In this document: one piece after another, positions 1 to 64,000 of the stretch | Layout of the letters: each line of letters begins with the position of its first letter | Numbering within the stretch: the first letter of the stretch is position 1 | The notes under the pieces: generated by a model | Told to the model about the DNA's origin: nothing | Databases searched by the model: none | The model's input: the letters and a program-made list of their open reading frames with translations, nothing else | Source: Somniosus microcephalus | Lineage: Eukaryota | NCBI GenBank assembly: GCA_052327205.1 | Contig: CM126209.1 | Span: forward strand, 45,570,001 to 45,634,000 | Length of the DNA stretch: 64,000 bases | Direction: 5' to 3' | Made by a program: the position numbers and the translations under genes

Positions 1-84
1 AACAGAACGACTGCAGCCTGGAGCGGGACCGGAACCCAGCAACCACCTCTCCCACCACGATCCCGCCACCGCTGGCGAAATCGT

Positions 85-410
85 GACCTTAGAGTTGACC
101 TGATAGAGGTCTTTAACATTATGAATGGGTTGGACGGGGAAGATGTGGAGAGAATGTTTCCAGTTGTGGGAGAATACAAAACTAGGGGCCGTAAATGCAA
201 GATAGTTACTAATAAATCCAATAGGGAAATAAGGAGAAATTTCTTTGCTTAGATGCTTTCAAAAGGAAGCTAGATGAGTACATGAGAGAAAAGGGAATAG
301 AAAGATATATTGAGATGAGGTAGATGGAATGGAAGGAGATTCGTGTGGAATATTCATACGAGCAGAGACTAGTTGGGCTGAATGGCCTGTTTCTGTGCTG
401 TATATTCTAT
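85..410 (+). mobile_element. CR1-type LINE 3' fragment (degraded)
   Basis: Pattern typical of a CR1 ORF2 end and 3' UTR (gacctgatagaggtctttaa...gggctgaatggcctgtttctgtgctgta). Boundaries approximate. Confidence 0.6.
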
Positions 411-760
411 GTACTGTAATGTTACAGGGTAAAATGTATTTCTACAGTTTAATCACAATGAATACTTAAATCAGATCTTCAGTGTTCACAGTGAAGCTTA
501 TTTGAGTTTTGACTGGTAATTTACTCTGTAGTTGGGAAGAGAACACAATTACAGTATAACAGGGCGTCCAGAAATAATATGCCAGATCACAGCCTGGAGT
601 TTCCTCCATGGGCGCAACCCCAGAATTAGACCCGGATAAGTGCCCAATGTCACGCTCATTTTGCTGATGTCAAAAAACGCCCACATATCCTCCCAATTTC
701 ATTACAAACCTTAAATGAGCGGAAATCAGTGCAAACATTCGCGGACCAATAAAACACTGA

Positions 761-1476
761 GGCCTAGAAATTCATTAAGGCGCTGCCAGCTTTGCGCCCA
801 GTTAACGCCTAAAGGGTGGTTTTGCGCCAAAAATGAGTTTGCGCAGATATTCAGCGCAGCGATATTGGCGGCGGTAGCCGTTAGCGCTGCGCCGGCACCG
901 ATGACGTCATCGGTGTGCACAGTGCCCCGGTTCCGCCCCGAAACCGCGCCGATCCCCATATTTAGTTGCGGCCGCCTCCTCCGAAGCGGCCGCAAACAGC
1001 GACCAGAAAACGGGGCCGTCCTGCTGCCTTAGTGGGGCGCTTTAAAGCGGAAGGTGCGGCCGGCCGATTTTGCGGCGGCCGCCTGCCCGCACCTCCTTCC
1101 CCGGCCTCCTCCACCCCCCCCCCCCCCCCGCGGCGTTGCCGGCTGCTTTCCGCGAGCCCGGCACTTCTCCGTGGTGGCGGGCTCATTTGCCGGCACTATC
1201 CAGCGGCGATCTCCCCGTTGCAGGCAGCTCCCCCTTAAGAGAAGGAGGAGGCCTGCAGTACCGCAGCCTGCCGCTGCGCAGCGCCTGGCGCAGCGGCGCC
1301 AAGAGCGCTGATATTCAGTGTCAGCGCACCAAGCGGAGGCGGGCACACCCTGGTATAGCGCCCGCTTCCGAATTGGGGCGCTAACGATGAATATCTGACG
1401 ATCGCTATAGGCTTCCCGCCCAGCGCTAACTTTTGGGCGCTAGCCAGCTGGCGGGGCCATAGTGAATTTCTAGGCC
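761..1476. mobile_element. GC-rich PIF/Harbinger-type MITE
   Basis: TIR GGCCTAGAAATTCA ... TGAATTTCTAGGCC; 3-bp TSD TGA (758-760, 1477-1479); homologous inverted copy at 35410-36109. Confidence 0.85.
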
Positions 1477-2091
1477 TGAATCCTCAGCAGTATGTTTCTT
1501 CTTTGAATTTTAAAATTTAAGTTTCAACTAATTTAGTCATTCTCCATGCATATCAGGCACAGCATGTTTAAGAATCTGCAATCGGGGAAGCTTTTCAATT
1601 TTTAATGTGACTTACACTTATGCCATAAAAATACATTAAAATAAGCAGAAAATACAGTGCAGGTCTCAAGTGAAAATACATTTTTAAAACGCTGAAAAAA
1701 TTCCAATTAAAAGACCAGAAAAATGACTGTTCCCTGCAGCGCCTGAAAATCTGGTCTCAATGTTGTGAGATGGATCCTACCAAACAAGCTCAATTAGAGG
1801 ATACTCGCATTTGAGAGGAGTGTGGCCAGTTTTGAGGGCAGAGATTCGTTCGGATGGAGGGTTTGATGGATGGACTTCAAGGTCAAGGAGATTGGACATA
1901 CTGCAGTGACGTGCGTAACTTACACCCAAAATTCCACGATCTGTCAAGCCACGTAGTTTATTTGTGCCCAGAATATGGATGTATCTGGGAGTAAATGCGG
2001 AGGAAACTCGAGGCCCATATGTTTCTTGACAGACTCTACCTGCTGACTTAGTATTGATAGTACATACTGTTGGGGAATAAAATGTAATTTT

Positions 2092-3131
2092 ACCCGGATT
2101 TTGTGGTTGGAATAACAGTGAGGCTATCGCCGCTCACCATTATTGAGGAATAAATCAGACAGCAATTTCTGGCATCCGCATATGTGCAGTTAAATGCAGA
2201 AATCAGGAAGTTGCTGTCCGAGTTGCCTTACTCCTCCACAGGTTTCGCTCTCGCCGAGAGATTTAGCATTCACATACATGCAACGGCGTGAAGTTGCTGT
2301 TCTTACCCGCTAGATACCCACTAAACATGCCAAAAAAAGTTAAGACTGGTCCATTCAAGTGTAAGTGAATTTTTAACAGCGGGATAAGCAGTGTTCCCGT
2401 TAAGCGGCACAGCCGCACAGCTGTCTGGAGGTCCCGTGCAGGCCGATCACCGGCTTTTTTAATGGGACATTTCACGCATGCACGAAATTTTGAATGGGCT
2501 ACGCAGTCCGTTAAAGGGACCACACCTAAAAAAATAAATAAATAAAATTTAGGGGGCACATTGGTAATCAGTGTTCCCGTTAATTTTTTTTGGGGGGTGT
2601 GGCTCATTCAAAATAACGGCGTGCGGTTTTTCACTGGCGAGCCAGCTGCGCAGGAAGTCCAAAGAGCTGCACAGCTTAAAAGGAGCATGGTTGGTGATCA
2701 GTCTTAATGATTGCCAAAAACCTCTCTGGCACTGAAAATTAACTTTTACAAGTATGGAGTCTCAGTCTTTCTGATTTTTTTAAAACTTTTTCTTTGTCTC
2801 TTTTATCTCTCTCTTAATCCCATCTTTCTTTCCCACTCTTTATTTTGCTTTCTGTACATGATTTTACATTGAATTAATTATTCAAACTTGCACTTGCTGG
2901 TTCAGACTCTGCGTGCCTCAATAAGGATTCTTCAATCTGATTGGTTGAGGAGACATGCTGTTGCTTGGCCTGTTCACACAGGTCCAAGATCCCCTGTAGG
3001 GGGCTCTGCGCTATATTGGACTCCTGATGACTGCAATTTGTCGCGCAAAAGCTCATGAAAAATCTGTGGGAAGCTGTAAGCATAAAAAACAGCAAGTATC
3101 GTTCGTTCGCTGCTGACCGGAAAATCAGGGT
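2092..3131. mobile_element. Degraded TIR element (Harbinger-like MITE) hosting two hAT MITEs
   Basis: Imperfect TIR ACCCGGATTTT ... AAAATCAGGGT; the right half resembles 44380-44720. Confidence 0.5.
2389..2690. mobile_element. Two adjacent short hAT-type MITEs in opposite orientation (2389-2563 and 2569-~2690)
   Basis: Both start with CAGTGTTCCCGTTAA and end with degenerate complements (TTAGGGGGCACATTG; TTAAAAGGAGCATGG). Same TIR family as 51520-51661. Confidence 0.6.
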
Positions 3132-3765
3132 CAATTTGTATGCTTGGGTAATTAATGGTGTTGGCTATAATGACAACATTAGACAGCCAATTTTATATAG
3201 GCTGTATTTTAATGATGGTTGTAGAGTTGGAACATAACTCAACTGAAATCCAAGACCTTAATTATGCATGACAGGACTTTTGTCGTCCAAGGAGCAATAT
3301 TGTAACAATGCTTCAAGCAAACTAAATCATTTTAATTGTTTAATTTTAGATAACTCACCTGAATGTACCTCTAGGCACAAATCTTAGCTTGGTGACTTCT
3401 AAGGGAAATCACTGTGAGGAGTATAGCCCTCTGGAGCTGACAATATAAGAAATAGTTGTATCTCGTTACTTTTAAACCAGAACATTTCAGTCCTTTGGAT
3501 TATAAGCCATTTGAGTCCTGAATTTTCTTTGCAGTTTGTAGATTGTAGAACAAGTATTGCTGCTAATTACCATAGAGGAGAAGAGTAAAGAACTGATCAT
3601 GAGAACATTTATTGTCTAGCTTAAATAACATGTAAAATACCTTAATATATAGATTTCTGAGCATTGGACCAAAATATTAGAACTCATTCAGAACTTATTG
3701 AGATAATAATTACTTCAAGCAGAAAAATACCACTTTGAAGGTTAAATATGTTATTGTCTTTGCAG

Positions 3766-3942
3766 GTTGAGATAAGTCCTTTGGAGAATGCAATAGAAAC
3801 AATGCAGTTAACGAATGAGAAGATCAATAACATGGTTCAACAGCACATGAATGATCCAAACCTGCCTATTAACCCTCTCTCCATGTTGCTGAATGGAATT
3901 GTGGATCCTGCAGTAATGGGAGGTTTCACCAATTATGAAAAG
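3766..3942 (+). CDS. DOCK1: DOCK1 internal coding exon (DHR-2 GEF domain), [19 protein letters not shown]...GGFTNYEK
   Basis: Acceptor ttgcag|GTT at 3765/3766, donor AAG|gtttgt at 3942/3943; 177 bp, phase 0. The translation includes [17 protein letters not shown], the DOCK-A DHR-2 nucleotide-sensor region, recognised from memory of DOCK1. Confidence 0.95.
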
Positions 3943-4379
3943 GTTTGTTTATTGACGTTTTCCTTTTCTGTTTAACAATGCAGATGTCAAAGTTCTAAAA
4001 CCTTTTCAAATTGCATATCAGTATGCGTTGAATAATGAGATTAATCTTAAACTTACCCCACCTATTATATATAAATCATTTTTCTCTGGTACTGTATTTT
4101 CTCCCTACATAAAACTCAGTTAATTTTATCAAGGGTGTGGATAAGTTAAACCTTGTCTTGTTTTTCTGTAGCTGATGCTCTTTGGAAATTCTTTCTTGTG
4201 TATTTACTAAAGCTTACAGTTAGAAGCTAATTATGCTTAATCCCCTCATCACATATTTCCAATCATCACAGCGTCACTTCATTACAGGCATGCAAGCTCC
4301 ATTATGAATATACTACTTAAAAATAGATTTCTAATTGTTTTTAATGAAACTGCATGAATGTGTTCCTTTTTCATATTAG

Positions 4380-4463
4380 GCATTCTTCACTGAAAAATAT
4401 ATGCAGGAACACCCTGAAGACCATGAGAAGATTGAAAAACTCAAGGACCTCATAGCATGGCAG
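4380..4463 (+). CDS. DOCK1: DOCK1 coding exon, [28 protein letters not shown]
   Basis: tattag|GCA acceptor, CAG|gtaaaa donor; 84 bp, in frame with the previous exon; resembles the DOCK1 DHR-2 helix ending KLKDLIAWQ. Too short to appear in the ORF track. Confidence 0.93.
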
Positions 4464-4885
4464 GTAAAACCTATATGATTTCAAATACCTGAGATGCTGG
4501 ATACATTGAAAGGAATAAGCCAGCATCACCTAAGAAAGAAAATGAGCAATGCATTTTTCTTGTTGAAAAGATGTCTGTCACTTCAACTGACAGAATCAGC
4601 ATCACAAGATCATGAGTACCAGATTGTGGCACAGAAATATCAGTTGATAATCCCTTATGGGACTAAAAGACTTAATATTTTCTCTGTCAATATATTTTTC
4701 CCCACATAGTAACTCACTTATACAGTCATAGTCTGTTGTACTTCAGTGACATCTTCAGTAACATCTATAATAGAAATTTTAAAAATTAGTAATTATGTAA
4801 AATAAACTGAAGTTCAGATTAAACACCTTTTTACTATAGATTTAAAATGAGCTAGTTAGTGAAAACAGGTGAAATGATGATAAAA

Positions 4886-5326
4886 GAAAGACTTGCATTT
4901 CTATTGTGCATTTCACAACCTCAAGACATCCCAAAGCGCTTTACAGCCAATTAAATACTTTTTGAAGTGTCACTGTTGTAATGTAGGAAATGCGGCAGCC
5001 AGTTTGCACACAGCAAGCTCCCACAAACAGTAATGTGATAATGGCCAGATAATCTGTTTTAGTGATGTTGATTGAGGGATAAATATTGGCCAGGACACCG
5101 GGGATAACTCCCCTGCTCTTCTTCGATATGGGATCTTTTACATTCACCTGGGGCCTCGGTTTAACGTCTCATATGAAAGATGGCACCTCTGACTGTGCAG
5201 CACTCCCTCAGTACTGCACTGGAGTGTCAGCCTTGAATTTTGTGCTCAAGTCTCTGGAGTGGGTCTTGATCCCACAACCATCTGACTCAGAGGTGAGACT
5301 GCTACCAACTGAGCCACAGCTGACAC
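4886..5326 (-). mobile_element. tRNA-derived SINE (DeuSINE/SacSINE-like)
   Basis: The minus strand begins gtgtcagctgTGGCTCAGTTGG (A box) followed by a GGATCAAGACCC B-box-like motif; L2-like tail aaagcgctttgggatg...aaatgcaagtcttt. A degenerate + strand copy lies at ~48650-49020. Confidence 0.7.
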
Positions 5327-6131
5327 TGATGATTAATATCTGATGATTAAAAAGGATTGTGTCATCTGACAAAAAGTGAAACAATATGAAAAGCTCTATT
5401 TGTAAGTGTATGTATTTACACATTGGCATTACTGGTGTGCACCAATACTGTATCACCCATGCCTCCCAATGTGTCCCATATTGTGCAGAGCATTCCAGTT
5501 TTTAAAAATGATCACACTTGTCCAATAGCCATGCAATAATTGTGCGTTTAACAGTACTCATTAAATAGCTAGGAGTGAAGAGTGAGTACTATGGCCTCTT
5601 CACCTCTTATAGACATTGCCATTAACAAATGCACACAATATTGTCGGTGTTTTAAAATGTTTTTATTTTAGAGTGCAGTGGGGGGATCCTTGTTCAATCC
5701 CTTACCAACTTTTTCAGAAATGAGCTGCACCAAGCAGACAGACTCTGAGTAAAGGAGTATCTCCCCATAGGAGGAACAGAAAATCAGGTCAGAATTCAAA
5801 GGAAAATCCATCCCTCTTGCATATCCTAGCAAGGTCTAAGGGACTGAACTAAAAGCAGCACAGAAAAGGGGGCAGCCTTGACTAGTATCACTGCTGAAAG
5901 AGGGAGATTTGGAGGTAGAGCAGCCTATTGGAACCATTGCTGAAAGATCCACAAAAAACACCTTAATCAATTTAATGAATTATGCCAAAACTATAAATGT
6001 TTAAAGTTTAGGAAGGGAGGACCATTGAATCCTGTTAAAAGCTTTTTTTTAGCACCATCAGATATTGCAACAACATGGGCACTGATTACACCATTAGCAA
6101 CAGTACTATTCTAATTTCTGCTAGATTTTTG

Positions 6132-6921
6132 GGGCTGGATTTTGATACTGGAGGCGTGTAGGAGGCGGGACTACAACTTTTGGGGTTGTAGTCCCGCCTC
6201 CATCGAGTTGTGGCCAACCCACTCGATTTTCACTTGATTGACCTTGTTGAGCCCGGATTGACATTTCATCTGTCAAGAGCTTTTGACAGATGAAATATCA
6301 GCGTTTGACAGCTCTTTGAAGCTGTCAAACTCTGACAATCTGTACACTAAGTTAATTCCTTCCTCTCAGGCTGATTTAGAGATCTCTCCAGAACAGAAAG
6401 CTGAATGCTGCAACTATTGACAGCTCGCGGCCATTCTGTTTTCTGTGCCGGTGAGATGAGGGACTCCCGAGACCTGAAGGAAGGAAGCCTGCATTAGTAA
6501 GTAAAGGTAAGTAAAACTTCTTTAAACACTTTACACACACCAAACACACTTACCTCTGCACTCATGCACCCATCACTCACCTGAACATCGGACATCTCGA
6601 ACCCTCCAAGCCCTTCAGCCCGACGGTCCGCCTCGCTAACTTGGCGTGATTTGGAGCCGTCGGGAATCCCACACTTCAGGAATAAAAATAGGAATTGGGC
6701 CAAAAACTGCCTGTTAACTACCTGTTAACAGGCAGTTAATTGGCACTAATCCCCTTCCCGCCTCGAGGAGGCGGCTCCCAGCACAGGTCGGGTATCCGCC
6801 TACTTTGAAACTTGCATGGAGGCGGGTTGGGGGCGGGATGGGTTCGTGCCCCCCGATTTCACTGTTTTAACCCCCCACACGCCTCCCATCCCGCCTCAAC
6901 GACCCAATGAAAATCCAGCCC
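6132..6921. mobile_element. PIF/Harbinger-type MITE
   Basis: TIR GGGCTGGATTTT ... AAAATCCAGCCC; 3-bp TSD TTG (6129-6131, 6922-6924). Confidence 0.85.
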
Positions 6922-7159
6922 TTGGACTCCAAGGGAATCAAGGGATATGGGGATCGGGTGGGAAAGTGGAGTTGAGGTCGAAGATCAGCCGTGATCTTAT
7001 TGAATGGCGGAGCAGGCTTGAGGGGCCATATGGCCTACATCTGCTCCTATTCCTTATGTTCTTAAATATTGGACAACCTGTGGAGACTATCGGAAAATGT
7101 TATGTACTTAACAGACCCTACATGACCTAGGTGGACAATGAAGAGGAGCAGCCATTAAA

Positions 7160-9070
7160 TAGAATTACATAGAATTTTACAGCACAGAAATAGGTCATTC
7201 GATCCAACAGATCTATGCTGGTGTTTATGATCCACAAGAGCCTCCTCCCACTTTACTTCATCTCACCCTATCAATATGTCCTTCTATTCCTGTCTCCCTC
7301 GTGTACTTGTCTAGCTTCCTCTTTAATGCAACAATGCAATTTGCCTCAACCACTCAATGCGGTATTGAGTTCCACATTCTCACCCTTTCTGAGTAAAGAA
7401 GTTTCTCCTGAATTCCTTATTAGATTTATTAATTACTATCTTATATTTATAGCCTCTGGTTTTAGATGCTCCCACAAGTTGAGACATCTCTATGTCTACC
7501 CTAACACATCCCTTTATGATTTTAAAGACCTCTATCAGGTCACCTCTCAGTCTTTTCTAGAGTAAAGAGCCAATCCTATTCAGTCTTTCCTGATAATTGT
7601 ACCCCCTCAGTTCTGGTATCATCCTTGTAAATCTTTTTTGTACTTTCACCTATATCTTTTTGTAATATGAAGACCAGAACTATGCACAGTACTCCAAGTG
7701 TGGGCTAACCATGGTTCTATATAACATTAACATAACTTCTCTGCTTTTGAGTTCTATTCTTCTAGAAATGAACCCCAGTGCTTTATTTGCACACTTTATG
7801 GTTTTGTTAACCTGCGTTGCTACTTTTAATTATTTGTGAATCTATACTCCTAGATCCTTTTGCGCTTCTACCCCATTCAGACTCTTAGGGCTGGATTTTA
7901 CCTTCGATCCGGAGGTCGAGGCGGGACTGCTGGTTTTCGGGTTTCAGTCCCGCTCCTAGCGACGTCTGATGAACAGACGCTATTTTCCCTTGATTGGCCT
8001 TGTTAAGCCCGCCCTGCAGGCTTGCCAGCCAATTAAGGGAAAGCCGGTGTCAGATGACGTCAGTGCATGATGCTTCATCTGCTGGTTTTGTTAAAGTGAC
8101 AGGCACCATAATTTTTTGACAGATGACTTGACAGTGTTTGACAGCATTGAGGTGCTGTCAAACACTGACAATCACTGTCCAAAGGTGAGCCCTTGCACCC
8201 AGGCTCTCCAATGACTCTCTCCTTAGGATGAAACAGATGGCAGCTGCATGTGAGATTGCAGAAGCCATCTGTCACTTCTCCCAATGGGATGAGGCTGCAC
8301 AAACACATCACAGCTTGTCACCTGCAGAAGCATCAAACCACAGTAAAAAAAAAAAAATTTAAAAAAAATCCCCAACATTCTCTCACCTGTCATACTTACC
8401 AGTGTCCCATTGCAGCCTTCACACTACCTCTGCAGCTGTCATTTCTACAGTTACAGTATAACAGACCCACAGCTCGCCTCAATTACCCAGGCGGGATTTC
8501 CCGACGTCGGGAAGCCCTCAGCACTAGGCGCAAAATGGGGAAAAAGCCTCTTAACTGCCTGTTAACCACCTGTTAACAGGCAGTTAATTGGCTCTAATCC
8601 CCTTCCCGTCGCTAGGAGATGGATCCCTGCGCGAATCGGGGACCTGCCTCCCGGGAAGATCGTTTGGAGATGGGTTGGGAGCGGGTTCTGGACCCGCCCC
8701 CATTTTTTACCATTTTGTCACCAATCCTGCCTCCAAACCCACTCCCTGAGCACTGGCAAAATCCCCTCCTTTTTTTCCAAGGAATATGTGGCCTCCTTAT
8801 TGCTCTTACCAAAATACACCACCTTACATATCTGCATTGAAATTAATTTGCTATTTACATACCCATTCTGCAAAGTTTCTTAATGTCTTCTTGTATTTTG
8901 TCACAGTCTTGCTCAGTATCAACTATACCCCTCCTCCCCAATTTAGTGTCATCCGCAAATTTTGAAATTGTACTTCCGATTCCCGAGTCCAAGCCTTTTG
9001 TGTAAATGGTGAAAGACAGGGGTCCCAATCCCGAACCCTGAGGAACACCACTTCCCACCTTCACCCAGGA
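7160..9070 (-). mobile_element. CR1-type LINE 3' portion (RT remnant), interrupted by a MITE
   Basis: ORF 8855-9088 reads SGVPQGSGLGPLSFTIY...ISKFADDTKLG (CR1 RT motifs); CR1-like 3' UTR near 7160-7250. Confidence 0.8.
7888..8769. mobile_element. Harbinger-type MITE, relative of 6132-6921, nested in the CR1 fragment
   Basis: Left TIR GGGCTGGATTTT after TTA; degenerate right TIR AAAATCCCCTCC; shares the subterminal aactgcctgttaac..ctgttaacaggcagttaattggc.ctaatccccttcccg block with 6132-6921. Confidence 0.7.
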
Positions 9071-9909
9071 TTCTAAAATTGTCAACATTTTGCAATCTTT
9101 GCCAAGAAGGGAGGTGGATATTTATTTTATGGCATTTTCCCAAAGTCCATGGCATCCCTTCTTTCTGTAACCCCCTGATTCAGACTGTGTTTAACAAGTC
9201 TAAATGCACCATTAATCATTGCTTCCTCAGAAATGTCAAATGATACTGGATTAATGATGGAGCTAATTTAAAAAAAACTTGCTGAAAACCATGAACTCCC
9301 AAAACTGTATACAGGGGAAAAGAACTGATTATTCTTTTTATTCAAGATAAGAATGTTCCAATAGGATTTGTTGCTCAGTCTTCAAGGAGAGCTGGAATTT
9401 AGCAAAAATGTAAGCCATGACTTCATCAGTGGAGCAGCCCTCAGATGTGTAGCTATTTTTTAGAAAAATTTGCAAATGCTTCATTAATTACATGCAGATG
9501 AGTCAAGATGGCCCAATTTCCTAGTCTAATACAGCTTTACTCTGGTATCCATCTGTGTGATCTACCCAGCCAGCAGTCTGCCTGCATTGTCACTGTGCCC
9601 AAAGTATCTGGTTCAATTAAAGTAAAATATAATCTTGTAATTTAGAGTTAATTGGATTTTTTTTGCTTTTTTTTTTAAAGAGTTTCAGGGTTCTGGACTC
9701 AAAAGTTCTTTATCCCAATTTTTTCCCATTTATATAAAGATATAACACTTGCTAATGTTATCCTTTTCTTGTGGGAACTGGAAGAAGCCAGTCAACCCCT
9801 TAAACCTATCCCTGGCTGTCGAAACACCTGAGGCATCATTGAATCATAAATATGCACTTCAGCCTGTCTGTAAGATTATTGTTCTGAGAAAAGTATGCAT
9901 CATATATAT

Positions 9910-10109
9910 TGTGTCAGTACCTTTTTACCTAGACACAATTAGAACTCAGAACTCAGAGATTCAAACATGAAGTGCTTTATTCAGGAAGGAAAGGGGAGTT
10001 CTGGCGAGTTCCGAACAAAGAGAGCTAAACTTAACCAGGAGAACACCCAACCATTTATCTGCTGTGACAGCGCCACCACAGGTGGGAGGAGAACACACAA
10101 TACATAACA
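9910..10109 (-). repeat. 3' LTR of the Gypsy element
   Basis: Preceded on the minus strand by the polypurine tract AAGAGGGGAGGAA (~10112-10124); contains a minus-strand AATAAA. Confidence 0.95.
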
Positions 10110-10265
10110 TATTCCTCCCCTCTTAAATGGAAGGTCCACATTATTCCTCAACAGGTAAGTTACTTTCAATGCACTCAACTAACCTAGGGTAGAGGTAGAC
10201 TGCCTCAACCCCTGACTTTACCCTGGGGTTTATTCTGCCCCAGTCTTGTGGGTAAGTTGCTAAGC

Positions 10266-13200
10266 CTACAGATCCAAACGTCTTGGAGGCCGCCGCTCTC
10301 TGACAGGATACCGGTGGTCATCGCTGGCTTCCACAGCAGTAGGCATTGACACAGGCCTAGATGGAGAAGGTGCCTGTGTCAATCGAAAGTCAGGAGTTTG
10401 CACAGGTGGAACAGTCTCTTTGACTTCCTGTGTTGGAGAAGAGCACTGTGGCAAAGGATGCTGGTTTGTGGTATCATCCGGAAACAGTTCAGGCCAACCA
10501 GCCGTTGGAGCCTCTGGCTGTCTCTGCTCCTAGCAACAGTTGATCTGTGTGTCTTCTCCAGACGACATCCTCAGCAGTCTCAACCGTGTAAGACACAGGG
10601 CCCGTCTGCGCGATCACCGTAGCAGGAACCCATTTCGGTCCAGTGTTGTAGTTTCGAGCTAGGATGTGCTCTCCCGGATGAAACCGTTTCTCCTTGGCTC
10701 TTTTCTCTCTCTTTTCAACTTGAGCTTGTTGTTGACGATGGACAACCTGCTCTGCCCTTGGAGGTTTGAGTAAGTCAAAACTTGTCCGTAACTGCCTCTT
10801 CATCATGAGCGAAGCGGGGGAAGTTTTGGTTGTGGCATGCGGCTCGTTCCTGTAGGACAACAGGAAGCTGTTCAGATGTTGGTGGATTGAGCCCTGACCT
10901 TGCGATGCCTTCAAGGTTTGCACGAACCTTTCTGCCTGGCCGTTAGTAGAGGGATGATAGGGCGCAGACCTGATGTGTTGGACACCATTCACATGCAGGA
11001 AGGTTGTAAACTCCTGTGATACAAATTGTGGACCGTTGTCACTTACGAGTTGTTCCGGTGAGCCATAACGGCTGAACATCTCACCAAGTTTCTCAATTGT
11101 TTTCTCTGCCGTGGTAGACCTCATCACAGCGACCTCCAGCCACTTGCTACGAGCGTCCACAACCACCATAAACATCTTCTCTTCAAAAGGACCGGCGAAG
11201 TCCACATGTACTCGCTGCCACACTTCTGCAGGCCAATCCCAGGAGTGTAGGGTTGCCAGCTGTGGAACATTCCGGACCCTTTGACATGGGGAACATGTTT
11301 TGGCTTTCTCCTCAATATTTCCATCGAGACCTGGCCACCAGAAGTAGCTTCTTGCCATTTCCTTTATCCGAACCATCCCACTGTGGCCTGTATGAAGTTG
11401 TTGCAGTATAGGTTCCCTCAGAGGTGGCGGAATGATGACACGGCGTCCCCAAAGAAGACAACCTGCCTGGACAGAGAGCTCATTTTTTTTTGAAACGTAA
11501 GGTTTCAAACTAGGAGAATCTCCTATAGCTCTCCCTCGAATGACATCGTCCATTACCTCAGACAGAACTGGATCGTTGCGGGTGTACCTTCGCACCTGAA
11601 CTGCAGTGACAGGTGCTCCCTCCACTTGTCTAAAGTACAAGATGTCTATCTGACGAGGCTCTGGGGGAGTAACAGGCAAGGGTAGCCTTGAGAGACCGTC
11701 TGCGTTGCCGTGCAAGTCTGATTTGCGATATTTGATGTCATATGTGTGTCCTGACAACAGTAAAGCCCACCTTTGCATCCTGCTTGCAGCGAGAGACGGA
11801 ATTCCGGTGTGGGGCCCGAAGATTGAAGTCAATGGACGGTTGTCCGTCAGGAGTGTGAACCTTCTCCCAAGCAGGTACTGATGAAATTTTCTAATTCCGA
11901 AAACGATTCCCAAGGCCTCGCGCTCGATCTGCGCATAGTTACTCTCGGCCTTGTTCAAGGTGCGTGATGCGAAGGCGATAGGTTTCTCTTCACCGAAGGC
12001 ATGATGTGGGATATGACTGCTCCCACACCATATGGTGATGCATCACATGCTAGCTGCACGGGTAGCTTTGGGTCGGTGTGTGTCAGGACCTCCGATTTCA
12101 GCAATGCTTTCTTTGCTTGGGCGAAAGCTTCGTTGCACAGTTCAGTCCATTTCCATGTTTTGCCTTGACATAGCAACTGATGTAACGGCTTCAGCAATGT
12201 TGCTAAGTCTGGAATAAACTTCCCATAGTAGTTAAGTAGCCCCAGAAATGAACATAACTGGCTCACATTCTGGGGTGCTGGGGCCTCCACGATCGCCTTG
12301 ACCTTTGACGGCGCCTTATGCAGGCCAGTAGCGTCAATCACATGCCCCAGGTACTCAACTGAAGACTGAAAGAATTCACATTTGTCTTTACGAACTCTGA
12401 GTCCGTACTCTTTCAGTCGTTGTAGTGTCGCATCCAAGTTCAGAAGATGATCCTCATTTGTCCCAGTGACAAGGATGTCATCCAGGTAGCACTGGACTCC
12501 TGGCAGTCCACTCAAAATCTGATCCATTGCCCTTTGGAATAGAGCAGGGGCCGACGTAATTCCAAACGGAAGGCAGCAGTACCTGTATAGCCCCTTGTGT
12601 GTCACAATTGTCAGCAGCTCCTTTGATTTGTCATCGACATGCATTTGTAGATAAGCCTGGCATAAGTCTATTTTGCTGAACTTTTGCCCTCCGGCCAGGC
12701 CGTAAAAAGATCATCAATGCGGGGAAGAGGGTACTGTTCTGCAGACAGCACCAGGTTAATAGTCACTTTAAAATCTCTGCAGATTCGAACAGATCCATCC
12801 TTTTTCAGGACAGGAACAATGGGTGTGGCCCATTTGCTCACACTCACAGGCTCCAGGACTCCATTCTCGACTAAGGCCTCCAAGTTAGCCTCAACTTTTG
12901 GCCTAATTGCATAGGGTACAGGTCGGGCTTTGTGAAACTTCGGCTTGCTGTCAGGTTTAATGTCCAGTCTCACGCTGATCTTTTTCATGCTCCCAAGTTC
13001 CTCATTGAAGAGTTCTGCATGTTTTTTTAACACTGCAGTCAGACCTGACTCCCCTTTTGACATCATGCGGACTGCAGGCCAGTCCAGTGTGATTTTCTCG
13101 AGCCACGCACGTCCCAGTAGCGATGGGTAATTTCCCTTTACCACATATAGTGGCAGTTTTGCAGTCTGTCCCGTTCAATTTAACTGTCGCCTTAATGCGC

Positions 13201-14235
13201 CTCTGATGGCCACAGGTTCGCCGGTATACGTCTTTAGCACAATGTTTGTTGGCTGAAGGGTAAGATGCTTTAGCATTTTGTTGCAGTGTCTGAAACAAGG
13301 GACACAGCCGCGCCTGTGTCCACCTCCACCCGCACTGATTGTCCCTCCACCAGTGGTGACACCCCAGTAAGCCATTTGAACCACCTGCAACCGTCAGTAT
13401 GTGCACCTCTTCCTCCTCAGAGGTGTCGCTCCCCTCTGTTTGCTTGTTCCATCATACTGCACTGAATGAACACTCTTTTTCCTCTCTTGTCCAAATACAG
13501 ACATTTTGCTTCCATGCTTCCCAGCTCTGTCTGCTCTTTTTCTACCTCTACAGGCGCGTTCAATGTGACCCTTTTTGCCACAATTTCGGCATTCCAGCTC
13601 CGTACACCAACAGTCATTAGCGTGATGGCCCGTTTTCCCCACAACGGTAACATGTGCCGTTCCGCGCACCTTTAGGCTTAGACGACACCTTGTGAACTCT
13701 CCCTGTTGAACTCAACTGGTGAGCCTCCTTTTCCGCCATCTCCATGGAGACACTAACTTCAATGGCCTTTTCAAGAGTAAGGTTGTCCTCAGTAAGAAGG
13801 CGCTTCTGTGTGGCTGCATTTTGCAGACCACACACAAGTCTGTCTCTAATGGTGTCATTCAGCACCTCCTTGAACTCGCAGTGTTCTGACAGCCTTTTTA
13901 AAGCAGCAATAAACATCGTCACTGATTCCCCCTCCTCTTGATTCCGTTTGTGAAATCTAAATCTCTCAGCAATAACCAGAGGTTTGTTTTGGTGAAAAAT
14001 GTGCTCCAAGAATTTCCACTAGTTGCTTATATGTTTTAGTTCCTGGCTTATCTGGCTGCACAAGGCTGCGAAGTAAATTGAATGTCTTCGGCCCCATTAC
14101 ACTCAAAAAGGTAGGCACGACCTTTTCGTTTGCCACCACATTCGCCAAGACAAAATAGTCAAAACGTTCCGTATAAGTGCCCCATTGCTCCACATTTTCA
14201 TCAAAATCACCGATGTTTCCTAATATAGTAGCCAT
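10266..14235 (-). pseudogene. Gypsy gag-pol polyprotein pseudogene
   Basis: Pieces in different frames: gag (14235-13617), CCHC knuckle CRNCGKKGHIERAC, protease VDTGAAVS (~13323-13300), RT with YLDD (12644-11955), RNase H and integrase (VHVDFAGP, SDNGPQF, NGQAERFVQT; 11958-10489), C-terminal RYPVRERRPPRRLDL. Confidence 0.93.
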
Positions 14236-14299
14236 CTCACGTTTTAAATTTAAATTTCTGTTTACTCACTGCACCCGTAACGTATGCAGATTCATCCGC

Positions 14300-14311
14300 T
14301 CCTCGTCGCCA
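14300..14311 (-). promoter_or_regulatory. Primer-binding site, probably tRNA-Ser(GCU)
   Basis: Minus strand TGGCGACGAGGA, 6 nt inside the 5' LTR, complementary to the recalled tRNA-Ser(GCU) 3' end ...UCCUCGUCGCCA. Confidence 0.8.
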
Positions 14312-14317
14312 CTTTAT

Positions 14318-14517
14318 TGTGTCGGTACCTTTTTACCTAGACACAATTAGAACTCAGAACTCAGAGATTCAAACATGAAGTGCTTTATTCAGGAAGGAAA
14401 GGAGAGTTCTGGCGAGTTCTGAACAAAGAGAGCTAAACTTAACCAGGAGAACACCCAACTATTTATCTGCTGTGACAGCGCCACCACAGGTGGGAGGAGA
14501 ACACACAATACATAACA
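14318..14517 (-). repeat. 5' LTR of the Gypsy element
   Basis: Direct repeat of 9910-10109 with 4 substitutions by eye; adjacent to the PBS. Confidence 0.95.
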
Positions 14518-15239
14518 ATATACCCATCTATTAGGGAGGTGAATACTGGAAGATATTAATTCTATCTATGCTGGAGGAAGTCAAACCAAACATCATGTCC
14601 TGGGATACAAAAAGCATACCTTTTGGATTATGACCCAATAGAGAGTGCAGTGAAAGGTGCGATTTTGACCTCCGGAATTGCTGTTTGTCATTTGATAAAT
14701 AAACCCATCTTACCCATCATTAGCTACTGTTGGGCAAAGATTTGGCTTGGTTCTATGTTAGCCCATACAGTACTATTCATTGTCCTGAAGCACTTCCTGG
14801 TTTTGATCCAATTTTTGCAATAAGGATTGACCAACTTCATCCATGAGGTGACCATATCAATCTTCACAAACTAGGCTGCTGGTCGTAAAGTAGGTCTTTA
14901 AAGATAGTTTTCAGTTGCTCGCACCTTGAAAATGGATACTGGTCCAATTAGTGAGAAAGGATTAAAATCTATCTATCTTCTTATTTATACATATATAAAA
15001 CAGGATCGTTCTGTCTGTCTGTCTGTCCTGCGGTGTGTCTGTCCGGCTATACACTCTAAAGTTATAGAGCGTACCTACACGTGCATTACATCAAAAGAAA
15101 GCTTACGATTCCGGAACGGTCATAAGCGTATTTACGTTTTGGCGAGACAAAAATTGCCGCGGTATCCAAAAAACGTTCAAAATTCCGCTCATTATCCGCT
15201 CATTAGCATAGAGTCACAGCATAGAGTGATATTAAGGTC

Positions 15240-15440
15240 AACCAATCGTACGGTCGAGCGACCCGATGGTCGACCAATCGCTGCGTGGTGGGGGCGGGTT
15301 CGTCGCGCGTGCGGGCCCTCCTAGAGTCGAGCGACAGGACGATTGACCAATTCTACGCTTCGGTGACAGGACGATTGACCAATCGGTGCGTGTGTGGGCG
15401 GGCCTTATCGTTCTGAACCGAGGTGAGTAGCCGCCATCTT
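15240..15440 (+). promoter_or_regulatory. Promoter-like module: four CCAAT boxes, two GC boxes, splice donor, YY1 motif
   Basis: CCAAT at 15242, 15274, 15347, 15379; GGGGCGGG ~15291 and GGGCGGG ~15396; GAG|GTGAGT at 15423; GCCGCCATCTT 15430-15440. Motif evidence only. Confidence 0.5.
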
Positions 15441-15690
15441 GCTCCCATTCTTTTTCCCGCTTTCTGCGTGTTTCTTTTCAAATCTACATTTCCAGCAAAA
15501 AAAAATTGCTTTTATTAAACTGTTTTTAAAAAAAGTTCATTCATTTGTAAATATATTCTCGAACCTGATGATTCTTTTTCCTACCTTTCCCCGCTTTTGT
15601 AAGGCCTCAAAGCCTAGGCCTCTCCTGCCTAGCCACGCCCGACCTCCCTCACTCTCTCACACACTCTCAGTCAACACCAACCAGATCGCT

Positions 15691-15865
15691 CGCCGCCATC
15701 TTTGATCATGGCAGCACTTCAATGTGGGGAAACAACAGCGCCATATTTGATCCTGGCGGCATGACAAGTTCCTCCTGCCGCCATCTTTGATCATGGCGGC
15801 ACTTCAATGTGGGCCCGAACAGCGCCATCTTTGATCATGGCGGCACTTCAATGTGGGAAACAACA
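15691..15865. repeat. Four tandem palindromic units (G)CCGCCATCTTTGATCATGGCGGC, each containing inverted YY1-like half sites
   Basis: Directly visible; three of the units are followed by ACTTCAATGTGGG. Confidence 0.8.
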
Positions 15866-16039
15866 GTTCCATCTCCAGTCTGGGCTGCCCGGTTTCTTCC
15901 TCCTTCCCTCACACTCTCCTTCCCCCTCCCCTCCCTCCCCCCCTCCTTCCCCCCCTCCTCCCCCCTCCTTCCCCCCTTCCTCCCCCCCTCCCCTTCCTCC
16001 CCTCCTCCTCCCCTTCCTCCCCCCTCCCCTTCCTCCCCC

Positions 16040-19000
16040 TTCCCCCCCCAGTCGCGCTCTCTCTTCCCCGCCAGTCGCGCTCTCTCTTTCCCCCCCCAGT
16101 CGCTCTCTCTCTTCCCCCCCAGTCACGCTCTCTCTTCCCCCCCCAGTCGCTCTCTCTTCCCCCCCAGTCGCTCTCTCTTCCCCCCCAGTCGCTCTCTCTT
16201 CCCCCCCAGTCGCTCTCTCTTCCCCCCCAGTCGCTCTCTCTTCCCCCCCAGTCGCTCTCTCTTCCCCCCCAGTCGCTCTCTCTTCCCCCCCCAGTCGCTC
16301 TCTCTTCCCCCCCCAGTCGCTCTCTCTCTTCCCCCCCCCAGTCGCTCTCTCTCTTCCCCCCCCAGTCGCTCTCTCTCTTCCCCCCCCCAGTCGCTCTCTC
16401 TCTTCCCCCCCCCAGTCGCTCTCTCTCTTCCCCCCCCCAGTCGCTCTCTCTCTTCCCCCCCCCCAGTCGCTCTCTCTCTTCCCCCCCCCAGTCGCTCTCT
16501 CTCTTCCCCCCCCAGTCGCTCTCTCTCTTCCCCCCAGTCGCGCTCTCTCTTCCCCCCAGTCGCGCTCTCTCTTCCCCCCAGTCGCGCTCTCTCTTCCCCC
16601 CAGTCGCGCTCTCTCTTCCCCCAGTCGCGCTCTCTCTTCCCCCCAGTCGCTCTCTCTCTTCCCCCCAGTCGCTCTCTCTCTTCCCCCAGTCGCTCTCTCT
16701 CTTCCCCCAGTCGCTCTCTCTCTTCCCCCCAGTCGCTCTCTCTCTGCCCCCCAGTCGCTCTCCCTCTTCCCCCCAGTCGCTCTCCCTCTTCCCCCCAGTC
16801 GCTCTCCCTCTTCCCCCCAGTCGCTCTCCCTCTTCCCCCCAGTCGCTCTCCCTCTTCCCCCCAGTCGCTCTCCCTCTTCCCCCCAGTCGCTCTCCCTCTT
16901 CCCCCCAGTCGCTCTCCCTCTTCCCCCCAGTCGCTCTCCCTCTTCCCCCCAGTCGCTCTCCCTCTTCCCCCCAGTCGCTCTCCCTCTTCCCCCCAGTCGC
17001 TCTCCCTCTTCCCCCCAGTCGCTCTCCCTCTTCCCCCCAGTCGCTCTCCCTCTTCCCCCCAGTCGCTCTCCCTCTTCCCCCCAGTCGCTCTCCCCTCTTC
17101 CCCCCAGTCGCTCTCTCTCTTCCCCCAGTCGCTCTCTCTCTCTCCCCCCCCAGTCGCTCTCTCTCTCCCCCCCAGTCGCGCTCTCTCTTCCCCCCCCAGT
17201 CGCTCTCTCTTGCCCCCAGTCGCTCTCTCTTGCCCCCAGTCGCTCTCTCTCTTCCGCCCAGTCGCGCTCTCTCTTCTCAGTCGCTCTCTCTCTTCCCCCC
17301 AGTCGCGCTCTCCTCCCCCCAGTCGCGCTCTCCTCCCCCCAGTCGCGCTCTCTTCCCCCCAGTCGCGCTCTCTTCCCCCCAGTCGCGCTCTCTTCCCCCC
17401 AGTCGCGCTCTCTTCCCCCCAGTCGCGCTCTCTTCCCCCCCAGTCGCGCTCTCTTCCCCCCAGTCGCGCTCTCTTCCCCCCAGTCGCGCTCTCTTCCCCC
17501 CAGTCGCGCTCTCTTCCCCCCAGTCGCGCTCTCTTCCCCCCAGTCGCGCTCTCTTCCCCCCAGTCGCGCTCTCTTCCCCCCAGTCGCGCTCTCTTCCCCC
17601 CAGTCGCGCTCTCTTCCCCCCAGTCGCGCTCTCTTCCCCCCAGTCGCGCTCTCTTCCCCCCAGTCGCGCTCTCTTCCCCCCAGTCGCGCTCTCTTCCCCC
17701 CAGTCGCGCTCTCTTCCCCCCCAGTCGCGCTCTCTTCCCCCCAGTCGCGCTCTCTTCCCCCCAGTCGCGCTCTCTTCCCCCCAGTCGCGCTCTCTTCCCC
17801 CCAGTCGCGCTCTCTTCCCCCCAGTCGCGCTCTCTTCCCCCAGTCGCGCTCTCTTCCCCCCAGTTCGCGCTCTCTTCCCCCCAGTCGCGCTCTCTTCCCC
17901 CAGTCGCGCTCTCTTCCCCCCAGTCGCGCTCTCTTCCCCCAGTCGCGCTCTCTTCCCCCCAGTCGCGCTCTCTTCCCCCCAGTCGCGCTCTCTTCCCCCC
18001 AGTCGCGCTCTCTTCCCCCCAGTCGCGCTCTCTTCCCCCCAGTCGCGCTCTCTTCCCCCCAGTCGCGCTCTCTTCCCCCCAGTCGCGCTCTCTTCCCCCA
18101 GTCGCGCTCTCTTCCCCCAGTCGCGCTCTCTTCCCCCCAGTCGCGCTCTCTTCCCCCCAGTCGCGCTCTCTTCCCCCCAGTCGCGCTCTCTTCCCCCCAG
18201 TCGCGCTCTCTTCCCCCCAGTCGCGCTCTCTTCCCCCCAGTCGCGCTCTCTTCCCCCCAGTCGCGCTCTCTCTTCCCCCCAGTCGCGCTCTCTCTTCCCC
18301 CCAGTCGCGCTCTCTCTTCCCCCAGTCGCGCTCTCTCTTCCCCCCAGTCGCGCTCTCTCTTCCCCCAGTCGCGCTCTCTCTTCCCCCCAGTCGCGCTCTC
18401 TCTTCCCCCCAGTCGCGCGCTCTCTTCCCCCAGTCGCGCGCTCTCTTCCCCCCAGTCGCGCTCTCTCTTCCCCCAGTCGCGCTCTCTCTTCCCCCCCAGT
18501 CGCGCTCTCTCTTCCCCCCAGTCGCGCTCTCTCTTCCCCCCAGTCGCGCTCTCTCTTCCCCCCCAGTCGCGCTCTCTCTTCCCCCCAGTCGCGCTCTCTC
18601 TTCCCCCAGTCGCGCTCTCTCTTCCCGCCAGTCGCGCTCTCTCTCTTCCCCCGAGTCGCGCTCTCCCTCTTCCCCCGAGTCGCGCTCTCCCTCTTCCCCC
18701 GAGTCGCGCTCTCCCTCTTCCCCCGAGTCGCGCTCTCCCTCTTCCCCCGAGTCGCGCTCTCCCTCTTCCCCCGAGTCGCGCTCTCCCTCTTCCCCCGAGT
18801 CGCGCTCTCCCTCTTCCCCCGAGTCGCGCTCTCCCTCTTCCCCCGAGTCGCGCTCTCCCTCTTCCCCCCGAGTCGCGCTCTCCCTCTTCCCCCGAGTCGC
18901 GCTCTCCCTCTTCCCCCGAGTCGCGCTCTCCCTCTTCCCCCGAGTCGCGCTCTCCCTCTTCCCCCGAGTCGCGCTCTCCCTCTTCCCCCGAGTCGCGCTC

Positions 19001-19712
19001 TCCCTCTTCCCCCCGAGTCGCGCTCTCCCTCCTCCCCCGAGTCGCGCTCTCCCTCTTCCCCCGAGTCGCGCTCTCCCTCTTCCCCCGAGTCGCGCTCTCC
19101 CTCTTCCCCCGAGTCGCGCTCTCCCTCTTCCCCGAGTCGCGCTCTCCCTCATCCCCCGAGTCGCCCTCTCTCTCTTCCCCCGAGTCGCGCTCTCTCTCTT
19201 CCCCCGAGTCGCGCTCTCTCTCTTCCCCCGAGTCGCGCTCTCTCTCTTCCCCCGAGTCGCGCGCGCTCTCTTCCCCGAGTCGCGCGCTCTCTCTTCCCCC
19301 GAGTCGCGCGCTCCCTCTTCCCCCGAGTCGCGCGCTCCCTCTTCCCCCGAGTCGCGCGCTCCCTCTTCCCCCGAGTCGCGCGCTCCCTCTTCCCCCGAGT
19401 CGCGCGCTCCCTCTTCCCCCGAGTCGCGCGCTCCCTCTTCCCCCGAGTCGCGCGCTCCCTCTTCCCCCGAGTCGCGCGCTCCCTCTTCCCCCGAGTCGCG
19501 CTCCTCTCTCTCCCCCGAGTCGCGCTCTCCCTCTTCCCCCGAGTCGCGCTCTCCCTCTTCCCCCGAGTCGCGCTCTCCCTCTTCCCCCGAGTCGCGCGCT
19601 CCCTCTTCCCCCGAGTCGCGCGCTCCCTCTTCCCCCGAGTCGCGCGCTCTCTCTTCCCCCGAGTCGCGCGCTCTCTCTCTTTCCCCGCCCCCCCGTCCCC
19701 CCCCAGTCGCTC
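16040..19712. repeat. C-rich ~20-23 bp minisatellite, array 1 (C(A/GA)GTCGC(GC)TCTC..TTCCCCCC)
   Basis: Uninterrupted tandem units with blockwise variants; preceded by a pure polypyrimidine stretch at ~15895-16049. Confidence 0.98.
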
Positions 19713-19993
19713 TGTCTTCCAACAACAACATGCCCTCGAAAAAGCCTCAGCACCCGCCGGACACTCCAGCTAGTCTATATATAAAAGCGGTACTTCTGTC
19801 TGTCTGTCCGGCTATACACTCAAAAGTTAAAGAGCGTACCTACATGTGCGTTACATCAAAAGAAAGCTTACGATTCCAGAATGGTCGTAAGTGTATTTAC
19901 GTTTTGGTGAGACAAAAATTGCGGCCGCGGTATCCAAAAAACTTTCAAAATTCCGCTCATTATCTGCTCATTAGCATCGAGTACGTCGAGGTC

Positions 19994-20190
19994 GACCAAT
20001 CGTACGGTCGAGCGACCCGACGGTCGACCAATCGCTGCGTCGCCGGGGCGGGTTCGTCGCGCGTGCCCTCCTAGAGTCGAGTGACAGGACGATTGACCAA
20101 TCCTACGCTTCAGTGACATGACGGTTGACCAATCGGTGCGTGTGTGGGCGGGCCTTATCCTTCTGAACCGAGGTGTGTGGCCGCCATCTT
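19994..20190 (+). promoter_or_regulatory. Second copy of the promoter-like module
   Basis: CCAAT at 19996, 20028, 20097, 20129; GC boxes; GAG|GTGTGT at 20173; GCCGCCATCTT 20180-20190. Confidence 0.5.
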
Positions 20191-20926
20191 GATTCCAAAA
20201 CTGTTCATTTCTTTTTCCCACTTTCTGCGTGTTTCTTTTCAAATCTACATTTAGAGCAAAAAAAAATTGCTTTTATTAAATTGTTTTAAAAAAAGTTAAT
20301 TCATTTGTAAATATTTTCTCTAACCTGATTCTTTTTCCTACCTTTCCCCGTTTTTGTAAGGCCTCAAAGCCTCGCCATCTTCTGCCCAGCCACGCCCGCG
20401 CTAGGTAATTGTCCCACGGCTTGTGGAAAGCTCCTCACCCCCCGCCCCCAGTCTCCCCTGTCACGTTACCCGGGGCAACGGCGTCGGCCGCGAGGGACAC
20501 GGGACATGCACAGGGTGCGCGCGCAGCAGGCGACACACACAAGTCCGAGGCACAGAGCCCGGGAAGCCAGCAGGTGAGATGCGGCGTCTCTCTCCCCCGC
20601 CCGGCGGTTTTGAAGCCGGCTCGGGAGAGCGGGGGGCGGGGCTCGGGGCTCGGGAGTGCGGGGCAGGGCGGCCGGGGCTCAGGAGTGCGGGGCGGGGCGG
20701 CCGGGACTCGGGAGGGCGGGGGCTCGGAAGGCGGGGGAGGGGTTATCCCGCCAACCAGGCCTGGCCGTCTCTCACACCCTCAAGCTGTCTCACGCCTGTT
20801 CCCGGGACTTGGCTCCATTTGCACCCGCGGGCCACTCGCCCTCTCTCTCTCCTTCCCTCTGTGTCTCTCTCTCCTCTCCCCCCCTCCCCTTCTCTCCCCC
20901 CCTCCTCCCCTCCCGCCCTCCCCCGT

Positions 20927-23900
20927 CCCAGTCGCGCGCTCTCTTCCCCCCAAGTCGCGCTCTCTTCCCCCACCCCAGTCGCGCTTTCTCTTCCCCCCAC
21001 AGTCGCGCTCTCTCTTCCCCCCCAGTCGCGCTCTCTCTTCCCCCCCAGTCGCGCTCTCTCTTCCCCCCCAGTCGCGCTCTCTCTTCCCCCCCAGTCGCGC
21101 TCTCTCTTCCCCCCAGTCGCGCTCTCTCTTCCCCCCCAGTCGCGCTCTCTCTTCCCCCCCAGTCGCGCTCTCTCTTCCCCCCCAGTCGCGCTCTCTCTTC
21201 CCCCCAGTCGCGCTCTCTCTCTTCCCCCCCAGTCGCGGCTCTCTCTTCCCCCCCAGTCGCGCTCTCTCTTCCCCCCCAGTCGCGCTCTCTCTTCCCCCCA
21301 GTCGCGCTCTCTCTTCCCCCCCAGTCGCGCTCTCTTCTTCCCCCCCAGTCCGCGCTCTCTCTTCCCCCCCAGTCGCGCTCTCTCTTCCCCCCCAGTCGCG
21401 CTCTCTCTTCCCCCCCAGTCGCGCTCTCTCTTCCCCCCCAGTCGCGCTCTCTCTTCCCCCCCAGTCGCGCTCTCTCTTCCCCCCCAGTCGCGCTCTCTCT
21501 TCCCCCCCAGTCGCGCTCTCTCTTCCCCCCCAGTCGCGCTCTCTCTTCCCCCCCAGTCGCGCTCTCTCTTCCCCCCCAGTCGCGCTCTCCTCTTCCCCCC
21601 CAGTCGCGCTCTCTCTTCCCCCCCAGTCGCGCTCTCTCTTCCCCCCCCAGTCGCGCTCTCTCTTCCCCCCCAGTCGCGCTCTCTCTTCCCCCCAGTCGCG
21701 CTCTCTCTTCCCCCCAGTCGCGCTCTCATCTTCCCCCCCCAGTCGCGCTCTCTCTTCCCCCCCCTAGTCGCGCTCTCTCTTCCCCCCAGTCGCGCTCTCT
21801 CTCTTCCCCCCCAGTCGCGCTCTCTCTTCCCCCCAGTCGCGCTCTCTCTTCCCCCCCAGTCGCGCTCTCTCTTCCCCCCCAGTCGCGCTCTCTCTTCCCC
21901 CCAGTCGCGCTCTCTCTTCCCCCCCAGTCGCGCTCTCCTCTTCCCCCCCAGTCGCGCTCTCTCTTCCCCCCCAGTCGCGCTCTCTCTTCCCCCCAGTCGC
22001 GCTCTCTCTCCCCCCCAGTCGCGCTCTCCTTCCCCCCAGTCGCGCTCTCTTCCCCCCCAGTCGCGCTCTCTTCCCCCCCCAGTCGCGCTCTCTCTTCCCC
22101 CCCAGTCGCGCTCTCTCTTCCCCCCCAGTCGCGCTCTCTCTTCCCCCCCAGTCGCGCTCTCTCTTCCCCCCCAGTCGCGCTCTCTCTTCCCCCCCAGTCG
22201 CGCTCTCTTCGGTTCTCCCCCCCAGTCGCGCTCTCTCTTCCCCCCAGTCGCGCTCTCTCTTCCCCCCCAGTCGCGCTCTCTCTTCCCCCCCAGTCGCGCT
22301 CTCTCTTCCCCCCAGTCGCGCTCTCTCTTCCCCCCCAGTCGCGCTCTCTCTTCCCCCCCCAGTCGCGCTCTCTCTTCCCCCCCAGTCGCGCTCTCTCTTC
22401 CCCCCCAGTCGCGCTCTCTCTTCCCCCCCAGTCGCGCTCTCTCTTCCCCCCCAGTCGCGCTCTCTCTTCCCCCCCAGTCGCGCTCTCTCTTCCCCCCCAG
22501 TCGCGCTCTCTCTTCCCCCCAGTCGCGCTCTCTCTTCCCCCCCAGTCGCGCTCTCTCTTCCCCCCCCAGTCGCGCTCTCTCTTCCCCCCCAGTCGCGCTC
22601 TCTCTTCCCCCCCAGTCGCGCTCTCTCTTCCCCCCCAGTCGCGCTCTCTCTTCCCCCCCCAGTCGCGCTCTCTCTTCCCCCCCAGTCGCGCTCTCTCTTC
22701 CCCCCCAGTCGCGCTCTCTCTTCCCCCCAGTCGCGCTCTCTCTTCCCCCCCAGTCGCGCTCTCTCTTCCCCCCCAGTCGCGCTCTCTCTTCCCCCCCAGT
22801 CGCGCTCTCTCTTCCCCCCCAGTCGCGCTCTCTCTTCCCCCCCAGTCGCGCTCTCTCTTCCCCCCCAGTCGCGCTCTCTCTTCCCCCCAGTCGCGCTCTC
22901 TCTTCCCCCCCCAGTCGCGCTCTCTCTTCCCCCCAGTCGCGCTCTCTCTTCCCCCCCAGTCGCGCTCTCTCTTCCCCCCCAGTCGCGCTCTCTCTTCCCC
23001 CCAGTCGCGCTCTCTCTCCCCCCAGTCGCGCTCTCTCTTCCCCCCCAGTCGCGCTCTCTCTTCCCCCCCAGTCGCGCTCTCTCTTCCCCCCCAGTCGCGC
23101 TCTCTCTTCCCCCCCAGTCGCGCTCTCTCTTCCCCCCAGTCGCGCTCTCTCTTCCCCCCAGTCGCGCTCTCTCTTCCCCCCCAGTCGCGCTCTCTCTTCC
23201 CCCCCAGTCGCGCTCTCTCTTCCCCCCCAGTCGCGCTCTCTCTTCCCCCCAGTCGCGCTCTCTCTTCCCCCCCCAGTCGCGCTCTCTCTTCCCCCCCAGT
23301 CGCGCTCTCTCTTCCCCCCCAGTCGCGCTCTCTCTTCCCCCCCAGTCGCGCTCTCTCTTCCCCCCCAGTCGCGCTCTCTCTTCCCCCCAGTCGCGCTCTC
23401 TCTTCCCCCCCCAGTCGCGCTCTCTCTTCCCCCCCAGTCGCGCTCTCTCTTCCCCCCCAGTCGCGCTCTCTCTTCCCCCCCAGTCGCGCTCTCTCTTCCC
23501 CCCCAGTCGCGCTCTCTCTTCCCCCCCAGTCGCGCTCTCTCTTCCCCCCCAGTCGCGCTCTCTCTTCCCCCCCAGTCGCGCTCTCTCTTCCCCCCAGTCG
23601 CGCTCTCTCTTCCCCCCCAGTCGCGCTCTCTCTTCCCCCCAGTCGCGCTCTCTCTTCCCCCCCAGTCGCGCTCTCTCTTCCCCCCCAGTCGCGCTCTCTC
23701 TTCCCCCCCAGTCGCGCTCTCTCTTCCCCCCCAGTCGCGCTCTCTCTTCCCCCCAGTCGCGCTCTCTCTTCCCCCCCAGTCGCGCGCTCTCTTCCCCCCC
23801 AGTCGCGCGCTCTCTTCCCCCCCAGTCGCGCGCTCTCTTCCCCCCCAGTCGCGCTCTCTCTTCCCCCCCAGTCGCGCTCTCTCTTCCCCCCCAGTCGCGC

Positions 23901-26900
23901 GCTCTCTCTTCCCCCCCAGTCGCGCTCTCTCTTCCCCCCCAGTCGCGCTCTCTCTTCCCCCCCAGTCGCGCTCTCTCTTCCCCCCCAGTCGCGCTCTCTC
24001 TTCCCCCCCAGTCGCGCTCTCTCTTCCCCCCCAGTCGCGCTCTCTCTTCCCCCCCAGTCGCGCTCTCTCTTCCCCCCCAGTCGCGCTCTCTCTTCCCCCC
24101 AGTCGCGCTCTCTCTTCCCCCCCAGTCGCGCTCTCTCTTCCCCCCCAGTCGCGCTCTCTCTTCCCCCCAGTCGCGCTCTCTCTTCCCCCCCAGTCGCGCT
24201 CTCTCTTCCCCCCCAGTCGCGCTCTCTCTTCCCCCCCAGTCGCGCTCTCTCTTCCCCCCCAGTCGCGCTCTCTCTTCCCCCCCAGTCGCGCTCTCTCTTC
24301 CCCCCCCAGTCGCGCTCTCTCTTCCCCCCCAGTCGCGCTCTCTCTTCCCCCCCCAGTTCTTCCAGCGCTCTCTCTTCCCCCCAGTCGCGCTCTCTCTTCC
24401 CCCCCAGTCGCNNNNNNNNNNNNNNNNNNNNNNNNNNNNNNNNNNNNNNNNNNNNNNNNNNNNNNNNNNNNNNNNNNNNNNNNNNNNNNNNNNNNNNNNN
24501 NNNNNNNNNNNNNNNNNNNNNNNNNNNNNNNNNNNNNNNNNNNNNNNNNNNNNNNNNNNNNNNNNNNNNNNNNNNNNNNNNNNNNNNNNNNNNNNNNNNN
24601 NNNNNNNNNNNNNNNNNNNNNNNNNNNNNNNNNNNNNNNNNNNNNNNNNNNNNNNNNNNNNNNNNNNNNNNNNNNNNNNNNNNNNNNNNNNNNNNNNNNN
24701 NNNNNNNNNNNNNNNNNNNNNNNNNNNNNNNNNNNNNNNNNNNNNNNNNNNNNNNNNNNNNNNNNNNNNNNNNNNNNNNNNNNNNNNNNNNNNNNNNNNN
24801 NNNNNNNNNNNNNNNNNNNNNNNNNNNNNNNNNNNNNNNNNNNNNNNNNNNNNNNNNNNNNNNNNNNNNNNNNNNNNNNNNNNNNNNNNNNNNNNNNNNN
24901 NNNNNNNNNNNCTCTCTCTTCCCCCCCAGTCGCGCTCTCTCTTCCCCCCCAGTCGCGCTCTCTCTTCCCCCCCAGTCGCGCTCTCTCTTCCCCCCCAGTC
25001 GCGCTCTCTCTTCCCCCCCAGTCGCGCTCTCTCTTCCCCCCCAGTCGCGCTCTCTCTTCCCCCCCCAGTCGCGCTCTCTCTTCCCCCCCAGTCGCGCTCT
25101 CTCTTCCCCCCCCAGTCGCGCTCTCTCTTCCCCCCCAGTCGCGCTCTCTCTTCCCCCCCAGTCGCGCTCTCTCTTCCCCCCCAGTCGCGCTCTCTCTTCC
25201 CCCCCAGTCGCGCTCTCTCTCTTCCCCCCCAGTCGCGCTCTCTCTTCCCCCCCCAGTCGCGCTCTCTCTTCCCCCCCAGTCGCGCTCTCTCTTCCCCCCC
25301 AGTCGCGCTCTCTCTTCCCCCCCCAGTCGCGCTCTCTCTTCCCCCCCAGTCGCGCTCTCTCTTCCCCCCCAGTCGCGCTCTCTCTTCCCCCCCAGTCGCG
25401 CTCTCTCTTCCCCCCCAGTCGCGCTCTCTCTTCCCCCCCAGTCGCGCTCTCTCTTCCCCCCCAGTCGCGCTCTCTCTTCCCCCCAGTCGCGCTCTCTCTT
25501 CCCCCCCAGTCGCGCTCTCTCTTCCCCCCCAGTCGCGCTCTCTCTTCCCCCCCAGTCGCGCTCTCTCTTCCCCCCCAGTCGCGCTCTCTCTTCCCCCCCA
25601 GTCGCGCTCTCTCTTCCCCCCCAGTCGCGCTCTCTCTTCCCCCCAGTCGCGCTCTCTCTTCCCCCCCCAGTCGCGCTCTCTCTTCCCCCCCAGTCGCGCT
25701 CTCTCTTCCCCCCCAGTCGCGCTCTCTCTTCCCCCCCAGTCGCGCTCTCTCTTCCCCCCAGTCGCGCTCTCTCTTCCCCCCAGTCGCGCTCTCTCTTCCC
25801 CCCAGTCGCGCTCTCTCTTCCCCCCAGTCGCGCTCTCTCTTCCCCCCCAGTCGCGCTCTCTCTTCCCCCCCAGTCGCGCTCTCTCTTCCCCCCCAGTCGC
25901 GCTCTCTCTTCCCCCCCAGTCGCGCTCTCTCTTCCCCCCCAGTCGCGCTCTCTCTTCCCCCCCAGTCGCGCTCTCTCTTCCCCCCCAGTCGCGCTCTCTC
26001 TTCCCCCCCAGTCGCGCTCTCTCTTCCCCCCCAGTCGCGCTCTCTCTTCCCCCCCCAGTCGCGCTCTCTCTTCCCCCCCAGTCGCGCTCTCTCTTCCCCC
26101 CCCAGTCGCGCTCTCTCTTCCCCCCCAGTCGCGCTCTCTCTTCCCCCCCAGTCGCGCTCTCTCTTCCCCCCCAGTCGCGCTCTCTCTTCCCCCCCAGTCG
26201 CGCTCTCTCTTCCCCCCCAGTCGCGCTCTCTCTTCCCCCCAGTCGCGCTCTCTCTTCCCCCCCAGTCGCGCTCTCTCTTCCCCCCAGTCGCGCTCTCTCT
26301 TCCCCCCCAGTCGCGCTCTCTCTTCCCCCCCAGTCGCGCTCTCTCTTCCCCCCCAGTCGCGCTCTCTCTTCCCCCCAGTCGCGCTCTCTCTTCCCCCCAG
26401 TCGCTCTCTCTTCCCCCCCAGTCGCGCTCTCTCTTCCCCCCCAGTCGCGCTCTCTCTTCCCCCCCAGTCGCGCTCTCTCTTCCCCCCAGTCGCGCTCTCT
26501 CTTCCCCCCCAGTCGCGCGCTCTCTCTTCCCCCCCCAGTCGCGCTCTCTCTTCCCCCCCAGTCGCGCTCTCTCTTCCCCCCCAGTCGCGCTCTCTCTTCC
26601 CCCCCAGTCGCGCGCTCTCTCTTCCCCCCCAGTCGCGCGCTCTCTTCCCCCCCAGTCGCGCTCTCTCTTCCCCCCAGTCGCGCTCTCTCTTCCCCCCCAG
26701 TCGCGCGCTCTCTCTCCCCCCCAGTCGCGCTCTCTCTTCCCCCCAGTCGCGCTCTCTCTTCCCCCCCAGTCGCGCTCTCTCTTCCCCCCCAGTCGCGCTC
26801 TCTCTTCCCCCCCAGTCGCGCTCTCTCTTCCCCCCCAGTCGCGCTCTCTCTTCCCCCCAGTCGCGCTCTCTCTTCCCCCCCAGTCGCGCTCTCTCTTCCC

Positions 26901-29900
26901 CCCAGTCGCGCTCTCTCTTCCCCCCCCAGTCGCGCTCTCTCTTCCCCCCCAGTCGCGCTCTCTCTTCCCCCCCAGTCGCGCTCTCTCTCTTCCCCCCCAG
27001 TCGCGCTCTCTCTTCCCCCCCAGTCGCGCTCTCTCTTCCCCCCCAGTCGCGCTCTCTCTTCCCCCCCAGTCGCGCTCTCTCTTCCCCCCCAGTCGCGCTC
27101 TCTCTTCCCCCCCAGTCGCGCTCTCTCTTCCCCCCAGTCGCGCTCTCTCTTCCCCCCCCAGTCGCGCTCTCTCTTCCCCCCCAGTCGCGCTCTCTCTTCC
27201 CCCCCAGTCGCGCTCTCTCTTCCCCCCCAGTCGCGCTCTCTCTTCCCCCCCAGTCGCGCTCTCTCTTCCCCCCCAGTCGCGCTCTCTCTTCCCCCCCAGT
27301 CGCGCTCTCTCTTCCCCCCCAGTCGCGCTCTCTCTTCCCCCCCAGTCGCGCTCTCTCTTCCCCCCCCAGACGCGCTCTCTCTTCCCCCCCAGTCGCGCTC
27401 TCTCTTCCCCCCCCAGTCGCGCTCTCTCTTCCCCCCCAGCCGCGCGCTCTCTTCCCCCCCCAGCCGCGCGCTCTCTTCCCCCCCCAGCCGCGCGCTCTCT
27501 TCCCCCCCAGCCGCGCGCTCTCTTCCCCCCCAGCCGCGCGCTCTCTTCCCCCCCCAGCCGCGCGCTCTCTTCCCCCCCAGCCGCGCGCTCTCTTCCCCCC
27601 CAGCGCGCGCTCTCTTCCCCCCAGCCGCGCGCATCTCTTCCCCCCCAGCCGCGCGCTCTCTTCCCCCCCAGCCGCGCGCTCTCTTCCCCCCCAGCCGCGC
27701 GCTCTCTTCCCCCCCAGCCGCGCGCTCTCTTCCCCCCCCAGCCGCGCGCTCTCTTCCCCCCCAGCCGCGCGCTCTCTTCCCCCCAGCCGCGCGCTCTCTT
27801 CCCCCCCAGCCGCGCGCTCTCTTCCCCCCCAGCCGCGCGCTCTCTTCCCCCCCAGCCGCGCGCTCTCTTCCCCCCCAGCCGCGCGCTCTCTTCCCCCCCA
27901 GCCGCGCGCTCTCTTCCCCCCCAGCCGCGCGCTCTCTTCCCCCCCAGCCGCGCGCTCTCTTCCCCCCAGCCGCGCGCTCTCTTCCCCCCCAGCCGCGCGC
28001 TCTCTCCCCAGCCGCGCGCTCTCTTCCCCCCCAGCCGCGCGCTCTCTTCCCCCCCAGCCGCGCGCTCTCTTCCCCCCAGCCCGCGCGCTCTCTTCCCCCC
28101 AGCCGCGCGCTCTCTTCCCCCCCAGCCGCGCGCTCTCTTCCCCCCCAGCCGCGCGCTCTCTTCCCCCCCAGCCGCGCGCTCTCTTCCCCCCCCAGCCGCG
28201 CGCTCTCTTCCCCCCCAGCCGCGCGCTCTCTTCCCCCCCAGCCGCGCGCTCTCTTCCCCCCCAGCCGCGCGCTCTCTTCCCCCCCAGCCGCGCGCTCTCT
28301 TCCCCCCCAGCCGCGCGCTCTCTTCCCCCCCAGCCGCGCGCTCTCTTCCCCCCCAGCCGCGCGCTCTCTTCCCCCCCAGCCGCGCGCTCTCTTCCCCCCC
28401 AGCCGCGCGCTCTCTTCCCCCCCCAGCCGCGCGCTCTCTTCCCCCCCAGCCGCGCGCTCTCTTCCCCCCCAGCCGCGCGCTCTCTTCCCCCCAGCCGCGC
28501 GCTCTCTTCCCCCCCAGCCGCGCGCTCTCTTCCCCCCCAGCCGCGCGCTCTCTTCCCCCCCCAGCCGCGCGCTCTCTTCCCCCCCAGCCGCGCGCTCTCT
28601 TCCCCCCCAGCCGCGCGCTCTCTTCCCCCCCAGCCGCGCCGCTCTCTTCCCCCCCAGCCGCGCGCTCTCTTCCCCCCAGCCGCGCCGCTCTTCCCCCCCA
28701 GCCGCGCCGCTCTTCCCCCCCAGCCGCGCCCGCTCTTCCCCCCCAGCCGCGCCCGCTCTTCCCCCCCAGCCGCGCCCGCTCTTCCCCCCCAGCCGCGCCG
28801 CTCTTCCCCCCCAGCCGCGCCCGCTCTTCCCCCCCAGCCGCGCCCGCTCTTCCCCCCCAGCCGCGCCCGCTCTTTCCCCCCCCAGCCGCGCCCGCTCTTC
28901 CCCCCCAGCCGCGCCCGCTCTTCCCCCCCAGCCGCGCCCGCTCTTCCCCCCCAGCCGCGCCCGCTCTTCCCCCCCAGCCGCGCCCGCTCTTCCCCCCAGC
29001 CGCGCCCGCTCTTCCCCCCCAGCCGCGCCCGCTCTTCCCCCCCAGCCGCGCCCGCTCTTCCCCCCAGCCGCGCCCGCTCTTCCCCCCCAGCCGCGCCCGC
29101 TCTTCCCCCCCAGCCGCGCCCGCTCTTCCCCCCCAGCCGCGCCCGCTCTTCCCCCCCAGCCGCGCCCGCTCTTCCCCCCCAGCCGCGCCCGCTCTTCCCC
29201 CCCAGCCGCGCCCGCTCTTCCCCCCCAGCCGCGCCCGCTCTTCCCCCCCAGCCGCGCCCGCTCTTCCCCCCCAGCCGCGCCCGCTCTTCCCCCCCAGCCG
29301 CGCCCGCTCTTCCCCCCCAGCCGCGCCCGCTCTTCCCCCCCAGCCGCGCCCGCTCTTCCCCCCCAGCCGCGCCCGCTCTTCCCCCCCAGCCGCGCCCGCT
29401 CTTCCCCCCCAGCCGCGCCCGCTCTTCCCCCCCAGCCGCGCCCGCTCTTCCCCCCCAGCCGCGCCCGCTCTTCCCCCCCAGCCGCGCCCGCTCTTCCCCC
29501 CCAGCCGCGCCCGCTCTTCCCCCCCAGCCGCGCCCGCTCTTCCCCCCAGCCGCGCCCGCTCTTCCCCCCCAGCCGCGCCCGCTCTTCCCCCCCAGCCGCG
29601 CCCGCTCTTCCCCCCCAGCCGCGCCCGCTCTTCCCCCCCAGCCGCGCCCGCTCTTCCCCCCCAGCCGCGCCCGCTCTTCCCCCCCAGCCGCGCCCGCTCT
29701 TCCCCCCCAGCCGCGCCCGCTCTTCCCCCCCAGCCGCGCCCGCTCTTCCCCCCCCAGCCGCGCCCGCTCTTCCCCCCCAGCCGCGCCCGCTCTTCCCCCC
29801 CAGCCGCGCCCGCTCTTCCCCCCCAGCCGCGCCCGCTCTTCCCCCCCCAGCCGCGCCCGCTCTTCCCCCCCAGCCGCGCCCGCTCTTCCCCCCCAGCCGC

Positions 29901-32420
29901 GCCCGCTCTTCCCCCCCAGCCGCGCCCGCCTTCCCCCCCAGCCGCGCCCGCTCTTCCCCCCCAGCCGCGCCCGCTCTTCCCCCCCAGCCGCGCCCGCTCT
30001 TCCCCCCCAGCCGCGCCCGCTCTTCCCCCCCAGCCGCGCCCGCTCTTCCCCCCCAGCCGCGCCCGCTCTTCCCCCCCAGCCGCGCCCGCTCTTCCCCCCC
30101 AGCCGCGCCCGCTCTTCCCCCCCAGCCGCGCCCGCTCTTCCCCCCCAGCCGCGCCCGCTCTTCCCCCCAGCCGCGCCCGCTCTTCCCCCCCAGCCGCGCC
30201 CGCTCTTCCCCCCCAGCCGCGCCCGCTCTTCCCCCCCAGCCGCGCCCGCTCTTCCCCCCCCAGCCGCGCCCGCTCTTCCCCCCCAGCCGCGCCCGCTCTT
30301 CCCCCCCAGCCGCGCCCGCTCTTCCCCCCCAGCCGCGCCCGCTCTTCCCCCCCCAGCCGCGCCCGCTCTTCCCCCCCCAGCCGCGCCCGCTCTTCCCCCC
30401 CCAGCCGCGCCCGCTCTTCCCCCCCCAGCCGCGCCCGCTCTTCCCCCCCAGCCGCGCCCGCTCTTCCCCCCCAGCCGCGCCCGCTCTTCCCCCCCCAGCC
30501 GCGCCCGCTCTTCCCCCCCCAGCCGCGCCCGCTCTTCCCCCCCCAGCCGCGCCCGCTCTTCCCCCCCCAGCCGCGCCCGCTCTTCCCCCCCAGCCGCGCC
30601 CGCTCTTCCCCCCCAGCCGCGCCCGCTCTTCCCCCCCAGCCGCGCCCGCTCTTCCCCCCCAGCCGCGCCCGCTCTTCCCCCCCAGCCGCGCCCGCTCTTC
30701 CCCCCCAGCCGCGCCCGCTCTTCCCCCCCAGCCGCGCCCGCTCTTCCCCCAGCCGCGCCCCTCTTCCCCCCAGCCGCGCCCGCTCTTCCCCCCCAGCCGC
30801 GCCCGCTCTTCCCCCCCCAGCCGCGCCCGCTCTTCCCCCCCAGCCGCGCCCGCTCTTCCCCCCCCAGCCGCGCCCGCTCTTCCCCCCCAGCCGCGCCCGC
30901 TCTTCCCCCCCAGCCGCGCCCGCTCTTCCCCCCCAGCCGCGCCCGCTCTTCCCCCCCAGCCGCGCCCGCTCTTCCCCCCCAGCCGCGCCCGCTCTTCCCC
31001 CCCAGCCGCGCCCGCTCTTCCCCCCCAGCCGCGCCCGCTCTTCCCCCCAGCCGCGCCCGCTCTTCCCCCCCAGCCGCGCCCGCTCTTCCCCCCCAGCCGC
31101 GCCCGCTCTTCCCCCCCAGCCGCGCCCCGCTCTTCCCCCCCAGCCGCGCCCGCTCTTCCCCCCAGCCGCGCCCGCTCTTCCCCCCCAGCCGCGCCCGCTC
31201 TTCCCCCCCAGCCGCGCCCGCTCTTCCCCCCCCAGCCGCGCCCGCTCTTCCCCCCCAGCCGCGCCCGCTCTTCCCCCCCAGCCGCGCCCGCTCTTCCCCC
31301 CCCAGCCGCGCCCGCTCTTCCCCCCCAGCCGCGCCCGCTCTTCCCCCCCAGCCGCGCCCGCTCTTCCCCCCCAGCCGCGCCCGCTCTTCCCCCCCCAGCC
31401 GCGCGCGCTCTTCCCCCCCAGCCGCGCGCGCTCTTCCCCCCCCAGCCGCGCGCGCTCTTCCCCCCCAGCCGCGCGCGCTCTTCCCCCCCAGCCGCGCGCA
31501 GCTCTTCCCCCCCAGCCGCGCGCGCTCTTCCCCCCCCAGCCGCGCGCGCTCTTCCCCCCCAGCCGCGCGCGCTCTTCCCCCCCCAGCCGCGCGCGCTCTT
31601 CCCCCCCCAGCCGCGCGCGCTCTTCCCCCCCCAGCCGCGCGCGCTCTTCCCCCCCCAGCCGCGCGCGCTCTTCCCCCCCAGCCGCGCGCTCTCTTCCCCC
31701 CCAGCCGCGCGCTCTCTTCCCCCCCAGCCGCGCGCTCTCTTCCCCCCCAGCCGCGCGCTCTCTGCCCCCCCAGCCGCGCGCTCTCTGCCCCCCCAGCCGC
31801 GCGCTCTCTGCCCCCCAGCCGCGCGCTCTCTGCCCCCCCAGCCGCGCGCTCTCTGCCCCCCCAGCCGCGCGCTCTCTGCCCCCCCAGCCGCGCGCTCTCT
31901 GCCCCCCCAGCCGCGCGCTCTCTGCCCCCCCAGCCGCGCGCTCTCTGCCCCCCCCAGCCGCGCGCTCTCTGCCCCCCCAGCCGCGCGCTCTCTGCCCCCC
32001 CCAGCCGCGCGCTCTCTGCCCCCCCAGCCGCGCGCTCTCTGCCCCCCCAGCCGCGCGCTCTCTGCCCCCCCAGCCGCGCGCTCTCTGCCCCCCCAGCCGC
32101 GCGCTCTCTGCCCCCCCAGCCGCGCGCTCTCTGCCCCCCCAGCCGCGCGCTCTCTGCCCCCCCAGCCGCGCGCTCTCTGTCCCCCCCCAGCCGCGAGCTC
32201 TCTGCCCCCCCAGCCGCGCGCTCTCTGCCCCCCCAGCCGCGCGCTCTCTGCCCCCCCAGCCGCGCGCTCTCTGCCCCCCCAGCCGCGCGCTCTCTGTCCC
32301 CCCAGCCGCGCGCTCTCTGTCCCCCCAGCCGCGCGCTCTCTGTCCCCCCCAGCCGCGCGCTCTCTGTCCCCACCAGCCGCGCGCTCTCTGGCCCCCCCAG
32401 CCGCGCGCTCTCTGTCCCTC
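20927..32420. repeat. C-rich ~21 bp minisatellite, array 2 (CAG(T/C)CGCGC..CTCT(T/G)CCCCCC), containing a 500-N gap
   Basis: Tandem units throughout; the true length is unknown because of the gap at 24412-24911. Confidence 0.98.
24412..24911. other. Assembly gap (500 N)
   Basis: Run of N inside minisatellite array 2. Confidence 1.
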
Positions 32421-32625
32421 TTCCAACAACAATATGCCCTCAAAAAACCCTCGGCACCGCCGGGCTCTCCAGCTAGCATATATAATATGGATGGAAATAA
32501 TAAAATTAAAATTAAAAGGTGGCTGAAAGAGAATAGAAAAAAGCATAGCAATTAAAAAGCTACGTAAAAGTTTATTATATAAAATTGTATTTTCAGTGTT
32601 TCATTTAGTAGTTAATATTACAGTA

Positions 32626-33267
32626 CAGGTAGACTACCCTTTATCCGGACTTCCGAAAACTGAAACCCTCTAAAAACCGAAGGTTTTTTCGTTCAGCGTA
32701 AGTCGTGTGTACGAACGAAAAAGCCTTCGGTTTTTAGAGGGTTTCGGTTTCGGAAGTTCGAATAAAGGGTAAGTCGTGCGCACGACCCCCCGCCGACCCC
32801 CCCGCGGACCCCGCCGGCCCCGACAACCGCCGACCCCCCCCACCGGCCCCGACAACCGCTGACCCCCGCCAGCCCCGACAACCGCGGACCCCGTCGGCCC
32901 CGACAACCGCCGACCCACCCGCGGACCCCGCCGGCCCCGACAACCGCCGGCCCCGACTACCGCCGATCCCCCCCCCGCCGACCCCCCTGCCGGCCCCAAC
33001 AACCGCCGACCCCGCCGGCCCCGACAACCGCCGACCCCCCCGCCGGCCCCGACAACCGCCGACCCCCCTGCGGACCCCGCCGGCCCCGACCCCCGCCGAC
33101 CCCGACTGACTTACGCTGAGCGTCAGCGTAAGTCCTGCGCACGACACCCCGCCGACCCCCCCCCCCCCCCCGCGGACCCCCGCCGACCCACCTTCCGAAA
33201 TCCGAAATTCTCCTTTATCCGAAACTCGGCTGGTCCCGAGGTTTTCGGATAAAGGATAGTCTACCTG
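32626..33267. mobile_element. Tc1/mariner-pogo (Tigger-like) MITE with internal fold-back and GC-rich tandem repeats
   Basis: TIR CAGGTAGACTACCCTTTATCCG ... CGGATAAAGGATAGTCTACCTG; TA TSD (32624-32625, 33268-33269); CCCCGACAACCGCCGA repeats at ~32785-33190. Confidence 0.88.
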
Positions 33268-33332
33268 TAATACAAAAGCTAAATACTGCAATAACATTTG
33301 TATTAAGTAGCTTTATTACTATAAGTATAGAC

Positions 33333-33725
33333 AGAAAATGCTGGAAATACTCAGCTGGTCAGGCAGCATCTGTGGCGAGAGAAACAGAGTTAAAGTTTCA
33401 GGTCGATGACCTTTGATCAGAACTGGGAAAAGTTAGAGATGTAACAGGATTTAAGCAAGTGCAGAGGCAGGGAAAGGGGCGAGGGGAGGAAAGAACAAAA
33501 GGGAAAGCAGGCGTGATTAAATGACAGAAGGGATGATGGTACAAGGCAAAATGAGATGGTAATGGGACAAGAAAAGAAACAAAAGAAGGGTCTAAAAGAG
33601 CTGAAAATGACAAAAGCAGACTCATTACCAGCAACTGCTATCCGAAAAAATGGGAGCAGTACTGAGTATTACCAGCATGTTCTGTTTATTTCAGATTTTC
33701 AGCATTCACAGTATTTTGCTTTTTC
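33333..33725 (-). mobile_element. Penelope-like element terminal remnant with inverted ends and a degenerate hammerhead motif
   Basis: 33333-33426 is the reverse complement of the 41011-41143 element. 33661-33725 is a + strand copy of the same terminus, giving the inverted arrangement known for Penelope-like elements. Confidence 0.6.
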
Positions 33726-35409
33726 ATTACTGTAAAATTGTTTATTCCAGCGCCACAACTAGCTGGCATAGAGAGATCAGAATTTTCCTGAACCTGCCAG
33801 AAATCAAATGTTTAAGACACTAGGGTCTCTTTGAAGTGTGAACAGAAAACACAAGTACAAATAAGAAACCCTGAAGCAAGACTTGGAACTGGAAGGACTT
33901 TACTTTCTCCTACAGAATAGTTGAAATAGGAACTAGACACCCAGTTAATGCTGTGTCAATTAACATTTACAAAAAGAGCTGGATGAATGTCTCATTAGGA
34001 ACATGATTAACATAATAAGCACAAATAGAGATAATTAAATGCTGCATGCAGAATGCTGGTTTCTGAGATAATAGGACCATGGAAATGCCATAACAAGGTA
34101 AAAAAATTCTGGCCATGGCTGCTGTTTGGACTGCCGGTGAAGCCACCACTGCTCCTCCGCTCAGTCTTCAGTTTAGAATGGCAGATTGGAACCCAACCTG
34201 CATATTTAAAGAGGACCCCGCAGGCTTCGGGTGGGTGTCCTTGTCGCCTGCGAATTAAAAACCGAGTTGGCCAGATCGGGACGGGAAAGTAGCATACAAG
34301 TCTGCAGCTGCATTTTAACTCCTGCCCCACCTGGTTTCCACCTGGTGGGGGAGTTAAAATTGAGGCCCAGCTGGTCTCGACGCACTTTGGGTGAACCAGA
34401 ACAAGAAAGCATGGTTATGGTTAGAAATGTTATGAATTGCAGTGTCCCTATTCCATTATTTTGTTAGACGCTATTGAGAATGCAGTTAAAATTGGATGCT
34501 AAAATCAAACCAAGGCATAGTAGCTACATCTGCTTACCTATAGCTATACAAAAAAGCAGTTTTATGCTTTGTGCAAATTTCATTGTATGCTGCATAACGA
34601 GCTGTATCAATTACTACGCACAGCACATTTATGCTGTATCGGAGTTAATGAGATTATCCAATGTTTTTGCACATGCCAGGATTTGAATCAAGAACCTGTT
34701 TCAGTTGCAAAAACTGTCATGCCAAGGAATAGAGTTCTGCCATTACACGGTTCAATCACTTTTTTTTAATGTGTGGGGAAGTTTCTGACCTTTTAAGATA
34801 GTGTTTAAAAACATATTTGTTTTATCCCTGCAGCTGTACAAATCTGCACAAAGCTTCTTCCACAAATCTGTATCTCATCTTATTTACCATCTACCCACGC
34901 ATCATTCTATGCCCTTAGACATTGAAGAGAATGCTACTGGGGTACAACCTCCCACTCACCACCAAACCATTTTCCAGCAAGTATTTGAAATATAGATTTG
35001 CCCACATATTGTGACTACTTGCACTTTCAAATTAAGGTAGAATAAAAAACTTAATCTATAAAATAAAACTTGATCCATAAAATAAGAAATAAAACCATTC
35101 TATTGATAATTACAGGGGTGCTTCAGTTTTTTTCTGAATGCTACCCAAACATCTATCAAAATAAAAAACTAAAATGGTGGAATACTTTACAAAGCAGGTG
35201 ATGAAAGAAAGCTGATTGAAGTGATGATGACTGCTATAATTGTATATACATATTAGCTGATGCCTCATAGAATTTGGTGACTGTATAAGAAGAGGGGTAT
35301 TACACCAAGTAGTGTTATCAGGAACACTGATTATCAGCATTAGGGGCAGCCCAGGGATCTGAGAGCTCAGGAAAAGGCTTAGTTCTGGCTGTACTAGGTT
35401 GGGGACTCG

Positions 35410-36109
35410 GGGCTAAAAATTCAGTTGGGCGCCATTTGGGGCGCCAAGCTCGCCTGGGCGCCGGAATTACCGCTGCGAGCAGAGCCACTTGCGCCATCCG
35501 GATATTCAGTTTCTGCGCCCCAAATGGAAATGGGCCGCTAAACGAGGCTTCCCGCGCCCCGCTTGGGGCGCTGAAACTGAATTTCGGCGCGTTAAGGGCC
35601 ACAGCGCCACACGCTGCGGCACGGCAGGCTGCGGTACTGCAGGCCTTCCTCCCACTGTTAAGGGGGAGGTACCTGCAACAGCGCGATCCCCGCTCGCGAG
35701 TGCCGGTAAATGAGCCCGGCACCAAGGAGAAGTGCCGGGCTCTCGGGAAACAACCGGCAATGCCGCGGGGGGTGGGGTGTAGGAGGCCGGGGACGGAGTT
35801 GCGGGCAGGCGGGCGCCAAAAAAGCGGCCGGCCGCACCTCCACCTTAACTAGCGCCACTACCGCCACAGGTAGGCCCCTGTGTACCGGTCGCTGTTTGCG
35901 GCCGGCACTGAAGAGGCAGGCGCAACCAAATATGGCCATCGGGGCGCTGCGCACACCGATGACGTCATCGGTGGCGGCGCAGCGCTACAGGCTAACACCG
36001 CCATTAGCGCCCCGCTAAATATCGCGGTAGGTGTGGCCAGTGGCGCAAAAGCCACTGAGTGCCCTCTTTGGGTGCAAACTGGTGGCGCAGGCCACTGAAT
36101 TTCTAGGCC
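35410..36109. mobile_element. GC-rich PIF/Harbinger-type MITE, inverted relative of 761-1476
   Basis: TIR GGGCTAAAAATTCA ... TGAATTTCTAGGCC; 3-bp TSD TCG on both sides; shares the CCGATGACGTCATCGG palindrome with 761-1476. Confidence 0.85.
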
Positions 36110-36654
36110 TCGGGGTTTAGCAGTGATTTGAAGGGGTTCCTAATGTGTGGAAGCACGTGGAGGAGCACTGCAAAAAGGGGTTCTGGGAGCATTAGGGAGC
36201 TACTGGGATGGGGACCCAGTTTTGGGGGCATTGTGAATGGGGGTTCCGATGTCTGCGATTATTAGGCGTAGTCTTGGGCTCAGGAAGCACTGCAAGGGGA
36301 TCTTTAGCATTAGGGAAGGTACAGGGGCCTGGGAGCACTGGGAGGGCAGGCTGGAATTTGTGAGCATAGGAAGGGGGGGATCCTAGGATCAGAGAGTGGA
36401 GGTTGTGGAAGTTTTAGGGTCTAGGAGGATTAGGGAGGGGTCCTGGCACTATTAGGAGAAATGGGATCTGGTAGTATTGGAGTGTAGGCAGGGTCTAGTA
36501 GTGCTAGGGGGCAGGATCTGGCAGCTTTGAGGCAGAAAGAAGGGTTCCAGGAGAATAAGCCCCAAACTGCCTTTGGCCCTTTTCAGACCACCAGACGCCC
36601 TCACATCACAGTCCTGCCTCAGTCATCTCCCCATACCCATTTTTAACACTTTGC

Positions 36655-38310
36655 AACAACTTGCATTGATATAGCATGTTTAGCACAGGAAAAAAAAGCC
36701 CAAGGCGCTTCACCGAGACGTAATCAAACAAGAATGGATGGTGAGCCAAAGAAAGAGATATTAGGAGGGGTGAGCAAAGGCTTGGTCAGAGAGGCGGGTT
36801 TTAAAGAGGAGAAGGAGGTGGTGAGGCTGAGGAGTTTAGGGAGAGAATTCTAGAGTGTGGGGCCTAGGCGGCTATAGGCATGGCCACAGTCGGAGGAACA
36901 GAGAATTCTCTAGGGGAGGTGTAGGGGTTGGGTGACGGTTACAGATGTAGGAGGCATGTGACCATGAAGGGATTTGAACATGACCATGAGAATTCTAAAT
37001 TGGAGCTGTTGGCTGACTGGGAGCCAATGCATGTCTGCAAGGACAACTGTGATGGGTGAGCAGAACTTGGTGCAGGATAAGGTACACATAGCAGAGTTTT
37101 GGAGGAGCTGAAGTTTACAGAGTGCGGAGGATTGGAGGACAGCAAGGGGAACATTGGAATAGTCGGGTCTGGAAGTGACAAAAGGATGGAGAAGAGTTTC
37201 AGCAGCAGATGAGCTGCTGGCAAGGGTGAAGGCTGTCAGTGCTAGAGGTAGAAGTAGCCGATCTTTGTGATGGCGGAATTGTAACCCCCAAAAACGGGTG
37301 GGTTTGGGTCTGGTGGTGTGTAAAAAACTTGAAAGCCGACTCCAATCTACCCCCCCCCAACTTCAACTTTTAACAGAGACGGGACAGGGTACGGGCTACA
37401 GGAGGTGGGTTGGTCATTTAAATATTTTAATGAGGCTGCATGGCTCAGAATTAACCACCATTTTAAATTTAACCCTCGGGAAACCCTTCGACTAAAGGGA
37501 GATGAGGACTGTTGGATCCAGGAGGTAAGTGCCGTTCCACTTATTTGCTGGATCCAGTTTACCTGCTTCACTCACCCCCCGCGATTTGACATCCACACCC
37601 ACCAACCCGCCCCCCACCCCCACAACCCTTCCAATCTCCTCCCTCCCCACCCCCCGGTGTGGCCTGGTGCTGAAGACCTACCCGCCCAACAGCCAACCAG
37701 CCTCTCAATCTGGCTGATTGCGGTTGGGAAACGGAGACAAAAAATGTTTTTTTTGGTTTCCCGACCTCAAAACAGCCCCCGCCCACTTTCTCCCTGCCTC
37801 TGAGCTAATATTGGGGCCATTGTGTCAGAACGTCAGCTCAGGGTTGAATAGGAGGCCAACGTTACAAAGACTTTGTGACAGTAGTTGGAGTGGGGGGGCC
37901 AGTGGTGGAATCAGTGGAAAGGGTACAAAGTTTGTGGTAGGGGCTGAAGACGATTACTTCGGTCTTCCCAATGTTTAACTGGAGGAAATTGTGGCTAATC
38001 CAGGAATGGATATTGTCAAACACACAGAGACAGTGGAGAGGTCGAGACAGGTGGAGAGGTAGAGCCAGGTGTTGTCAGCGTACATGTGGAAGCTGACGCC
38101 ATGTTTTTGGATGATGTTGCCAAGAGGCAGCATGTAGATGTGAAAGAAGAGGGGTCCATGGATAGATCCTTGGGGTCCCCAGAAGTTACTATGTTTGGAC
38201 GGGAAGAGAAACCTTTGCCGAAGATGCTCTGGGTGCAATCTGATCGGTAAGATTGTAACCAAGCAAGGGGAGTCACACCGAGCGGGACAATAGAGGAGAG
38301 TAATTAGAGG
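36655..38310 (-). mobile_element. L2-type LINE fragment, split by a MITE at ~37280-37820
   Basis: ORF 37975-38451 contains PQGSIHGPLFFHIYMLPLGNIIQKHGVSFHMYADNTWLYL (L2-like RT); L2-like 3' tail near 36655-36720. Related fragments at ~39730-39960 (+) and ~53635-53980 (-). Confidence 0.7.
37280..37820. mobile_element. Degraded MITE, same family as ~56298-56740
   Basis: Both share aaaa.gggtgggtttgg, tttaaatatt.t.atgagg and ggactg.tggatccagga blocks. TIRs eroded; boundaries approximate. Confidence 0.45.
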
Positions 38311-40540
38311 AGGATTGAGATATCCTCCCCACATTCTTCCTTCAGCCTTTGCACTGAGCGACTCAATCTCCATGTTAGCTCCCCTTGTCCTCTCTGCACT
38401 AAATTCACTGCCCTCATTTCCCTCCATACAGTCTGCCCTATCCATATTCATGCTGTCGGGGATGGGCTGATGAGGCTGAAGATTTCAGTCTTTCAAAAAA
38501 ATTATCCATCTTGCTGCAGCCACCTTCCTACCGACATAATTGCTTTGCATTAGGCTCCTACTGCCGCATTGGTGCAGTAAATATGCCTGCTGCATGCAGA
38601 CATACTGGAAGTTGGCTCTGGTAAGGAAGAAGCAGCCAGAATTCTGGCAGGATACCTCTCCCCACCAGTCCCACCTCTTTCAATGATGCCATGAAAGTCA
38701 AGCAGGTGCAAAAGTAGATCTCACTACTATATATAAATTGACATATAATTCAGCACTAATTGGATATTCTTTGTCACAGAAGACATAACAATAGTTGGTT
38801 TGGGAAATGGTGTAAATATACTTTGCATTGGTGTTGTAAAGATACTTTACTGAAATTGAAGTTATAGTACTTTGGTATTAATGCATTATAGAGTCAAACT
38901 ATGCAGCAGGGAGTACTTGGTGCCAACATTGGATGCAAAAAAACTGAAAAATGTATATAATTTGCCAGCACTATAATCACTTACTTTGAGCACACAATTC
39001 ATTTCCTCACATACCACCCAACCTAAAAAAGGTAATGATTAAAAAAAAGTAACGGCACACTGCATTCAATTGAATATATTGAGCAAAAATCTGGGGTATC
39101 AGTTCAAGCTGCACCAATTAATTTCATTGCAAGCCAGTAATATAGTTACAATACAATAGCATTTGGTTTCAGGAGTGAAAGGAATGCTGTAATGACATGA
39201 ATTCAGAACAATAGGCTCAAATTAACTATGGAAAATCCAGTGAATGTATCTTGTAATACATGTCCCTTAGCCAAGAATGAGTGAGAAAAGTGCATCATTC
39301 ATGATTAATTAAAAAAAACTATACATTTTAGTTTCCAGAGCTATGTTTTTGAACAGAGGTCAATTATTAAGCAGGTTGGATTACGTAAGAGAGGTAAAAA
39401 TAAGTGACTTGGTAAGAATAAAAATGTGTCTAAGAAACCTGAACTGGTGTTTAAAGAGGTTGGATAAAGATATGGTCAGGAAATTAAGATGCTGAAGAAT
39501 GGATGCCTGGAAGTGTTTGGATGATATTAAGAAACGGTGCCATATTCTAGAGAAATTAACAGAAAAGGTTTGGAATAAACATGTCTTGGAAAACAGATGC
39601 AGTCACTTGGAACCTCAACTGAATTTATTCCTGCAACTGTTGATTTAAGGCTGATAATATTGACAGGTGGAGTTAACTGATATTAAGTATATACAGTAAT
39701 CTATCCCTCTTTCAGGCTGAACCCAGCAGTGTGCAGCCATGGTGTCCTGTTTAACCCTGAGCTGAGCTTCAAATCCTACATCTGCTCCGTCACCAAAACC
39801 ACTTGCTTCCACCTCCACAACATTGCATGCCTGCATCCATACCTCACCCCCATCACTGCTGATACCATCATCCACATCTTCATCATGTCAAAGCTTGATT
39901 TCTCTCAGCATTCTCCTTCCTGGCCCCTGGAGCTCTACTCTACATAAACTTCAGTCATCCAAAACACCGCTTTAGGTGCAATTGGCAATCCAGGTACAAA
40001 CTGCGCTCAAAATTGCGCTAGTTTTCCGAAGTGAAATTATGGTTCAAGTTTCCACTCAAACTCATTTGCATAATCACAAACGTAAAATCTTACATGAACC
40101 AGCGCAATCGGGCGGTGTTTTAGCACGTAATTGTTTATTTTTTTTCTCTTGCATTAAAAAATATTCCATGCTTTACCATATGTCTGAAACCTCTTCCTGC
40201 CCTATGTCCCAGCTCACACCTTCTACACTTACAACAGTGGAGTGGGGTGAACAGAGTAGTCCACAATGAACCTCGGAGCCTTTAGCTACCACATCACAGC
40301 ACTCTTAAATTCTCTCACTAAATCCCTCTGCCTTGCCACCTGTCTTCCCACTTTCAAAAGCCTCCACAAAACCTGCCTCTTTCCCAGTGTCTTCGATCAC
40401 ACCTCATAAGTTCCCTCCCAATTCATCCATCTCCTGTAAAGTGCTTTGAGATGTTTGTTATGTGAAAGGCAATGTACAAGTGTAAATTGTGAATGTGGAA
40501 CATTGCCCTCATTGTGCGATTTAAAAAAAAAATCATCTAG

Positions 40541-40678
40541 ATCCCATTCTTGAACGAGGGAGTCCGAATTCATGGTGAGAAGGTAACCGAAGCATTGAGG
40601 CCTTTCCATGAGAGATTGGAAACCTGTTTCAAGCAATTGAAAGAAAAAGTGGAGAAGCAATATGGGGTCAAACCCTTT
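40541..40678 (+). CDS. DOCK1: DOCK1 coding exon, [46 protein letters not shown] (end of DHR-2)
   Basis: ctag|ATC acceptor, TTT|gtaagt donor; 138 bp, phase 0; continues WQ|IPFL as in DOCK1. Confidence 0.93.
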
Positions 40679-41010
40679 GTAAGTATTTTTTTCAAATCCT
40701 TTGTTTTGATACCTCTTTGTTTGTTACAGCTGACATACCATAGATAAGGTGTTCCACTGATACTTTTTTTTTTCTTCTTGTCAATTTTCTCATCTCTCGT
40801 CTCATGAAGACATTTATTCCCTGCTGAGTACCGCTCTACAGGCCTTCCATGCCCTCTGGGATATTGGCCAACTGTCCATTATTTGAGTGAGACTAATCCA
40901 CCACAGTGGGGAGGGGGCAAAATCACAGCCAAGCCCTCCTGTCCACTGTCGAGGTCTACTCAGATTTTTAGCATGGGTTGCTGAATAAAAATCAAGGCAT
41001 GAACATCAGT

Positions 41011-41143
41011 ACGCTGACGAAAGGTCATCGACCTGAACGTTAACTCTGTTTCTCTCTCCACAGATGCTGCCTGACCTGCTGAGTATTTCCAGCATTTTGT
41101 CTTTTTATTTCAGATTTCCAGCATTCGCAGTATTTTGCCTTTG
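41011..41143 (+). mobile_element. Solo Penelope-type terminal repeat with a minimal hammerhead ribozyme motif
   Basis: CTGACGA-A-AGGTC-ATC-GACCT-GAAC-GTTAACT at 41014-41045, then acagatgctgcctgacctgctgagt; flanked by the 7-bp direct repeat CATCAGT (41004-41010, 41144-41150). Confidence 0.7.
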
Positions 41144-41596
41144 CATCAGTGTACTTGTCTGCTCTTTAGCCAAGGGTCACTGATACCAATTGTAGCACCC
41201 GAACTAAGATCAACTAACTCAGCATGGACTATGAATAAACTGGCTTGTTTAGACCAGCTACACTCTTGCAAAGCTCGCTGAGCCATTGAGGAAACCCTGA
41301 TATGTTTCTAATTCGAAATGTGGGGATAACACCATCTGGAAGGCAGTAATCTGTTATATGCCTCCTTTTCTTTATGATCATGATCCAGCCAAGTGTTCGC
41401 ACCACCCGCAGCCCCCATGCTGTGCACCTTTATGCATCTCAAAGGGCAAGTTGGTGATATTTACCTAAATACTCCTGAGTCAGCCCCAAGGAACAATGTA
41501 AGAGTAATAATTTATCTTGTGACCCACTCCCTGTGGGAATACATCGCCGTCTGAGCTGAAGAATTCACTGTGTAGGGGCTCAAACTGATATTAACA

Positions 41597-43140
41597 TTTT
41601 TTTTGTTCATGGAATGTGGGCATCACTGGCAAGGCTAGCATTTATTGCCCATCCATAGTTGTCCTTGAGAAGGTGGTGATGAGCCGCCTTGAACCGCTGC
41701 AGTATGTGTGGTGAAGGTACTCCCACAATGCTGTTAGGGAGGGAGTTCCAGGATTTTGACCCAGCGACGACGAAGGAACGGCGATTTACTTCCAAGTCAG
41801 GATGGTGTGTGAATTGGAGGGGAACTTCGAGGTGGTGGTGTTCCCATGCGTCTGCTGCCCTTGTTCTTCTAGGTGGTAGAGGTCACGGGTTTGGGAGGTG
41901 TTGCCGAAGAAGCCTTGGCGAGTTGCTGCAGTGCATCTTGTAGATGGTACACACTGCAGCCACAGTACACCAGTGGTGGAGGGAGTAAATGTTTAAGGTG
42001 GTGGATGGGGTGCTAATCAAGCGGGTTGCTTTGTCTTGGATGGTGTCGAGCTTCTTGAGTGTTGTTGGAGCTGCACTCATCCAGGCAAGTGGAGAGTATT
42101 CCATCACACTTCTGACTTGTGCCTTGTAGATGGTGGAAAGGCTTTAGGGAGTTAGGAGGTGAGGCACTCGCTGCAGAATACCCAGCCTCGGACCTGCTCT
42201 TGTTGCCACAGTATTTATGTGGCTGGTCCAGTTAAGTTTCTGGTCAATGGTGAACCCCAGGATATTGATGGTGGGGGATTCGGCGATGGTAATGCCATTG
42301 AATGTCAAGGGGCGGTGGTTAGACACTCGCTTGTTGGAGATAGTCATTGCCTGGCACTTCCGTGGTGCGAATGTTACTTGCCACTTATCAGCCCAAGCCT
42401 GAATGTCGTTCAGGTCTTGCCGCATGCGGGCATGGACTGCTTCATTGTCGTAGGAGTTGCGAATGGCACTGAACACTGCAGTCATCAGCGAACATCCCCA
42501 CTTCTGAACTTATGATGGAGGGAAGGTCATTGATGAAGCAGCTGAAGATGGTTGGGCCTAGGACACTGCCCTGAGGAACTCCAGCAGTGGTGTCCTGGGG
42601 CTGCGATGATTGACCTCTAACCACCACAACCATCTTCCTTTGTGCTAGGTATGACTCCAGCCAGTGGAGAGTTTCCCCCCCCGATTCTCATTGACTTCAG
42701 TTTTACTAGGGCTCCTTGATGCCAGACTCGGTCAAATACTGCCTTGATGTCAAGGGCAGTCACTCTCGCCTCACCTCTGGAATTCAGCTCTTTTGTCCAT
42801 ATTTGGACAACCTGGAGCTGAGTGGTCCTGGCAGAATCCAAACTGGGCATCAGTGAGCAGGTTATTGGTGAGTAAGTGCCGCTTGATAGCATTGTCGACG
42901 ACACCTTCCCTCACTTTGCTGTTGATTGAGAGTAGACTGATGGGGCGGTAATTGGCCGGATTGGAATTGTCCTGCATTTTGTGGGCAGCACATACCTGGG
43001 CAGTTTTCCACTTTGTCGGATGGATGCCGGTGTTATAGATGTACTGGAACAGCTTGGCTAGAGGCGCGGCTAGTTCTGGAGCACAAGTCTTCAGCACGAC
43101 AGCCGGGATGTTGTCGGGGCCCATAGCCTTTGCTGTATCC
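41597..43140 (-). mobile_element. 5'-truncated non-LTR retrotransposon (CR1-clade-like RT), frameshifted
   Basis: KAMGPDNIPAVVLK...NYRPISLLS...QFGF; GVPQGSVLGPTIFSCFINDL...MFADD; WADKWQVTF; A-rich 3' tail at 41597-41604. Confidence 0.9.
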
Positions 43141-44014
43141 TGTTCTATGCAGCATGTTATTATATCAGCATGGAGGTCTACCATTTCTTTGATATTTAAC
43201 AAGCTTTTCTTTGGCGCAGCAAAATATGTCTTTAGTAGTTGCCTTTTATGCAGTGCTTCAGTCTTAATGTTTTTATGAAAAAGAACATAAGTGCCTATCT
43301 CTACAATTAAGTCTTGGTTATAGGATATATCACACCTAGGGTGGAGTATAAAAAGTAATCTGTCACAATTGGTCGAAAAAAGTTGCTACTACCGATCATG
43401 AATGAAGAACCTACACAAACTAATCAATTAAATCACTTGGTTTTAGTTTTTTGGAACCAATCTGTAATCAGCCACTTACACAAAACCAAACTAATCAAAT
43501 TGTTTCAATTTTTTTTGCCAAACTGATTTGCCCACTATATTCCTTCCTCAATCAAGTCAGTATTTCCAGCTAAAATAACATCCGTCACATTTTTTTAAAA
43601 TCACAGTTCTGAAGAAAATAATTTAACCTGCCCATAAAATTGAGTACTTAATATTAGAAATGCCTGAAAAAACTCCCCAACCCCAAGTCTGTTTTTAGAT
43701 TCGCCCGGATCTTGGGTGCTGGGGATTTGTACAGGAGTTGTAGTTTTCATCCTGCTCTGTGTATTACCCTGACTGCATCTTGATACAGGCAAAAAAAAAA
43801 GTAACTGGGCACACGCAGTAGGAGAAAAAAAAGTCAAAACTAAAAAGATTAAATTTGTTACAGCATTTTATACAATCTAAGCCGTTAACTAAAAATTCTG
43901 AGCGAACGGTTCTTTGGGATGAGAATTTTTTTGTGCAGTTGAAGGGTTCTGATGTTTAGACTGGGTTCAGAAAGGATGTTAATGAGATACTTTAATATTG
44001 AGCTCAGACAGTTC

Positions 44015-44335
44015 TCTTCTTCTTGGGCAGTCCCTTGGAACCGAGGATGACTTGCTTCCACATTAAAAATGAGTTCTCAGGTGACTGATGAGTCCAATAC
44101 GGGACCTACAGTCTCTTTCACAGGTGGGGCAGACGGTGGCTGAAGGGAAGGGTGGGTGGGGTGCTGGGGTTGACGTGCGCTGCTTGCGCTTGGCTTTCGC
44201 TTGCTCCCGGCGAAGAGACTCGGGGTGTTCGGCGCCTTCCCAGATGCTTCTCCTCCACTTTGTGCGGTCTTGGGCCAAGGATTCCCAGGTGTCAGTGGGG
44301 ATGTTGCACTTTTTCAAGGAGGCTTTGAGGGTGTG
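44015..44335 (-). mobile_element. RTE-clade LINE 3' end
   Basis: LKASLKKCNIPTDTWESLAQDRTKWRRSI...CPTCERDCRSRIGLISHLRTH (RTE C-terminus with a zinc-finger-like motif) and a short AAG-rich tail. Confidence 0.8.
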
Positions 44336-45789
44336 GACAAATGTTTCCATTAATATGATTAAGAACACTGTTCATAATTTTTTTTTTTAATTTGTTTGTA
44401 TTTCAGCTTCTACCTTAATCCTATGTGTATGTCCCAATCTTTATTTCGCTCTCTGTAAAATTTATAAAAAGTAAATTAGAATCTGTTCATTTTACTTCCT
44501 GGTTTGCTGTCTGAGAATTCTTCGATGTGATTGGCTGCTTAGCCAGCTTGATGACATCGCTGTTACTGGACGCTGCAGATTTGCTTGATTTGGCGCCAGA
44601 TTCAAACAAAGGTCAGGAGAGCTGAAATTCACGCCAAAGAGATCGCAAGATCTTTATGGGCAGCTTTCTTCGAGGCCAGCGGCGAGTGCCGTCGCTTTGC
44701 TGCTCACCGCAAAGTCCGGGCCAATGGTCTTTGTCTCTCGCCGAACAGCCATCTGTTCTATTACCTCAACCGAGATAACGCACACCGAACGTAACCTCCT
44801 TAAAACCACCCTATAAAAGATAAGATAACAAGAATGCTCGAAATGCTCCAAGGACATGCTTGACTTGACAAGGTTTCAATCTTTGGCTGTCTAATTAAAC
44901 TATGATGTTTATATAGAAAGCCTTATTCTAAAATGGAAGCTTTATTCTAAAATGGAAGCCAGCAAAAGCACTTGTTTACAAGGTACTAGTTGTTGAAAAA
45001 AACCTATGTGGTGCCAAGCTATGCCTAAGGCAGCTTTAGCAAGAGCTAAATCCACTGTGGGAATTCAGGAGAGAAGATACCTTTTCTAATCATGTAAATA
45101 ATAGTTAAACAGAAGCAAGTTTTTAGGGAGGGAGGAGGGAAGAATAAAAAATAAATAAAGTACTTGCATCTTAAAGCAAAATACTGCAAATCTACAATGG
45201 GAGAGAGCAAAACAAATTTTATAATATAAATAACAGAATAAGAGTAAAAAGCAAAAAATTCCATAAGCTGAAAAACTGAAACATAAGCGTATAGTGCTGT
45301 AAGCACATACAGCAGGTCAGTGAGCATATGGAGAGAGAACAGACAGGTTTGATCCAGACCTCCTTCAGAAGTGAGAAGTTAAAGAATACCAAGCATTTTA
45401 ATAGAATCATGAAAAAGGGGAGATGGGAGTGGGATAAAAGCAAACTGATACTTCATATGAGGTTTTGAGGAGGGAATAACAAAGTTATATGAAGAGGTAG
45501 ACTAAGATAGCAGCAAGGCCCTGTATCTTCTTATGGTGTTTAACATTTTTATTTTGTATCAATCATGTGATATATGACTTCAGTAAATTTGCAGCATTAC
45601 AAAACCACTGTTGTGTTTAGGCCGCAACAAGAATGCATAAACATTACAAACTACATTTAGGTCCCAGATGACCCGTGTGCTATACCACGGGAGGTATACT
45701 AATCTGTGTTAAGGTATTTGATACCTTTTGGGTGACAGTACCAGATGTTGCTGCAGTTTAGTATTTTTTCCTGGTTTCTGGAAAAATAG

Positions 45790-46090
45790 TTCCTTCCCTG
45801 TTTCCACTGGCAGGAGGGTCGGTAACCAGAGGACACAGATTTAAGATAATTGGCAAAAAAGGCAGGTGGGAGAGAAGACTTTTTTATTCAGCGAGTTGTT
45901 ATGATCGGAAATGCACTGCCTGAAAGGTGGTGGAAGCAGATGAAATAGTAACTTGCAAAAGGGAATTGGATATATACTTGGAAATAAAAAATTTGCAGGG
46001 TTATGGGGAAAGAGCAGGGGAGTGGGACTATTTGGTAACTCTTCCAGAGAGCCGGCACAGGCACAATGGACCAAATGGCCTCTATGCTAC
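45790..46090 (+). mobile_element. CR1-type LINE 3' fragment
   Basis: accagaggacacagatttaag...tggaatgcactgcctgaaagg-like ORF2 end and 3' UTR. Confidence 0.65.
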
Positions 46091-48006
46091 ATTCTATGCT
46101 TCTAAGTATGCAGGTACATCATCGCAACAAGAGGTTTTAAGATGTGTTTTCACTCTTCCAGTGAAATATTCACTGACAACTATCATTGTTGCTTGGAAAT
46201 GCATTCAATTTATGAAATGAAAAAAAATAATACCTGTGCAGGGTTGAGCTATGAATTCCCTACATCATATGACAAGTACAGCATGATTACTTTACAAACG
46301 TTGATTGTTGCTTTGTGGAACATAATAGAAATTCTATATCATATTATCTGTTTTATAAGTATTATTAAGCATTATATATTGACGGCTGTCGAGAGAAAAT
46401 TGTGATGTATGTATTGTTTTAAATATGCGATATCAGTGCAGCAGATAGAAGTTCATACATTCGAGATTTTATCTTCACAGTGTCACATTAGTTCTTGAGG
46501 GAAATGTCAGGAGTCATGGTGTGATCCGTTTATCACCTTCTGTAAAGCTCAGAACTTTTGATAAATGACCAGAAGTGAACACGATACGGCAAATAATCTT
46601 TTATAAATGTACATCAGCAGCAGTACACAAACAACAGTGAGGTGAATGACCAGTTAATAATTTTTTGGTGGTATTTGTTGACCAGGAAAACTCTGCTCTT
46701 CTTCAAATGACACCGAAGAATTTTTTAGTTCTTCCTAATCTGGCAGACTGGACCTTGGTTTAAAAGTTGCAATCTTGCCGACCCCCTGAGAGACTTCTTT
46801 TACAAAACCTTCTCCTGCCAGGAGTACAGGTTGTCCCAGACCACGGATACCTTTACAGCTTGTTCAGTGATTAAATGGTGAGTCCTGCTTATAGCAGGAT
46901 GGGACAAATGATGTATCCCTTAAAGGATTCCTTGTCGGCATGTTTCTTTAAAAATATTTTTTTATAAAATGGATGTTTGTAGGAGAATATATAGGACTGT
47001 GGTAACAGAATGTGAAACGTAAGCAATATTCTTATGAGGGATGTTTCTACTAACATTTCCACCTGGGGTTTTTAGGGCAGATTTACCTCTCCCCAGCATT
47101 GGACATGAGGATTGCCCTCTCCCATCCTCCGACTCCCAGTCTCCTTTCCTTCCCTCCTGACCTTCGAACCTTCCCTCCCAGCCTTCAAGCCCCGACCTCC
47201 TCTCCCGATCCTCCGATTCCCAGCCTCCAATCCTCAGCCTCCAATCCTTCCCTCCTGATCCTCTGACCCCGGCCTCCGATCCTTCCCTCCCAATCCCCAA
47301 CCTCCTATCTTTCCTTCCTGACCCCCGATCCCCAGTCAGGAAAATTGCCCCTATTGTCTCACGCCAGGAATTATTTCTTTCTACTTGAAATTAGAAGCTG
47401 TTAATTGTGTGTTTTTGGGTCACTGTCTATACGTTTGAACAATACCTGAAAAGATGCAAGAGTTATTTAATAGCTACTTTTAAAAAAAAGATCTTAAGCT
47501 ATTAGGGAAATAGAAAAGACTTATTCTGACTTTATTGTCCAATGAATTGCAAAATGGAGCATTTAGATTTATCACAAATAATCTGGCATTTGCTTTATTA
47601 AACTTCTATGGAAACACCATTTGTGTTGATGAGAGGAATATTAGACAAGTTAGGTTTAGGTATTCATAGTGTTCTGATTGATTTCATACACAAGCCATTC
47701 ACAAAATCAACAATTGAATGAGAAATGCTAAATTCAACAATATATATCCTGAACAGCACAGTGAATTATCGTAATACTTTGATATGTACAGTATGTGATA
47801 TTTCCCTATGACATGCAGTGTGATAAAATCAATTAGCACTGCATTTAAAGTCCCATGATACAATAGCACTTCAATTACATTTTGCAATTTGATCATAGGC
47901 GCCTTCTAACTGCTAGGATGCCTGCCACCAATTCTAGCCCAAACCAGCACGACAAAATCCAACTGTAGAGAATAGCATAGGTTGAAGTTTATTTTGAGTA
48001 GATAAT

Positions 48007-48538
48007 GGGACAGATTTTCACCAGTCTGCAAGCAAAAACAGGGCGGTACCGTCTTGAAAAATCGCAGGGAAAAACTTACTACCTGTTCCTGACCTGGCTA
48101 TCGCCTTCCTGAAAGGGACCTACGACAGGGGCAGCTGGAGCAGCCACCTGTTCGAGGAGGTAGGCCCTCATATTATGCAAATCAGGGTCTTATGGTATAC
48201 ATAGGACCCCGATTGGCATTTTGGGAGATAACTGGACAGAGTGTGTGCTCCCTCCAGTTTGAGCTGGCAGTATAGCTGAAAAGGACCAGAAATGGTCAAT
48301 TTAAAATTATTTTTATGGGGCAGGAGAGCTGCTCAGGGCTTCGCAAGAATAATGTGTGCTGCTGATGCCCAATACTCCCCCGCTGGTCTACCTTGCTGGT
48401 AGAGCCAGCGAGCCGTAGTAGAACACCTGTTCGTGCTCCAGCCTGCTGCTAGTTGGGTAATGAGGTCCAGGCCTGGTAGTGAGGGCAGCCGTCTAGCGCA
48501 TTCTGCCATTTGGCCGCCCGATAGTTAAAATCTATCCC
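48007..48538. mobile_element. Old Harbinger-type MITE
   Basis: Imperfect TIR GGGACAGATTTT ... AAAATCTATCCC; imperfect 3-bp TSD (AAT/AAC). Confidence 0.55.
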
Positions 48539-51324
48539 AACATGCCACAGAGGTCAAATGATACTATTAGGCTGCACAGGTTCTGCTTATGCATTTTGAC
48601 ATCTAAACCTCTCGATTTGTTACTGCTTTTATGTTATCGTTAGCTCTTGTCTCTGGATCAAGATGTTGTGAATTTGAGTCAAACAGCAGAATTTGATTAA
48701 TTTAATAGTATGGGTTAATACTCCAGTGTAGTACAGAAGGAGAGCAACATTGGAGGAGCTGTTGTCGTTTTGGATGAGACAGTAAACTAAGGCCCAGTCT
48801 GCTTGTTCAAGTGGACCTAAAAGATTATTTGGTGCCATATCTGGTGCCCTGGTCAACATTCCCCTTCAACAAATACCACCAAAAAATGAGTAACTGTTCA
48901 TTTCTTCTCATTGCTGTTTGTGCACTGCTGCTGGATGCACGCAAAAGAAGTTACTAATTGTGTGAAGCACTTTGAGACATTTTTACATTGTTAAGCAGCT
49001 ACATGAATGTAAGTTTTTTTATTTCTTTCTATATATCTTCAATTTTCTACTTTCCATCATGAACCATTGTTCTAACTGATGGATGAGATACGATGAGGAA
49101 TTCCTGACATTGGTTCCTTGATCAGCTGCTACCAGTGGGAAGCGGTGCTCACAGTGTGCACTGATTGAGAAATCATGGACCCAAATTCCTGTTTTTAGCC
49201 ATTAATTTAAATGGTCAAAAAATCAGGCGGTCCGAGTGGTGAGAATGGGAGAATCTGATCGGAGGGTCAATCCTAATGAGTGACGTTTGTACCTTCCAAA
49301 CGAAACAACATCAGTACTTAAAAAGGGCACAGTATGGGTCTCTGAGAAGACTGGTCGCACTGACACCAGTGAAAAGGAGCAGGTGCACTCTATGGGATCC
49401 TGTTAAGGCACCACCCCAGCACATGTGCTCCACTTTGCAAATGTAAATTGTCAGATGTAAGGCTCCAATGTTGAGCCTTGTAAATGATATATTCAAAGGT
49501 AATAGTTCCAAAATACATTGAGGTGATCTGTGTGTAAGGCCTTACCCTTAGTTATTTTCTCATTCATCTGTCTTTTTTCAGATTAAACTGTAATTAAAAA
49601 AAAGTGGAGATCGAGTTACTAATATTGTGATTCAACCACCAGTAATCTCAAATTAAAATTTTGCCCCATTCCTTAGGCAACTCATGAGACAGCAACAGAT
49701 GGATAAACGGAGCTAGCTGGCTTAGGGGTGTGTTAAAAGATTAAAGTATCGTACAGAGAAAGAAATGCTTCTCTTTAATACATAACTCCTCCAAATTTCA
49801 CAATAATGCCATTTGTTCACTGTTCACAGTTTGAAAATAGCTGATTGGACAAGTCAACAGAACATGAAATTTTATTTTATTTCATAAAAGTTCAATTTAT
49901 TAAAAAAAAAGAAACCAGGTGGCAACATTAACTTTTTAAATATAAGGCAGATATCTATAAACTCCTGTCTGAAAATGTTCAACTTTTACTTTCCATGTCC
50001 ACATTGTGACCAAAAACTACCATGTCTCTCACATTTGCTAAGAGCAATTCTCAGGCGGAATCTTACCGGCGCTGCGAGTGCAGTTTGAAGGCGGGTCTGC
50101 TGTCAAAATGGCAGTGATTGAATGCGGGGCGGAAGTCCACTCTGAACCCACCTCCTTGTTAATTTCTCAAGTGCCGGCTCTGCCTGCGGTTTGCAGACCC
50201 GGCACTAAGCGGCGGGTCAAGCAATTGAGATATGCTCGGGGCTCACGTCAGGTAAGTGTCAGGTTCTCAATGACTTTCTATTGCTGTGAATAGTTGACAG
50301 CTGCAAAAGTGGTATAAAAGCTACCATTTCACAGCTGTTCAATTTCCAATCTTAGAAGCTGGAGCCTTCAATATTTGGAATACACTTTTCAGCTTTATGG
50401 AGGTTTGAATTGTTTGGAGCAAACACTCTATCCAGTGTCACCTCCTTGGAACAAACTCTCACCATTGACAGATTGCTTCTGTCATCTCAACTTCAGCTGC
50501 CATCTATTCCATCAGCATCGGTACCCTTGAAAAATTCTCACCTTGGTCCTCAGAATCCCACCACGATCCGCCCCAACACCAACATCACCAGGCACACCAG
50601 CAGCACCACCAACCTTCTTCGCAATCACCTGATGCTGCACAGGACACAGGGCATCAGCACCCGAGCACATTGCTGCCCAGGAGACCAAAGATGGCCTCAC
50701 CATGGCCAGATTTACTTCACTTGACGCTGTACACCCTGGCTGCCACATGATGCGACAGGTTGGCACCACCCCACACCAACACCATAAAGCATCCCTACAA
50801 TGACCAAGCCATTCCTTTCACACTCATCACCATTGGGGGGGATACCGTTATGTCTCACCATTCACTGCAACTCACTCAGCCACTTTCAAAGGTGTACACA
50901 GATCTGTCCAAGAAGGCAAAGTGTTGAAAATAAAGATTTCAATGTTTGACAACACATTAACAGAAACTTTACATGAACATTGGCGATAACACCCAACTGC
51001 CTACCCTTGTGTGTTGTTAGTTGGTATAATTGGACAAGGATGAGGGTGAGTGTGTGGATTCATTTTAGAATACCGACCCAAATTAAATTCAGTGGCCTGT
51101 AATTTGTGCCCCCTATGGGTGCGTACGAGGTGCGTACACGCCCGTAAGGGCCACACAAGTTCCAGGTTTTTGCATGCAAAGTACATGCGCGAAAACCTGG
51201 AACTTGCGATCTGTCAAGAATCTTCTTGACAGATCCAATGCATCCTTGGGAAAAGGGCACCCGCGGACGGAGAGTTGGGCTGTTTACCCAACTTCTGCCC
51301 AGCGAAAGCTTGTGAAATTGTTAT

Positions 51325-51845
51325 GCCTGGTGTTTAAAATGATAAAAGGATTCAGTAGGATAGATACAGATTAACTATTTCCTCTGGTGGAGGAATCCTG
51401 AGCAAGAGGGCATAATCTTAAAGTTAGAGCTAGGCCATTTAGGAGTGAAATCGGGGAGCACTTTTTAACGCAAAGGGTCGTGGAAATCTGGAAAACTCTT
51501 CCCCCAAAAGGCTGTGGATCAATTTTCCGTGTAAGCTGTGCGACTGCCCAGCGCTCCAGGGTCCCGCACAGCCAGTGAGCCAGCTTTTAAATTGAAAACC
51601 TGCGTACGCACAAACTTTTAAATGGGCCTCGCAGCCCAAAAAAAAATTACAGGGAACATTGCTGTGGATGCTCGATCAATTGAAATTTTCAAGACTGAGA
51701 TCGGTAGATTTTGGATAAGTAAAGGTACCAAGGGATATGGAACAAAGTGGCTAACTGGAGTTGAGGTACAGATCAGCCAGGTCTAATAGAGTGGCGGAAC
51801 AGGCTCAAAGGGCTGAATGGCCTACTCCTGCTCCTATATTCCTAG
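51325..51845 (+). mobile_element. CR1-type LINE 3' fragment hosting a hAT MITE
   Basis: gtgtttaaaatgataaaagga...gggctgaatggcctactcctgctcctat 3' end. Confidence 0.7.
51520..51661. mobile_element. 142-bp hAT-type MITE
   Basis: Perfect 8-bp TSD CTGTGGAT (51512-51519, 51662-51669); imperfect TIR CAATTTTCCGTGTAA / TTACAGGGAACATTG. Confidence 0.85.
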
Positions 51846-53239
51846 ATGTGCAGAGAAATTGCTGGAGTTTAATCAACTAAACCTGCACAGCTTACCAACA
51901 CGGTGCAGTGAAGTCCTTCCTACCCATTAGGAATTTGGTTTGGAGGGTTATCCAGTGGGCATGTTCTCACTGGAAGAGAAGACTCAGAGGTGATACGATT
52001 GCTATTTTTAGGATTCTAAAAGGACTATTAATGTAGACCATGATAAGCTATTTCACCTTGTCCAGAACAGCAGGACCAGAGAGCACGGCCTGCGCTTGAA
52101 GGGGGATTAATTCCAGAAATATGGTGGAACCAGTTAGTATTGATTCATTCAAATGCAAATTAGGTTTCTTTCAGAAAATAACATTTTGGGATACAGTATA
52201 TGAATAATTTTATACATGATGTAGTAAGTACAGTATGCTTGGGAGGAACAGATGACTTTGGACCTGTGGTTCCCAAAGCTCTCCACAACTGGGGATTGCC
52301 TCACATTATTAGTCTGTTATAGGCTAATTGATAGATTGATTGCTATGACTAGTCATATAACAACTTGCATTTATATAGCTCCTTTAATGTAGTAAAATAT
52401 CCCAAGGTGCTTCACAGGAGCGTATTCAGACAAAAATGGTAGTGTTTATTTCTACCAGATTTCTGATTGGTCATCTTGGAGGACAAGACACACCCAAAAG
52501 TTTACCTGGAATGAGTAATTAGATCCTGCCTGCCTAAGTAATCAAGTACTTTGTAAAGTGTAATTCGAGCCATTCTGACTGCCAGGCTCCAGGCAGAACA
52601 GAGCTCACATAGAACAGACAGGGCTCACCCTCACGGGTTAATACCTTCTCCCACCCCCCAAACAAGTTCCTAAACTTCCTTCCCACCCCACGAGTTTCTG
52701 ACCTTTTCCCTCCCTTACATGTTTCTGACCTCCCCTCCCTGCCCAAGTTACTCCCCTCCACCCCCTCTCCCTGGGTTCCTGACATTCCCTCTCCCCCGCC
52801 CCTGCCACCCCCATAGATGGGGCATTGTGTGGGTCACGGATTGTTAGCAGGGTTATTGGGTATGAAGTGAGTAATGACAGTTTCATGACTTCCGGATTTT
52901 GTCCAGTCCAATGATGTCACTTGCCACACACGCACCGAGCGTTCCGAGAAATCAACCAGGTCTAGCAGAGGAGAGGGAGAACGTGGTGCAGTGTAAATGG
53001 GGTGGGGTTGGAAGAACATGATCCGCCTTACCACCCGGATCACGTTCTCGCTCTAACCCGCCCCCACCGGCCTTAGACCTGGATCACGTTCTTCCCCCTC
53101 CCCACTGTGCTCTTTCCCACCCCCAAGTTCCTGACCTCCTCGCCCCCCCATCCTTTCTCTTCTCCCCTTAATCCTCTCTCTCTCCCCCTCCTCCCCTTCC
53201 CCCTCTTCCCCTTCCCCCTCTTTCCCTTCCCCCTCTTTC

Positions 53240-53437
53240 NNNNNNNNNNNNNNNNNNNNNNNNNNNNNNNNNNNNNNNNNNNNNNNNNNNNNNNNNNNNN
53301 NNNNNNNNNNNNNNNNNNNNNNNNNNNNNNNNNNNNNNNNNNNNNNNNNNNNNNNNNNNNNNNNNNNNNNNNNNNNNNNNNNNNNNNNNNNNNNNNNNNN
53401 NNNNNNNNNNNNNNNNNNNNNNNNNNNNNNNNNNNNN
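53240..53437. other. Assembly gap (198 N) in a C/T-rich low-complexity tract
   Basis: Run of N flanked by polypyrimidine and CCCCCGAT repeats. Confidence 1.
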
Positions 53438-54930
53438 CTCTTCCCCCCCTCCTCTCTTCCCCCCCTCCGATCCCCCATCTCTATCCCCCCTCTTTCTCCC
53501 CCCTCCGATTCCCTCTCGCCCCCTCCGATCCCCGCTCTCTTCCCCCCCGATCCCCGCTCTCTCTCTTTCCCCCCCGATCCTCTCTCTCTCTTTCCCCCCC
53601 CCCCCTCCACTCCCTTCAATCCCCCCCCCTTAGGTTTTAAGGAGCGTTTTAAAGGAGGAGAGCGAGGTGAAGAGACGGAGGTTTAAGGAGGTAATTTCAG
53701 AGCTTAGGGCTAGACAGCTGAAGGCACGGTCGCCCATGGTGAGTCGAAGGATGTCTGGGATGCACAAGAGGACAGAATTTTTGGAATGCAGAATTCTTGG
53801 AGGGTTGTAGGGCTATTGGAGGTTACAAAGATAGAAGCGAGGCCATGGAGGTATTTGAATACAAGGATAAGAGTTTTAAAGTCGGGGCGTTGGTGGACCG
53901 GGAGCCAATGTAGATCAGCAAACACCGTGGCAATGGGTAAACAGGACTTGGTGCGAGTTAGGACATGAGCAGTAGAATTACTCCCATTATCATATCATGC
54001 GAGTGCCAGGATAGTAGAACGTGAATTAGATGGACCGTGGTCTTTTTTCGTCTTGCAATTCCTATGTTCCTGTGGAGCTGGATGTAAAGAATCTCGGAAC
54101 TTAGTGACAGGAGTACTGCTCTAGGTACCATCAATGAGCCATGTTGGCTGAGGAATGATCAAAGTGCTCGTGAGTATTGCAGAGCTGCCTGGTTCGGATA
54201 TCAGATTGCCAAATGTGCTACAGATGGTTGATCCAATTCCAATTTTCTGTAGACAAGCACGTTTTCTTGGAGACTACTCAACCTAAAAGTTTACCTTCCC
54301 TAACCCTTCCATTTCACCCCACTAAGATAGTTACTGTTTGAACATTAGACAACGGACACACACACAGATTTGAGCTCTCACTAGATGGATAGTAAATACC
54401 AGGAACTTCTATCAAATGGCACGGTGAGTAGTACAACTCACCATAAAATACGTGAGTGTGTTGCCATCATCCTCTTGACACGCAGTGTGTCCACTGAATG
54501 GTGGCTCCATTTGTTCTGGAGTTTCAGCAGAAACTACTTGGCTCTCCTGCAGCCCAACCGTAGAACTTTGGATGTCTAAGCACATGTTCTCATACCCGGC
54601 AAGGCATTCTGGTAGCCACTGTCCCAAGATAAGAATTTCCTTATTAGCTATAAGATGGATATCTACTTTCAGGTTGGTAAAGGGACCGATTTTGATATCA
54701 TAACAAAATTTTATTTAATACATACTCTTGCAGATTAAACCAGACTGATTAATTCTGAGTGTTCTCATATGTTACTGAATCAGGTTCACATTCAACAGGA
54801 TTGAAATGGCTCCATACAGAAAGATCACATTACCTTTTAGAATACAGTTAATGTTTGTTAAGAAAGCAGTTACCTTTAATTACTTTTGAAAGGTGGATGT
54901 ATTTTTACCATATAAATATATTCCTTCCAG

Positions 54931-55076
54931 CCTGCAAATCTGGATGAGCGCAGAGGAAGTCGGCCTCGTTCGATAGTACGATCCTTCACAATGCCATCAA
55001 CTCCAAGACCTCTATCAGTTGCATCAGTCTCCTCCATATCATCTGACAGTACCCCGTCTAGGCCTGGTTCTGATGG
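54931..55076 (+). CDS. DOCK1: DOCK1 coding exon, PANLDERRGSRPRSIVRSFTMPSTPRPLSVASVSSISSDSTPSRPGSDG
   Basis: ttccag|CCT acceptor, GG|gtatgt donor; 146 bp ending in phase 2; resembles the DOCK1 post-DHR-2 RRGSRPRS...SRPGSDG segment. Confidence 0.93.
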
Positions 55077-58000
55077 GTATGTTTTAGAGCTAATGTGATT
55101 AATTTTCTGAGAAATTTGACATATATGAAGATAACAGATGTTGCTAAGCAAAGGAATAGTCATGTGCATTATGGGCCCGTCCCTAGCAGGACCTTGTGCT
55201 AGAAAATGGTGGGGGGGGGGTGGAAATGGAGCCCAAAGGCCCCAAAATCCGGTTGGTGAGGAACAGAGAATGCCTTTACTTATTGTTTGGGTCCTCTTTG
55301 GCTTTCGGTTGGGCCCCCCTCAGGTCCTCTGATCTGGGGAGGAGTGTCCTGGTAAGCCCATCACTAACTTCTTGGGGCATTTCTACATCTTGGAGCCCCA
55401 TGGATATAACTTCAGGAAACAGAGGTTGGAAATGCCCCCTCCTGCCCACTGACATCTGAACGTTGGGCCTGTACCTATTGCAAGCACAGGCCCAGCTCCA
55501 TCTTTCTACAGATCCTGAGGTAACATAACCGGTGCAGGAACCTGGCATAATGGTTTTCCTCTGACTTTCTCCTGATCTTTATACAGCGTTGTATAAAAAT
55601 ATACAAATATTGTGAACTGCAGGGGCCCCAGAACAGATCCCTGTGAAACATCTTGAAAAGAGGATAAATAGAGCAGTAGAGGGAGGATTTAAACTAGTAA
55701 GGTGTGGGGGGGGGGAAGGGTAAGTAAAACAGACCCAAAAAAGGGAAATTGATCAGTAGCACAATAATAAGAAAGGCAAGTTTTGAAATATAGATTTAAA
55801 TGCTTCTGTATAAATACGAAGAACCTGAGGAATAAAGTACTGGAGCTGGAGGTGTATGCAGCTAGCGAGAATATTGATACTGGCATCATAGCGTAAAGGA
55901 TGGTGAAGAGCTGAAGCTGAGGAGGTATACAATATCTCTCAAGAATAGAACTACAAAGAGTACCTCTACATTATTGAGAAGGAATGATATATCCGCTATA
56001 GAATAGGTGTTTATAGCAGCAGAAGATATAAGGTTGGAACAATGCAGATAGAGCTGATTAATAAGGGCAGCAAATTATTAATTGATAATTGTTATAGACC
56101 ACCTGAGAGACACATAGGGAGCTGCTTAAGCAGATAAGGAGGGCTGTAGAAAATGTTAATGTCTAATCGTGGGGCAATTTAAATATTCTGGAGGTGAAAT
56201 GGATAGTTGGGGACAATAAAAAGGAGGTGTTACAATACAAGCAAGTTCAGACACTCACAGGCTAATGCATAAGACAGGCTACTAGAACAACGACTATGGG
56301 GGGAATTTTAAACTAAAAAAAGGGTGGGTTTGGAGCATGGAGGTAGCTAAATTGTTAAAAATGGGGTTCCCGACCTGATCTCACCTCCAACCCATCCACT
56401 TCCGGTTTTAATGGAGGAGGTCGACCAACCCGCTCCCAGGGGGCGGAACGGCAATTTAAATATTATGATGAGGTTGGTAGCCTCTTTTTCAACCTCCATT
56501 TTGTTTTTAACTGTGGACTGGTTGCATGCACTTCGTGAAACCCGGCAGTTAAAGCAAGACGGGGACTGCTGGATCCAGGATCCCTGCCTAACCCACCCAC
56601 CGCGATCGGAGACCTCCCCTATGAGGCCTCGGATTACCCCTCCAGGACTCTTTCCTCCCCCCCTCCCCCCGGTTAAAGTCAGCAGGACTGCATCGGAGCT
56701 CCCCTGCCCCCAACCCGCCTTCCTCCAGAAAATTCCGGCCTATGTTGCATTCAGTGTTTTAACAATTCACCAAAGCTGTTTAATAAGCTGGAGGTTAGTG
56801 AACACCTGGGATGTAGCGATCGATGTAGTAGATTTTATACTGTTGTCAAACTAATACCAAAAGTTACAGCTGTACTCGTTTGGGAGACCTATTTTGGACC
56901 CTTGAGAAGAATCTTAAAGGAAAATAATTGAGAAACCAGAATAGCACAGAAGAAAAATGGAATGTATTTTAGGCTATTATACAGGATGAATCATGAGTGG
57001 AGAAAGTATACTCCATTTCATAGAGGAGAAAAATTAAATTTATACCATAGTAGTTTAATAAGGAAGCTAAAAACCAACACAAATACTTAAAAAGATACAA
57101 GGAAACAAAAATGAGGAGGATTGTGATTCATTCAGGGAACTGAGGATGAAAAAAAAAGTATTAGCATCTGTAAAAGAAAAATAGACAAATCACATAGGAT
57201 AAGATGAATCTAGAGAAGTTTTACAACTATGATAGTCATAAAAAAGTTCAAAGGACAGGTGGGTCCATTAAAGGATAAATTGGGCCAAAGCTGTTAATGA
57301 TCATTAGGATATGGGAGACATATTGAATGCATTCTTCACATCAGTTTTCACAAAGAGGACTGATGTTGATGACTGTAGACCAACTCTAATAGTAAATGGG
57401 ACCAAACAATCCTGCAACCTTTGAGAAATTAATACTAATCTATTAAAATGTTACTGAAATTACAAGCTAAAAATGTACTTGCTTTCCTAATGCTTCCTCA
57501 TGGTTACATCTGCTGGAACGCCATTATTTTCTTTGCATATTTAAAAACCACAGGTCGTGTAATGATTTCTAATTGTAAACCGGAACAACATTACAAAATT
57601 GCATGAAATGGGTTTCAAAATTCCTCTTGGTTAAAATAAATGCATTTTCATTTTCAGAAGTGTCATAAGGCCTAAAGTATATATCCAAGGCTTAATTGTT
57701 AGGTTTACATTAGAAATAAAGCTATATGGTACTATAGAAATTGATTTTGACTGCCTATTACTTTTGCTTATGAAAGTTATTAATAACACATGATAACAGT
57801 TCAGATTGCTGCATAATTTATTTCTAATGTCTAATTTAGAAAGCCTTAATGCTTCAATCCATATCATTTATAATCTAAAAGAATTATTCTACGGTACAGT
57901 ATAACTGAAAATTCCAAAGTCATCTTACATCTTGTTCTGGAGCATGTATGTAAAATGTTGACTTAATTATTTTTCAGTGAAATTTGTGAAAATATTGTAC

Positions 58001-58444
58001 AGGTAATTATTTTTGATATTCACATCAGAATAATAATGCACATAAAACCTGTTTCAGAATATATTGTAACATGCTAATAATCAATTTTCTGAGCGGAGTT
58101 ATTATCACCAGCAGTAATGAGTCGATGCCTGCATTAAAATAATGCAGAATGGAAAATCCAGGCTGTGAGTACTGACCTTTTGGACTTATTTTTGCACCTT
58201 CATGAAAATAAGGAAACGTTTAAGCATTTAAAATTAAAAAGTAAAAACTGGTAAGCGTTCTTTGGATTGTAATATGCTGCAGTGGAGTTTTACCCAATAC
58301 CCTTCAGAAATGTTTTGTACCAATATTTTTTGAGGGTCTTGGATTCTTTAAATTACATTAATAGAAACAGGTTTTAAATAGTAACAGCGAGTTTAATTAG
58401 TTTAAAAACATTTTTTTTTCATTGTTCGATATTGCTTATTTTAG

Positions 58445-58643
58445 ATTTATTCTTGAGCCCCTTCTCCCAAAGAAGATGCATTCAAGATCTCAGGATAAAT
58501 TGGATAAGGATGATGTGGACAAAGACAAGAGAGAGAGAAAAAAGGAAAAAAGGAATAGCAGACACCAAGAAATGTTTGACAAAGAATTTAAAACGACTGA
58601 TATTTCTGGCCAGTCTACAGAGGCAGTAATTCTCTCTGAAACG
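58445..58643 (+). CDS. DOCK1: DOCK1 coding exon, (G)FILEPLLPKKMHSRSQDKLDKDD...EAVILSET
   Basis: ttttag|A acceptor completes the GGA codon from the previous exon; ACG|gtaatt donor; 199 bp; resembles the DOCK1 C-terminal region. Confidence 0.93.
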
Positions 58644-60139
58644 GTAATTGCAGGATAATTTGTGAACTGGGAGTTTCTGTCGACTTCTGTATAAAGTAAC
58701 TCTCATTTAAATATTCAGTGTTCCTCCTGACTACTTAAAATACAAGTTCTGAGAACCATGAGATAATTAGGAGTCACTGTTTTAATGATTGCAAGAAACA
58801 TTTAGCATTGTACTGTGTAAGTACAAATCAGTCAATGTAACATTAAAAAAACTGAACAGTTGACATTGGAAAATGTAACGTAAATTGCTATTGAAAATTT
58901 TGCATTTTTTAAACCTTCACTTTGTCACTTTTTTAGGATTTTTCTTGAGTAGTGAACTATAACAACTTTAATGTCATAATCAGATTGTCAAAAAGGGATA
59001 ATGGATTCACATTAAATGCTCAAAACAAAGTTGTTTTTCCTAGTACATCAGGGATGCTTAATGAGGATACACAAGTACAGAGGAAAAGAAAATCCCTGTT
59101 AAGTGACTGTAAGTGCGTGGAAACTGCATCCGCCATTGAAAGATGATGAAAAGAGCATTGATAAGAGAAGCAGGTTCAGAACAAAATCACAGAAGGTGAC
59201 GCAGATTCAGGAGGAGGCTGTTTTAGATCTTTTAGATTCTTTCAGCTCGGCACTCAATTGAAAAAATCTTTGTACATGCAATGAAGAGTTCTATCCACAT
59301 TTAGCACAAAGCTTCCCACCAAAAATATGTGGGAACTAAATTAGCATCCTGGCTCTATGTGGTGTATAGTGTGTCTGTTTTTAAGAGGAAGTTTTGCACC
59401 TTGTCCAATTAAGTTATTGCTACTTGCAATAATTTTACTTAGAACTTTATCATTTTATAGTAATAATAACCATGAAGCTAGAAATGTATGGAATAAAAGC
59501 CCGATGAGATGGCATTGTAAGGACCAGACTCACTTGCGATCAAAAACAATATCTAATATTGGCAGTTGTTCCTGCTATTGCATCAAATAGATTAAGATAA
59601 AATGGAGATTCAAAATTTTGTTTTTCAGCTTTTGCTGCTCCTTTCCTGAAAGTTGTAGCCCATGCTGGAGCTACCAATCCTTAAGTACGCTGCTATTTCT
59701 CATGTGTGAGCCAAGATGATGAATGTTGGTCTGTTACATGACAGTGATGGCATCAAAGTCAAGTCCAGTTCTATCAGAAGTGAAAACTTTGGCTGATTCT
59801 TTCCCCCTCCCTAGCTTGGAACACTAAGAACAATTGAAACACCCCTACTGCCACCCTCACTGAGATCTCAGTACAGACTAAAATCAAACTTGGCACTCCC
59901 TGGTCTGCCTGGCCCAGTTCCACAGTGTGTGTACCCACTAAACCAGGAGCCCTAGGACTTTTCAAATTATGACATTGATTGACATGATGTTATCACTGCA
60001 TAAGAAACTTATTTAATCAGCAAAGTGGAAAACCCTGATCTTTAAAATATCATATGACAAGCCATTCATGCTCTGTAAAACAAAACTGATTCTATTAAAA
60101 CTAGTTTTTTTAATGATACAACATATCTCTTGTTTTCAG

Positions 60140-60278
60140 ATCAGTCCATTAAGGCCACAAAGACCAAAGAGCCAAGTGATTAATATAATGGCAGGCGATA
60201 GAAGGTTTTCTGCATCACCAATACCAACTCCAGTAACTCCCAGAACCAAGTTATCTTTTTCCTTACAGCCTGGCCTGA
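60140..60278 (+). CDS. DOCK1: DOCK1 coding exon, ISPLRPQRPKSQVINIMAGDRRFSASPIPTPVTPRTKLSFSLQPGL
   Basis: tttcag|ATC acceptor; best donor is A|gtaagt at 60279; 139 bp; ISPLRPQRPKSQV and VTPRxKLSFS resemble DOCK1. The remaining terminal exon(s) were not found in the window. Confidence 0.88.
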
Positions 60279-61173
60279 GTAAGTACTGAGAAGGAGCTAC
60301 ACTGATAGGAGTTATTTTGTTTTTCATAACAGCCAGACTATTCAATAGCACTGATTCTTACGACAAGGTGTGGAGAAGAACTTTTGCTGAAGTATTTTAA
60401 TACCTAAATAGTTTTGTGTTTTAGATTTTAGTTTAGGTTGAAAACAATATTGGAAGCTATTCAGCTAATGCCATCTTGGATCACAGCCTTCTGGCTCAGC
60501 TTAGTCAATTTAACCTTGGTGATCCCCAAGCCCACATTACTGGCCAATAGCAATGCCTGGTTTAAAAAATTGCATTACTAATGACATACCCTCATCACAT
60601 CTATTTTCACTGCCTTCTGTAATTGCAGCACACAATCTCAATGTGAGTGATTCAATAGTTGGAAGGTAACCTTGACCGCCAGAATATCCAAACCAGTTTA
60701 TGACTTTGCACAGACTCACCTCAGAGTCATGCTTGATCAGGCATTGTACCCCCAGGCCAGACAGGAAATTAAGTGTAAGCATGAAGCATTGGTAAGATAA
60801 ATTCCTTAAAAATGCATCAGTCAAGTCACATTCGACATTTGCTCACATAGTTGACAGAACTGGTAAAGGCATTAAGGTCTAACACAACGTCAACCACAGG
60901 TTTACCCAATTGTCAGACTGCTCTACATGTTTTCAGTTTTCAGCAGTGACCCAGCAACCAAAGTGTCTAGGTCCCGAACCAGCACCCAAGTGATTACATC
61001 ACATTTACTGAGGCGGTCTTGAGCACACTCTAAGTCAGAGGTGGCTCTCACACTTGCTCATCAAAGCCAGCATTTATTGAAATAGTAGAAGAACAAAGCT
61101 TCAGCGCAGGAAATCCTTTTAAAAGATTTATTAAGGATTTGTTCAATTTAATATCCTCGGCCATCAAGATTTG

Positions 61174-62748
61174 GGGGGAGAAATTCGATTGTTAACGCCA
61201 CCGATTAACGCCTAAAGAGGCCAAGAAGTGGGGCGCTAGCCAATTTCCGGGCGGGCGCAAGGCGCCTAGCGCCTTGCCCCATATTCAGCATACATTTAGC
61301 GCCGGCGCTAAATCTTAGCGCCGGCTCATGGGTGCAGGTTGATTATGACATCATTTGAGTGTGCAACGCCTTTTGGGCGCCCCGGACCGGAAATTCAGTG
61401 GCTCCCCTCTCCGTAGCGCCTGGCGCTAATAGTGACAGCTTACCTGGACCTTACCAAGTTGCTCTCGGGCTGGAGGAGCGTTATTTAAAGGGGACTGGTG
61501 TGGTTTAAAAGCGGCAGCCATTTTTGGAGCACAACTTCCTCGAGAGCTACAAAAAGTTGCTGAGCTGCACACTGAGAGCCATTTGACCACTGAGCCAGTG
61601 CAGGCAGACGATCTTCAGACTTCTGACCATCACCTTGCTGTTGGTGAGCCTTGACAATGGGGAACCTTCCTGTGGGCACTTATTATGGGGGCTGCATTGG
61701 AGGGGAACGTCCTGCTGCTGAATCATCTGGAAAGGGCACTGAGACGCTGGGAGAGGGGGGCGGGCATGGCCAGACGGAGGAGGGCCAACAGACGTCGCCA
61801 CAGCAGACCTTACGCTGGCAGGGTTTTCCGACAGCAGTTTTCCTACATGAACATGCCGGAGGAGCAGCGTGTCAGAAGGCTGCGATTTAGAAAGGAGGTG
61901 GTGACTGAGCTGTGCCAGCTGCTTCAGCCAGATCTGCAGCCTCAGATAAGGTGCAGGACATCTCGAAGATGCCTGCTGGCCTGAACTTCTACGCGAGCAG
62001 CTCTTCTCAGGCTGCGCGTCAGAGGCTGATCAGAAGTAGCTTCTAGGCCCCTCTCACGGAATGCTTGCTGCCATTCCAAGAACAGGAATGGAACCGGTCT
62101 GATACCCCCAAGCCTGTGAAGGGCAAGATGCATGTAAATAGCAGGCATGGCCATTGTAAATGAAGAAAGTGTTTCATTAAACAAAATGTGGTTCCTTCAA
62201 ACATGAGAAAGCTATGGCAACAGAAAGCAAAACTAATACACTGACACATAACTGCCTCTCACACCCGGGAGACTGTCCAAAACATAAATCACATTCCGAC
62301 CATCTTCCTTGGCCTTGATTCCACTGCGCCAACCAAAGCATCCAATGCCCCATCAGTGAGTCGTTCCGCCTTCTGCCTCACCCTTTCCATGTCTTGCTAG
62401 GCTGGTGCGCCACAGGTAGGCTCCCACCGCTTTGAAGGCCTACAAGGCAGTGAGTGTGTCTGGTGATGCCAATTGACCTGCCCCTTTAAGAGCTGGCCGG
62501 CGCCACTGTGTCTCGGGGAAAGTGATTATTGACAGCACCCTCGCTGCACCCCACCGCTGCGAAATTGGGTTGCGCCGCCGGGTTAGCGCCTTAAGAGTAG
62601 CGTGCAGCGCCTGATTTAGCGCCGCAATCACCTTTAGGGGCGCTGCAACCCAATATCGCACCAAGTGGCGCTAAATCGCAACTGGCGCTAGGCTTTGCGC
62701 TTCGCCAGAACTAGCGCCCCAAACGGGGCCATACCCAATTTCTCCCCC
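61174..62748. mobile_element. Internally deleted PIF/Harbinger transposon with transposase and Myb/SANT-like ORF remnants
   Basis: TIR GGGGGAGAAATT ... AATTTCTCCCCC; TSD TTG. + strand RVFRQQFSYMNMPEEQRVRRLRFRKEVVTELCQLLQPDLQP and LNFYASSSSQAA resemble a HARBI1-like N-terminus; - strand 62390-62289 reads MERVRQKAERLTDGALDALVGAVESR. Confidence 0.85.
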
Positions 62749-63570
62749 TTGGTCTCACAATACAGCCAACTTCACAAAGTCAGTGAAGCTGGTGTTGGAT
62801 CAGGAAGGATCATCAGCCAAGCCTTTGACTTTGGTTCCGGTGCAGCGCTCAATCGACACAAGAGCATATCCAGAGTCGTCTAACTCAAGGAGTGTCAGTG
62901 ATCTTTCAAGTCTCCTGAAACATTCTTGAAAGGAACATGAGTAGGCCATTCAACCCTCGAGCCTACTCCACCATTCATGGCTGATCTGTACCTCAATTAT
63001 ACCTACTCACCTTAGCTCCATATCCTTGATACCTTTACCTAACACAAATCTATTGATTTTAATCTTGAAAGCTCCAATTGTCCCAGCATCCACAGCCTTC
63101 TGGGGGAGAGAATTCCAAATTTCTACTACCTGTTGTATGAAAAAATGCATCATAGACCAGGGCCTCCAACGCTACATCTGAGAACCTGGGTGCTCTTTCT
63201 GTACCTCTTCCAACTAATTTAGCCCCTTTACAATGCTTCCCTGCTGTGTGCAGCCTGTGTACACCTCCCCTTTAAGAGGTGCTGGCTGAGTTTAAGTAGT
63301 GTCAATGAAGCCCAATTTTTTGCCTCCCACAAACAGGTGCACAGCCAATAAGCTGAGCTGGTAGCAATGGCTGCAGGCCTGACTCATTATAATGAGATCT
63401 CTGTATGAATTTCACATTGTTGTTGTGCCCACATGAACAAGAGTGTGCAGTGCTCGCCCATTTTCAGGTGCGATCAAATTTCTAGGCCATCGTGTCCAAT
63501 CAATGCAGAATGGCATTCAACAAAGTCAATAGAATGTTGAACTACAAAGCTAAAACAACAGCATACAAGT

Positions 63571-63624
63571 AGGCTGCATAGTGCTCTGGTCAGACTGAGG
63601 CTGCATAGTGCTCTGGTCAGACTG
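63571..63624. repeat. Perfect 27-bp tandem duplication inside a degraded CR1 fragment (~63530-64000)
   Basis: aggctgcatagtgctctggtcagactg occurs twice in tandem. Confidence 0.9.
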
Positions 63625-64000
63625 CACCTTGAATATTGTGCTTAGTTCTCGTAACCAAGACATAAGGGATTCATTCAAGTGCTAGAGTCACAAGGCTGAT
63701 CCATAATGGCAAACATCTGAGTTATGAGGAAAGACGGGAGAGACTTTGGCTTTTCAGCTTGGAAAGGAAGCATCTAAAAGGTGACAGTATAGAGGTAGTT
63801 AAAGAATTGGAAAAGGGAGATCCTGAATATTACTTTAAATTAAATTCGCAAGAGTAGGACGAGGGGGACGCAGAGTTCAAACTAGTAAAAGGTAAATTTA
63901 GGACTGATGTCAGGAATTTTTCTTTACACTGTGATCATTGTATATAACAGACTTCCAGGTAGAGTAGTAGAGGCAACAACTCTGGTATTTATTCATAAAC

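Follow-up and report, generated by a model that had tools for sequence, protein, structure and literature searches.

A putative pair of head-to-tail Helitron1 units carrying long minisatellites makes up about half of a DOCK1 intron in Somniosus microcephalus

The window (the whole stretch of DNA that was analysed, 64,000 nucleotides) crosses part of an elasmobranch DOCK1 gene, identified from the translations of its exons; features are given on the plus strand throughout, with the assembly gap unstranded. A 28-codon DOCK1 exon (4380..4463), recognised by its AG/GT boundaries and translation and supplying exactly the 28 residues between the DOCK5-equivalent positions 1574 and 1603, stands upstream of a host intron of 36,077 bp as assembled (4464..40540), which is followed by a DOCK1 exon of 46 codons (40541..40678). 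Within this intron lie two adjoining units, a putative non-autonomous Helitron1 of 4,806 bp (unit 1; 14968..19773) and a longer relative of 12,703 bp, including a gap of 500 N (unit 2; 19774..32476). Together these measure 17,509 bp, or 48.5% of the intron, in agreement with the original prediction that about half of a DOCK1 intron is filled by the element. Both the length of 17.5 kb and the term 'dimer' describe the locus as assembled, and additional array sequence or further units could lie within the gap. Self-BLAST of the 64-kb window, with arrays masked, found no copies other than the two units.

The two units had been described as sharing one layout and as joined exactly at 19773/19774, and this was reproduced: the coordinates were found again, and the heads and tails of the units align. 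Head copy 1 (15025..15641; non-coding, CpG observed/expected 1.35) and head copy 2 (19790..20398; 1.40) are 86.8% identical over 631 columns, with 41 substitutions in 586 aligned bases (7%) and 11 indels; the shared block is thus present as proposed, at a length of ~620 bp rather than ~650 bp. Thirteen of the 53 head CpG sites differ by a transition, and 33 CpGs are retained in both heads. CpG loss was 9 versus 4 between the heads (p = 0.27), which leans weakly towards unit 2 being older; dating of the units by this measure was rejected, the difference not being significant. Head copy 1 also holds what we take to be transcription-factor motifs, namely four CCAAT boxes, GC boxes and one YY1-like motif. 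Protein searches with the translated heads gave 0 of 54 candidates and 0 matches in 1.84 billion representatives, a weak negative since the heads are non-coding, while the six frames of heads and cargo that were tried matched 0 Pfam families, with no RepHel in the units, and the span 14500-21000 gave no Rfam match at E up to 1.

Downstream of the heads the units part company. The cargo of unit 1 (15642..15894) includes 4.2 copies of a 44-bp repeat (15694-15874) and is followed by a polypyrimidine tract (15895..16049), and the cargo of unit 2 (20399..20835), at 72% GC, includes 3.6 copies of a 29-bp repeat and is followed by a second polypyrimidine tract (20836..20929). The two cargoes align no better than shuffled sequence does (137 of 200 shuffles reached at least the same score), bearing out the expectation that cargo is unit-specific. 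A perfect RFX X-box at 20465-20479 and a donor-like CAG|GTGAG at 20571 lie in the unit 2 cargo, which, judged from its sequence, may be a captured promoter and first exon.

Each polypyrimidine tract leads into a minisatellite, the first (16050..19712) of ~166 monomers with a mean of 22.4 bp in 9 successive variant domains, and the second (20930..32418) of ~480 assembled monomers with a mean of 23.2-23.3 bp in 5 such domains; the predicted monomer of ~21 bp was therefore too short. The monomer of 22-23 bp is CpG-rich, 70-80% GC and ~80% pyrimidine on one strand. Variant domains are contiguous, differ from their neighbours by 1-3 edits and are mostly private to one unit, and array 1 holds 20 copies of the main variant of array 2. 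Only one CpG-to-CpA change was seen in ~1,530 array CpGs, against the 13 of 53 sites with transitions in the heads. A CCCGCCC..CCGTCCC landmark comes after array 1 but before array 2; this placement, in low-complexity sequence, is at most suggestive of different seed monomers having been amplified in the two units.

The left terminus of unit 1 (14968..15025) begins with TC after a host A (A|TC at 14967/14968) and continues through a TA-rich run to (TCTG)4 at 15010-15025; its exact start is ambiguous, as TC also follows A at 14972 and 14976. The left terminus of unit 2 (19774..19806) likewise has TC, a TATA-rich run and (TCTG)3 at 19795-19806. The CTAG-ended right termini of unit 1 (19715..19773) and unit 2 (32419..32476) are identical in 52 of 59 columns (88%), so that the ~60-bp tail reported as common to both units holds. 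A start of the form TC...ATATATAAAA was present at the two unit starts only, and the unit ends were the only places where ATATATAA came within 1-3 nt after a CTAG (expected 0.01; 0/100 shuffles), both patterns having been defined after the sites had been seen. When both units were tested as members of a single Helitron family, 25 of 30 columns were alike (83%). At the junction (19770..19775), CTAG meets TC head to tail with zero bases between, at 19773/19774. The hexamer CTAGTC by itself is not special, occurring 7 times on the two strands; the junction goes beyond chance because the tail homology reaches the CTAG and the head homology begins at the TC.

A GC hairpin had also been proposed for both tails, and here the data were less kind. 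In unit 2, a hairpin of 15 nt at 32450-32464, with a 6-bp stem including one G-T pair, ends 12 nt before the 3' end; it is weak (-4.8 kcal/mol, z -1.2; 22 of 200 shuffles fold equally well), although, by a rule chosen afterwards, only 9 of the 1,436 CTRR sites elsewhere in the sequence have a hairpin as good. In unit 1 no stem qualifies (z +0.5), and with two mismatched pairs at the hairpin position (19746-19761) its terminator looks broken. The two stem changes are G-to-A differences, one of them at a CpG, and could reflect decay after insertion. A 21-nt tail motif searched in prokaryotic genomes gave 2 matches where ~0.5 were expected, neither extending past 24 nt, and these were put down to chance.

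The predicted absence of terminal inverted repeats (TIRs) and of a target site duplication (TSD) was confirmed: no TSD of at least 2 nt was found for any of the four candidate starts, and the best inverted match between ends was 6-7 nt with at most one mismatch (first 50 against last 100 nt, of either unit or of the pair taken as a whole). A 9-bp repeat near 14990 and 32477 was considered as a TSD and rejected, being mostly part of unit 2's own start, with the TSD test negative. The base after the last CTAG, which ends at 32476, is C, so the outer site of the pair is A|C and not A|T. Unit 1 itself sits between A and T, the T being the first base of unit 2. The 3' flank (32477..32516), the presumed target site, starts with C followed by a TA run, and its AT content of 87.5% over 40 nt places it in the top 0.2% of intron 40-mers.

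The units very probably belong to Helitron1, because their termini are of that type: 5' TC (at 14968, or 14972 or 14976, and at 19774), a 3' CTRR in the form of CTAG at the points where the tail homology ends (19773 and 32476), no TSD and no subterminal inverted repeat. The proposal of a non-autonomous Helitron agrees with these termini and with the lack of any Pfam or protein match in the units. The Helitron1 definition, in the available sections of its sources, includes a palindrome of 16-20 nt ~11 nt from the 3' end (PMC7492417, PMC4067079). Helraiser is described in the portions available as preferring A|T with an AT-rich 3' flank, with 46 of 1,751 insertions at non-AT sites and AC among the main alternatives (PMC4778049, PMC4224331). 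Non-autonomous Hel-2 elements carry (TCTG)n just inside the 5' end, as both units do.

Our preferred account, which in its entirety we would trust about as far as doubt, is that two copies from diverged subfamilies of one non-autonomous Helitron1 (HLE1) family inserted at this site, unit 2 first, and that their arrays grew in place. The 5' TC would be nicked by a RepHel transposase supplied in trans, which would displace one strand and presumably halt at the hairpin and CTAG, and the copy would then be inserted with no TSD, steps established for Helraiser in the published sections available (PMC4778049, PMC4224331). Unit 2 would have entered an AT-rich spot first; the site would have been either A|C from the outset or A|T, its T mutating to C afterwards. 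The host A beside its TC and TATA-rich start would then make a canonical A|T target with an AT-rich 3' side, and unit 1 would have inserted into that A|T, leaving CTAG|TC with nothing between. That unit 1 came later than unit 2 is somewhat favoured. Re-insertion at an element's end, as originally suggested, is kept here, the better site being unit 2's 5' end (A|T) and not unit 1's 3' end (G|T). A short stretch of the C-rich 22-23-bp monomer would have arrived with each unit as a seed, placed between its polypyrimidine tract and tail, and slippage or unequal exchange at the locus may have expanded these seeds to arrays of 3.7 kb and at least 11 kb with private variant domains. The outcome would appear to be selfish DNA that doubled the intron, any host function being conjectural. 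Against this account stand the outer A|C site and the hairpins, which in neither unit fold significantly better than shuffles; the broken stem of unit 1 also fits poorly with unit 1 as the more recent mover. Neither the window nor the protein searches with the heads yielded a second locus, an empty site or an autonomous partner, and the middle of array 2 is hidden by the gap.

Most of the array length was probably gained in place, because the variant domains are private and CpG decay is nearly absent from the arrays while frequent in the heads, and also because the arrays in published carriers are short and models have mobility declining as arrays lengthen (PMC7492417, PMC4067079, in the sections available). 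Clean arrays are equally expected from recent insertion of ready-made ones, and the divergence of the heads may predate insertion. Helitron1 identity could accordingly be kept with the long arrays carried in already formed, the family moving multi-kilobase minisatellites. We regard this as unlikely, though credible: the same monomer occupies the same place in both units, array 1 contains copies of array 2's main variant, the arrays show almost no CpG decay, and minisatellites inside Helitrons have been published from C. elegans, Xenopus and oyster, but the majority of variant domains occur in a single array, the landmark follows array 1 yet precedes array 2, and the published carried arrays are far shorter (at most 29 monomers in oyster, 2-7 in Xenopus). 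That the family seeds minisatellites is plausible.

It is distinctly unlikely that the two units were already joined at another locus and reached this one together as a composite, by nicking at the left end of unit 1 and read-through of its broken hairpin with a stop at unit 2's, or as a heterodimeric circle. The contrast between a broken hairpin in unit 1 and an intact one in unit 2 suits such a move, and in the parts of the Helraiser reports available hairpin loss raises read-through and bats provide cases of composite transposition that used the ends of two different copies (PMC4778049, PMC4224331), but an earlier event would still be needed to join two diverged units, the G-to-A stem changes could be post-insertion decay, and no second copy of the junction is known in the 64-kb window.

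The exact CTAG|TC join is also that of a Helraiser circle, rolling-circle tandem arrays have been reported in plants and bats, and the ATATATAA after the last CTAG could be the trace of a third start, all of which would suit an origin as one rolling-circle concatemer, or by local tandem duplication, with the monomers diverging in place afterwards. A concatemer is expected to have near-identical monomers with the same internal content; here the head copies differ by 7% substitutions and 11 indels and the cargoes are unrelated, which upholds the earlier preference for separate insertions, and two separate events, not one concatemer, are what we consider likely. Divergence in place would require the cargo blocks to have been replaced where they stand, and that level of substitution with so many CpGs kept in both heads is not a pattern of long neutral decay. 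Neither flank gave an alignment above shuffles that would mark a remnant of a third unit, and the 3' flank has no further head match (68 of 200 shuffles as high). We therefore hold the single concatemer or duplication to be very doubtful.

The assembly gap (24412..24911; 500 N), within array 2, bears on whether unit 2 is a chimera, or whether further units are hidden, in which case size and 'dimer' would be wrong and the termini real. Among the 149 monomers to its left, isolated length variants number 17 and substitutions 0, a pattern that resembles long-read error left uncorrected. One and the same monomer variant prevails on both sides of the gap, accounting for 94 of 149 monomers on the left and 73 of 108 on the right. 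A duplicated overlap is not supported, since the longest run shared by the two sides is 13 and 28 of 200 shuffles get as far. The integrity of the locus is indicated because the DOCK1 exons on either side of the gap are consecutive; these findings make a chimera or hidden units very unlikely. That the units are instead Helentron/HINE elements (HLE2), MITEs or a local duplication with chance terminal motifs is extremely improbable: the microsatellite-plus-central-repeat layout does resemble DINE-1 and HINE as available descriptions give them (PMC7492417, PMC4067079), the hairpins are weak and terminal signals alone yield many false positives, but TC is at both starts and CTAG at both ends, the subterminal inverted repeats of 11-18 nt and T|T insertion of Helentrons are lacking (best 6-7 nt; flanks A and C), and a MITE or cut-and-paste DNA transposon was rejected with neither TIRs nor TSD present.

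Among the nearest known systems are the non-autonomous canonical Helitrons (Helitron1/HLE1) such as HelibatN elements and Helraiser (PMC4778049, PMC4224331, in the sections available), which share the 5' TC, 3' CTAG, lack of TSD, AT-rich 3' flank, exact CTAG|TC junction and promoter-like 5' cargo, with the Helraiser hairpin 11 nt from the 3' end against 12 nt in unit 2. Here, in contrast, the hairpin spans 15 nt against 19 and is broken in unit 1, the outer site is A|C and there are multi-kilobase minisatellites. C. elegans Helitron1, HelitronY1 and HelitronY1A (bioRxiv 10.64898/2026.08.08.743475, as far as its available text goes) are of the Helitron1 family with an internal minisatellite evolving after insertion in host genes, but their monomer is of 35 bp, remodelled towards a 10-bp periodic signal, whereas ours is of 22-23 bp and in a vertebrate. 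Xenopus Heli1Xen1 and Heli2Xen (PMC12001565, in part) provide vertebrate tandem Helitrons with internal minisatellites and 5' gene-fragment capture; the minisatellite carrier there is a Helitron2 with 2-7 repeats of a 166-bp monomer, in contrast to HLE1 termini with 166 and ~480 monomers here. The HINE/DINE-1 Helentrons, including oyster Cg_HINE (PMC7492417, PMC4067079, in the passages available), are laid out alike, a microsatellite and then a central tandem array lying between two conserved flanks, of which the right one contains a stem-loop, but with subterminal inverted repeats, T-rich sites and a longest array of 29 monomers of 140-180 bp, whereas our units have neither such repeats nor T|T. 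Head-to-tail dimers of transposable elements arising by double insertion, the first insertion re-creating the target, are treated in the available part of McGurk and Barbash 2018 (PMC5932611), where the TSD re-creates the target; in our units that role would fall to the T and the TATA run at the element's own 5' end. The word 'Helitron' occurs 0 times in that text.

Tandem Helitrons, minisatellites within them and the capture of promoters have each been published before; the novelty lies in the size of the arrays (up to ~480 monomers) and in the lineage of the host. If the preferred account of two insertions with growth in place is true, it adds a Helitron1 family to elasmobranchs, for which the accessible portions of the open literature searched describe none at family level, and a single site of insertion would be enough to double a vertebrate intron by way of arrays that a repeat annotator would take for plain satellite. 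It would further give a rule that a TSD-less element dimerizes because its own 5' end is a target; knowledge of the Helitron mechanism would be unchanged. As a speculation that we think rather improbable, an elasmobranch Helitron1 family with a target-mimicking 5' end might build TSD-less head-to-tail stacks, broken internal terminators might make stacks of more than 10 kb mobile, and the family might drive long introns and assembly gaps in shark and ray genomes by carrying into introns minisatellites that are rich in CpG and skewed between strands, together with captured promoter motifs (CCAAT boxes, RFX X-box, splice donor).

Some smaller features of the arrays were also recorded. Kilobase open frames run over them because the monomer lacks stop codons, and the centroid secondary structure of the monomer was unpaired in both of the two stretches folded. 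On the minus strand of the arrays, runs of G recur ~14-16 nt apart.

The two joined copies, at 14968-19773 (unit 1) and 19774-32476 (unit 2), are real and well bounded, and on sequence grounds are putative non-autonomous members of the Helitron1 (canonical, Helraiser-type) group, with internal minisatellites that are exceptionally long; that the pair works like Helitron1 is highly probable. Both units begin with TC, then a TA run and then, just inside the 5' end, (TCTG)n, which resembles the 5' (CTGT)n tract described for insect Hel-2, and both end in CTAG. As originally predicted, there was neither TIR nor TSD: no TSD was found at the element and no inverted match between its ends exceeded 7 nt, so that the definitions of Helentrons and MITEs do not fit. 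The prediction of a shared GC hairpin followed by CTAG held for CTAG in both units and failed for the hairpin, as the unit 1 stem has two mismatched pairs and the folding energy of the unit 2 hairpin was not significant relative to shuffled sequences. The hairpin is the weak point of the identification; in unit 2 its 6-bp stem lies 12 nt from the end, comparable to 11 nt in Helraiser (PMC4778049), and 9 of 1,436 CTRR sites outside the element match it by a rule set after the fact, none of the nine being CTAG.

Across the 631 alignment columns of the shared heads (15025-15641 and 19790-20398), identity was 86.8%, the 586 aligned bases showing 41 substitutions beside 11 indels, and the tails (19715-19773 and 32419-32476) matched in 52 of 59 columns (25 of the last 30), with no alignment between the two cargo blocks beyond shuffled level. 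Nothing in the units codes: no Pfam family was found in six frames, an Rfam search of the element region gave no match, and the translated heads had no protein relatives in two protein searches, so that a shared frame open over roughly the initial 300 nt of each head (14968-15321 and 19772-20071; 74% amino-acid identity) is probably chance. Short tandem repeats that differ between the units also occur in the cargo (44 bp x 4.2 at 15694-15874 in unit 1; 29 bp x 3.6 at 20618-20721 in unit 2), which suggests a tendency of the family to duplicate locally outside the main array.

The arrays, predicted to have a monomer of about 21 bp, measured somewhat longer, with approximately 166 monomers averaging 22.4 bp in array 1 (unit 1) and 480 averaging 23 bp in array 2 (unit 2). 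Monomer variants lay in contiguous domains (counted only where four or more identical cores follow one another), nine in array 1 and five in array 2, with successive domains differing by 1-3 edits and most being private to one unit. Only 1 CpG-to-CpA change was visible in ~1,530 array CpGs, compared with 13 of 53 head CpG sites differing by transition, so the arrays are either far younger than the head split or far more strongly homogenised. A short landmark lying 3' of array 1 but 5' of array 2 is a hint that each array expanded separately out of a short seed; the arrays may instead have been inserted ready-made, recently. Left of the 500-N gap in array 2 (24412-24911), isolated variants among 149 monomers were all length changes (17, with 0 substitutions), probably read errors, making fine detail there unreliable. 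A second gap (198 N, 53240-53437) lies within a C/T-rich repeat (53050-53630) with a different monomer; both gaps in the window thus fall in polypyrimidine arrays.

The outer site of the pair is A|C, because C follows the last CTAG; among 1,751 Helraiser insertions, 46 used a dinucleotide other than AT, most commonly TT, AC or AA, and the 3' flank was preferentially AT-rich (PMC4778049). Here the 3' flank was 87.5% AT (top 0.2% of intron 40-mers), and ATATATAA followed both CTAG ends within 3 nt (expected 0.01), as a shared target preference predicts. Had unit 2 landed behind unit 1, a G|T site would have been needed. Unit 1 would rather have inserted in front of unit 2, between host A and the first T of unit 2, which form a canonical site, TATA-rich on its 3' side, and we suggest that the pair arose by the double-insertion logic of McGurk and Barbash 2018 (PMC5932611), here without a TSD. 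The poorer hairpin of unit 1 argues against its later arrival; CpG loss (9 versus 4, p = 0.27) points weakly to unit 2 being older. The broken terminator of unit 1 also allows the pair to have moved as a composite by read-through, which has precedent in PMC4778049 and PMC4224331. A single concatemer should have like monomers, and with heads differing by 7% and cargo blocks unlike each other, the preference for two separate insertions was upheld.

Head CpG o/e was 1.35-1.40, relative to 0.34-0.42 in introns, with four CCAAT boxes per head; as CpG is likewise retained (0.93-1.28) in MITE-like elements nearby, this need not mean function. Unit 2 cargo holds the window's only match, a perfect one, to the RFX X-box consensus (20465-20479; 0.12 expected for that spacing) and, ~100 bp past it, a splice-donor-like site (20571-20577), both in the sense of DOCK1. 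This cargo is a candidate captured promoter and first exon, and the two sites could form a putative internal promoter or cryptic exon; preferential capture of such 5' gene pieces is described for bat and Xenopus Helitrons in PMC4224331 and PMC12001565.

Published cases of Helitrons joined head to tail or arrayed in tandem come from plants and bats (including Xiong et al., via a review), and those of internal minisatellites from C. elegans Helitron1 (bioRxiv 10.64898/2026.08.08.743475), Xenopus Heli2Xen (PMC12001565) and oyster Cg_HINE (PMC7492417, PMC4067079). No such family was found described in the portions seen of the shark and elasmobranch Helitron literature, mostly open papers, and this one may already be named in Dfam/Repbase or elsewhere.

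The translations of three exons flanking the element directly follow one another within a DOCK-family DHR-2 region: DOCK5 residues 1517-1574 are matched by 3766-3942, 4380-4463 (28 codons) exactly fills the interval between the 1574 and 1603 matches, and the match of 40541-40678 begins at residue 1603. Both sides of the array 2 gap therefore belong to DOCK1, the exons not addressing its contents. Named matches of the more variable downstream exon were DOCK1 (protein search, best 120 of 403 matches), and the element, 17,509 bp of a 36,077-bp intron (48.5%), does occupy about half of it, as predicted. Because the best 3 of the 403 were elasmobranch (91-92% identity), above Callorhinchus (85%) and birds and lizard (82-86%) among the matches listed, the host would be a shark or ray.

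The same intron holds a young Gypsy-type LTR retrotransposon (9910-14517, minus strand) ending 450 bp before unit 1. Its LTRs share 98% identity (203 columns), and it has an apparent 4-bp TSD (ATAT), domains in the order RT, RNase H, integrase, and pol broken across three frames. Another inverted-repeat-rich element is present in this intron as two diverged copies (6162-6900 and 7890-8760), which match in patches at 74-79%. A TA-flanked MITE-like element (32624-33269), 147 bp after the pair, has inverted ends of 24 nt (96%) and, further in, an inverted repeat of 54 nt. It also contains a GC-rich minisatellite of its own (32790-33190), which makes it the second kind of non-autonomous element here to carry one. 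Two putative PIF/Harbinger elements of ~700 bp (761-1477 and 35410-36110), rich in GC and CpG and bounded by short inverted repeats, lie in opposite orientation and are 76% identical over 552 columns. Related inverted ends bound a ~1.6-kb element at 61173-62750, with a candidate decayed transposase-like stretch, seen by eye, near 61700-61980.
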